NCBI GenBank assembly: GCA_009602735.1
Contig: WELA01001870.1
Coordinates: 110,202-174,201, forward strand
Direction: 5' to 3'
From: Mesotaenium endlicherianum
Taxonomy: Eukaryota
Length of the DNA stretch: 64,000 nucleotides
How positions within the stretch are numbered: the stretch's first letter is position 1; each line of letters opens with the position of its first letter. The position numbers and the translations under genes were made by a program. A model generated the notes under the pieces. The model did not search any database and was not told where the DNA came from. It saw only the letters and a list, made by a program, of their open reading frames with translations. Shown piece after piece: positions 1 through 64,000 of this stretch.

Positions 1-1717
1 TTTTGATAGCTGATTAGTATCCAGATTCTCATACTGGTACACGTGTTTACCTTGCTCCCTATTATTTGCAAACTTAAATATTATCTATCTGCTAGCTTTG
101 GGTTGGCTCTGCCTCTGAGACCCATCCGTTATAGACCTGGTCAGAAATAGCCTTATTTTTAAGGGGGTGGCACCTAGACGCCCCTGCACAGTGGAGAGTC
201 ACAGCAGCCGGCCTGTCTGGCCATCACATTGAGCAAGCAGTTGTACGTACATCACTCTGGCTGCTGGCTGCTTTGGCTCTTAGCAGTGGTCTATATCTAC
301 TTCTGTTGAGCGAGCTAGCATGCACGCACGTACGCTTTGCGAGCTCAGAATAGTCTGAGGCCTATAGGAGTGCCGTTCCTTAACAGGGCAGCCTGCACGC
401 CTTTGTACGTGTGCTGCAGCTCACGCGTAGGAGGTATACCTCTCCATACTAGCACTAGAGGTGTGTAGGCTAGCTGGTATTGTTTCTAATATTTTATGTG
501 CTTTTAATAATTTATTTACTTATTTCACATCCCTGTGCTCTCTTGCAGTTGCTCCCTGTATGCTTTCGATATATGTATTGTGAGCCCATACTCGCGATCT
601 GCATTTGTTACATGCACAAATGTGGGCTAGCTCAAGCATGTCCTAGACCCATCAGCCTGCAGCCCAGGTACTCAAGCTTCCTGTTCCCTACGAGCCCGGG
701 ACTTTGGAAAGCTCAAGCTGCTGTAGAAATGTGTTTGAGCAGCTGCAGCATGCATGCTGGAATAGCTCCAGATTGGTGGTGCACTCGAGTCCCACGATCT
801 GCATGTCATCATTCGATGCAGTGGTTACGTACATGTGCTAGTGATTCTCTTTCCCAAGTAGTGGTTGCCCCTGCAACCTGAGCCCTGAAGTACTGGGTGA
901 TTACTTATTATTCTATGCATGTAGCTGGGAAATTGCTGGTGCTCCTGCTGCTCAAAGCCGGCCCACCTTACAATGCTGCGCAGCATCTGCAACTGTTACC
1001 CAAGGGCGATAGGACCAACTTAATATACTTGCTCCATATGCGCGAAGCATGGTGTCTCTCTATCTCAATCTTCTGTCCTAAACTTACACTAATCATCCAG
1101 GAGAATCTTTCGTATGGCGGGAACAAGGACAGGGGTTGCCTGTCTTGCAACTTTGAGTACCATGCCTTGAAATCGACAAAGTGGCACGTGCAGTGTAGTT
1201 GCACCGCGCCAGTTCCTTCGCCAATCGATCTCAAATTCAACACGTCAGCTTAAAATGCCATTCAGTCCTACCCTGAGCGACAGGTGATACCTGTACATGA
1301 CTCAAGCTTGATGACTCTCTGCCAACAGTGCATCAGGCAGCCAACTCCGGCCCTCAATCAGCTCGCGGCGGCCGCTGCAACTTTGCATCTGCGGCATCAC
1401 CTAGCTTGCCAAACGTGAAGAGTCTTGCAAAGCCAAGGTGGTGTTAAGTCATGGGGTACTCTCTCTCCAACTCTTTGAGGTGCATGCAATGCTGTGTCGT
1501 GTTTTTGTTTTGCAACAACATCAGACCCAAAGAATCCAGGAAGCGTGGATGCACCCAGCTTCTTGGCCCATTTCAAAATTTGTGCAGGTCTTAAAGAGAG
1601 TCATAATCAATGGGAGTAAAGCCCTCGCCAAAATCATTTGCAGCCGGCAAATCCACTCGCAGTGGACGCAGCCGTAGGTCACAACAAGAGTCCAATTGTG
1701 CCCCAACGAGCATGCAC

Positions 1718-1796
<79 letters not shown>
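1718..1796. repeat. (GA)n microsatellite next to an N gap; others at ~3579-3690, 5133-5275 and 8951-9011
   Basis: Seen directly. Confidence 0.95.
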
Positions 1797-1998
1797 NNNN
1801 NNNNNNNNNNNNNNNNNNNNNNNNNNNNNNNNNNNNNNNNNNNNNNNNNNNNNNNNNNNNNNNNNNNNNNNNNNNNNNNNNNNNNNNNNNNNNNNNNNNN
1901 NNNNNNNNNNNNNNNNNNNNNNNNNNNNNNNNNNNNNNNNNNNGGGGGGAGAGGGCAGGGGAGGGGGGGGAAGAGGAAAATCAAACACTCTTCTAACT

Positions 1999-3576
1999 CT
2001 ACACTGACATATAGAGGGCAGGCTGATCCATGTGTCTGCACAAGCTCTCGCCCAGCCTAGCTATGGCCGCCAGCTCGCGCTTCTTGTCCTGTATGACGTT
2101 ACCCGACGCGCTGTTCAGGGACGGGCTCGTGAAGTGAACCTCCCAATGGGGGCCCGTCTTCTCCTCCACCCTCGAAATTGTGGCCGTCACTTTCATCAAG
2201 GCCGCCGGCCCCCTGCAACAGCGCCAGCACTCATCACCCGCCTGTCAGTCACAGCCTTGCCGGTGAGCAGCAAGCTCAGGTGCCTCTGTCTCCTGCATGC
2301 ACGCAGCCTCCGTGGCGTCCAGCAACTGACGAGCAATGCCATCCCGCAGAACACACACAAGAGAGAAGGCAGGCCTTTCGCACTGTTCTAGCATGCATTC
2401 CATCATAAAGTGTGTCTAAGTCAGTTGCAGGTCTTGAATCCACTAACAGCCCCAAAAAAGGGAATGAAAAGAGAAGCTTGGTCCCAGCCTCACTTCCCCT
2501 TCCTTCCCATCTCTGCCTCCTGTCTCCGGCCTCTTCTGCCAGCGCAACAGGTTGAATGCAGCAGCAGTGAGCAAGTCGGAGTCGCAATGAGCACGTCACA
2601 CAAAGCATCACAGTGCGTGCCAATGTGTTGCCGTCGTCGCTGCTCTCTGTCAAGATGCGTTTGTTTTCATTCGCTCTCTTCTGTTTAAGAGCTGCCTCTT
2701 GGATTACCACGAGGTGTAAGAAACCCGTGTGCGTCGACAGAGGCAGGAGCGACAAGACCCTCTTCCTCCTCCCTCAGGGGCATGAACACGGCCAAAGAGG
2801 AGGAGGGAGGGCGGGAAGGAGGGAGGAGAGGGAGGAGAAAGAGGAGAGGGAGGGAGAAAAACATCGAGGGGAAGAGAGAGGCATTGAAAGTCGTGTCAGG
2901 ACCTGGAGGACTCGCAGAAGCTGCTGTCGTCGTCGCCGTTGGTGGCGGTGCCCTCCTCCCGCTGGGCGCCCTCAGCGTCCTCCTCCTCGAGGGCCACCGT
3001 GCCCTCCAGCGAGAACTCCTCCTTGTAGCGGACCTGCGCCAACAACCGCAGCACGCACGGCACTTTCAGATCGCCAGAAACTTTTCTATTCTTCCCCTAC
3101 CTCATTTCTACGACAGTGTCATGAGCGCTGCCTTGCCCAAGCTCGTTCCACTTCCAGAGCGCAAGCACTGCCAAGCCCGACAGGGAGGGGGCCGACGCCA
3201 GCGGATGATTCACAGCGGAAGCAGTCCCTTCCTCTCAACACCAGAGACAGGGGCAAACTGCATGCTTGCGCCAGCTGGCCGACGCGAACAGGCGCCGTGC
3301 TGTGCAGCTGCGCTCTATGCTAGAGTGTGTGCAGAGCCTGGACAGGGACCAGACAGCACATCCTCCACGGCGTCGAACAAAGCATGCCAGCTCCTCCTGA
3401 CACCTGAGACATATGTGGATGTAATTTGGTCGAGGAGGGCGTTAGGAGGGGAGGGAAGCTTGCTTACATGTTGCACGCCCATGCGTAAGCTGCTGCCATG
3501 TGGCAGCTGTACGTGGGCCTTCTTCTTGGCACTCCACATGCAGTTCCGTGCAATTGCCCACAGGTCACTGCCCCCC

Positions 3577-3651
<75 letters not shown>

Positions 3652-3652
3652 N

Positions 3653-3695
<43 letters not shown>

Positions 3696-4790
3696 TAGTA
3701 CCAGTAGAAGGCGTAGTTTGATGCATTTGGTTAAGTGCTCACGAAATTTTGGCAGGAGGGCCGATTTTGCCCTCACTCCTAAGAACCTTGAAGTAAAGTT
3801 TTGCGACCATGGGGGAAACCATTTGAGTCAGCTACCACGGGGGGAATCTCAAAAAGTATCTCTCCAAGAGTGCATGTTTCAGAATTACTCGTGGAGTTGC
3901 TCTCTGTCATTCACATAAATCTGTTCTGAGGGAACCTCGTGAGCCAAGAACTTAGGATAAGTCACGAGTCGTGGCGAGGCTTCACATATGGCGTTCGGAA
4001 CGAGTTCAATGGGTCAATGGGGAAGGCGCTTCGTGACGTCTATGGAAGAGCAAAGAGGGAGCAATGCATGCGCTCGAGCTTATGGAGGCCGGCAGCCATG
4101 GCTGATCGTTGCTAGAAGGGCGTGGGAGCACGTAGGAGGGTGGCGTGAGGGAGAGGGCATGGCAATGGCCGCAACAACATTCAACAAGGATTCAGAGCGT
4201 CGTGCAGGTTTTGTCATTGAAGAGAATTGTGACGCAGGCTCGGTACTCCGGTTCTGCCAGAGCAGAATGCGTCGCAGCCCCCCACCACATTCAAAAGTAC
4301 CCTCCGGTATCTCTATGGTACAAGTAGAGCAGGAAGCGATGCAGGCTGGAGCCGAAGCGAACCAGCAGCAGCCAATCGCACATCCACGACCCCATCCCCT
4401 CTGGCGGTTTTACTGGTCCGGAGTTGAACCCACGCGTTGTAACGGTAAAGTGGCAGGATCTCAGCCTCTCAACTGTGACTTCCCCCACGAAGGAGGGAGG
4501 GCCATGCCCATGCACACACGCCGGCCATTCACATGCCATCGCCGGTCATTCCCATTGGCGCAGCAGAAGCAGAGGTCGCCTCTTGGTCCACCCCGTGCAA
4601 AAGCGGGGAGCCACAAGAGAGGGCGTTCGGAGAGGAGATGAGAGGAAACAAATATTCACTTCTCCTGACAGCGCAACGCGGGTAAGAGGTGGGAACCTGG
4701 GGGCAAGGCTGGAGGGCAGGGTCTTCACTTGCTAGCGCAAGAGAGAAAAGGGAGAGGGGGAGAGGGGAGAGGAAGGAGGGGGGGGGGGGN

Positions 4791-4827
<37 letters not shown>

Positions 4828-5233
4828 CGATGCGTAGTTAGCAAACCGCGTGGTGGCGCTCTCGTCTTCCTCGACATAGTACTGCGCGAGCAGGCGCACT
4901 CGAAAGTCCAGCTGGTTGTGGGGGTTGAGGTACACGATGTAGAAGGGGCGCACGTTGTACGTCTTCATGCGGCACAGCTCCAGGTACTGCGAGGTCTCCG
5001 AGCGAGGGTCGCGCACGCGGAACAGCATGCCCAGCCCTGTGCAGTCCTGCGCCGTCGCAGCCCGCCAGCCCACACAGAAGGGGCTGCATCTCAGAGAGAG
5101 AGGGAGGGCGGGAGGGGAAGGGGGGGAGGGGGGAGAGAGAGAGAGAGAGNNNNNNNNNNNNNNNNNNNNNNNNNNNNNNNNNNNNNNNNNNNNNNNNNNN
5201 NNNNNNNNNNNNNNNNNNNNNNNNNNNNNNNNN

Positions 5234-5279
<46 letters not shown>

Positions 5280-8200
5280 CCGCCTGAAGAGCTCCCTGCC
5301 AATGCCCCCAGGAATTGCCTGCTGGGGGTGCACAGCTGTGCAGCGACAGCAGCGGAGCACACCAGCAGAGGCCCCCCCAGGGACGCGAGCACAAGGGAAG
5401 AGAACAGAACCCAACTGACCCCTAAGGAGAGGCTGGCATGTGCACCCCGCTTGAGATGAGTGGCAACAGGGGAGCAGCCTGAGGCACACATGGAGGGCAC
5501 GCTACAGAAGCAGCCTGATGGAGGGAAAGATGAGGAGAGGGACGGGAGGCGGAGGGTGCGAGGGTGGGAGCCAGAGTGGGGCGCCAACGTGCAGGGGTGA
5601 CAAGCTGGGATCGATTGAGGAGAAAAGAGCGCGCGCGCGCGCACCTTCTTGTCGCGCACGTAGAGCGTGAGGTGTGTGTCAGAGCCGACCTCCTTGAAGT
5701 TGTAGAGGGGGGAGGTGAGCAGCTGGCGCAGCGTGTGCGCCACGCTGGCGGTCAGGTCGTTGCTAAACATGCTCTTGATGCTCCTCACGGCATCCACCTG
5801 TCATCACAAGGCGTGCACGCACACGTGCGCCCCAACCAACGCATTGATGGACCCGGAGCCAAGGCACTTCGTCAGACAGCATGCACAGTACGCACGAGCC
5901 AGTGCTTCTGACAGCACCTCTTGCTCTGCCAGCTGGGCATTAAGATGGAATGCAGAAAGTCTGCTAAGAGGAAGCAGCCCCCCCCCCCNNNNNNNNNNNN
6001 NNNNNNNNNNNNNNNNNNNNNNNNNNNNNCCCCCCCCCCCCCCTTCTGCCCCCCAATGATTACTCTCTCTTTCTCCCCTTTCCCTCTCTTGTATGCCTCC
6101 CGCCCTTGTGCCTACTGTATGAAGCAGACTTCCGACAGTAGAGCTGGATGGAGTAGAGGCTATGGCAGACGCATGGCATGAGGCGGAGAGAAGGGAGCCA
6201 GCTGGCACGTGCCTGCAAGCGCAGCATGGAGGTGAGGTCGACGACGCGGCCGGTGAGGGCGGTCTCGCCCTCACGGTTGTAAAACAGCTCCTTGCCCAGG
6301 CTCATGCGCACCTTCACCTCGTCGTACCGGTACAGCCCCTCCTGCAGCTGCGTCTCCCCCGCCACCTCGGCCAGCCGCTGTAAACACCCCCCCACCCCCC
6401 CTCCTCCCCCCCAAAAAAACNACGTACACGGATAAAGACACGTCATTAGGGCTGTAGTGTGCAGTAAATGTATACACAAAGCTGGGCACGCCGATGTCAA
6501 CAAAGAAAACCGCGACACCGGCACATGCCAGCAGAGGAGCACACGTGCGCAAGAAGGTGGCAAACTGCTGCACATGCTTACGGGGCTGGCCCTGTCGCAG
6601 GAGGAAAGCTACAATCACTAAAATATACCCGAGCACATCTCCATGAGCTTGTCCTACTCTTGCAGATAAACACCACAGCGATAAATGCATGGGCCCAGCC
6701 AAAACCATCGAATCCGGAATCCGCGGTTCGCGCCCTGTCCACCCGTCACTAGTCCCTCAGCAGCCTGCCAAAGAACTTCTGGAACCTCCCTGCCCACAGA
6801 CGCCCAGCTCTCGTCCGAAAGCGAAAAGCACCGCCTAAGCAATATGACCACACGTGGTTGGTGCGCAAGAAGACAAGGAGGCGCAACCCGCCCACCCACA
6901 CACACTTGGGCACAGCCACCGACCCACCCACCCACCCCCCATCCACGCCCCACGCACACGCATCACCTGATCAATCCAGCCATCACCCGAGCGCCTGCGC
7001 TGCCCGTCATCCTCTTCTCTCCTCCCCTCCCTACGGTCCCCTGCCCCCCCCGCCTCCCAGTAGGGCGTGCCGTCTCTGGGAAGCAACTCACGTTGAGCAG
7101 GAACTTTCGGTAGTTGCTGTCATGCTTGCGCTTGGCAGGGTCGGCATGAACGGGCACGATTGGCGACGAGGGGTAGACGAGCGGCAGGCTGGGCTTCTGG
7201 AGGAGGTCGGCGCTGGGCCGCTTCAGCTCCAGGGTGGCCGGGCCCTTGGCGGGCGCCACCGCAGCAGGAGGAGGCGAGGACGCTGACGCTGACGCTAACG
7301 ATGGTGATGGTGACGGCGATGGCGAGGCGGGTGCCCTGGGCTGTTCCAAATTTGACGCTTTCCTCTCGCCTGTCGCTGACCTGAGCGCACACACGCGCAC
7401 ATGCACACATGCACACACACACACACACACACACACATGCAGATGCACGCGCACACGTTATGGACGCACACACGCGCATATGTATACACGTGTCTACAAG
7501 GGTTGATGATGTTTGACAACGAAATGCCGTGTGAAAAGGGTGAGTGCCGAGCTGGGCAGTGAGCGGAGGACTTGAGGCGCAAGCTCAGGCGTGAGGGCAG
7601 CTCTTCCTGAACACCGGGTCCCGCCAGCTGACCTCTCCCACTGACACTATGGAGAACCCCTTCGGGATGTCTATTTTGTCCCGGAGGGGCCCCCCCGCCC
7701 CCGACATCCCCGAGGGCTCGCACCCAAAATAGGCCATGGGCTTGGATCTACTAAGTGAAAAGGACGCTTTTGAGAGGTACTCATAAATTTGAAGACCGCG
7801 AGCCGACCTCTCCCATGTGCAGGGAATACCGGGCTGCGGAAAGAGAGTGAAGACGAGGGCACCAGAAGAGACACACGGCAAGCTCTGCAGCGATGGGCCC
7901 ACGCAACATCCGTGGCAGGACCAGCAGGACTACGCCACTTGAACACCCAGGCGTGACGCCGACTGGCTGGCCCTGCTATGGCCTCAGCCGTCTTCAGCAG
8001 GGCTGTCTGCTCCACATGAAGACAACTGCCGGGCTTGAACTCGAGTCCCGCAGGTGAGGAGTGTGCGGCGGCTCTGACTTGGGAGCACGCGCTTCGGCTG
8101 TGCCCAAAAGTGCGACAAGTCACACACGCGGTACAACCTTGTGCCCAGTCTGCTCCTCAGACCCACTACTCCGCTGGCTTTGAGCCCTCGCCCAAGTAAA

Positions 8201-10481
8201 GGAGAGGAGAGCCAGAGCCACTCAAGGCGAGCCACTTCTGCAAGCTCTAAGCCGGCCCCCGGGGGCGGGCGGCACGCGCTACAGAGGCGGCTTAAAAGCC
8301 CACTCGAAGCTTTGCCTGACTCGCTTGCTTGCGCACATGCAAGTGCGGTGCGCGCGCTCGAGCATAGCACTCAAGCAAGCCGAGCGCAAATCGCTGCACC
8401 GTAGGCAATGTGTGTACAGTTTTTTGCAGAAAGCCGTCTCGAAGTACAAGCAGCCTGCCGTGGTGCACTCCGCGCCCCTATGACGGGCAAGTGTCACTAA
8501 AAAGAGGGGGCTAGTGCGGGAGCGACGGACGGACAGACGGACCTTCGTGTGGGGGGGGCTTCCACGGAAGGCTCCACCCGGTACGACGGGTCGTTGCGCA
8601 GCTCATTCAGCAGCTTCCCCGAGCGTATCTGCCGAGACGGCACAAACTCCACCATCTCTGCCACCGCCCCAAAGCACAGCAGCCAGCCAGCCAGCCAGCC
8701 AGCATCGTCCACGTCAACCAAGGCAAAGCGCCCCAAACAGATGGTACGGCCACGTGCCGGTGCAAGGGTATCGCAGGTGGTGCGGAGGAAGGATCGCACA
8801 AACCCCAGATTTGTGCATGCGCCTCTCTGTGCGCAGCGTGCGTGAGATCGAGCCGTGCAAATGGACGGGGGGGAGGCGTGAGAGTCCAGAAAGAGCACAG
8901 CTGTGGTCTAGCCCCAGGGGGAGATTCATTGTGACACTCGCATATGCGAAAGAGAGAGAGAGAGAGGGAGAGAGAGAGAGAGGGAGGGAGGGAGAGAGAG
9001 AGAGAGAGAGAGGTGGGGGGGTNNNNNNNNNNNNNNNNNNNNNNNNNNNNNNNNNNNNNNNNNNNNNNNNNNNNNNNNNNNNNNNNNNNNNNNNNNNNNN
9101 NNNNNNNNNNNNNNNNGGGGGGGAAGGGGTACCAGTGAAGCGGGGTGAGAAGACGTGGTGAACCTCACGCGGGTGGGGGTACAGGCCTGTCCTGCGCGGC
9201 ACGCCTTTCTGCAGCTTATGGACAATGCTGTCGATGATTCTCAGCGCGACACCTATGCTCTCCGCGTCTCCGTAAATCTGCAAGCCAGACGCAGGAAGGG
9301 GAGTGCCGCTCGTGCTAGTCAATGACTACCCACCTCTCACCTCAAGCCTCAAGTGTCCTTGTATGGAGGGACTTATATGGGGTCCCGGGGGAGCAGAAGG
9401 TTCACAAGCCCGGTGACTTACAAAGCACAGGCTTGTGATGATTCTGTTTTCACCTTTCCTCTCTGCTTACCTGGAGAGGAACGAGAGCAGAGGATGGGAC
9501 ACAAAGGGCTGCTTCAAAGGGGAAGCGCCCTTGGGCTCCAGGACGTCACAGGCTCCGCTCGGCTCGGACCTCCTCTCATTGGAAAGGAGGTAGCCAAGTC
9601 ACAATGGCAGACAGAGTGCCGAGCCCTGACGCGACGACAGCAGTGAGATTCTCATGGCGCATGCAGGCACCAAGTCCCTCTTGCATGAACTACACCCTGC
9701 CGGCAGCGAGCTGCTTCGACTCCATCTCTACTGTTCCCCACCTCCCGCTCACTGGCAGCCACCAGGAAAGCAATCGGAGTTGCCAAAAGAGCTTCGGCCT
9801 CCGCCTCGACAGGCTGCAATGCTTGTTGACGACCCAAACAGTGCACCGCGTGAGCCAGAGTGCACTATGCCAGAAGCAGACCCCATAGAGGAGCTTGCGT
9901 GTTCTCCACTCAGTGAGGACCAATGCCCCACCACCACCGCCGCGCGTGCACTAACGAACCGCTACTACAAGTAGGTCTGGGGGCAGGTCAAGCTTGGTAA
10001 CTGCTGACTCAAGCCCACCAGCGGGTGCCTGGTGCAGCAGCGCAACGGCCTGCTTTCCTCTTCGTAGCACACTGCCACCTGGCAACCCCTAGTGCCTGGC
10101 AATGGCTCCCCTTCTTGGCCGAGTAGAGCCCAGGGCCTGCAGAGCATCTCCATACGACGTGACCTTTGAGCTGCAAGGAGTCACAGTCACTCAAGGAGTG
10201 GCCCTGCAGCAGGTGGTGGGGGGGTGGGGGTAAGGAGAGACAGGCTGGCTGGCTATAGGCCGGCTGACTGATTGGCTGGCTGGCGGGATGCTGTACCTTG
10301 ACTTGCTTGAAGGTGAAGTCGATGTAGCAGCGCGCGCCCGACTGGATCTCTATGTCGCGCAGCCCGCTGCCCTTGTAGCCCCACATGTCCACTGCCTGCA
10401 CGTGGCTGGGAAGCTGCAGATGCATGCATGCATGCCAGTGTGAGTGCACCACCCGTTGGTCAGCGACAGCCAGTCACACAG

Positions 10482-10515
<34 letters not shown>

Positions 10516-12120
10516 CGACTGGCTGGGTGTCAGTGACGGCCAGGGAAGATGGTGACGGGCAAAAGCAGATGGAGGAGGAGGTGCTGACGGTATGTGTACT
10601 CGTGATTCATGGGACGGCCAGTCACAGGAGGAGGTCTGAGTAGGATTCCGGGTCTGGGGAGCCCTGGTGGGCAGTCACGAGCTCCCAGAGCTAGAGCAAG
10701 CAAAGCTCCTGGTTCTGCAACGCAAGGACAGGCTGAAGACTCTGCTGGCTTTGTTGAGCCGGAGATCTTGGCCAGCAACACTACAACTCAGACTGGTCGC
10801 AGCCACAGCACAGAGCAAAGACAGAGTCTCTTGCATGGCAGAACTGATGGCCTGCACCAGTGTGACGCAGAATGAGGCATTTCCAGACAGTGCAATTTCA
10901 GACGCAAGTGAGTGTAGATGCATCCCGGCCAGAGGAGTCACACTTTATCGCCACTTCCCCACAGCACATGCAGTCAGTGCTCCCCCAAACCCGCACTGAA
11001 TTAGCAGGAAGTGCTCTAAAGGCTTCCCCTGCTGTACGACATGCTGCAAGCTTGAGAACTTCGAGTTTCTGACGTCTACCCGACCAAAGAAGTAAGAAAC
11101 GAAAGAGAGATGATTCTATGGCTCCATCTTGATCACGGTGTTGCAGAGTACCTTGTGCAGAAACAGCTTCCTACATCCTCTCCAAGTATGTGAGCACTAT
11201 CAGAAACGACTGAGAGGCTCGACGAACAAGAATGTCAGCTGACTCACAGGAGTTTGTGAAAGTCTGATAAAAGTTTTATCAAGGTATTTTGCTAGCTAAG
11301 AATCCCTGGTCGGCGGACTTTTACTATGTGCAATACTTTCCTTTCGTGCAATTGCCCTCGGTTGAGTGGGTGGCGGGGGTAGCTCATTTTGACCGTAGAA
11401 CGTTACAAACCCAGAGCTAAAGCATCATCCATGCATGCACAGTGAAATAAGTTGTCTCATATAATCTCTCAAAAACGAACTAGAATGACTCCCATTCATC
11501 TCCTCATGGAGTATCCCCCCCGCTACAAGGTTGTAACGTGCAGTTATATGTGGCAGCTTCAGCATAACCTCATATGCTACTTAACACCCACGTTCTCTTG
11601 ACTCCTGCACTTCCGTTGCACTGCATTTAGTGGCACTCAGCTGTTGAGATTCGTGAGCGTGAAGAGCACTCACATCATACACAGCAGATTCAGTGGCTCC
11701 TGCCAATGAGTTGGCACTCTCTGGCAACTTCTCCGGGCGCTGAACTACTCTCTTCAAAGGCATATCCGTGTCAGCTTCCTCTGTTCTTTCTGTAGCCGTG
11801 CAGTTGACAATAAGTTTTTTCCTAGTCGTTGTTGGGGCAATCTTGACACTATGTAGCCCATGGCTGCTTGATGTATATACAGACCCACCCAATGCACGAC
11901 ACTCGTCCTGCTGTGTCCTCAGAAAGTGATGGTCAACTGAACTTACTCCCTGCCTACGGCAAGCATAATTGCTACTTGAAGATCGAATTCGTTGCAAAGG
12001 CCGTTGAACTCGAGTCGCAGTCCTAGCTTTGCACAATCCCGCTCGGAGATTACCGTAGCTGTGAGCTGGAACTTTGAGGTCAAAGCGTCCTAAATGAATC
12101 GGTACCTGAACAGCAGCCAT
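1999..12120 (-). CDS. Multi-exon KH-domain protein, probably organelle-targeted; C-terminal domain not identified; exon set and 3' end approximate
   Basis: Exons ~10295-10410 and ~9160-9278 join to give VDMWGYKGSGLRDIEIQSGARCYIDFTFKQVK/IYGDAESIGVALRIIDSIV, a KH fold with a GxxG loop. Further coding-like segments lie at ~8540-8660, 7585-7790, 7090-7380, 6210-6380, 5645-5797, 4840-5060, 2902-3032 and 1999-2212; the last two join in frame at GT-AG sites. The first exon (11581-12120) is Ser/Arg-rich like a transit peptide. Confidence 0.6.
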
Positions 12121-13242
12121 ATCATAGACACTAGATAATCATGACATTCTACGAGCTCTTACAACCCGTGATTAAGAGTACCAGGCAGTGCTAATAAAAT
12201 CCAACTCTCAGGAACTCCTTGCCAGTACTCTTTCCTGTTGAGAACCTCTCCAGGTCGTTCACTAGACAATTGACGTGTGCTAAGGTCGTAGATATCGTTC
12301 GAATCAATAACGTGTTTACTCATAAGTTTGTCCACATATTTTAACGCGTCCTTTGCATCAACAAAGCTCGGGCATGACGAATCCTTTGCAGAACCCTGTC
12401 CACACGTACTTGACGTCTTATTACAACGGGAAATGACGGAAAGCCGTGTATAGCAGAAGCTTATCACTCACGGAGAACAAATATTGATAGTGATCCACAG
12501 TAATATCCGAACCTCGAAGGTGGGCCGACCTTCGGGTCATTTCATACACGACGGCAAATAGCATGCAAGCTGCGCGGAGTTTGCAGATGCGTACTTATAC
12601 TTATACTTTTAACGGTGGATCTAATTTTTATCTGACTGCTAGCAAGACTTCCTATGTCGTACAGATAACGAAAAGAACAGATCGCTATCTCCGCACGGTT
12701 TCTAGGTTTGAAAAGCCTTGTACATAAATCTATACGGGAGAGGAATAAATACAATATACGAAAAACATAAATTTGTGTAATCAGCTGTATGCGACTGCAT
12801 CCTACCGTATCCGACTGTATCAGAGTGTGATACGAGTGTATCCACAAAATGCCGGTCAAAGCAAATCGACACGTACGGAGCAGCACAAGCTGTCCTCACA
12901 GATGGCAATGTCTTTGTGACTGCAGCGCCCTCTCCGTGTGCTCCCCACTCATTTGCCGTGGCTCCGAATCGTCAGAGAAGCAAATTGTGTGTGCATCATA
13001 CCCTCCCTCTTCAGCAAACGATCTGGCATGCTCGCGGCATGCACCCTGTGTGCTAGTCGAACACAACTCATGTCGCGGAGTTCAATTGCAAAGCTCATGT
13101 AGGTGGTGCATTCAAGATTACCTTCAATCAACCGTGCAAACGCAAAACTATAAGAACGTGCTTCTGTTATTTTCCTCGTAAGCCCTCGATTGAATGCCGG
13201 TGATCCTTTTACTTTATACATTCTTCGCCAACAATTTGCCTC

Positions 13243-16200
13243 ATGGCAGCTATGAGTGCGGCTTGTGCCCTTAGTACTGCTCAGTGTGTAGTTTCGGGGG
13301 TACTTTCGACCGTCGCCAAACAAAATGTAGCTTGCACGACTGCGTCCACCGCTAGCATCTCCTACGACGGTGCCTGCCATGCAAATGCACTTAAAGAAGC
13401 AGGACGCCGGTCTTCGTCGACCTCTTGGCCGAATCACACCAAGCTGACTAGCGTTTCCAGACGGGTAAGCCTAGGATGCCGAGCATCTGAGGGGTCAGAG
13501 ACTCTGGAACAGAGAGAAGAAGGAGACGGCCGCGATGATCTTAATGCGATCCGACAAAGATTAGAGGGCAGCATGCAGCCGTCAAAGAGGTTCACGGGGA
13601 AGGAGCTGAGGTTTGTGCTCGTCCCTTACAGTGTGCATCTAGTCTGGGCATGTTCATATGCATGGTGGTTATCTGTGTTTTCGTCGACGGACCATGGAAT
13701 CCAGAGAGTGACATCAAGGCTGCTAGTCACAGGAATTGGCCGGCCCTGCACCTGCGCTGTCATCCACGTGCCATCTTCTGGAGGTTAGGCTTAGGTGTCA
13801 TCGAGTGCAAGGTGAAGAAGGGGAGGGCCCCGCGAAGTAGTGATATAGCGGGCCTTTTTCTTCTTTTACAAGCTCCCCCCCGCTTCACTTCTCAATGAAA
13901 ATTGAAGGGGGGGCATGCAGTGCCATGCACTGCATGCACTTTACGTAACGTCTCGCTTTTTCATCCCGCTGGCGCACAGATTTGGGCCTTGTCTCTTCGC
14001 CTGGCTCTGCAGGCTGTTCATTGCGAATGAGACTAACAGAGGGATGGGATCGGTTTTGGGGCCTCTGTTGGCTTCGTTCCTAAGACACAGGCTGAGAATG
14101 ATGTCCAATGCCTCCTACCGGCGCATGTCCTGGCATTCCGCCCTACGTTCAGCCTAAATGCAAAGCACGCATACATACATTCAGAGCAAGATATTTACTA
14201 CGAAAAGAGTAGGTCAAGAACGAACATAGACACGCAACTGTAATCTTCTCTGTGTTTGTGACTACTCTTAGTAACATATGGATGCGCGATATACACGAGC
14301 ATGATGTGGGGCCTGAGAATGTAGAGGTCCTTCTTGGGAGTCTCCAGCGCCTGCTCGCCCTCCAGGTGGCTCGTCCTGGAGCAAGCAAGCGGGGGTGTCC
14401 ATGCTCCCGCTTCAGCCCAGTAGCCAGTGTGAACAGGTGCTGGCAGTGCGTGAATAATTTGGACCGAGGTTAGAACCAGAGTGCGAGCCAGGCCGACAGC
14501 CAGTGTGAACAGGTCCTGGCAGTGCAACCTTTTCAGGGAGAGACCAGAGTAGAAGAGGGGGCCAGTGTGAACAGGTGCTGGCCTGTAAACAGGTTGGGGA
14601 GGAAGTTGGAGCAAAGTATAGGGCTGAATACAAGGGGAAAGGCAGCCACAAGAGGGACAGTTGCACTCAGTGCCCCCCGGGGGGGGGGGGNNNNNNNNNN
14701 NNNNNNNNNNNNNNNNNNNNNNNNNNNNNNNNNNNNNNNNNNNNNNNNNNNNNNNNNNNNNNNNNNNNNNNNNNNNNNNNNNNNNNNNNNNNNNNNNNNN
14801 NNNNNNNNNNNNNNNNNNNNNNNNNNNNNNNNNNNNNNNNNNNNNNNNNNNNNNNNNNNNNNNNNNNNNNNNNNNNNNNNNNNNNNNNNNNNNNNNNNNN
14901 NNNNNNNNNNNNGGGGGGGGGGCTTAGAATCTGGTCGTGTGGACACCCGCTGAACCTGGTCGTGATTTGGGGCGGCATGCAGAGCGGCCGTGGTGGCGCG
15001 GTATGGGCGAGCCTACGACGTCCGCCTCTCCACCTTCAACAGCAAGGTCTACCTCCAGGTGAGAGCGCCAGCTGTCGCCCTGCAGCACGCACGCACATGG
15101 AGGAAAGGGCCCGTGCGCCAGCTCAGCCCGCCCGGCCGCCCCCTCCTCGCGCCAGCTCCTCACTCTCCACCACCGCCCCGAGGCGGTGTGGTGGTTAGAA
15201 AGCACCCCAGGTGACTGATAGGATTGGGCGTCTGAGAGTCATCGCACGGGGGGGAAGAGTCTCTGCCAGGTGGGCTCCTTGGGAGAGAAGGAGGAGGAGG
15301 AGGAGGAGGAGCGTCTTCGCCCGGGTCTAGCTTGCAAGCAGGAGACGGAGGGGGCTGAGGGACTGCTGGTGAGGCAAGGGAAGCATGCGGAGACGGGGAG
15401 CCTGTGGGAATTGTCAGCTCGAGGCAGCCTGGTGGAAAATTAGCACAGCAGGCGTGCGCGTGTGAAAGGAACCCGAGGCTGGCGACCTCGGAGCGGGAGC
15501 AAAAGGATCGAGGGGGAGGGGTGGAGCTGGAGCTGGAGAGGTGAAGGCAGCGCATGCAACGGCAGAGGGCCTGACACGTGGCGTGCGTTCGCTGACGCGC
15601 TTGTTCGTGTGTACATGGGTCGGGGGTGGTGTTTGGGGGTGGGGGGGCGGGAGTGCTCCGTGTTGCTGCAGGTAATGTGGCGCTTCTTGGGGCAGCGATC
15701 GTTCCATCTCTCGGTGAGCTCTCATTCCTCGGTCCCTTGTGCTCCCAGCGAGACAACCCGTCACTTGACTGCCAGGAGTCTTTGCAAGTGCTGCTTTCGC
15801 GGGCAGCCTGCCTGCTATCTCTGTGTGAATGTGTGTGATTGTGGGGGCGCGCACGAGCGTGTGCGTGCATGCGCTTGTCAGAGAAGGAGGTCTTATGCGT
15901 GTTACCGCCTGCCTTCACCTCTGCCTCCACCTCCACCTCTGCCTCCTCCGCTTCTGCCTCTTGGCGCGATGCGGCCGCCTTTGACATTCTCTTTGCTTCT
16001 GCTGGGTGGGGGGGGCGTCGTGGGAGCAGGAAGAGATGTATGACGAGCAGCTGGGGGCTGTTGCCGAGTTCCTGTCGCACTGGGGCGTCAGTGACATGTA
16101 CGGCTTCCCGCCTGCCCCGGGACAAGTGGCGTGCCCTGCATTCGCCACTTGCCCCTGCCTTTCTCTTGCTTGCCTAGTTACCAGGTGGCGGGTCTGCCAA

Positions 16201-16656
16201 GTTCTGCTAACGCATCGGACTCTTGTGGATGCTCACCAAGCATGCTGATAAGTACCAACTAAGACGGAGCCGCTCAGCAACTGCTCAGATACAGTTACAT
16301 GCTTGAAATCTTAAAATGCTTTTCTAAAAACGGACGTGCTCCAGGCCTCCCCAGGTGTGATGCAGTTGTGCGCGGGCGATTGCGTGCCAGTTGCCGGTAT
16401 TCCGCCTGCCATTGTATATTTCTCTTCAAGGATTGGAATGGGCAAAGATGTGCTGGCGGATGTGCTTCCCTCAAAGCAGCCAGAGAGTGGCCTGCTGCTG
16501 CTGCTGCTGTGTGGGGGGAGCAGGGTCGTGGAGTTTCTGAGAACCACAAAGCAGCGGCCGGGCTTCACTGGCGGGGGGGGCGCCAAGGCGGTCTCGATAC
16601 CCCTGAACGTCAGCAGGGGACAGGGCCGCGGCCAAGAGTGGATGGACCACTTCTAG
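13243..16656 (+). CDS. DUF3067 family protein (cyanobacterial/plastid type) with N-terminal transit peptide; 5 exons: 13243-13610, 14983-15058, 15672-15713, 16030-16097, 16524-16656
   Basis: All GT-AG junctions keep frame. The spliced product reads FTGKELRAAVVARYGRAYDVRL...KVYLQVMWRFLGQRSFHLSEEMYDEQLGAVAEFLSHWG...VVEFLRTTKQRP...KAVSIPL, which matches the DUF3067 pattern I recall. Confidence 0.85.
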
Positions 16657-17751
16657 CCTCGACCTCGTTGTGCTGTTGACCGACGAGTTGGAACTTTTCT
16701 TTGGGATGTCTTGACTGACGTGAATATGTCGGCTGCCAGTTCAACAGTTCGCATGTTTGCTCTCTTGTGCTCCCAATTGAGGATGTATATTACCGTAAGA
16801 CTATGATATATATGTGGAAATGATGAGTTTGTTGTAGCAATCTTAGCAAGTTATAATGGGGGGGTAGGAGGAAGGCAGCCTTTTTGAAACAATTTATATT
16901 GGCACATACACATTTTTCTATCGGGGTAGGAGGAGGGGATATTTTTTGGCTTTAGACATAGCCCGGGTATTGTGGGGGTACATTGTGGAGTCAGTAATTG
17001 TCCATCATCTGCAGGACTTTGCTACAGTTTGTTTGACAAGATGACGCCTCGTGTATGGCCTTGGGTAGGCATCTCTTATATTCTCAATGAGTTCACCTGC
17101 CAACGTAGGAGGCACTTCGAGATTGCATTTCAAACATATTCAGTGTTTCTCATTCTTGACGTGTGCTCATTCTTTAGAAGGCGGGTGCAATCCCTGTGCA
17201 AGCAGGTCAACTTTCTGACTTGCTTTTGCGTACACACCTTTGTGACACGTGTCACGCAAAACACCACACACATACTCGTCTGTGAGTCAATTTATGCATC
17301 TGTCCAGCCATTATGGCACTTTACACTGCTAGGCCTGGAAGGAGATAACACAGCATAGAGTTGGCGGAACGTACGTATCCAATTTTGATGAGTTTCACGC
17401 TAGCTTATAGGCAAGCCACCATGGAGAAATTCCTGCATGCAAGCGTTCGTGGTCGAAAGATTCCCTCACACAGATGTCCGGCACATGCTCGCCACACTTG
17501 CAAAGACCAACATCATCAGCAAAACAGCACCACTTGTGCAAGAACCAGATAATTCAGCGACATTTGGTTACTCAAATATCATGTACACCGACTCGAACGG
17601 ACATCCTGGGCAACAATGGCACCAAGTAAGAGCTATCTCAGCACTTGAGTCCACGCGCAGAGCCACCGAGCAGCTGCCCCTCAGCGTGCACTACCTCGCA
17701 GCAGCAGCAGCACAACGCTTGAAGTCACCGAGATCGCGACAAGCGCAAAAC

Positions 17752-20700
17752 CTACATCTGGCTGAGAATGATGCGAGCGTAGAGTATCTCGTTCCACGTG
17801 TCGGGGATTCCCGGCAGGCACCAGTGGAGGCAGTCCTGAACGTTTGCGCGCTTCCAGTAGTCCCATCGCGACAGGTGGGCCTCCCCCCTAAAGTCCGACA
17901 GGTAGGTGACGTTCATCAGGTGCACGCTGGTGCCCGCCACCGCCTCCTCCGACACCAGGTCCCGCGAAGATCTCTTGGCCAGGTCCTTTGCGTTCAGCGA
18001 CACCTGTAAGGGGCCGGCGTGCAAGAAAGGGACAGGGGGAAGACGTGAGATGTCTGTGAGAGGCGTGTGAGGGGAGGGCGGGGGCAGGGGAGTTGAGACG
18101 CGTGCGAGAAGGTGTGAGGGGAGGCAAAAGACGTGAGTCATCTGTGAGAGGCATTAGAGGGGAGCACAAACAACCGAGGAGGCTATGGATCCGCGTGTCG
18201 TTGATTTTGAAGAAAGAGCAGACTGAAGGTGGAGGCTCAGATCGGGGGCACAGACTCCCCATGAAGGAAAAGTCCGCAGCCACCAGCAGTCAGTAACAGC
18301 CACAAGTGCCCAGTTTTTGAACACTTTTTTTTGTGGTTGCAAGTGTGACAGGGAGACAGACGGGCGGGCGGGCGGCGGGCGGGCGGGCCAGAGAGGAGAG
18401 GAGAGGAGCAGCAAACGACGGGCACGAAGGCGTTAGTGTGTTCGGGCGGGACTTAGCAGAAGTGACGTGGATAGTGATTGAGTTTGTGCACAGGCGGCTG
18501 CGGGTACCTAGGGCAACAGTGAGGTTGTGGGTTGTGGTAGCAGGTCCCTGGTGGGGAGCCAATCTGAACTAGATGTTGTGGAGCACCGGCATGCGAAGCT
18601 TTTACATGTGCAGCACTCCGGCTGTCAGGCACATCAGACTGCAAGCGTTTGACTTCTCAAACAACAGTTGGTGGGCAGGCTGCTTGCTACCATAGAACAG
18701 CTCTTCATCACTGGTGGAGGGAGTTTTTGAAGCTTCTGCAATCTTCAGCTAAATTTTACCGTCTGACTATGAGCTCTTCCTTCAAACTGGATGANCCTCA
18801 AAATAGACACACACACACACGCATACACACACAAACGGAGAAAGAGAGAGAGAGCGAGGGAGAGACAGGGGATGAGGGAGAGGGGGAGAGGGGTGCTTGT
18901 GCTCGAGCGGGCCGGGCCGTACCTTGATGTTGTCGCAGCGTCCCCCAGAGTCCCACTCGCCGTCCATGAAGTGACGCGGGGACATGGTGCGCAGTAGGAC
19001 CATCGGCTGGCCCTCCCCCCCATCCGGGCGGCCCCGTGCTCGATCGTCGAGCCAGCGCACCACACTCCTGACGGTGGTCTCCTTGGCAAGAGCAAGCTCA
19101 AAGACGCCGCCGCCGCGCCCCCCCCTCGGCCTGGCGGTCAGATTTGCCAGGGTGCCGTTCACATGGAAGTCCCACTTGTAGAGCTCCTTCTTGTTCCTGC
19201 GCAAGGGAGCCCGCCGCACGCGTGTACGTGCATGCATGCATGCAAGCCAGCAGCCACGCCCACAGGGACGGGCGGTCGGACGCGCACGCGCACACGCACA
19301 TGCACATGGACACGTGTAAGAGCAAGCGCTTGCTCGTAAGAGCACGCCTGGCCAAATGGGATGGCACCGATAATATGCATTTGTGTGCGCGCGCCGTGCC
19401 TGTGGCCTGGTGGAGAAGAACATGGCGATGCGTCTGGTCTCTCGCGTGACACGTGGCACTTTGACTATTTCTTCGGACTGTCTGGAGGCCAACAGTCTCT
19501 ATAGCGGCTGGGCTGAGTAGAGGACATGGAGTGCGGGAAACACACCTAAAGAGAGCAGGCATGCTAGACCCTACTAGTTCTGGAGCCAGGATTAAAACCA
19601 CAAACACCCTAACACCCGGACACCCTGATACCCAAGCCTTAGGCCCTAGCCCATGACCCCCGGCATGCGCCTGCAGCAAGATATTAAATAGTATGCCAAA
19701 CTCTCTACAGCCCACAAGGCAGGCTCCCTAGACGGGCCTGGCGGGGGACTGCTCCCTTCTGCGTGGAGGTTTGACTCTTGAGCCAGCAAGCAGGCTTGCT
19801 ACTTTTTCCAAGTATCAACCGGCAGGTATCGCAGATGCCAGGTGGCGACTCCTCGATCGGCATCACCAACGTCAACTCCACTGTTCAATCCAGGAGAGAA
19901 TTTGCTTCAAAGGTGACCTCCGATAAGCGCTTGTCTGGTGTCCGTGTGGGGTCTCTGCCCTTTCTGCTGCCCGAGACGTGCTTTGCGATAGTCGTGGGCA
20001 TAACTGGGGGAATAACTCTGGGGGAGTGTGTGCATGAGAAGCAGGAGCTTGGGTAAATAGTCACGCACGTCACCATCGCGCAACAGCAGTGGAAGAAGCA
20101 GTCTGAGAAGGAAAAGGAGCTTGAGGGCAAGCGGAATAGGGAGCAACAGCAACTGGCGCCTAAGGTGGAGATGCTGTAGAAGAAGCGAGAGAGAAGGGGG
20201 CAACAGCCGCACATAGAGGGAGAAGCGGCAGAAGGAGGAAGGGGAAGAGGAGAGGACGAGAAAAAGAGAGGAAGTGGAAGAGAGAAGAAGAGGGAGAGGA
20301 AAAGGAAGAGGGAGCAGCAGCAGCAGCAGCAGCAGCAGCAAATGAAGCAGAGAGGAAGGGGGGCAGCAGCAGCAGCAGCTACAGCAGCAGCATACAGACC
20401 AGCAGGGGGAGCAGCAGAGAGAGCAGCAGGGAGAGCAACAGCAAGGTCGTCAAGGGGAGCAGCAGAGGGCCCAGCGCGAGACCTGTTCCAGTGATGCCCG
20501 GTGTTGAGCACGACGACGTGCAGCTTGTCCGCATGCTGCTGCAGAAACGGGTGCGGGCGGTCCAGGTGGAAGGCCTGGCCGGCCGTGGGCTCCGATGCGT
20601 TGTACGGCTGTATGTCGCACATGCAGCTCGTCCATGCGAGCGCCACGGTGGCGTTGAAGCGCGTGAAGTTGTACGCCCAGCCGCTGGGTCGCTTGAGCTC

Positions 20701-23024
20701 GGGCGACGTCACAAATCCAAAGGTGGGCCCCACATCCTCAACGGGGTCGTCCTTGTGGTGCTCCGAGAGGAGGCACAGGAGGGACTGGAACTGCTGCTGC
20801 CCGAGGGAGTCCCCCACAAAGGCCACTACCTTGTTCTGCATTCTGAACACCCTCTCCCCGCCCCCCCCAAAAATAGGAAAGATTAACCCGCACCCAGCCA
20901 CCCTCCCCTCCCCCTTCCTTTCATGAGCCTAGATACTCCCTCAAGCAGCATATGCTCCATGACATAGTATGTGCTGATTATGCTGAACGTGCTGAACATG
21001 CTGAACAAGTATATGCAAAGCAACAATGCTTTACTGACAGTGCTTTCCAAGCACTCAGCTTTGAAGCTTTTGCCGAGCACAATACAAGTGGAGGCCAGGC
21101 CATGGAGCTCCAGGCATGACGGTTGCACTCGATTGCAAGACACTGGCGTGAACTGGACAGAAAAGCTTGTCATAGGAGCAAAGCAGTCAAGAAAAGCAAA
21201 GTGGTCACCCAATAAGCTCTCTCAATAAACACGGTGTCTCTGATGCCTTACCTCTCACAAGCACCAAACCACCACATCTTGGGGAGCTTCAACAATGTAA
21301 GGCAGCTGACGGCTACAGCTAACCACGTCAGCAGCAGCAGCAGCAGGAGGAGGTGTTGGAGAAGCCGTAGGAGCAAGGGCAGGAGCAGGACCTTCAGCAG
21401 GAGCAGGAGCAGGAGCAGGAGCAGAGTAGTAAGAAGAGGAGCAGGAGAAGAGGTGGGAGTCTGAGTAGGAGTACAAGGAGTGTCGTAGTCGTAGTAGTAG
21501 AAGGAGGAGTCAAAACAAAAGTATTGACCTGCGCAGAAAGTCTGTAGCATTGAAGCGGGGGAGAGAACAGTCTCGGGGTTGCCACCGGAAGTACTCATAG
21601 TCATAGTTTGGCCGCACGGTTTTCCTGCATGCCCAGTTGGGCGCGAGCCACTGGCATGTCGATCCGTTATATAGAGGTCGAGTGGTGTCCGGCAGCCACT
21701 CTCCCTTGTATAAGTCACACTCAGGCGTCATCGCTGCACAGATGAACATGGATCACACTTCATTTGCTGAGTAGAGCACGGCAGATCAAAGACTTGGCCT
21801 GGGCTGGTCGAGGCTGGAGACAGTTCGTGAGTGAAGCTACTCACAGAAACTGCAACAGGGCATCAGACGGTCTCGGAAAGCAGTACTCTACTTGGACAAC
21901 AGAGCTGGATGATGAATTGAAAGAGTATGAGATCATACGTTTGCTTGCGTCTGCAGGACGCCTCTCAGCTGGAGGAGCTACTGGTGCTTCCGTCTGCAGC
22001 TGTTCCTCATGAAGTTGCGCTTCTGATGCGACAGCTGCACTAACATCAGACCCTCTGCTAGATCCAGCCCTCCCTCTACCAGGCGGCCACCTGGCAGCAG
22101 CTTCACCGCCTGCTTGATTCTGATCACTCGTGACACTACTTTCAGTCTTGGTGATGTGTTGCATGTCATCAGCAGGCATGCTGTGAGTAGGAGGTTCTGC
22201 TGCAGCATGTACACGAGGCACTGGAGTAGCTGCAGCCTTTGGATTGCTCGCAGGGCTTGCCTCTGTGGCGTGTGCTCTTACCGCGCTGACCAAAACTCCA
22301 TCACTTTCCTCCTTGCCATCCTTTTTGTCTTTTCCAGGAAGCAGAGCCCCAGGTCCTTGTTCTGGTTCTGTGCTCTGCATGCTTCCATGCTGCATGTTCC
22401 TGTCACCCTGACTGTCTATTTCTGGGCTTGAAGGGAGATTTAAATTAGTTGCATATATATCCTGCTCTCCGTGTTGTCCAGACACTTTAACTTTGTCGCC
22501 CGAGACATCAGCCACGTCTTCTTTGGTCGATACTTCATCACTGCTTTCAAACCTGCCCCCCTCCTTCACTTTCTTCACTGGCGTATTTGGAGGAGTGAAG
22601 TTTGATACATTGTTCTGATCCGTGCTGCTTGTGCCTAAGATAGCTTGTGCATCATCCGATGACAAAACAGCTGAGAATCAAGAGATAGAAAGAGAAACTG
22701 TTTCAGCATGCAGGTCTCAACGTCAAGGCATAAACGATGGGGAGAGCCTGCTTTGAAGAGCTTCAGGATATTGGCATTGTGGTAACTTGGTACACAAGCT
22801 TTCTGCAAGAGCATTCTTCTGCAAGTTTCAAGGCAGCATACCACATTGTGAGAGGACGACTCCTTACCTCTTGCTGGCTGTAGGAGAATGGAAGATTTCT
22901 GAAGTTGGTTCACAAATGAAAGATCAGAAGAGAGGCCATACTTCCAGGAAAGCAATAGTGACGACAAGACAAGGATTGCCGCAATTGCAGGCGCTGACCA
23001 GGGCCTCTGCATCTCAGGCCACAT
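17752..23024 (-). CDS. TBL: Trichome birefringence-like (TBL; PMR5N + PC-esterase/DUF231) polysaccharide O-acetyltransferase, TBL14/15/16-like; 6 exons ~22868-23024, 21939-22670, 21529-21734, 20482-20843, 18922-19198, 17752-18004
   Basis: N-terminal TM anchor; CDLYKGEW...WAC...FRWQP PMR5N domain; AFVGDSLGQQQFQSL (GDS motif); LNTGHHWN; RTMSPRHF...GGRCDN; QDCLHWCLPGIPDTWNEIL (DxxH motif). Confidence 0.93.
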
Positions 23025-23726
23025 CTCTGCACTTGCCTGATTGAATCATGTCACCATACGAGCCATGTGACCTGCAGCCTGCTGACAGCAAGCCTAATAT
23101 CCTTGGTTGCAAGAGAGCTACTTCATATCGTACAACGTCTCGAAAAAAGACATGAATAAGAGACCTTATAGCTCATCACAGAGAGAGCAATAGTTGATCA
23201 TGTCATATCAAGTACTTATTTTTTGGCTTCATTGCTTCAGTCCAATATGATTGTGAATAACGATCACCTGTGCAATAACCCTGATCGCGAAAGACAATCT
23301 TCTGGAGACCCGAAGTGGAAATATACAATGGCAAAGCGTCGTCTAAAGCTTCCACGTATAAGTGTACTGGTAAATCGTCATGGTCATAGAGATAGAGCCC
23401 GCGAATGGAACTTAAATCATCTATGACGTTCATCGGATTCCTCTTTTATGCAGCTTAAGGGATCACTGCACGATATTTACACACGGGCCGGAGAGGTTTC
23501 CACATTGCAGATTCTAAATTGTGACATGCAGCATGATAGAGCTTCTCCGCACATCACACTGAAGATCTCGACGACTTTCGAAGTTAGTCTTGAGCGCAGT
23601 CCACACGAAGTCACGTCGAGGACATGACAAGACATCCCGCACGTTAGAGCTGATTAAAGCTGGTTAAAGCTGGTTAAAAAGCTGATCAGTTATGAATGTG
23701 ATCCTACATGGGTCACAATCGAGGGA

Positions 23727-23937
23727 TGTCGTGCCTAACAGTGTAGGAGCCCCCTGGCGCGTGCGTTGCGGCACGCAAGGAATCGACCGGGATGATCAAC
23801 CCTCGCACGTGTGTCGGTGGCAGGCTGGCTGAGGGTTGACCCATTCCTGGTCTGCCTGCACTGGCATCGTGCGGTGGCGCATTCCACACTTAGTAGACAT
23901 CTCCAAAAAAGTTATCTTATACTCTATTTTCCTTACA
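23727..23937 (-). repeat. Terminal repeat B2 (211 bp, TGTAAG...CACGACA on the minus strand)
   Basis: Aligns by eye with 25206-25306 plus 29985-30096, and more distantly with the reverse complement of 43460-43761. Confidence 0.85.
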
Positions 23938-25203
23938 AGTAGGACAGAAGCGTCTTACTTCCACACAGGCTTTCGCCCAAGTTGAGGGTTTACAAGATGA
24001 ACAAGTTTGTAGTTTGCAAAAATCGTGTCTAAGCAGCTTAACAGGCAATGCCAGATTCAGAGAAAATCGCCCTTCAACGCTTTCGCTTAACTTTCACAAG
24101 TTACAACTTACAAAACTCTGAAATTGCACATCTATGCTGGCCTGATCTGAGCTCCTCACTCAACACCGCGCCTAAACAGTTCTTCACTGCTTGGCTGGGC
24201 TCACTCTGTTCTTCACTGAGAGCTTTACTTGTTAATACTACTCTTGCTATCAGCAATTCGACAATTGAGACTTCTGATAACTTGGAAACTAACACAGCAC
24301 TCACCATTCTAAGAGGCTTTCGCACGCTTGTGGTGTTCGGTCCGAATCTGTGCTAATCTCCCAACAGATTCTATTCTGCAGCTCTCTACCTTCTACCAGC
24401 GAGATCCCCTCTTGGGAACTCCTGAGGTCTAACCTTTCTATGATACACTTGAGAAAATATCTTCTAGCGTCGGCAGAAGCGTGGCGTCTCGGCTCTTCTG
24501 TGGCCTTGGGAACTCCTTCTTCTTCGCGCTCCTTCTTCTCCTTTTCTTTTGTACCTGTGTCTTCCGCATTCTTGACAACGCAATACGAGCCAGAATGAGG
24601 CAGCTTCAGGCAGGACTCGTGCCTTTTGCAGGCACCACACATTATCCTCTCTCGAGAATGCCAGTGCTTAGTCACAGCGCTCAGCTTGCATGCCGTCCTT
24701 ACTTAGCAGCCTTCAAACAGCTTCGAAGTTGTCACCCAGCATGCATGCATGCCTTGTGATTGTTGCGCGTGACTGCTTAGCCTTTCAGCTGGCAATCATG
24801 CATAGGTGGCTGGCGGCTGGCAGCGTTTGAGATGAACGCTCAACCCGTGCTAAGTCACTTGAGGGTATTGGCCGAGGTGGCACACAACGCCTCTGCAACA
24901 TCCCTGCTATACTTGGCTTAGATAGCCAATTGATCAGCACCTTCTTGGCACTTGTTGGGCTGGCTCATTACTGGTTCCAAGCCCCTAGCCTTTTGGCTGA
25001 CCACTTTGTCCAAATCCCCATCCATCCCTGGGTGTGGGGTTTGACGAGTCGTGACCACTTTGACAGTGACAACAACTTTGACATAACCGCTGACTGAGAT
25101 AATTCAATTCTTTGGTCGGTGAATCAACGCTGACTTTCCGTACCTGGTCGACCGTGACTTGCGTTGCGCGTGTGGCACCGTCCAGTGGTTGGCAGTCGCG
25201 ACA
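23938..25203 (-). repeat. Terminal repeat A2 (~1.27 kb)
   Basis: Direct repeat of 40895-42120, running from agtaggacagaagcgtc to gcagtcgcgaca, with substitutions and small indels. Confidence 0.9.
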
Positions 25204-25306
25204 GCTGTCGTGCCTAACAGTGTAGGACCCCCCTGGCGCGTGCGTTGCGGCACGTGAGAAATCGACCAGCTTGATCGACCCTCGCACGTGTTTCGGTGGC
25301 AGGCTG

Positions 25307-28300
25307 TGAAAGGGGAGAGGGTGCGGGGAGTGCGCCCATGCACACTCACGCACCCTCACCCGCGTGTGGAAGCGTGCACGAGGACCTTTCCTAGTTGCAT
25401 ACACAAGGTGGAGTGGCCTGGTGGTATGCCACCCTTGCAAGAGTTAGAGGGCTACATGAGAGAGGAGTGGAAAAGAACTCACTTTATTAAAAAAAGTCGT
25501 GTACAAGATACGAAGGTTAGACTAGAATAAGCCCCCTCTACTTCCTTGTGCTTCCCATTTATCCTTTAACTCTAAGTGTCCTCTCTAGCAAAGTACCCCC
25601 AGAACCTTCTCCTATGGCTCCTTCCATGTAGGTGACCTTGCCTAGTTGGACAAGCTAGCACACTCACACGCACACAATCACACTCTAGAATATTCTACTA
25701 CACAATCCACTAACTCCTCACGGAGTTTCTAGAAATTCCACGATCACTTTGGCACTCTACGTAATTGTACGTACTTTCTGGAACCCTCATGTTTCAATGT
25801 CCTACTTCCTGGACTCCAACCGAAATTTTCGTCACTGGACCTGTCCTTGTCACTAAATAGAATCTGTGACATTAAAAACTCACTAAAAACTCCCAAAATT
25901 CATAATTTTCTCAATACTTGTCCAAATGACTTGAAATAAAGGCCAAAGTTCTTCTAAAATCACACTCTATGCATATAAAATGCTTTAAAGATCAAACTAC
26001 AATGTGATAACCTTATATCATCCCCCTCCTCAAGATGCGACGTCCTCGGCGCATACTAAGCATAAGCGACGTCATATGAGGAATCGAGCTCACATATACG
26101 CTAGAAAAACACACATACACTTTTATTATACAAGTTGCTGGTCTTCAACAGGCTCCAGGATGATACTCATTACTCCAAATTTGCTCCACTTAGTGAAAGC
26201 TCCATCGCATACATTGGCTCCACACATGGCGTCTCTTAACACAAATGCATACTCTCTTCAACTCCTTCGTCTTGGAATAGGCTAATATCTTCATAAGGGC
26301 TGTAACATAGTCCCTCCATTATCTCCACATACTCCAAAGCTGGATCCAAGGCATAATAGTCCGCCAAATCGCCAAAATACTCATTCTTCGCCCTCTTGGA
26401 CAAGTGGCAACTCCTCGTCGCGCCATGTGGCTTACTCGTGGTGCTCTTATAATTTTGACCAGATTACATCATGAACCTGACTCCACTATGTTCCTGAACC
26501 TTCTGGTACACTTAGCTACCTCTAGCTCTACGCCATGCTCCTTGTAGAGGTATTGCATTCTCTCACTTGTGTGCGTGACTCGTGGTGACCTCTCAAGACG
26601 CCAAGTGGCACCCCCCTGACTTTTTCTGACATTTTTAGCCTGAAAGTTGTGTAATCTACATAATATCTCCCCTCTAAACTCACTGGTATGCTTTGTTTTT
26701 TTTCATTTCAAGCCTAAGACCATGATACCAGATTGCGCCTTGCCTCACACATGTGGCTCGCACGGCAGTCCAGCAGACCGCCATGTGGCACTGTCAGGAC
26801 TTAAATTAATATTTTTATTAAAAAAGTTACTTTTCCTAAATCTCAACCCATAGGACAACCTCTCCACAAAATTTCAGAATCTGAATCTAAGTCTAACACT
26901 CAAACGAGATCGTCACTTTGTGCCTAAAGCTCGTAGGACGCACACGCGCGCAACACGTATCAAGCTCCCGCGCCTACAAATGGCACATGCTTAAACCCCT
27001 GATTCTGAAACTTGACTCTGACTCAGGGCAGGCCTCATACTACGCCTCTCACATCATGTAGGACTTCTAGTGAAAATATTACCCACTCTCTCCTAAGTAG
27101 GCAAAAAGCAGCCAAAATCTGCCAACTTTAAACCTCGCGCTCGCCTACCCGTAAAACCCTCAAACATGGACAGATTTGAGTATCTTCCAAGCACTTGCTC
27201 TCAAACTTCTTTCCACTTCACATCTCTTAGTTACAAATGAACTCATGGGACTGGCTTGACCTTGCTTACAAGCACTATAAACAACTATAACACTCCCTCC
27301 CCTCATCATGAAGGTTAGGTGCTTACCACTCTAGTGTCCAAGTCCAGATTTTAAGCCCTCTCGTGCTTGCTTGTATAGGCGCTGATTCTCCTAGCTTCAT
27401 GTCCAGGTCTTTGTCATATATCTCCATCTTAGGCAGGACATATCAGTCCCATAACACTTGGTCTCCTCCTCATAGGTCCATATCCATAAAGTCGTAGTCT
27501 CCATCAAGCGACGATAATAATCTTCACAAGGCATGAGCGCGTAGTCTCGCTCGTGGTGCACCAAACTCCATCATAGTCTTCTCCTTGGCTAGATGCTCAC
27601 TCCCACATACCTCTGGCTCTTCTTAAAGGTCAGCCTTCACACAAGGCTCCAAGAAACACATCTGGAACGCCTCCATAAGCTCCATAACTTGGGCAAACGC
27701 ACATAGTCTTAGTGCTTGCACCTCATCTTGTGCTCGCACACACTTTGTCTTGCAAGCGGGCTTCTCTTGAGCTCACTTTCCAGGAGCTCCTCCACTTGAG
27801 CAGTTGGGGTCTGCTCTATATATGAGCAAGGGGATCATACACCTCTACTTGCTCCACCGGCGATGCGCGCTCGCCAAGGTTGTTAGGAGGCACGCTTGCT
27901 CCGTGTGATGACCGGGCCAAGGTCACCAAAACAAGCGCTTCTCCTTCACCTTCACCTTCCCGCGTCGCTTCTTTGCTAGCGGGCTGAAGATAGCTACTTG
28001 TGGTCATATCTACCTCCACCTATTTCACTATCCTCACTTGACCATACTCCTCCTCGGTCTTCACTTGACCCGTGCACTAAAGCACTAGAGGATAGGCTAC
28101 TCTCTTTGTGCAACTCCTTCCACATGCTTAGCTTCTTGAGTGCACTCTAGCCTTGGTCACCCCAATGACACTTTTTACTACTAAACCCAGCTTGCCTTGG
28201 TGCTCTACTTTCACATGAAGAGCTTCCATAGATGCACCAAAATCTGCCCCTTAACTATGCCATCACACAACTAATGGCACACACGCTTCAAGTGGGAGGC

Positions 28301-29984
28301 ATCTCTTGCACTAGCCCTCTTGCACCAACTTCATACCTTGCTTCTTCTTCCACACCATAGACTTGTCTTCATCATAGTTCTCAACTCCATATACTCCGTA
28401 GTACTCTCCTCCATAAGAAAAGAGAAATCTGAACTTGAAAGGCTCCATCTCCATCTCTCCTCTTTGAAGAAAAATCTCGAATACTTCTTCTTCTTGCTCC
28501 AAGCCTTCTCCACGATGCTTCTCTTCACTTGAGGCTTCTTCAATCTCCATACAAGGTACCAAGCTCCATCATGGCTGGCCTCAAATCACCAGTGGCTACA
28601 TAGGAGTGATGCAAGGCAACCCAAATCTGGCCACATACTTGGCCAACTTGGTGCAACACCCCAGTGCACCCTCTCTTGAGCTTCTCATGAGCACCTCTTG
28701 AGCTTGCGAATGCTATGCTCGCCAAAGCTCCTCGACTTGCAAGTACACATGCTTGCTAAGTCCCCGGTTGCCTACCCTTAAAATCTGCTCCACCTTCATT
28801 GAAGATCTGAAATAAAGATGGGCACACACTCCTTTCTAGCCACTATCACCTCTATGCTAAGCCCCCTCGTCAAAGAAAGAGCTTAACACTAAAGAGCTTG
28901 CATCTTCAAGGAAGAATCCAGCCGTGTGAACTCCAGATTCTCTTCATGCTCGTATGTCTCCATACTCAAGCAAAGGTTGCTCTATATTACTTATATCACT
29001 ACCATGCTTGGGCAAATCTTCTTATACTATAAAGAAGACGTACAAAAATCTGGTTGCATCCAAGTTAACACTTCTTGGAGCACCTCCCACTTCCCATCTT
29101 CTCCCTCCTTCAAGAAAGTGAGATGCTAGCTTGCATCAACGTCTTCATGGCTTCCCTTAGCAACTTATAAATCATCCTTGCTTCTCCTCTCTACCCTCTC
29201 TACACTCCTACAAGCATCACCAACCAAAGCTCCCTCCTCCAAATGAAGCAACTAGGTAGCTCCGATACCATGTGAAAGGGGAGAGGGTGCGGGGAGTGCG
29301 TCCATGCACACTCACGCACCCTCACCCGCGTGTGGAAGCGTGCACGAGGACCTTTCCTAGTTGCATACACAAGGTGGAGTGGCCTGGTGGTATGCCACCC
29401 TTGCAAGAGTTAGAGGGCTACATGAGAAAGGAGTGGAAAAGAACTTACTTTATTAAGAAAAGTCGTGTACAAGATACGAAGGTTAGACTAGAATAAGCCC
29501 CCTCTACTTCCTTGTGCTTCCCATTTATCCTTTAACTCTAAGTGTCCTCTCTAGCAAGGTACCTCCAGAACCTTCTCCTATGGCTCCTTCCATGTACTTG
29601 ACCTTGCCTAGTTGGACAAGCTAGCACACTCACACGCACACAATCACACTCTAGAATATTCTACTACACAATCCACTAACTCCTCACGGAGTTTCTAGAA
29701 ATTCCACGATCACTTTGGCACTCTACGTAATTGTACGTACTTTCTGGAACCCTCATGTTTCAATGTCCTACTTCCTGGACTCCAACCGAAATTTGTCACT
29801 GGACCTGTCCTTGTCACTAAATAGAATCTGTGACATTAAAAACTCACTAAAAATCCCCAAAATTCATAACTTTCTCAATACTTGTCAAAATGACTTGAAA
29901 TAAAGGCCAAAGTTCTTCTAAAATCACACTCTATGCATATAAAATGCTAGAAAGATCAAACTACAATGTGATAATCTTATACGA
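25307..29984 (-). mobile_element. Non-autonomous (LARD/TRIM-like) LTR retrotransposon nested in repeat B1; LTRs 25307-26020 and 29273-~29984
   Basis: Two near-identical ~710 bp LTRs. PBS TGGTATCGGAGC (tRNA-iMet type) at 29259-29270 on the minus strand. PPT GAGGAGGGGGA at 26021-26031. The 3.2 kb interior has no long ORF. The sequence on either side rejoins to rebuild repeat B. Confidence 0.9.
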
Positions 29985-30096
29985 TGGCTGGGGGTTGACC
30001 CATTCCCGGTCTGCCTGCACTGGCATCGTGCGGTGGCGCATTCCACACTTGGTAGAAATCTCCAAAAAGGTTATCTTATACTCAGTTTCCCTTACA

Positions 30097-30107
30097 CCCC
30101 TCCCTTT
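30097..30107 (-). promoter_or_regulatory. Polypurine tract (AAAGGGAGGGG) directly before the TG start of repeat B1
   Basis: Plus-strand cccctcccttt lies between the integrase stop and the ...cttaca end of B1. Confidence 0.75.
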
Positions 30108-30142
30108 CAGCTGAGGCGTCCTTGCCTTTCTGTTGAAAGCTT

Positions 30143-31681
30143 CTATCTCTTAGCTCTGCGCCTGGGGGTTTTAGGAAGGCAGTCAGGACATTCCCACTGT
30201 CCTGCCATAATCTCTTCTTCACCAATGCAGAAGGTGTGCCAACGAGCACTACACTTATCGCAAGTTACCATTGTTTCTTGATCATCCAGCACTTTGCAGC
30301 TGGCACAGGGCGTGGCTAGCACCAATTTCTCGGGCATAGCCTTAATCGTAGGATCGATATTGGGCAAATGGCACAGCGAGCAGTTCTGCACGTGATCTCT
30401 CATGATCTTACCATCAGAATCTTCCAGTTCCAACACACCATTGTCGAACGCATGTTTCACGCGTAAGATCACTGCACCTGAACTGGTGTCGATGGTGGTC
30501 TTAGTCTGGCGTTTGCGGTAGACGAAGTCTCCTTCCTGGATCTGCGTCATCTGCAGGCGATAGCTTCCATCTCGCGTCCTGGCATACCGCTGTGTGTCTC
30601 TTTTCTGCGCAATTATTAGATTGCCCAGGGCAGCAGGCATCATGCGTTCAAACAACGCCTTGCGGCGTACCATCACCTTTAGCAGTTCGTCAGGGCTGTC
30701 CAGGTCTTTCACCTGTTCAATCTCCTGTTTGATGCTGCTGGGCACAACTGGACTTCTTCCAAACAGAATCTGATAAGGCGAGTAACTCGCCAAAGCAGCT
30801 TGCTTGCTAAATATGTAATCCATAACCAGCCATGGCAGGGCCAGATCCCAATCACGCTTATCATGCTCAAGGCATAATTTGCGCAAAGCAGACTTCATGG
30901 TTTGCACCATCCGTTCTGCTAGACTATCTGCTTGTGGGTGGTCTCTAGACGTAGTGCGATGGTCAATGAAGCATCTGTCCAAGAGTCTCTGAAAAAATCC
31001 TTGAAACTCCGACCCTTGGTCTGTCAGCACTTCTGCAGGAGCTCCATGACGTACAATCACACCGTTGAGGAGCGCTTCCGCGGTCCTCAAACTCTCCTTA
31101 GCAGTTAGAGGCACAACTTCTATCCACTTAGGAAAATGCTCAATCATGACCATAATGTACTTGTTACCTCGCTTGGACAGCGGTAGCTCACCGGCGAGAT
31201 CGCAGCTCCACCGATAGCCTAGGCCCATCATTGGCAAAGATTGCAAGTGTGGATGTTGCTGTGTAAACCCAGCCTTGACGCGATCACAGCTTTGACAAGC
31301 CTTGATCACATCCTCACACTGCTGCTTCATGCCCCTCCACCAGTGAGACAGCTCCAGAAGATTGTACGTCTTTTTGAAACCATAGTGTCTAGTATTCTCG
31401 TGCATTTCTTGCACCAGAGCTCGCCTTTTGGTGGGTTCTGGCACCAAATTCTCCTGACCAGTTTCTTCAATCTTGAAGAGGTTATTGCGTTTCCAGCAAA
31501 ACCGTTTAGCTCGATGGCTCACCTGGTCCTTTTCTTTCATCGATAATCCTTCCATGTGGACTCCCGTCTTGAGCCAATGCATAGTGGCTTGTTCTTTCCA
31601 GATCTCTGGACTGAACAGGGGTAGAGGCTCAGCTTCTCCTGACGCTACCATTCTAGCCATCTCAGCCAGGCAGGCTGCCAA
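30143..31681 (-). CDS. Retrotransposon integrase (HHCC zinc domain + DDE core) with C-terminal PHD finger
   Basis: HENTRHYG...CQSC (HHCC); WSCDLAG, LTDQGSEF and LAERMVQ (D, D, E); CASC...VTCDKCSARWHTFCI...WECPDC (C4HC3). Confidence 0.93.
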   Translation of the reverse strand: MAACLAEMARMVASGEAEPLPLFSPEIWKEQATMHWLKTGVHMEGLSMKEKDQVSHRAKRFCWKRNNLFKIEETGQENLVPEPTKRRALVQEMHENTRHYGFKKTYNLLELSHWWRGMKQQCEDVIKACQSCDRVKAGFTQQHPHLQSLPMMGLGYRWSCDLAGELPLSKRGNKYIMVMIEHFPKWIEVVPLTAKESLRTAEALLNGVIVRHGAPAEVLTDQGSEFQGFFQRLLDRCFIDHRTTSRDHPQADSLAERMVQTMKSALRKLCLEHDKRDWDLALPWLVMDYIFSKQAALASYSPYQILFGRSPVVPSSIKQEIEQVKDLDSPDELLKVMVRRKALFERMMPAALGNLIIAQKRDTQRYARTRDGSYRLQMTQIQEGDFVYRKRQTKTTIDTSSGAVILRVKHAFDNGVLELEDSDGKIMRDHVQNCSLCHLPNIDPTIKAMPEKLVLATPCASCKVLDDQETMVTCDKCSARWHTFCIGEEEIMAGQWECPDCLPKTPRRRAKR

Positions 31682-31749
31682 TTCTGATGGGCTGCTCGGA
31701 TCTTCGTCTTCTTAAGCTCCCGTTTTGTCGTCTGCGGATGGGTCTGGGT

Positions 31750-33090
31750 TCGTGCTGAGTCCATCGGCGTCGTTGTTGAGTATACCTACCCAATGTATCA
31801 CTGTCATCTGGTACTCCTGGAGCTTAAGAGCCCAGCGAGCCAATTTACCAGTGAGGTCTCCATTCTTCATCAGCCAGAGTAACGGCGAGTGATTTGTAAT
31901 CAGCGTGAAGGGTCTTCCCCATAGATACTCTCTGAAATGTGCGACAGCCTAAACCACTGCCAGTAGCTCTCCTTCGTAGGACGAGTAATTGCTCTCCGCT
32001 CGGTTGTTAGAGCGCGAGGCATAGGCAACAACATACTCCTCTCTAGGACTTGCGGCCTGAATGAGTACTGCGCTGATTCCGACACGACTCTAGTCAGTGT
32101 GTAGACTGAACGGCTTGGAGTAGTCGAGCGTTCACAAAATTGGGGCCGTTACCAGCCGCTCCTTGAGCTCGTTCATGGCCTTCTCCTGGGCTTCCGCCCA
32201 CACAAAAGGTACGTCCTTTTTCAGGAGTTCTGTCAAGGGTTTAGCAATTTTGCTATAGTCCTTCACAAATTTACGATAATATTCGCTTAGTCCTAACAGG
32301 GCTTTCAGCTTAGACACATTCGCTGGTGCAGGTATCTTGTAAATGGCTTCAGCCTTTAGCCTGAGGGGACATAGCATTGTTGCCAATATCATGTCCTAAG
32401 TAAGGCACATGTGCCTCAAAGAATCTGCACTTTCCAGGGTGCAGCGTCATCTGGAATTTCTCCAGGCGCTGGAACACTTGTTCCAAGTGCTCGAGGTGCT
32501 CTTCTATGGACTTGCTGAATACCACTACGTCATCAATGTATGGTTTTGCCAAATCCAGCCCCTCCAGCACTTTGTCCATAGTCCTCTGAAAAAAAGACTG
32601 GGGCATTTTTCAGCCCAAACGGCATTACCGTCCATTGCCAAAGTTCCCTTTGAGCCCAGAAAGCGGTCTTACCTCGATCCTCTGTTTTCACAGGGATCTG
32701 GTTGAAGCCTTGGCGTAGATCGATGATGCTGAACACCTTCCCAGTGGTAGCAATCGCAAAGATTCGTTCTGGTGTAGGCATCACATAGCTGTCTGGCTCT
32801 GTGTGAAGATTCAAACGTCTGTAGTCTCCACACATACGAGTGGCGGTATAATTGCCAGCCTTGTCCTTCTTGGCAACTACTATTGTGGGAGCTCCACGTA
32901 CTGAGGTTGATTTCTCAATCATACCGAGCTTGTGCAGCTCCTGGCAAGTTTTCTTCACACAGTCCCGTTCTGTCTGACTGAGCTTATGCGGCCCAAGTCT
33001 GACTGGGTTATCAGTAGTTAGTGTGATCTCACATACACTGGCAGTGGTTCTACCAAGCTCCTCCTTGGTAAAAGCAAACACCTTGTGGTG
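31750..33090 (-). pseudogene. Ty3/Gypsy reverse transcriptase and RNase H, disrupted by frameshifts and stops
   Basis: RMCGDYRRLN, IDLRQGFNQIPV, KTAF, VMPFGLKNAP, YIDDVVVFS, LGLSEYYRKFVKDYSKIAKPL and LVTAPIL are split over three frames. RNase H remnants YASRSN...YSSYEGELLAVV and ARWALKLQEY follow. Confidence 0.92.
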
Positions 33091-33099
33091 CTTCTTCAG

Positions 33100-35395
33100 C
33101 AGCCTTTCTACTTGTGCTCTCTGTTAGGTTGAAACCATTTTTCCAATGGTGAAAACCTGAGTTTCCAGCTGCTTTTCCCCAACACAGGCATCCAGTAGTT
33201 GCTACTCTTTGGGTTCAGGTGGGGGTTTTTCGCCCTCATCCTAACCTTCATGCTTTTCTCCCTGATTGTTAGGAGGTGGAGTGGCAGGCTTCTTAGCTTG
33301 CTCCTTCGCTGCTTTAGGCTTGGCGGCCTGCTTCCTAGGCTTTTCACCTTTTTCGATGGATCGTTGACTCTCATGTTGAGTGGGGTATGTCAGACGTCTC
33401 CGGATGGGCTGCCTCAAGAACCTTTCTTCATCTGCAGCAGTCCAGCTGGTCCCTGTTCCTCCCTCTTCACGTGGCGGGGGCGGATTTGGCAACGGCCACC
33501 CTGCTGGATCTGCTCTGGGGTCGATTGTCCAACCCCATTCGCGCTCAATAGTAGTAATGCGCCAACGGTTGTGCGAAACTCCTCCCTGGCTGGTGGCGTA
33601 ACCGTCCATGCTTGTGTCAAAGTCTGCTGTCTTTGAGCCGCAGCTAGTTGTGCGTATACAGCATCTTCTGCTGTCAAGCGGCTTATGGTGCTTCTCAGCT
33701 CTACCAGTTCCCTTTCAGAAACTGCAGATGTCCTAGGGGCTGAACTGTCCTTTTCCCACGTTTCAGCGGCTGAAGGACGCACCATGGGAATGTGAATTCC
33801 CAGTGCCATGGCTTTGCGAATCAAGCCATCCTCTCCTTCTCTTTGCAAAATCTCCAAGATAGGTTGCAGAGGTGGAGCCATGGTTCCTTTTGGAACCCCT
33901 TCTCTTTGAGCTGTTCCTCTATACTTGAGATAACGCATCAGCATCCGCCTGAAAGGTGCATTCCCTTCCCGGGCTACCTTCCTTGTTCTGCTTGCGCGAC
34001 CGCGAGGATTACCTTGTGTTGGTTCCACCTTAGCGGTACAGGCACCACTTTTTGCGACTGTTGTAGCTGATGGGGAATAGATTCTGGTGCTGGAAAACTG
34101 GCAGTTGGGGTGCTGGATGTAGGCGACCTCAGATCGTTGTACAGATCTGATGGACTGGGCCCCTCCATTATCAAGTGGTCGGCCACCCAGTCATCCGTCC
34201 TGAGCTCTTGTAGCTCCAACAAATCCAGCTCTGGGGTAGGAAAACGTGGAATTTCTTCCTGTATCTCCTCTTCATTGGTGATTGGCGGCAGGTCAAACCC
34301 TGGAAAGTCTGGCATTTCTGCGTCATCTTCAACTGACTTCTCCACTCCAGGTGGTGGCGGCTCTTCATCATTATCTGTGTTGAGGTTCGCCAAGTTGACA
34401 ATGGCTGATTGAAGCGTGCTTGCTGCCTTAGCCACTTCCTTTTCCTTGTGTTGTCGAGCGTCTGCTTTTAGCAGCTGCTCAATGATCTGCCTCGTAATGG
34501 ATTCAACTGTTTGACTAGCTAAACCCTGCTGTTGCCCCTTAGCCTGCGGCTCTGGGCTCACCAAAGCAGGTGTTGTAGACAATCTCTTGTCCAACTCCTC
34601 CTGGCGTTCTTTGAATATCACTTCGAGGCATATGGTCTTTGCAGACCCTCCAGAATCTCCTGAATTTTGGCTACTCTCTTCAGCCCATTCACCAATATTG
34701 CACTGGCTTTCTCGCCCTAATGCTTGGTTTAGATAATGTCCAATTTCTTCAGGCGTTGGCTCAAGAGTCTTCTTCTCAGACTCTTCTGACATGTCTTGTA
34801 ACGGCGCTTGCTCTGGTGAAGACGACAGACACTGTTGGTTAGCTTCCCAGCTACTTGAGCTTTCCTGCCAGTAGTCTCCGTGCCCAGCTGCTCTTGGGCT
34901 GAGGTTGGTATCATGCCCTGATCCGGCATCTTCTGGAGTCTCCTCACGTCTTGATGTCGTGGCTCCGGAAGGTGAGCTCCCAAATATCTGGCTGTGAGTG
35001 GCGTTTCTCACAGATGATGGGGTGTCCTGCGTATCGTCTTCTGCAGTTGGCAGCGGCGTTGCCTGCTCAGGCGCCTAGTCCCCCATGGGTGCATCTTCTC
35101 TTTCCAGAGGTGCTTGTGATTCATTGGTCCGGTTATCAATCTGGTCCAACAGATCCTGGCATCTCCTAAATTCAGCCACCCTAGCTTCCCTGAGTACTCT
35201 GTCTCTGGCAGCTTCCGTTGCGTCTCTTTGCGCACCGTATTCTTCTTGTTGCTGGTGTGCCGTCCTGATAGCTCTTTGATCAGATGTTAGCACCACATTG
35301 ACTCCAATTGTCACTGGTCTTGTCCTTGGCATAGGCTTGTCAGTGAAAGTCAGCTGCTGCCATGTCATGATTGTTTCCACCAACCAAGTCATAGA
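33100..35395 (-). pseudogene. Unassigned acidic/Pro-rich pol linker (~750 codons) between the methyltransferase and RT
   Basis: Consecutive minus-strand ORF fragments 35075-35392, 33974-35011, 33414-34028 and 33241-33609; no domain recognised. Confidence 0.55.
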
Positions 35396-35398
35396 GTG

Positions 35399-36340
35399 CT
35401 ACCCAATCATGTTGCCGAAAATATTTGCAGCTTCATCTGACCCTACAGCACCGGCTATATGCCCAACTATGTTGTCGGGTATTCCAAGGCATTTGCCTTT
35501 CTCTACCGCAGTAGGCTCTCTCCAAACGGCGTTTCGTTCATGCATGTCTTTGACCATTTCTGGTCCACCTTCTATGGAGGCTCGGGATCTTGGATATGCT
35601 GTGAAGGTTGGCAGTACCACCCTTGGCTGACCTGGTTCATTGATGACACACTGTGGATAGGAATCCCTCCTGACCACTGGTCTGGTATGCATCGCCAGCG
35701 CCTTTTCCACTGTCAATGTCGTTGGTGATTGCCGTGTAATGTCCTCCATCTCCCTCAGGACCTCAATAGACATGCCATTGGTCCAAAATATCCTGGCCCT
35801 ATGGGATGATCCTCCGTGCTTGGCGTCGTTGATTAGCAACATGATGGCCCAAAGTGGAGTCAAAAATCAGCCATGGTTCTCCCGGCTTCATCTGCTTGTA
35901 ATCCATTCTTAGATGTACATTCTCAATCACAAACACTGGTGGCTAGTAGTGCTGCCGTTCCCGCAGCATGCTAATGATTTTCACCATCCATCCCCAGTGT
36001 TGTGCTCGTGGATCACTGAATCCCCTCCGATTTTCAGCTTGAGAAAACGGTTGACAAGGAAATCCAGCAAAGATCCAGTCAATTATGTAGCCATACAGGT
36101 ACTCAAACTTCACATCGATAATGTTGCCTCCGGCGATGCTCTCGACATTGCTATATGCGGGCGCCAACCCTTTATAATGATGCATTTGCCGCATCTGACT
36201 CATGACTTCTTGGAATGCTAGAAAAGCGTGGTCGTCATTGTCCACATGCAGGACTTTGGCCACCTGTATTCCTCGCTGGATCAATGCTATGGTCCCAGAC
36301 CCAAGTCCGGCGAATAACTCCAACACCACTACTCCCCTCT
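35399..36340 (-). pseudogene. C5 cytosine DNA methyltransferase domain (DNMT3-like) embedded in pol, frameshifted
   Basis: Motif I VLELFAGLG; motif IV IFAGFPCQPFS; motif VI VIENV (~35912-35929, shifted frame); motif VIII DAKHGGSSHRARIFWTN; motif IX REPTAVEKGKCLGIP; motif X IFGN. The motifs are in canonical order. Confidence 0.9.
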
Positions 36341-36379
36341 TGTGAAAAGGATCTTCCATCCTGACAATGCCTTGCGGCA

Positions 36380-38998
36380 GCGGCTCAACTCCAGGCATCA
36401 GATTTGTAGTGGAGGTAACTGGGTAGGGTACTGGCAGCAACTCTTGCGGGCCGCGGTCCCTATTACTCACAGTTGCCAACTGCTTCATGATCTGGGGTTG
36501 CCATACCAAGGGTGTTGGCATGTTGATGTTTGTATAGCCTTCCTCTTCTTGCTTCATGATGTTGTCGGCGGCTTATGGGTATTTGTCGTTAACGCAGCTA
36601 TCTAGCAATCCGTAGTTTGCTTCTCCTGTGCAAACCATCTTCACAGGAATTTCTCCTGCCGGCTGCCGATTTGTTGACTGGTAAGTCACCCTCTCCTTCC
36701 GCAGATCAATGACCATGCCCAAGGGAATCAGTGCTTTTGTTCCCAAGAGAACATCATAGTTCACTGCCTCTGTTACTGTGCACTTCATGAGTAGTGACGC
36801 CTCTTCAGGTTTCTCTAGATTTACTGTAACTTTCACAGGCTTGCGGGTAATCCCACAAGACTTTGAGACTTATCCTGAGGCAATTCTCAGCTGAAAAGGA
36901 CTGAAAGGGGGAAGGGTGCGGGGAGTGCGCCCATACACACTCACGCACCCTCACCCGCGAGTGGAAGCGTGCACGAGGACCTTTCCTAGTTGCATACACA
37001 AGGTGGAGTGGCCTGGTGGTATGCCACCCTTGCAAGAGTTAGAGGGCTACATGAGAGAGGAGTGGAAAAGAAATCACTTTATTAAGAAAAGTCGTGTACA
37101 AGATAAGAAGGTTAGACTAGACTAGACTAGACTAACAAGACCCCCTCTTTTATGCTTCAACTCTAAGTGTCCTCTCTAGCAAAGTACCTCCAGAACCTTC
37201 TCCTATGGCTCCTTCCATGTAGGTGACCTTGCCTAGTTGGACAAGCTAGCACCCTCACACGCACACAATCACCCACTAGAATATTCTACTACACAATCCA
37301 CTAACTCCTCACGGAGTTCTAGAAATTCCACGATCACTTTCGCACTCTACGTAATTGTACGTACTTTCTGGAACCCTCATGTTTCAATGTCCTACTTCCT
37401 GGACTCCAACCGAAATTTTTGTCACTGGACCTGTCCTTGTCACTAAATAGAATCTGTGACATTAAAAACTCACTAAAAACTTCCAAAATTCATAACTTTC
37501 TCAATACTTGTCCAAATGACTTGAAATAAAGGCCAAAGTTCTTCTAAAATTACACTCTATGCATATAAAATACTAGAAAGATACAAACTACACCTTCATA
37601 AACTTACAAGGACTCTCTCTTTCAGGTCCCTTGTCGTCAATCCTAGACCTTTCACAGCTCGTTTTCCAAAATGACTGGCTGTGCGCCGGTATCCAACAGA
37701 ATGTTGGGAGCTGCCCAGTTGTTTAAGATCAATGCACCATCCTTATTTTGCATTCTCACAGTGCTAAAACTGGTGGGCAATGAGGCGCTATTTGCTCCTT
37801 CCTCAACTATGTCCAGCTGATGTCCGGCCTCTTCAACCGTGAATGGGTAAGTGATGTGCAAATCCGCGAGAGGAAGCAAAGGAGCCTGCTGGATCCGGTG
37901 TTCCACCAGAGCCTTCAGCTTCTCCAGTGAAAAAACTGAATGTCTTGCGCGACCCGGGCCTGGTTTGTCGTAGCTGTGAGATCTCGTTTTCATCCAGAGT
38001 TGTCCGAAAAGTCTGAGGAAGCTTCCCAGCATTCCTTGGCACCAGACGGCTCAACTCCAAGCATCAGATTTGTAGTGGAGGTAACTGGGTAAGGTACTGG
38101 CAGCAACTCTTGCGGGCCGCGGTCCCTATTACTCACAATTGCCAACTGCTTCATGATCTGGGGTTGCCATACCAAGGGTGTGGGAATGTTGATGTTTGTA
38201 TAGCCTTCCTCTTCTTGCTTCATGATGTTGTCGGCGGCTTCTGGGTATCTGTCGTTAACGCAGCAGTCTAGCAATCCGTAATTTGCTTCTCCTGTGCAAA
38301 CCATCTTCATAGGAATTTCTCCTGCCGGCTGTCGATCTGTTGACTGGTAAGTCACCCTCTGCTTCCGCAGATCAATGACCATGCCCAAGGGAATCAGTGC
38401 TTTTGTTCCCAAGAAAACATCATAGTTCACTGCCTCTGTTACTGTGCACTCCATGAGTAGTGACGCCTCTTCAGGTTTCCCTGGATTTACTGTGATTTTC
38501 ACAGGCTTGCGAGTAATCCCACAAGACTTTGAGACTTGTCCTGAGGCAGTTCTCAACTGGAAAGGGCTCTCTTTCAGGTCCCTTGCCGTCAATCCCAGAG
38601 CTTTCACAGCTCGTTTTCCCAAAATGACTGGCTGTGCGCCTGTATCCAAAAAAATGTTGGGAGCTGCCCAGTTGTTGAAATTTAATGCACCATCCCTATT
38701 TTGCACTCTCACGGTGCTAAAATTGGTGGGCAATGAGGCGCTATTCGCACCTTCCTCAGTTATATCCAGCTGATGTCCGGCTTCTTCAACCGTGAATGGG
38801 TAAGTGATATGCAAATCAGCGAGAGAAAGCAAAGGAGCATGCTGGATCCGGTGTTCCACCAGGGCCTTCAGCTTCTCCAGCAAAAAACTAAATGTCTTAC
38901 GCGTCCCGGGCCTGGCTTGTCGTAGCTGCGAGATCTCATTTTCATCCAAAGTGATCCGAAAAGTCTAAGGAAGCTTCTCAGCATTCCTTGGCACCAGA
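36380..38998 (-). pseudogene. Tandemly duplicated retroviral-type aspartic protease region; the downstream copy is interrupted by a solo LTR
   Basis: IFLDTGAQPVILG (ORF 37990-38949) and ILLDTGAQPVIL (ORF 37652-38032); YDV(F/L)LG in both copies; duplicated unit of ~950 bp with its junction near 38048. Confidence 0.88.
36902..37608 (-). mobile_element. Solo LTR of the same family as 25307-29984
   Basis: TG...CA ends; aligns with 25307-26020; perfect 5-bp target-site duplication AGGAC at 36897-36901 and 37609-37613. Confidence 0.93.
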
Positions 38999-40800
38999 CG
39001 GTTGTGATTTGCTTGCTCGGCAGCCATTGCGTCCACAGCCTTTTTAGGCATCAGCGTCTCGCCTTTGCAGACGGTCTTTTTTGCAATATCTGCATCATAG
39101 TAGACATTGGGCGCGTTTAGTTTCGCAAACTGAGCTTTCAACTCAGCGATTTTTGCACTCATAGCTTCATACTTCTGGTTACCCTTACGGGGACCAGAGG
39201 CACCCTTTTCTTTCTTTTTTTCCTTGTCTGCCTCTTTTATGGCAGCATTTGCCCAAGGCGATTTTAAGTTTGGGTTCTTAGACCAGCACTCATCTTCTAA
39301 ATGTCCCTTCTTGCTGCGATGTGCACATATCTGTGCCTTGCTAGCAGATAATTGCTTAGCATCTGGGTACGGACAATCCCTCTTTTGATGTCCCGATTTT
39401 CCGCAATTCCAACAGCTCTCTGCGGTTTTAACCGTGTTGGCATGCTTAGCAAACTTATGGAAAAACCCGCTCTTTTTCTTAAACTGAAAATTAGAGCTGT
39501 TGGCCTTAGGCAAAGAGAATTCCTCGCTTCTCTCAGGAGCCATAAGCCGCCTGGAAGCCTCTTCATACCATACTTAACCTTCTTCGATATTTCGGCTATT
39601 TCAGCCGCCTCGTCGATGTCCCAGTCAATCTCGTGCTTGGCGAACAGATGTGGCCTGATTTCACGATCTGTTTCCTTGCCCAAGCACAACAGAAACTTGT
39701 TAGCCACTATTCTGGGCTCGTATATTTTTGCCTTTTTGGCGAGGTCTACCAATCTGGATTTGACCTCCATGACGGTCTTGTTCTTCTGACGAACAAAATA
39801 CACATAACGGTGCACCTTAAGACTGCGATCCTCTTGGAATCGTGCTTCAAGCAACTTAAAGAAACGGCGCAGACAATGCTCGGGGTCTAGTTGGTCATCC
39901 CCAGCCTCCATTCCTTACGACAGCTAGCCAGGGCTTGCGCATGGCTTGCCTCTGCCGTGGCGCTATCGCCTTGCTGACCATGGAGAGGTGCAGCTCTGCG
40001 TGTTACTCGTTCCTGAGCATTGGCAATCTTTTCAGACAGTTCTGCACACACTTTTCGCAACTCTGCGACAGAGCCAGCATCATCGCTCTGAGTAGCAGCC
40101 CTTCGCTGACCCTCAATGAGTTGCCTCATGGCCTCTTGTGTCAGTGCAGCTAAGTCTATGCTCTCAACGGGTGCAGACGTCACTGTTCCTCCTGAAGATA
40201 AAGCAGACATTCGGGCTTTCGCAGCCTCTTTCTGGATTTTTAAATCCCTAGCCCTTTTCTGTTCTTCAAAAGCCCATTCCTGAGTGAGGTCCTCATCCTT
40301 CCGGAATTGGCGATATAACAGCAGGGCATCCTTGTCCAAGTACTGAACCAAGCCTATAAATGCGACAGATTGTGTATAAGAAGAATCCTTTCGAATCTTC
40401 TCAAAGAATTCTGCCCAATAGATCTCATCAAACTCTTCGAAAGTGAGTTTTCGCTGGTTCGTCCGCTAAAACACTTTGCAGACAGCTTGAACTTAGGATT
40501 TTCATCCCGATCATCACCGGCCATTTTGAACGGTGACCAGGACTCACTGACTCTTCCCCACACGTCTTGCTCTCTGCCCAAATCAGGTGCAAAGGCTCGT
40601 GTGTTATCCGGGTTCTCACCGCTTGCGGAGGTATGACGAGACTCGTCTCTCGACGGTTGCTCACTCCACCGGTTGTCAGTATGCTCAGACGTCTCACTTT
40701 CTCGTGGACTCTGGCTAGAATCAGAACCTTCTACAGGCTCCACAGAGTGGTAGAGTCTTCCACTCCTCAACCGCATATACAGTTGAATTTCTCCGGGTCC
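38965..40800 (-). pseudogene. gag with zinc knuckles, disrupted
   Basis: CWNCGKSGHQKRDC (CCHC) plus a degenerate CAHRSKKGHLEDEC; capsid-like and coiled-coil ORF fragments at 39297-39911, 39887-40351 and 40354-40878; MRLRSGR start-like motif. Confidence 0.8.
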
Positions 40801-40894
40801 CTTTCCAGGTTGAACACCAGCAGCCTTCACAGGCCTCAATCCCCAAGTGACTTGGGATTTCTTGTTCACCTGAACCAATCAACAAGTTCTTAGA

Positions 40895-42120
40895 AGTAGG
40901 ACAGAAGCGTCCTACTACCACACAGGCTTTCGCCCAAGTTGAGGATTTACAAGATGAACAAGTTTGTAGTTTGCAGAAATCACGTCTAAGCAGCTTAACA
41001 GGCAATGCCAAATTCAGAGAAAATTGCCCTTCAAGGCTTTTGCTTAACTTCCACAAGTCACAGCTTACAAAATTCTGAAACTGCACATCTATGCTGGCCT
41101 TGCCTGAGCTCTTCACTCAACACCGCGCCTTAACAACTCTTCACTGCTCGGCTGGGCTCACTCAGTTCTTCACTGAGAGCTTTACTTGTTAAGGCTACTC
41201 TTGCTATCAGCAATTCAACAATTGAGACTTCTGAGAACTTGGAAACTAACACAGCACTCACCATTTTGAGTGTCCCTCGCACGCTTGTGGTGTGTGACCC
41301 AAATCTGTGCCAATCTCCTAACAGATTCTATTCTGCAGCTCTCTACTTTCTACCACCGAGATCCTCTCTTGGGAACTCCTGAGATCTAACCTTTCTATGA
41401 TACACTTAGGAAGATGTCTTCCAGCGTCGACAGAAGCGTGGCGCCCCGGCTCTTCTATGGCCTTGGGAACTCCTTCTTCTTCGCGCTCCTTCTGCTTCTT
41501 TAACTTCCTTTGACAACGATGCGAGCAAGAATGAGGCAGCTTCAGGCAGGATTCGTGCCTTTCACAGGCACCACAAATTATCCTCTCTCGAGAATGCCAG
41601 TGCTTAGTCACAGCGCTTAGCTTGCATGCCGTCCTTACCCAGCAGCTCCCACACAGCTTAGAAGTTGTCATTCAACATGCATGCATGCCCTGGGATTGTC
41701 GCGCGTGACCGCTTAGTCTTTCAGTTGGCACCCACGCCTATGTGGCTGGCTGGCAGCGTTCAGAATGAACGCTCAAGCCGTGACTAGTCACCTGGGGATC
41801 TTGGCCGAGGTGGCACACAACTCCTTTGCAACATCCCTGTTGTACTTGGCTTAGATCGCCAATTGATCAGCACCTTTCCGGGCACTTGCTGGTTCCATAC
41901 CCCTAGTCTTTCGGCTGACTACTTTGTTCAAATCCCCATCCATTCCTGGGTGTGGGTTCGACGTGTCGTGACCACTTTGACAGTGATAACGACTTTGACA
42001 TGACCGCTGACTGAGAGAACTCGGTCCTTTGGTCGGCGAGTCAATGCTGACTTCGCGTACCTGAGCGGTCGTGACTTGCGCTGCGCGTGTGGCACCGTCA
42101 AGTGGATAGCAGTCGCGACA
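40895..42120 (-). repeat. Terminal repeat A1 (~1.23 kb), 5' end of the DNMT-bearing element
   Basis: Direct repeat of 23938-25203; begins TGTCGCGACT on the minus strand and runs straight into the gag leader with no B copy. Confidence 0.9.
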
Positions 42121-42224
42121 AAGATTTGATTTTGTCACTAAGGTGTACGTGCCGTACCGAATTGGAAAATATGTCATGTAATCTTATCTTAACACAATAA
42201 GCACTGTCTACTTTTTGGAAGCTA

Positions 42225-43761
42225 TGTCGCGACTACTATCCGTTTGACGGTGTTGCACGCGCAGGCAAGCTACGGCCACCCAGGTACGGAAAGTCAACGT
42301 TGACTCACCGACCACTTGACTGATTACGTCGCAATCAGCGGTTATGTCGGCGTCGAGACCACTGGCAAGGGGTTAATGTCAATGTGCCCCACACCCAAGA
42401 ATGGGGGAGGTTTTGACAGCATAGACAGCCGCGAGGCTAGAAGCTGGGGATCAGTGATGAGCCGCCCAGCAGGTACCAAGTCAGGTATTGTGTGACTGGC
42501 AGATTAAGCCAGGTCATGGCCGCAATGCCAAGATAGATTACGGCTGCCCGGTTGGGAATCTTGAGCAAGTGGCATTTGCTTGTACACACCGCTCAGGAGT
42601 TCTTAGCCATGAGCCAATTAGGCGTGACTGCCAGCTGAGAAGCTAAGCAGCCACGCGCGGCAGTCACGAGGTGTGCATGCATGCTGAGTGACTACGAGTT
42701 CGAGTTGAGCATGGCTAGGCAGAAGCAACATGCAACTAAGCTTTGTGACTAAGCACGGCATTCTCGGAAGATGACGCTGTGTGGTGCCTGCGAAAGGCAC
42801 GAATCTTGCCTGAGACATGTTATTCACTCACGCATCGTTGTCGAAGGAAGCTAAAGAAGCAGAAGGAGCGCGAAGAAGAAGGAGTTCCCAAGGCCATAGG
42901 AGAGCCAGGGCGCCACGCTTCTGCCGACGCTGGAAGATTTTGCCCTAAAGTGTATCATAGAAAGGTTAGACCTCAGGAGTTCTTAAAAGAGGATCTCACT
43001 GGTAGTAAGTAGAGAGCTGCAGAATAGAATCTGTTAGGGGATTAGCACAGATTTGGGTCAAACGCCACCAGCGTGCGAAGGTCATTTAAAATGGTGAGTG
43101 CTGTGTTAGTTTTCAAGTTCTCAGAAGTCTCCATTGTCGAATTGCTGATAGCAAGAGTAGTATTAACAAGCAAAAGCTCTCAGCGAAGAACTGAGTGAGC
43201 CCAGCCAAGCAGTGAAGAGCTGTTAAGGCGCGGTATTGAGCGAAGAACTCAGACCAGGCCAGCATAGATGTGCAATTCAGAGTTTTGTAAGCTGTGACTT
43301 GTGGAAGTTAAGCGAAAGCCTTGAAAGGCAATTTTCTCTGAACTTGACATTGCCTGTTAAGCTGCTTAGACGTGATTTCTGCAAACTACCAACTTGTTCA
43401 TTTTGTAAACCCTCAACTTGGGCGAAAGCCTGTGTAGAAGTAAGACGCTTCTGTCCTACTGTAAGAAGAACTAAGGCAAAGCAAGTATTTTAAAATTTTC
43501 TTCTAAGTCTTAGGATAAGCAGATGGTGAGAGCTGGGTGAAGGAGAACGATGCCCCGAGTGTTGGTCATGGTTGCATGGTGCAAGTTCAGGAGCCCAGGG
43601 ATGGGTTAACCCTAGTCAGGCTTGTCACCGACACACTTGCGAAGGTTGATCTACCATGTTTGCCCACATGTGAGGAGGGCCACCGACACATTGACCAGGT
43701 CGAAGTCACACTTGCTGGAAGGCTACGCAAGTGCCGAGGGACTGACACTGTTAGGCACACA
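42225..43761 (+). mobile_element. Solo A-B unit of a related subfamily, inverted relative to the main element
   Basis: Starts TGTCGCGACT; 42225-43460 is the reverse complement of A; 43460-43761 is a longer, diverged B ending ACACTGTTAGGCACACA. Confidence 0.8.
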
Positions 43762-44924
43762 GCAACTTCGACCGTATAGAAAAGCTGTACAAGGGTGACG
43801 CAATTGGAGGCAAGTAGAGGTACCTAGGCCAACCTAGGCAGCAGGGGCTGTAATTGTATGCTAGAAATAACCCATTACAACTCATATTACCTGACCGAAG
43901 TCCAGTGATACCGACTATAGTTCCGTCGACCCGAGTCGGGCGAGTTGGGCTGAGTAATATATACGGTGTTGTCGGGTTGCATAACAGTTTCCATCGGAGG
44001 TGAAGCATGCTTGAAGCGTCACCTTCAAGCACCTTGAAATCAAGTTTCATTCTTCAAGTGTCTACCTGTCAAGGGCATTGAAAGGACAATTGGGAGGTTC
44101 TGCTTCATAGATTCTGCAGATGTGCCAGGATTCGGAAGATACTGGATAGTTTCTTTAATATTTGTCTTTTGGAACAGCAATTGCGAACATTTAGTAGAGT
44201 ATCTTAGTCAGCTATGACAGCAGACAGATACAGCTAGGTGAATTCATAGATAGCACATGATGTACCCATCTGTCTATTGGTTTCACTTCTGTCACTACGG
44301 TTCTCAAAATTTACTCTTGTGGCTTAATTGTTAGCATTCTGTGAGGTGCGTTGTCGAAATAGTTGAAAGCATTGCAGCTTCGTAAATACATCAGCGACCC
44401 TATCGTCCCCTTGCAGTTTGAGTTATAAGTAAACGCGTTCGAATTCAAATCACTAACGTAAATGGATCTATGATATCAATCTACATGTGCATGGGGTGAA
44501 GAGCTCAACGGACTGACAGCAAAAGCTGCAGAGCTGAGGAACTAGAATGAAGATCATTGGAAGTTCTTCTTTGTATGTGTCTATGGTCTGCTGTGTAGTA
44601 TTACAGTGCGACATCCATAGGTTGCCATAGAAACATTGTGTTCAGAAGCAAAGGCTACCCCTTGTGAAGAATTAAGCTCACTATAGTAGCCAAGCTTGTT
44701 GCTTATGTACTTTAATACCATTATCTAAGTGCTGCCAGCTTCTATATTCAAGAATGTGGAGTTGTAGCTGATCAAGGTCCAAATGAGTTGCAGCTGATTG
44801 AACAGATCGAACCCTCGCTCTCGTTAGCTTAAGCCTCCAGATCCATGTATAGCTCTAAGTATAAGCCATGAGTCATTGCTTCTCATTCTGTGCAGTGTGA
44901 ACATGATATGCGCGCGATCAGGTC

Positions 44925-47900
44925 TTAAAACTCAGACTTGCGGAATTGGCTCTTGTAGCCAATAAGGCCCGCAGGGGCCGCTGAGTTGGCACCTGGGGAT
45001 GGTGACGTGGACGTCATGGAGAAGCTCTTTGTTAGACCAGGTGGCACCCAGGGGGACTTAGCAGCAGGAAGACTAGGAGTTTCCTTTGCATGCAGTGGGG
45101 ATATGGTGGGGGTAGGTCTCGCCGCTGTCTGTGACGGTGGGGAAGGGGGAGCTGGCATGACGGAAGCAGCCCGCATGTTTGGTCTAGCCCTGGCCTTGTT
45201 ACTGCCAGGTGGCAGCGTCAGAATGCTAGTGTGAGGCAGACTGCCGGTGGTAGGAGTGTGAACAGTTGCCTGGGAGCTTGGGGAGCGCTTAAGCCCTGGG
45301 TTTGAGCCAGGATGTGCCTGTGATGTGCCCATGGAGGTCGCCCGAGTGGTTGGGCCAAGTAGCTCGTCTGCCCAAGTGACAGCTGGCGAGCGCTCGCCGT
45401 GCAAGGCACGCCGGCCGCCGCCACGTGGCATGGCGCTGTCGGTCGTCATCCTGCTCGCCTCGGACCACAGCCACTCCGCCTCCTGCTGCAGGTTCGTTGC
45501 ACCCGTGGTCCGCACGTAGTTGCTCGTCATCTCTGACGCACCCGTCCACGCTGACCTGGTAGCAGCAGCAACAGCAACAGAGGCACACATTGCCATATAC
45601 ACCAACGGTCATCCACTCTGTGCTGACACTGCCGGCTGTGCAAGCTCTGCTACGTGCTACCTACGTTGACTGTGCTGACGGAGCAGGGGCACGCTGCTGA
45701 CTCTTCAGACTGTGCCGGCAGGGCAGGCCGTGCTGACTGTGCAGGCTGGCCAGACTGGTGAGTCAGCAAGGGGCAAGGAAGGGGAATGGGAGGAACTGAG
45801 ATGATGACAGGGGGGGCTCTACCTGAGCCCCTGCTGTTTGCTGCCTATCAGGGGAGCATCAGCCCGTGGGGAAGAGCAGGCAGCCGCTGCGGTTGGGCAG
45901 AAAGCAAAAGTGGTAGCTTCTGGGAGATGCCCTGGTCGACTTACTTGACACATCCATCCGTCCTCTCCTTGACATCAGTGGAGTGTGGCGAGAGTGGCAC
46001 GGCCGCTGAGGAGGTGTCGTCAGCTGACGTGTCGCGGAAACAAAATCGCCCGGCAAAAGCGCGAGGCTAATGCAACTCAACTTTGACATCACAATTCTGC
46101 ATGCCCACCACCTTCCCGTGTACACTCACACTTACCCAGACACACACACACGCACACTCACATGTGCACATACAAGCATATTGCTCACCCTGCAGCGTGG
46201 GCGCTGTTGCTCTCCCCGCCCCTCTCCCCGGGGAGGCTTTGACGTTTCTTCGCGACCCCTGGAGGTCCCTTGATGTCCCTGTGGGCCAGGGAGCCCTGGC
46301 CCCCATCCGACCTCGTCCTCTGGCCAGCTTTCGCCCTCTCGTCAGCCCGCCTCGGCTCGACCTTGTGGCCAGCTGTCACTTTCTCGTCCGCCATGGCCCC
46401 CAGCGCGTCCGCGATCCCGATAAGCCCTCCAAAGCTCTCACGCAGTTTCTTGTCTGCGGTCTTGTTCTGCCTCTTTGGTGGAGAGACTTCCACGCTGTCC
46501 ACAAGTGGCGGAACGTGAACGCACGTAGAGTGTGTAAGCATCCTTGTGTCATTGCTGCAATGCAACTACTGCGTAATAAATTTACTTGTAGAATTACTCT
46601 TTCTATGAAGCAGAGTCCCTGCAGACTCATAGAGCACTTGATTCAAGCTCACGTGATTCTCAATAAGTACTGCGAGGCAGCTATCTCGGGCTCCAAACGG
46701 ATGCAGCCACCTTGCATGTGCTGAATTGGCAACTATTGTGATGAATGTGTCCCCGTGAGAGTAATGCTGACCAGCGAATACATGAACTATGGGCAGCAGT
46801 CAAGAGGAACTGAAGCAGCTCGTAATCTATCATGATTCTATGTCCACGTTTGCACAATTGCAGCTTAGGTGGGTGCAATCATTGAGGTATAGCAAGAAGC
46901 AAACAGGCGCAAGGACGTCAAGGATCCAGTCTTGAAACATGGTTCTGAGAGCCAAATATGTTTACGAATGCAACCCTATCATCCATCAAAATGTACATCA
47001 AAAATTAAAAAAAAGGGCAGGAAAATTTCTTCTGCTTACTGCGTTGAGATTCGAATCTCTTTCTTACTGCCATTCTCCTCCATGGCATTGTTACGTGCCT
47101 TACTCCCGTTCGACCACAAGGGCCGGCCTGCAGAGGCCACGACATGTGGCAACAACAGAGGGGAGGCTGGCTTGGTCTTGCCAACATCCTCCTTCACCAG
47201 TAAATCATCGCCCAACTCCACCCCTGTCCTCATCCGGCTGCCGTTGCCAGCTGTCAAAAATGCCCTGGCCTGCTCTTCAAGCGACACCGTCATTTTAGGC
47301 GGGGATGCGGCGCCGAGCAGATGCTCGGGGAGCGTGCCACCTGGCGACCTGGGATACATGCCACCTGGTGTGGGCGTCAGCGCCGCCCGGCCCACTGGGC
47401 TGGCACCCCCCTGGCTCCCGCCCTCCGGGGGGCTTTCAAAGTTTCTCCGCAGCGCGTCAAAGTCGAGGGACCCGTGATAGGTTCGCGCGGACCTCGCCGG
47501 CTTGCTCGTGGGCGAAGCTGCGCCCCGGGGCGACTTGCTCTGCTGCTGCTGCGACGGCACAAACGACCTGCGCCCGATCGGGTGGAGCTCGACATCCGCC
47601 AAAGCGGCCATAACAGAGTTCGAAACTACAGACGCCAGCCTCGGGCTGCTCGCTAGGCCAGCGCCAGGTCGTGCCCTGTAGCTGCTGCTAATGCTACTTC
47701 TCAGCTGCTCTTGCGTTGCCACGCTCCCGCCCTCCTGAGCGCCCCTTGCCGCGCGCCCCTCCTCTCTGCCTGAGGCTGAGGCCGAGGCTAAGGCTGAGGC
47801 TGCCCCCTGATCCTGTGGGGCGATCTCCTTTTCCGTTGGATGTTCTGCATCTTGCGGCGAGCCTGACCCCAGGCTCCTCCGGTCCAGCAGCCTTCCCCCC

Positions 47901-50900
47901 CCAGCCTGGGGCGACAAGGCTGCCAGCGTCGGTGCTCGAGAGTCCGTCCACTCCTCAATCGGCATCTCCACGTCGATTCCCTCCTCCCAAATTGTCGGTC
48001 TCCCATTGGGCCCCGCCCCTGCCCCGGCTCTCATGGGGGGCTGCTGCAGGGGAGACCCGCCGGCCGGCGCACTTGATTGGCCGGCGGCGAGGCCAAATCT
48101 GGGGCTCGCCTGCTCTGTGATGGGCGACAGGTGTTTGTGCGATGCTCGCTCGGAGGCTCGCCTGAGCAGCACCTTCCCGCGCGCGCGCTTGATCTCCTCC
48201 GAGAGGGAGGTAGCAGCAGGGGCAGCACTAGGTGGGGGGCTTTTGCTCCCCCCGCCCTCCGCCGGGGGTGTCTCCAAGTAGGAGCTCCGCCCGACATTTT
48301 CCGAATGTCGCCGCACTCCTGATGCCGCCACTACTGCTGTGACACCTGGCGGGGTGCCAGCTGGCATGCCAGTTGGCATCTCTGGCCTCGCTGCCGCGCC
48401 TTGGGGGACGCCAGGGGGCGCGCCAGGTGGAGCCTCCTGCTGTGCCGCAGCTGGTGTTGCCTTGGCTGGCACAGCGGCAGGCAGTGCCACCTCGCCCTTT
48501 GACCGCGACGAGCCCCCTCTCTCAGGGCTGGCGATAAATCCGCGGCTAGCACCTGCACTTGCACCTGTACCGCCACCTGAACCTGCCTCTCCCCCCTCCG
48601 GCTCCCCTCTCCTTCTTAATACTGTTGTTGATGCCTTTGCCTCCCCACCCTCCACCTCCACGGGCGCCCGTTCAGGCCGCCCCTCGAGACCCGCGGCCTC
48701 CTCCACCACTCTTGCCGCAAAGGAGACCCCACTGGGACTGGCGAGAGCACCGCCGCTATGGCCACGATGGAGGTGGACTTCATTGTCCCCACCGTCCCCG
48801 CCGTCCTCGCTGTCCCTGTCATTCCTGCCGCCAGCCTTCTCCCCTCCGTCGGCGCCGTTGCCATCGGCGCCACCGTTCCCGCCATCCCGATGACCCTCGC
48901 GGGCGTCCTGGCCGCACGCGGCCCCAACGGGGCGCACCTTATTGGCGCCCCTCCGGAGCTCGCGCAGCACGTCGTCCATGCGCTTCTTGTGGGAGCTCCG
49001 CTCGCGCTCGATGGCCGCCTCCTCCTCGGCGTCCCTCCTCTTGCGGTCGGCGCCGCCGTCTCTGCCGTCGCCGCCCACGCCCGCCTCCGTTCCGATCTGC
49101 GCCCTCGTCATCACCTTGGCTGCCAGCGACAGGAGCGATGCCGCGACCCCTCCTCCTCCTTCTCCTTCTCCTCCTGCACCTCCTCCTTCTGCACCTTCTT
49201 CTCTGCCTTCTTCTCCTCCTGCCCCTTCAGCTCCTCCACCACCTCTTTCTACTCCTCCTTCGTCTTCTTCCTCTCCTCGGTTCTGCATAAAGCCCGCCAG
49301 GTCCGCCTGGCTGAAGAGGCCCTCCAGGTCAGCGCTGCCCTCCCCTGCCAGGGCGGCAGGGGCGGCAAGGGCGGCAGGGGCGGGGGGCCCGGCAAGCGCG
49401 GCAGGGGTCAAACCTGATGCTTCTGGGTGACCGGGCTTCTCTCCTCCTGCCAGAGCGCCGCCGCCACTGCGTGCGCCGGGAAGCTCCCGCGAGGAGGCTG
49501 CACCCTCTTGCCAGGTGTCGCCGGCTGGAGGGGACTTGGAAGGCGGGGAGCGCATCTCGGCAGCGGCGGAGGCGGAGGTCGTGAAGAGCGACTGCGAGGC
49601 GGCCGCATACGCTTCCATCCGCTTTCTCCCGTTCACCTGCATGCACGGACGGACACACAGCAGCCGTGGGGCAACGCACACCCCCCCAGGTAAGCTCCCA
49701 ACTGAGCCCAAGTGACCAGCTGCCAGCACACCTGCTATGACCTGACGCTCTCGATCTAGGGCTAGCTGGTCCATTTCCAAATTTTAAACGGGCAGAGGGC
49801 AAAGCGACTCCTGGAATTGTTCACGGTTAGGACTCTAGGTGCAGGAACTAGAAACTTCCCTATAAGGAGGCAACGCTCGCGCCTGCAGCCTATTGTCTGC
49901 AGTCAGCCAGGTTCAGCTCGTTGAGGCGTAACGGCGGTGAGGAGCGGAGGAGAGGGAAGCGCAGTCAAACATGCACAATGACCACTAAAAGACCGCTCAG
50001 TTGCGCAGAAAGGGGAGCAGGGAGATGGGGTGCCGGACGGGGAGGGGGGGGAAAGCGTGGGGAGCGGGGTTGGTTCTGTGCTGCCGTGTGATCAGAAAAG
50101 TAGATGAAGAGGGGGTGTAAGCGATGGAGGTTTCCCGCACCTCCTCGCTCTTCTTCCTGTCGATGGCCTTGATCTGTTCCAGGGGGATCCCGTGCTCGTC
50201 CACCTGGACGCTCTTGCGGTGCAGGCCCCCTATGGCGCTGACACCTGTCCGCACCACGGAGGCCCCCAGGTCGCGCACGGTGTCGCCGATCTCCAGCACC
50301 ATGTGGAGCGGCGGCGGCAGCGCCTGCCGGCGCTCGGCCTTCTCGGAGGAGGCGGAGGAGGCCACGTGCGCCGCCTTGGAGACGTTGCCATAGCCCTGGA
50401 TGCGTCGCGTGACCTCCTGGGGTGAGATCGATGGGCTGGCCAAAGCACCAGCACCAGCACCAGCACCGGCAGCACCGGCAGCATGGGCACCAGCAGGGGC
50501 ACCAGCAGAGCTGGCACCAGTACCAGCGCCAACGCTAGCAGCAGCAGCAGCAGCAGCAGGAGCACCAGCAGTAGCACTAGCACCACCAGCAGCAGGAGCA
50601 GCGCTGCTGCCTGGGGGCGGGACTGCCAGGCCGGGAGGAGCCGTTGCCTGGGGGGCAGCATCTGCTTGGGGAGCATTCGGCTGCAGGGAAGAGGCGGCTG
50701 GCAGCTCGGCAGGCCCGCGAGGGCCGGTTGAAGGGAGGGCAGGGTCCGAGGAAGGGCCTGCCTCTACGTCTGTGCGAGCCTCAGCCGCGCTCTCTGTCCC
50801 CGGAGCCGCCGCCGCCGCAGCAGAAGCCGCAGTAGCAACAGCAGCAGGCTGAGCATGCACGCCCCCGGCTTGCTCTGCGCTTGGACTCTGAACTTGACCC

Positions 50901-53900
50901 CCACCTTCACCGGGTCTCTGACTTGCTGGCATCTGGCGTTGGCTCTCATAGTGCTGGACCACATCATCCACCTGGCGGCTGGCGCCTTGAGCTCCATGTC
51001 CCCCAGAACCCGCCTGTGTCTCGGGAGCGAGGACAGCTGGCGCGCTTCCTCCTCCTCCTCTCACTGCCTCATTTGTCGTCCGGCTCACAGGCGCGGAAGG
51101 CATGTGGCCTCTCCACAGTGCTGCATCGGACGATGCTACGCCGGCGCCCGTCCCCTGGCTGCCACCTGGCACACCGCCTGGTGTGCCACCTGGGCCATTC
51201 TCGTGCGGCGGCTTGGTGCTGTTCAGGCCAACCTCGACAACCTTGCGGTCTTCTGACGGTGCCAGCTTCCCTGGGAGTTGCGCGCTGGGCATAGGAGCGG
51301 CGTCCACCTGGCGCGCAGAGGTGGAGCGCCCTGCCAGCATCTTGGTGGGGCCGGCGCTGCTGGCAGGCGACGCAGCCGAGATCCGATCGCCGTGGGCGGC
51401 AAGCGGCAGCTGGCTCAGGTCCTTGATTCTGTTCAGGCTGAGCCAATCCAGGATGGCGCTCACATGTGTGCCGCCTTGCTGGGCCTCCACCTTTCCAGGC
51501 TTGGCTGCAACCACACCAAAACTCATCCCCCACATCAGGCCGGATATGTATACGACATGACAAGGTTCTGACCCCTAGACCCTAGACTAGGCCCTACACC
51601 CCAGGCTAGGCCCTACAGGCTGGGCTAGGCCCTACACCCTAGGCTAGGCCCTACACCCTAGGCCTTATCAGTTCTGGGTCTATGTGCTTGGCCCCAGTTG
51701 GCGTCTCCCTCAAATGGAGCCCCCACACCCTCAGCCGATCCTCTGCCTCAGGGGTGGGCTTGCACAAAGGTTCTCTCCACGTACGCGTGTGTGTGCGTGT
51801 GTGCGTGTGCGCGCGCATGTGCATGTGTGTATGCGCGCGCATGTGTGTGTGTGTGTGTATGCGCGCGTGCATGTGTGGGTACGTGTGAGTGTGCGTGTGC
51901 GTGTGCGTGTGTGCATGCGTGTGCGTGCGTGCGTGCGTGTGCGTGTGTGTGCGTGTGTGTCCGTGTGCGTGTGTGTGAGTATGCGCGTGCATGCGTGTGC
52001 GTGCGTGCTTGTAAGTGCGCGAGTGTGATGAGGGCTTGGAAGGCTGACTTCATCTGAAGAAGGAACCAAGCCTATCAAACACAGAATAGGAGCACATTGC
52101 CTTGGCTTGTTGAGTTTCGGCATGCAGAGCCCTCTTCTCGGCCTCCTGTTGCAGCTCACCTTTCCCCCCCGGTCAATTGTCCTGTCACTGTTTATTCTCT
52201 CAGAGATTCGACACTTCAAAGAAGATTAAGAGCCGGTCCTCTTCTACTGGGATGCCAAACTCAAGAGAAAGTAATCAAGTAAGCAGACACAGAAAGCCAA
52301 AGAATATGTATGAGGGAAGGATAGGAAGTGTGAAACGCACGTTCCCTCGACGAGTCGGACGTGACGGAGCGGCGCTTACCACTTGCAGGCGCCGTGACCA
52401 GGAAGCTGAAGGTCGCGTTCGCACTGAATCCCGCCGAGCCCGACGCCCAGACGGAGCGCCCCTGCTTGAGGTCCGTCGAGAAACGCAGGCCCGTCGAATC
52501 CTCCCCAGTCACCACGCTCGCACCAAATGTCACGAACCCCTTCTGCGGGGGCAGCTCCGTGTGGCCCAGGAGGTAGATGACGTGGCCGAGGTCCAGCACG
52601 TCGCCAGCTGGCAACGCAAATTTTGATCCTGCCTTGGCGGGGGCTGATGGCTGAGATGTGCCGCCCGTGGAAGAGCAGGCGGCGGACGGGAGTGCCAGCT
52701 GGATAGGCGTGACGTCGGGCCCGACGTCCTCGCAGGCGACAAGTGTCACGTCCAGCTCAGCGTTTGTTAGGAAGAACCTGCGTGCAGCGCGCGGGAGAGA
52801 GGGACACAACGTGGCCGTATGTCAAACTATATCTTGGGGAGTGTGTGTATCAGTAGGGACACTCTTTCAAAGAATGAAGGTGCGAAACAGACAGAACGGG
52901 AAGTAATTATACGTATAAGTGACATTCTTCAAAGAGATACATACATAGACTCCATTGCATGTCCCGTTCAACATTGAGTTATGCCATGCTTTCTAAACTT
53001 TTTCATCCTTTTTCACCAACCTCGCTGACTTCTCAAAGAGAGCTTGACGGGAGAGAGCTTGCGGGGAGCTTGCGGTGCAGGCAATACCTAGCTGGCATCA
53101 GGCGCTTAGTCAGCACAATCTTGGGCGCTTCTTCTGCTGGCAATTGGTGGCCTCTGGAGTAGCACAGCACAATCTCGGCGTTCTTGGCCACGTCGTGAGT
53201 TGACAGGCAGTCATTGGTCGTCAGCACGAGGGTCGGTGTCACGAGGACACCTGTCCCCCTTCCATCGCCGCCCGCCGAGCACGCCCTGCAGCACCGCACA
53301 CGCCTCCGATCAGCGTCATCACCATTGCACAATGCGCTAGACCAGAACGCACACACACGCACACACACACGCACACACTCACACACACACACACGCACAC
53401 ACAAGCGCGAGCGCGCGCGCGCATGAGCGCGTTGCAAGCTTGGATGCAGACATACCTGCATGCGCTCATGCGCTCGCACACATACAGGCACAAGGCACAC
53501 ACGTGTGTACGCACAAATGCACAGCACACTCACACCCATCTTCCCCCCCTCTAATTCCCCCCCCAAACCCCCCCTCCCCCCCCACAGGTCTCGACTGACT
53601 CCCACCNNNNNNNNNNNNNNNNNNNNNNNNNNNNNNNNNNNNNNNNNNNNNNNNNNNNNNNNNNNNNNNNNNNNNNNNNNNNNNNNNNNNNNNNNNNNNN
53701 NNNNNNNNNNNNNNNNNNNNNNNNNNNNNNNNNNNNNNNNNNNNNNNNNNNNNNNNNNNNNNNNNNNNNNNNNNNNNNNNNNNNNNNNNNNNNNNNNNNN
53801 NNNNNNNNNNNNNNNNNNNNNNNNNNNNNNNNNNNNNNNNNNNNNNNNNNNNNNNNNNNNNNNNNNNNNNNNNNNNNNNNNNNNNNNNNNNNNNNNNNNN

Positions 53901-54971
53901 NNNNNNNNNNNNNNNNNNNNNNNNNNNNNNNNNNNNNNNNNNNNNNNNNNNNNNNNNNNNNNNNNNNNNNNNNNNNNNNNNNNNNNNNNNNNNNNNNNNN
54001 NNNNNNNNNNNNNNNNNNNNNNNNNNNNNNNNNNNNNNNNNNNNNNNNNNNNNNNNNNNNNNNNNNNNNNNAACCTTTCCCCTCCCCCCTGATGCAAACA
54101 TCTGCAATGCTCTTTGCGGTTTGGCGACTGCTACATTTGCCCCCCACACCACCCCAACCACCCCTCCTCCGCCTCCCCCTGTTTCCCTCTGCGCTTGCGA
54201 TGCATGAGATGTCAGACATAGGACGTGGCTCTCCCAGCGCATGGGCCTACAGGGAGACGCAGAGGAGGCCCTGGCTTCTGCATACACGGCGGAGGACACT
54301 CTCGGGTATCCAGCAGACCCAGCTTCCCTTGCTCTCTCTGAGTCCAAGAATGGGTTGCTCAGCTTTTGTAGACACTTCACTTGCCTCCGCCTCCCCCCCC
54401 TGGCAACTCCCCCCCGCCCTCTGCCTACCATGTGCTGCCTTTTGCTTCATCTTACACAATTGTAATCTACCACTTCAAGGTTCAAGGGGGGGTGGTGCAC
54501 GCTCGGTGAGGAGTAGGAGCAGGCGAGTGCCTGCCCTGGGCCAAACAATCTTTTATATTGTATGAGCACTTACATACTTAGTATGGGTTAGAGCAGGCCA
54601 GGCTAGCTTCGGCATCTTAGGGACCTACCTCCATATGGTACATATAGTATCACACTCATACCATGTGTGCTCACAAAGTGCGTGTGCTATGTCACTGATC
54701 AAGGTGCCACGCACTTACCCTTCGGCAGCAATGGATACACTAGCCGGGTTGCAGCTTTTCCTACTTCTCACTATACCTACCATGCACTCTATCAATTGCT
54801 AACAACCCTTTTTTGCCGCACCCCACGTCCAGATGTAAGAGCTTGGTCTTACCCGGTGATGGACACAATGGCGGCGTGGAGCTTCTGAATGGAAGCTCTG
54901 GCTGCGTTTTTGTCTCCATTGCCAGCTGCTCTCACGTGTGCCCCTGATGAGCAGCACGCGAAAAGACCCAT
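44925..54971 (-). CDS. Plant trypsin-like (Trypsin_2-type) peptidase-domain protein, probably catalytically inactive, with a very long low-complexity C-terminus; exons ~54853-54971, 53088-53286, 52380-52777, 50141-51507, 47039-49636, 46188-46494, 45823-46023, 44925-45556
   Basis: In-frame splicing gives MGLFACCSS...[33 protein letters not shown].../[15 protein letters not shown]...[12 protein letters not shown]...WASGSAGF.../AILDWL. This resembles an uncharacterised land-plant family as I recall it (GTGFLIH..LLLTTH, LDLGSVVYLLG, WSPGSAGF, ICDWL). The 3' exons are less certain. Confidence 0.72.
51570..51665. repeat. Intronic minisatellite, ~20 bp unit (GCTAGGCCCTACACCCTAG-like), about 4-5 copies
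   Basis: Repeated ctaggccctaca(c)cc units are visible directly. Confidence 0.7.
51781..52010. repeat. Compound (GT/GC)n alternating purine-pyrimidine tract in an intron; similar tracts at ~7385-7490 and 53348-53425
   Basis: Seen directly. Confidence 0.9.
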
Positions 54972-57114
54972 CGCTGTCTCCTTCGCTTCAAGCAGGCGAG
55001 CTTCAGGAGCGCTCAGGAGATCCTCAGCGTCCAGTCTCTTCCCTAGACCTTCATTGTGCCCCCCTCTATGAAGCCTTCGTGGTGCAACGCATCTCTCAGA
55101 AGCATTTCCGTTAGCTCTTTGCTGAGACGAGGAGGTAAGTCATCTTCGGGGAACGACTATCGTGCTTCCCTGGCGACTCTACGAATCACAACGGAATTTG
55201 ACAATACTGGCCGTTCATGAAGCAGAAGCAGGAAGGTAATGACATCGAGTGGAATGTATTCGGCAAAGTGACCTCGAGTTAGCTCAGAGGAAACTAGAGG
55301 CAGGTCACTAAACGGGATTGTCAAACGACGTGCTGAAGCGGGCAATGACTGATCAGAGGAGTCTTAGCAAGGCGTGGAGGGAGCCTTTCGGAAAAAAAAT
55401 AGATGGGAAGCATCGAAACAGCCCGGGTGGTAAGCAGGCCAGTGCATGCTGAGTGCATGCAGACGTTTGACATGGTTTGACATATACGACACGGCCTGGC
55501 TCAGTCCGGCTTTTCGCAGATGCAACTTAGAAAGTACAACATTATCTGCCGTGTCACTTCGGAATCCAGATGTATTGACCAATATCGGCTCATCGTCATT
55601 GCCTTCATGCAAGCACCTGCTGTCGTCCCGAATCCCGATTCCCAGTCGCACCTGGTCGTACCCAGTCGTCCCCAATTGTCCCCAATCGACCTGCAATCGA
55701 CCCTACCAAGTTGCTACCAGTCTCAGCTGCTGGTGCCGCCTTTACCGACACACTCAATGGATGTTTGTGTTTCAAATCTACATCAGTCTACGTTGGTCTA
55801 CGTTGGTCTACATGATGTTCTGGGTTGTTCAAGCAACTAGAATTCAACGCTATATGTCAAATGGGTCGTGCCCTGGTCGTACTCAATCCAGCACACTCGT
55901 GCCAATAGGTGCCAAGGCGCCATGCCCGCCCAAGACATTTCCACAAGATTGCAACTTTAGTTATTTGCCCCCTTTCGAAGCGCATAATGTCTATTTTAAA
56001 ATACTCATCTGCCGCTTGGTCTTCTTAGTACTGTGAATTTGAGCAAGCCCTCAACTTGAGGTTGAAAAGGAGGGAAATTTCACAAAGTGAAATATTCACC
56101 TCTACGTCTGAAAGGACAACTCTCGCAAGAGTTGTGACCGTCCATACCAGATTCATACTAAAGTAAGGCAAGAGTAACATCATGCAAGCGCCCTATCACA
56201 GTGCATAGTTGACCCACCCACCCCCCAAGTGAGAGGGTGGACGTACCCAAGATTCAATAGTCTCTGGGCAATGAATGTGAGTAGACAAAAGAGTAGAAGT
56301 ATCTTAATATAATATATATGGTAAGATGACATAAGTAGTATACATCCCCATTCCATTACATTACAATAGGACATTATAGAGTTAGAAGAAGCCCCGCGCC
56401 CGCGCGAGAACACAGCTTGCACTTGTACCACTACGTCTATATTGACTACCATATTCTCTTCTATACCTATCCATGCTTCTGTCTTCATGTATGATGATAG
56501 TTAATCTACTGCATACCAATTTCTCATTTCCCTCACTTGGTGAAATACTTCATATGTTTAACTTGCCATTTACAACAAGGCGGCATAACTTGCCTTGAAT
56601 GGTTGTCCTCAGCTAATGAATGAGTGACTACAATTTTCATCCATGCCGCGGCGCGCCACACCTCTTCAATGAGGAATATGAAGATTCTTGCATCATATTA
56701 TTTGGCTTACACTTTCAATGCGTACAAAAGATTTACGTCCAATAAGGTACTGTCAATCCCTTGTCTTTTTTCCAACACAGAGTTGAGAAACACCAAGCAA
56801 GTATTTTAGCACCGAGAATGCTAAGAACTCACTGTATGTTGGACAACGGAGAACATATCTTAAGTGTCAAATTACATGGAGCAGCCTTATCACTATGCGC
56901 CAAGTCGAATTCATTTTTAATCCTCAGGGTCATATCTCACAAAAAGATCCAAGCATGGACCACCATCTATATAAGTAAAAACAATGTATGAAGTACATTA
57001 TGTGAATAGCATGGAACATGCTAAATGCAAATATGGGTTTCGGGTAGTATGTTGCCAAATTCTTAAGTGGCGTCATGATGTTGAGCAATTCAAGTTGTTG
57101 TCTCAAATAATATT

Positions 57115-57400
57115 GAGATGGTGCATGATCGCAAAGTAGATTGTTTTGTGTCTCTTGCACATCACCTTACAAGATTTGGCTCATATGTGTAGCTTACTAC
57201 ACTCGCAAGCTAATGAGTAGTTTGGTGGACCCAGGTCTTAAGCAACGTGAAGAGAAGATGATGTAGTCGATTGGAAGGTACTTGAGGGTGGTGCTTTGAC
57301 TCCAGATTTGTCTTTAGAGAACTATAAGTTTCATGTATGGCAAATCTCGAGTGACTCTATGTAGTGCGAACTACGTCGTGGAGTTGTGGAACTTGGTATA
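57115..57400 (-). pseudogene. Possible decayed LINE AP-endonuclease fragment
   Basis: Minus-strand LHDVVR...TYSS...PIDYIIFS...CDHAP resembles the APE C-terminal motifs (LxDxWR, T(Y/F), RIDY, SDH); stops and frameshifts are present. Confidence 0.3.
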
Positions 57401-58459
57401 CGAAGTTGTTATGCTTGCTCGTGACTTGATCCAGTCTGGACTTGGAGCTTTGATTATTGTATGTATTAAACAAGGAACTTATAATGAAACTGACGTTGCA
57501 CAAACGACTACTGACACGCCAACATGCTTGCGAAGGAGATTACCTAGTGTGCGAGAGAGAACAAGCAGTATACCTCTTCATGCCCTGGTTGGGTTTGGTT
57601 GGGTTCAGTTCAGTGAGAAACTTGAAGAATATTGAGGCACGAGAAAGAGAAATTCACTTTCAAATTACAAAGAAAAGATAAAGAAACAAAAATGCTATCT
57701 TAAGAATCTCTAACAGCTAAGTATATAATACCACCAGCCTGTGTTGAGCTCATTACACATGAGGTGCGCAGCACACATGCGTCTGCATGCATGTTGCGAT
57801 GCCAAGGAGCTGCACCTCAAGCTACCTCATGCTGGTATGAGCTATGCATGTGGAAGCACACATGCCAATAAAGTAGAGAAAGTATACCATTATAACAGGA
57901 ATAGGGCCACAGCAGCCACCTGCCAGCAGCGATCGTGATTTGTGCAACTGCTTGCTAATTCTGATTTATTGCCAGGCAGGCTGGCTGCTGTGGCTCTTGA
58001 GTGTGTGGGGGCGTCGGGTGCCACCCCCTTGCGGACACGAGTGTCTTTGACCGGGTCTTCACTAATCGAGCTCACTGGCCGAGCCAACCCAGACCTAGGC
58101 CAATGTATTATATATGAACTTCTAGACAGTTTATCGGTGAAGCCTAGTAAGGCTTATACACGAGTATAAATAGTAGACTTTTATCGGCCACCAAAGACAT
58201 CAAACGTTCTGAAAGTGGTCCACTTATCGCCTCAGCTCTGGAAGGCCAACCAATCAGGCGCAGGCAGGCGTGCAGGCACACAAAATCCTCCGTGTTTTCA
58301 CAGGAAAGAGCCCCACAGCTGCTGCGCACCACGCAGCTAAGTGTGTAATGCGGGCGCCTGCGCAGTGCTGTGCTGCCGGCCAGCCACATGCACTGGGAAT
58401 CTCTTAGGGCTTGGAGAGGGCCAGCTTGGCGAGCGAGGTGTAGTCGTATTGCTCTGCAT

Positions 58460-61092
<2,633 letters not shown>

Positions 61093-61563
61093 NGGGGGGG
61101 GGGTTATTGTACAGGAAGGCTTTTACATGATGCCCTTACAAGCAATCAAATAGGTACAGTAACTGTCCCCAAAAATGGCAGCATTTATCCCGCACAATAG
61201 AATGGCAGAGTATTGCCACCGCCCACCATTTGTGCCCCTTCCTGGCCGTTGTGTTTTGAAGAGAAAAGGCCTCCCTGCCCCAGGCTCGTTCGCCATAGCC
61301 CAGTTTGAGATTACACTTTTTGTGTGGGAAACTATACAGGGCAAAAACAGAGAGGGTTACCTGTAAGAGGTAGTGGCAAAATGGTGCAACCAGGTTCCAC
61401 ACATGCGCGTTCTCATGTAAGTCCAACTCAAAAGCATAGTTGTCAACAATTAGTCTCGCATCATCATGTCAGAGTGAATCGAGGCCACTGCATGTGAGCA
61501 GCCTGTATGAACGACTCCTATAGGGGCATTCCAGGCAGGTAGCCGTGGCCTACGTAGCACGAC

Positions 61564-62376
61564 TCAGTACCTGAGAGTGCCCTTGGAGTAGATCTTCACC
61601 TTCCTGCTGCTCTTCAGAATTCCGCACACGGCACCACTGGCGCCCTCTCTGCCAGGGCCGCCACCTGGCCCGCCTGGACGTCCACCGACCCTCTGTTCAC
61701 CCGTGGGCATCGAGGGTGGCACATTGCTTGCAGTCAACAACGCTCTACCAGCGCCCCGAGTGAGACTGGGTGGTGGGCTTCCTGCTCTTCCTCCTGGGCC
61801 CCACAGGCCGTGCCTACCTGCGTCCCCACTCGGCATGGGGGGCGCATTTTCTCCTCTTCCTCCTCCTGGGGTGGGGGGCCGTGACCCCTGATCGGGCCTG
61901 CCAGCGCCTCCTCCGGCGGGAAAGGGAGGCGCATTCCCTCCTCTTCCTCCTTCTGGAGTAGTGGGCCTCGGCCCTTGATCGGGCCTGCCAGCGTCCCCAG
62001 CGAGAAAGGGGGGCGCATTTCCTCCCCAGCCTCCCGAGGCCAGGGGCCTTGAACCGGCTTTGACGTCAGGCTTTGGGCCAGGTGGAACCGGTGGCCCTGA
62101 GCCCGGTCCCGTCCTGACACCTGCAAATTCACGGAGATCGTCCGTCAGTACGTCCTGGATTTTAGAATGTCAGACGATTTCAGGAAGTCTCACATGCACA
62201 CGAACGCGCGCTCTAATAACTTTCAGAAATTTAATTTGGAGCGAAAAAAAAACATGTAGAATAGGGCATGCCGAACTCCGAAGACTAGCAGGAGTTACCC
62301 CAGTACCTTGCACAACTTCTCCAGCAGCAAACGCATGTAGAATCAGCGCGACGATAAGCAAGCTCCTGTGAACCAT
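61564..62376 (-). CDS. Small secreted Gly/Pro-rich repeat protein; exons 62307-62376 and 61564-62120
   Basis: Exon 1 is a signal peptide, MVHRSLLIVALILHAFAAGEVVQ. A phase-1 GT-AG intron joins it to an open frame with three G(G/E)NAPP(F/M)xxGxAGR repeats. Confidence 0.65.
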
Positions 62377-63846
62377 TTTGGATGTGTCGGGTCCTTATTT
62401 GTATCGAACAGGTAAATTTTCAAGCAGCCTCAATACGGCGCACGAACGGGGGTTCTGTCGTATTGACAAACGAACGGGGGTGCTTAGTGCTATCACTGCT
62501 ATGATGGAGCTTGCAACTTGACGAGGGACTGAAGCCCACCTGAGCTGAACTGATAGCTTTGAACTGCTTTGAACTGTGAATTACTCCGGCTTTATGCCGC
62601 ACGCGGCCTATATGTTCATGAGAGAAATCCCGAATCCCACCAATTCTAATGGCACAAAAGACGACGACTGGCGGTCCGCGGATGAGAGTTGAATCTGGAT
62701 CTGAGTCAGGAGTCAGGACTCGGAGCCTGGAACAGCGCCTGAGACCGCATTCTGACGAATCGTGGAATGTTTTCTCAGCATCGAAGGTAGGAATAACAAA
62801 CACAGTGTGGTGAATCGTGAATAGCCAGCCACGCCGCACGGGCTCACCGCAGGGGTATGTGGGAGAGGGTCGGAGAGACTACTCGAGGCTCAAGTAACAA
62901 CTGGTCACTGGTCAGTGCATGGTACTGCGGCTGTACTGCGTTCACCGATCGGCGGTGACCACATAAGAACCGAGACTCGAGAGTCCCAAGGACTCCCGAC
63001 TGAGGAACTCTCTTGCATGAAATGCACACAAACACTTAGTGGTAACTGGCCAGAGTGTATATCAGAAACAAGGACAGAATAAGGAAGGTTGATGCTAAGG
63101 CATTGCATCAAAAGGGGGACATGCAAATCAGAAACATATGAAGCAGCAGGACTATCAAAGCAGCGGCATAATCATTAATGGCCCCTATGTCAAGACTTGT
63201 GCAACAATAACTATGGTACTACTATGTAGCATATGCTCCTTAGAAGCTCGATGGAGTCAATCTATGGCACATATTCTGCGTCATGTAAAAGGTCGAAATG
63301 AAATGAGCAGGCCAACTTTATACTGTCATTTTGGACTTTTCGTAATACGCTACGAAGAAGAGTACTAAAGCAAATATGACTCGCCATTGGTCAATCTAGA
63401 CGCCTTGAAAGTCAGCTCTCGAGGCAGCCTCAGAATGGGATCGACGACGCCGAAAGATTTGTCTTTGCTACATGACCACTTCACAGGTGGTCGCAATAGA
63501 TCAATAACTCAAATATAGAAACATCAGAGGATAAAGAGCCGCGGCAAGAGTCTCTTTTACTTAGCCAAAGAAGCAACAACTTTTGCTGCAATCGACGACG
63601 TAGACACTGTTGGCTTTTACTCGCTGCCTAGTTCAGCCCACCATCTGCCTCAACATTCTACCCCATAGAAAGGCCACATGAAGCACATGGTAGCCTGGAC
63701 TACATAAATTATGTCGAACAAAGCTACGTCGCTCCCATAACAATTAGTTGAGAGTAATTGTGCATAGTCCTTGAAAAGAATCAATAGTAAATACTAGAAC
63801 AACGAAGGGATGCAAGCTACAAGCAGAGCAGCAACAGAGTAGCCTA

Positions 63847-64000
63847 CTACTTCAGGACAGGCTCTGCTGCCAGCACTGACCTCACTGCGTACTCGCCACC
63901 CCTCCAAGTCAAGCTGCCAAAGCTCCACTTGGAAGTTGCCCTCGTCACAGTGAACACCACCTTGAAGGTGACCTGCTGCCCAGGGCTTATCGCAAATTTG
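63847..64000 (-). CDS. C-terminal fibronectin-III-like domain of a plant subtilisin-like protease; gene continues beyond the window
   Basis: KFAISPGQQVTFKVVFTVTRATSKWSFGSLTWRGGEYAVRSVLAAEPVLK* carries the FGSLTW...VRS signature of subtilase C-termini. Confidence 0.8.
   Translation of the reverse strand, partial: KFAISPGQQVTFKVVFTVTRATSKWSFGSLTWRGGEYAVRSVLAAEPVLK

What the first reader, a model, noticed from the sequence alone, without database searches (positions are those of the whole stretch)
23727..42120. DDE-integrase Ty3/Gypsy element with split direct repeats (A-ORFs-B-A-B) instead of LTRs
Seen: on the minus strand the order is A1 (42120-40895), gag-pol, PPT, B1, GC, A2, B2. The 5' end has no B and I see no tRNA PBS next to A1. 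The PPT abuts the TG of B1. The outer termini are short inverted repeats (TGTCG...CGACA) with no clear TSD. Known: A1-B1A2B2 split repeats characterise tyrosine-recombinase retrotransposons (PAT, Ngaro, TOC1/kangaroo), whereas DDE-integrase Gypsy elements have two complete LTRs. Inference: the structure equals a 2-LTR circle with LTR = B+A, opened at an internal B|A site. That suggests a circle-based or otherwise non-canonical replication and integration route. I know of no described DDE element with this layout.
Basis: partly seen in the sequence, partly recalled or inferred. Interest (0 to 1): 0.9.

Follow-up and report, generated by a model that had tools for sequence, protein, structure and literature searches.

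The report
Gypsy retrotransposon with circularly permuted LTR
This is a decayed copy of a green-plant-lineage Gypsy retrotransposon whose relatives all begin and end in the middle of the repeat that reverse transcription is predicted to place at the ends, likely because the integrase cuts a conserved internal palindrome and the original ends are joined to each other; the layout was noted once in an alga but not explained.

Summary
Observation confirmed: A1–gag/PR/C5-methyltransferase/RT/RH/DDE-integrase/PHD–PPT–B1–GC–A2–B2, with no tyrosine recombinase in 107 frames. It is not a one-off. In related metagenome loci, 25 independent 3' ends are B-A-B, 25 are B only, none is B-A, and none of 16 5' ends has B before A. 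Ends are TGTC…GACA with an exact 4-bp TSD in 9 of 16 (control 0 of 240). The missing tRNA site is explained by a predicted self-priming pairing just after A1, so reverse transcription should build LTR = B·GC·A. The B|A joint always keeps a 2-nt spacer (24 of 24) inside GACA-GC-TGTC; the A|B joint is length-altered in 12 of 22. Best reading (0.65): integrase cuts the internal palindrome and the cDNA ends are end-joined, as in a 2-LTR circle. Unexplained: the mirror form A-B-A-interior-B is absent (0 vs 9). This scan found the same on two other genomes. Copies in this genome could not be surveyed.

The parts
40895..42120 (-). A1, left terminal repeat (1226 nt); begins TGTCG, the left integration end
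41227..41241 (-). 15-nt site inside A1 complementary to the sequence just after A1; predicted RNA 5' end / self-primer; present 347 nt from the end of all three A copies
40883..40897 (-). predicted self-priming primer-binding site at the A1|interior joint (14 of 15 Watson-Crick pairs with 41241-41227)
38968..40465 (-). gag region in several broken frames, with a CCHC zinc knuckle (PF00098, E 5e-6) in the 38968-39573 frame
37993..38964 (-). aspartic protease frame (PF13975, E 1e-5); the region is tandemly duplicated (38047-39001 vs 36381-36902 + 37615-38049, 91-95%)
36900..37616 (-). solo LTR of the nested element family, inserted in the second protease copy (not part of the host element)
35327..36335 (-). 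C5 cytosine DNA methyltransferase domain (PF00145, E 1e-11; FAGLG, PCQ and ENV motifs), broken
31622..33147 (-). reverse transcriptase and RNase H, broken by frameshifts and stops; best solved relative Ty3 RT (E 2.5e-19)
30146..31711 (-). open 522-aa frame: H2C2 zinc finger, DDE integrase core (PF00665), C-terminal PHD finger
30097..30108 (-). polypurine tract abutting B1
29985..30096 (-). B1, 5' half (112 nt), begins TGTAAG
25305..29984 (-). nested conventional LTR element inserted in B1: 714-nt LTRs 97.6% identical, TGG-type primer site and PPT, no Pfam domain found
25206..25306 (-). B1, 3' half (101 nt), ends CACGACA
25200..25209 (.). palindrome GACA-GC-TGTC at the B1|A2 joint; predicted integrase cutting site
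23938..25203 (-). A2 (1266 nt)
23727..23937 (-). B2 (211 nt); ends CGACA, the right integration end; A2|B2 is the predicted end-joining scar
42225..43761 (+). diverged solo A-B unit in inverted orientation (about 21% substitutions to A1 and A2), flanks GCTA/GCAA

Best explanation
This is a decayed Ty3/Gypsy-type element (PR-methyltransferase-RT-RH-integrase-PHD) whose family inserts with ends at A and B, likely because reverse transcription builds an ordinary two-LTR DNA with LTR = B·GC·A and the integrase then cuts the palindrome GACA-GC-TGTC inside the left LTR while the original DNA ends are joined to each other. Steps: (1) RNA starts inside A1 and primes itself on the site just after A1 (pairing shown in sequence, use inferred). 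(2) The plus strand starts at the PPT next to B1 (position shown), so the cDNA is predicted to be BA-interior-BA (inferred; never seen inserted). (3) A staggered cut after CA on both strands of CA-GC-TG would give two recessed CA-3' ends with 2-nt 5' overhangs, the product that 3' processing normally makes (geometry follows from established integrase chemistry; the cut is untested). (4) These ends are inserted with a 4-bp duplication (shown in relatives). (5) The A 3' end and B 5' end are joined by host end-joining, either before insertion (2-LTR circle) or after it (inferred from ragged joints; sequence cannot tell which). A-interior-B copies would come from one-LTR circles, cuts at both palindromes, or later B-B recombination. 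Solo A-B would come from A-A recombination or double cuts.
For: Layout is family-wide: 25 B-A-B and 25 B-only independent 3' ends, 0 B-A ends; 0 of 16 5' ends with B upstream. Exact 4-bp TSD in 9 of 16, at least 3/4 in 12 of 16; no exact 3-, 5- or 6-bp match; shuffled pairs 0 and 17 of 240. The self-priming pairing beat every shuffle in 14 of 19 A1 joints, with three different sequence pairs in three families, and lies 30-36 nt below a TATA box in 13 of 19. It is the longest inverted repeat in window 40700-42120 and is kept in the centroid fold. B|A spacer is 2 nt in 24 of 24 (GC 5, AC 9 plus one read by eye, AT 5, GT 3, AA 1). A|B is length-altered in 12 of 22, against 0 of 21 at B|A (Fisher p 6e-5) and 0 of 15 at A|primer site. 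Exact GACAGCTGTC lies downstream of integrase in 9 of 76 loci, against 0.46 expected, including 7 distant ones with 35-42% integrase identity. B2 shares minority bases with its own B1 (113 of 297 vs 62.8 expected) and A2 with its own A1 (133 of 274 vs 52.9), so both pairs are homogenised. No tyrosine recombinase in 107 frames or in the domain lists of 60 long relatives. Precedent: HIV-1 integrase cleaves the 2-LTR junction palindrome (PMC1905944, abstract) and such circles can feed integration (PMC4372172, abstract).
Against: The mirror product A-B-A-interior-B is absent (0 vs 9 complete A-interior-B-A-B; p 0.004 if both sites were cut equally); my explanation, that the left LTR becomes double-stranded first, is untested. 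Ten of 22 A|B joints keep full length, and the same 2-nt loss occurs 5 times, which slippage or inheritance could also give; the integrase tree is star-like and cannot settle this. Five of 19 joints did not beat the shuffles, and the fold z-score of the whole leader is only -1.5. The window copy's own TSD is 2 of 4, and some relatives lack one. The family counts come from relatives at 35-53% integrase identity, mostly one AT-rich family, and not from this genome. In distant loci B2 was not seen; four of those contigs run B-GC-A straight into a long ORF, which collapsed assembly, tandem copies or one-LTR circles would all give.
Confidence: 0.65

Rival explanations
1. PAT/Ngaro-like copying with a swapped enzyme: the RNA would span A1 to B2, the internal B1-GC-A2 joint would template the circle junction, the A|B joint would be inherited, and the integrase would only replace the tyrosine recombinase at that junction.
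For: Same A1-B1-A2-B2 layout as PAT and Ngaro elements (PMC4157794, passages). It gives only A-interior-B-A-B, matching the absence of the mirror form. The 2-nt loss at A|B recurs in 5 copies.
Against: It does not explain why B begins exactly at a PPT and A ends exactly at a self-priming site, or why joints carry private insertions and deletions. RT and integrase both match Ty3 best among solved structures.
Confidence: 0.2
2. Conventional LTR element (LTR = A+B or B+A) whose copies were rearranged after insertion by recombination or deletion.
For: A solo A-B unit with TG…CA ends and a near-TSD looks like an ordinary solo LTR.
Against: No AB-interior-AB or BA-interior-BA copy among 50 independent 3' ends and 16 5' ends; TSDs flank A-start and B-end in both complete forms.
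Confidence: 0.07
3. One-off rearrangement or misassembly at this locus, or A2B2 as an independent insertion.
For: The window copy lacks a clean TSD, and the region is heavily nested and duplicated.
Against: Same anatomy and same GACA-GC-TGTC joint in many independent loci; A1 and A2 are closer to each other (12%) than to the solo copy (21-22%); no duplication flanks A2B2 alone; no gaps; layout published for a methyltransferase-bearing Gypsy.
Confidence: 0.03

Closest known systems
KnitGypsy-Dnmt3 of Klebsormidium nitens (de Mendoza et al. 2018, PMC5890265)
   Same: Gypsy Pol carrying a cytosine methyltransferase; Fig. [quoted passage not shown] 1 legend.
   Different: The text I read gives no termini, TSD, priming site, palindrome or mechanism, and places the element in the K. 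nitens lineage only. Relatives here are named from a liverwort, Closterium and several chlorophytes. Sequence identity to KnitGypsy-Dnmt3 and the window's host were not determined.
PAT, TOC, Kangaroo, Ngaro and VIPER tyrosine-recombinase retrotransposons
   Same: A1-B1-A2-B2 split direct repeats (PMC4157794, passages).
   Different: Here a DDE integrase, protease, PPT, TG…CA ends and 4-bp TSDs; no tyrosine recombinase.
Tf1/Sushi and Tcn1 self-priming Ty3/Gypsy elements
   Same: No tRNA site; self-priming predicted (PMC6317226, passages; Tf1 details recalled).
   Different: Those have two full LTRs and a chromodomain; this element has a PHD finger, a methyltransferase and permuted ends. Its place in the RT tree against these lineages was not tested.
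Retroviral 2-LTR circle cleavage by integrase (HIV-1, foamy virus)
   Same: Integrase cuts an internal palindrome made of two abutted ends (PMC1905944 and PMC4372172, abstracts; PMC1180852, listing only).
   Different: There it is a side route at the ligated LTR-LTR junction and restores a normal provirus. Here the palindrome is encoded inside the LTR, has a 2-nt spacer, and would be the regular route.
IS3/IS911 and IS30 circle-junction transposition (recalled, no call)
   Same: A DDE enzyme acts on two ends abutted across a 2-4-bp spacer.
   Different: Bacterial DNA transposons; the junction is made by the transposase, not carried as a fixed internal site.
Gypsy-7a_cRei of Chlamydomonas reinhardtii (PMC9940879, passages)
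   Same: Gypsy with a PHD finger; the legend mentions 'LTR subparts' and unequal left and right LTRs; very active in laboratory strains.
   Different: Drawn as a two-LTR element; no methyltransferase listed; its sequence was not seen, so kinship is only a lead.

Membership tests
Ty3/Gypsy LTR retrotransposons | domain order PR-RT-RH-IN with DDE integrase | tested here: met
Ty3/Gypsy LTR retrotransposons | RT and integrase most like Ty3 | tested here: met
   best PDB hits are Ty3 RT and Ty3 Gag-Pol; no tree with reference lineages was built
Ty3/Gypsy LTR retrotransposons | two complete LTRs flanking the interior | tested here: not met
   no B before A1 in the window or in 16 relatives; no B-A 3' end among 50
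Ty3/Gypsy LTR retrotransposons | TG…CA ends and 4-6-bp TSD | tested here: met
   relatives exact 4 bp in 9 of 16; window copy only 2 of 4
Ty3/Gypsy LTR retrotransposons | PPT before the 3' repeat and a primer site after the 5' repeat | tested here: met
   PPT; self-priming pairing instead of a tRNA site
PAT/Ngaro (DIRS order) | A1-B1-A2-B2 split direct repeats | tested here: met
PAT/Ngaro (DIRS order) | tyrosine recombinase, no DDE integrase | tested here: not met
   0 of 107 frames of at least 62 aa hit a recombinase family; integrase core present
KnitGypsy-Dnmt3 | cytosine methyltransferase inside Gypsy Pol | tested here: met
   PF00145 between PR and RT; intact relatives P0093 and P0108
KnitGypsy-Dnmt3 | DIRS-like repeat layout | tested here: met
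KnitGypsy-Dnmt3 | methyltransferase of the Dnmt3 clade | tested here: inconclusive
   only weak PDB hits (4onq E 0.0017, M.HhaI E 0.02); one hit at E 8e-4
KnitGypsy-Dnmt3 | sequence identity to the published elements, host K. nitens | not testable with these tools
   no published sequence seen; no genome held

The most novel reading that the evidence does not exclude
A deep green-lineage clade of Ty3/Gypsy elements, from chlorophytes to bryophytes, has moved its integrase attachment site from the cDNA ends to a fixed palindrome inside the LTR. End-joined (2-LTR-circle-type) DNA, usually regarded as a dead end, would then be the regular route to every replication-competent copy, and split direct repeats would have evolved convergently with a DDE integrase.
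Probability: 0.5. Interest if true: 0.85.

Novelty: new variant of a known kind. Interest (0 to 1): 0.62.

Why it matters
It gives a testable mechanism for an oddity left in a figure legend. It also offers a natural case of integration through an internal attachment site, which bears on the old question of whether LTR circles can be integration precursors. Two-LTR finders would miss or mislabel this clade, whose integrase relatives are common (about 2900 matching stretches estimated, 455 confirmed among 598 scanned). It may also hint at how DIRS-type split repeats arose from an ordinary LTR.

Tried and rejected
No whole genome is held and sequencing reads could not be examined, so copies of this exact family were not counted. 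Viral contigs gave nothing useful: no match and one distant hit, L001. No tRNA gene lies in the window, so tRNA complementarity was judged by eye only. The methyltransferase homolog search gave one weak hit. Neighbouring frames gave one host-like domain (PC-Esterase) and no host identification. The integrase DNA tree (47 rows; L039 left out for an insertion, duplicates L006, L022, L057 and L059 left out) is star-like with 6 of 44 branches supported, so it cannot test inheritance of A|B joints. I first read L076's joint as keeping primer-site bases; one search shows a plain 2-nt loss, so I dropped that. The TSD script misplaced ends for L015, L028 and L049; by eye L049 is 3 of 4 and the other two show none, and the script's counts are the ones reported. 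L017 and L037 were left out of the TSD set (an end missing). Inverted-repeat scans in five distant loci show 11-16-nt perfect pairs, but A's end is undefined there, so they are not counted. The Chlamydomonas repeat library was not in the stored supplement, which was cut. The look-alike search by place returned nothing. No structure prediction was run.
Full report
Observation. The layout is in the sequence as described. On the minus strand it runs A1 (42120-40895), interior, PPT (30108-30097), B1, GC, A2 (25203-23938), B2 (23937-23727). B1 is split by a 4.7-kb nested LTR element (29984-25305, LTRs 97.6% identical). A solo LTR of that nested family sits in a duplicated protease region. A1 and A2 differ at 145 of 1226 columns and B1 and B2 at 17 of 213; the difference is not significant (p 0.13). 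The region has no assembly gaps. An inverted solo A-B unit lies at 42225-43761.

Coding content. Pfam finds a zinc knuckle, aspartic protease, C5 DNA methyltransferase, RT, RNase H, H2C2 plus integrase core and a PHD finger, in that order. All but the integrase frame are broken, so this copy is dead. None of 107 frames of at least 62 aa on both strands hits a tyrosine recombinase. RT and integrase match Ty3 best among solved structures. Integrase relatives at 32-56% identity (excluding weak distant hits) are mostly unnamed. Named ones come from Calypogeia, Closterium, Pseudoscourfieldia, Pleodorina, Monoraphidium and Tetrabaena, and intact polyproteins with protease, methyltransferase, RT, RH and integrase exist (P0093, P0108).

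Is it family-wide? The window's genome and reads were not available, so I used 80 metagenome loci encoding related integrases (the best 80 of 455 confirmed). Many carry the same PR-methyltransferase-RT-IN order, and a second group has the methyltransferase between RH and IN. After removing duplicate assemblies, 25 3' ends are B-A-B (one cut by the contig end, one internally deleted), 25 are B followed by flank, and none is B-A followed by flank. The remaining loci are too short, interrupted or too distant to score. None of 16 scored 5' ends has B before A (one has only 158 nt upstream). With both ends in view there are 9 A-interior-B-A-B and 7 A-interior-B copies. Nine of these 16 have an exact 4-bp TSD and 12 have at least 3 of 4, against 0 and 17 of 240 shuffled pairs. 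So A-start and B-end are true integrase ends. The window copy's flanks (TCTT/TCCC) match at 2 of 4 and the solo's at 3 of 4.

Where reverse transcription should put the ends. B starts at a G-rich tract in nearly all scored loci. The sequence just after A1 pairs with a 13-18-nt site inside A in 14 of 19 loci better than every shuffle (20-30 shuffles each). The paired sequences differ among three families, and in 13 loci the site lies 30-36 nt below a TATA box. In the window the pair is 40897-40883 with 41241-41227, the longest inverted repeat in the 1.4 kb scanned, and it is retained in the centroid fold. Self-priming is known for Tf1/Sushi and predicted for Tcn1 (PMC6317226, passages). By standard LTR replication (established knowledge), the cDNA would be B·GC·A-interior-B·GC·A. 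Inserted copies are instead permuted at B|A.

The two joints behave differently. B|A keeps a 2-nt spacer in 24 of 24; the variants AC, GT, AT and AA are what C-to-T decay of GC on either strand would give. The exact palindrome GACAGCTGTC recurs downstream of integrase in 9 of 76 loci, against 0.46 expected, mostly in distant GC-rich elements and with a G-tract visible 50-215 nt upstream. A|B is length-altered in 12 of 22 (losses of 1-2 nt, insertions, one large deletion), against 0 of 21 at B|A and 0 of 15 at the A|primer joint. Both repeat pairs share private bases within an element about twice as often as expected, so B2 is re-made from B1.

Mechanism. A staggered cut after CA in CA-GC-TG yields the same recessed ends as normal 3' processing. 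Integrase cleavage of palindromic 2-LTR junctions has precedent in HIV-1 (PMC1905944 and PMC4372172, abstracts only). I therefore favour internal cutting plus end-joining of the original cDNA ends (0.65). Whether joining precedes insertion (free circle) or follows it cannot be told from sequence. The main difficulty is that cutting the other palindrome should give A-B-A-interior-B, seen 0 times against 9. A possible reason, untested, is that the left LTR becomes double-stranded first. The PAT-like rival (0.2) accounts for that asymmetry but not for the PPT and self-priming boundaries or the ragged joint. Also against: the recurring 2-nt loss, the uninformative tree, and no B2 seen in the distant contigs, four of which run from pol through B-GC-A into another long ORF as collapsed or circular assemblies do.

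What is in print. De Mendoza et al. 2018 (PMC5890265; I read passages, all of section 9, and supplement passages from the peer-review file; figures not seen) state in the Fig. 4c legend that KnitGypsy-Dnmt3 has DIRS-type repeats with Gypsy domains. It is the only paper in the library naming that element. Ten searches listed no paper whose title or abstract explains the layout. Most subscription papers, Repbase and theses are not covered, and unseen supplements may bear on this. The 2026 preprint on adenine methyltransferases (10.64898/2026.05.21.726589, passages) did not mention it in the passages shown. Two earlier notes of this scan on other genomes reach the same reading; I had recorded my reading before seeing them and do not count them as support.

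Verdict. Real, family-wide among relatives, and structurally odd. The layout is already noted once in print, while the priming site, attachment palindrome, TSD and end-joining scar supply a mechanism not found in my searches. New variant of a known kind; interest 0.62.

Noticed in passing
window 25305-29984 (-) and 36900-37616 (-): Non-coding conventional LTR element (714-nt LTRs, TGGTATC primer site, PPT) inserted in B1, with a solo LTR of the same family in the protease duplication; no Pfam hit in its interior.
   Followed up: partly
window 36381-39001: Tandem duplication of about 950 nt covering the protease region, 91-95% identical.
   Followed up: no
window 33150-35330 (-): About 2 kb of low-complexity coding sequence between the methyltransferase and RT with no Pfam match; the intact relative P0093 has only about 55 aa there.
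   Followed up: no
L053, L061, L060, L064, L066, L032, L052: Relatives with the methyltransferase between RNase H and integrase instead of before RT; L053, L061 and L066 have open frames of about 2000 aa and may be young.
   Followed up: partly
L050:6060-6526: Solo A-B unit in inverted orientation about 300 nt from an A-interior-B-type 3' end, echoing the inverted solo 105 nt from A1 in the window; could be chance.
   Followed up: no
window 40895-40915 (-): Small hairpin at the very end of A, directly before the self-priming site, seen in both MFE and centroid folds.
   Followed up: no
window 19888-20928 (-): Frame with a PC-Esterase domain (PF13839, E 3e-22), a plant-type host gene.
   Followed up: no
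window about 58300-61100: About 2 kb or more of pure C (GC 1.0, skew -1.0), probably an assembly or masking artefact.
   Followed up: no
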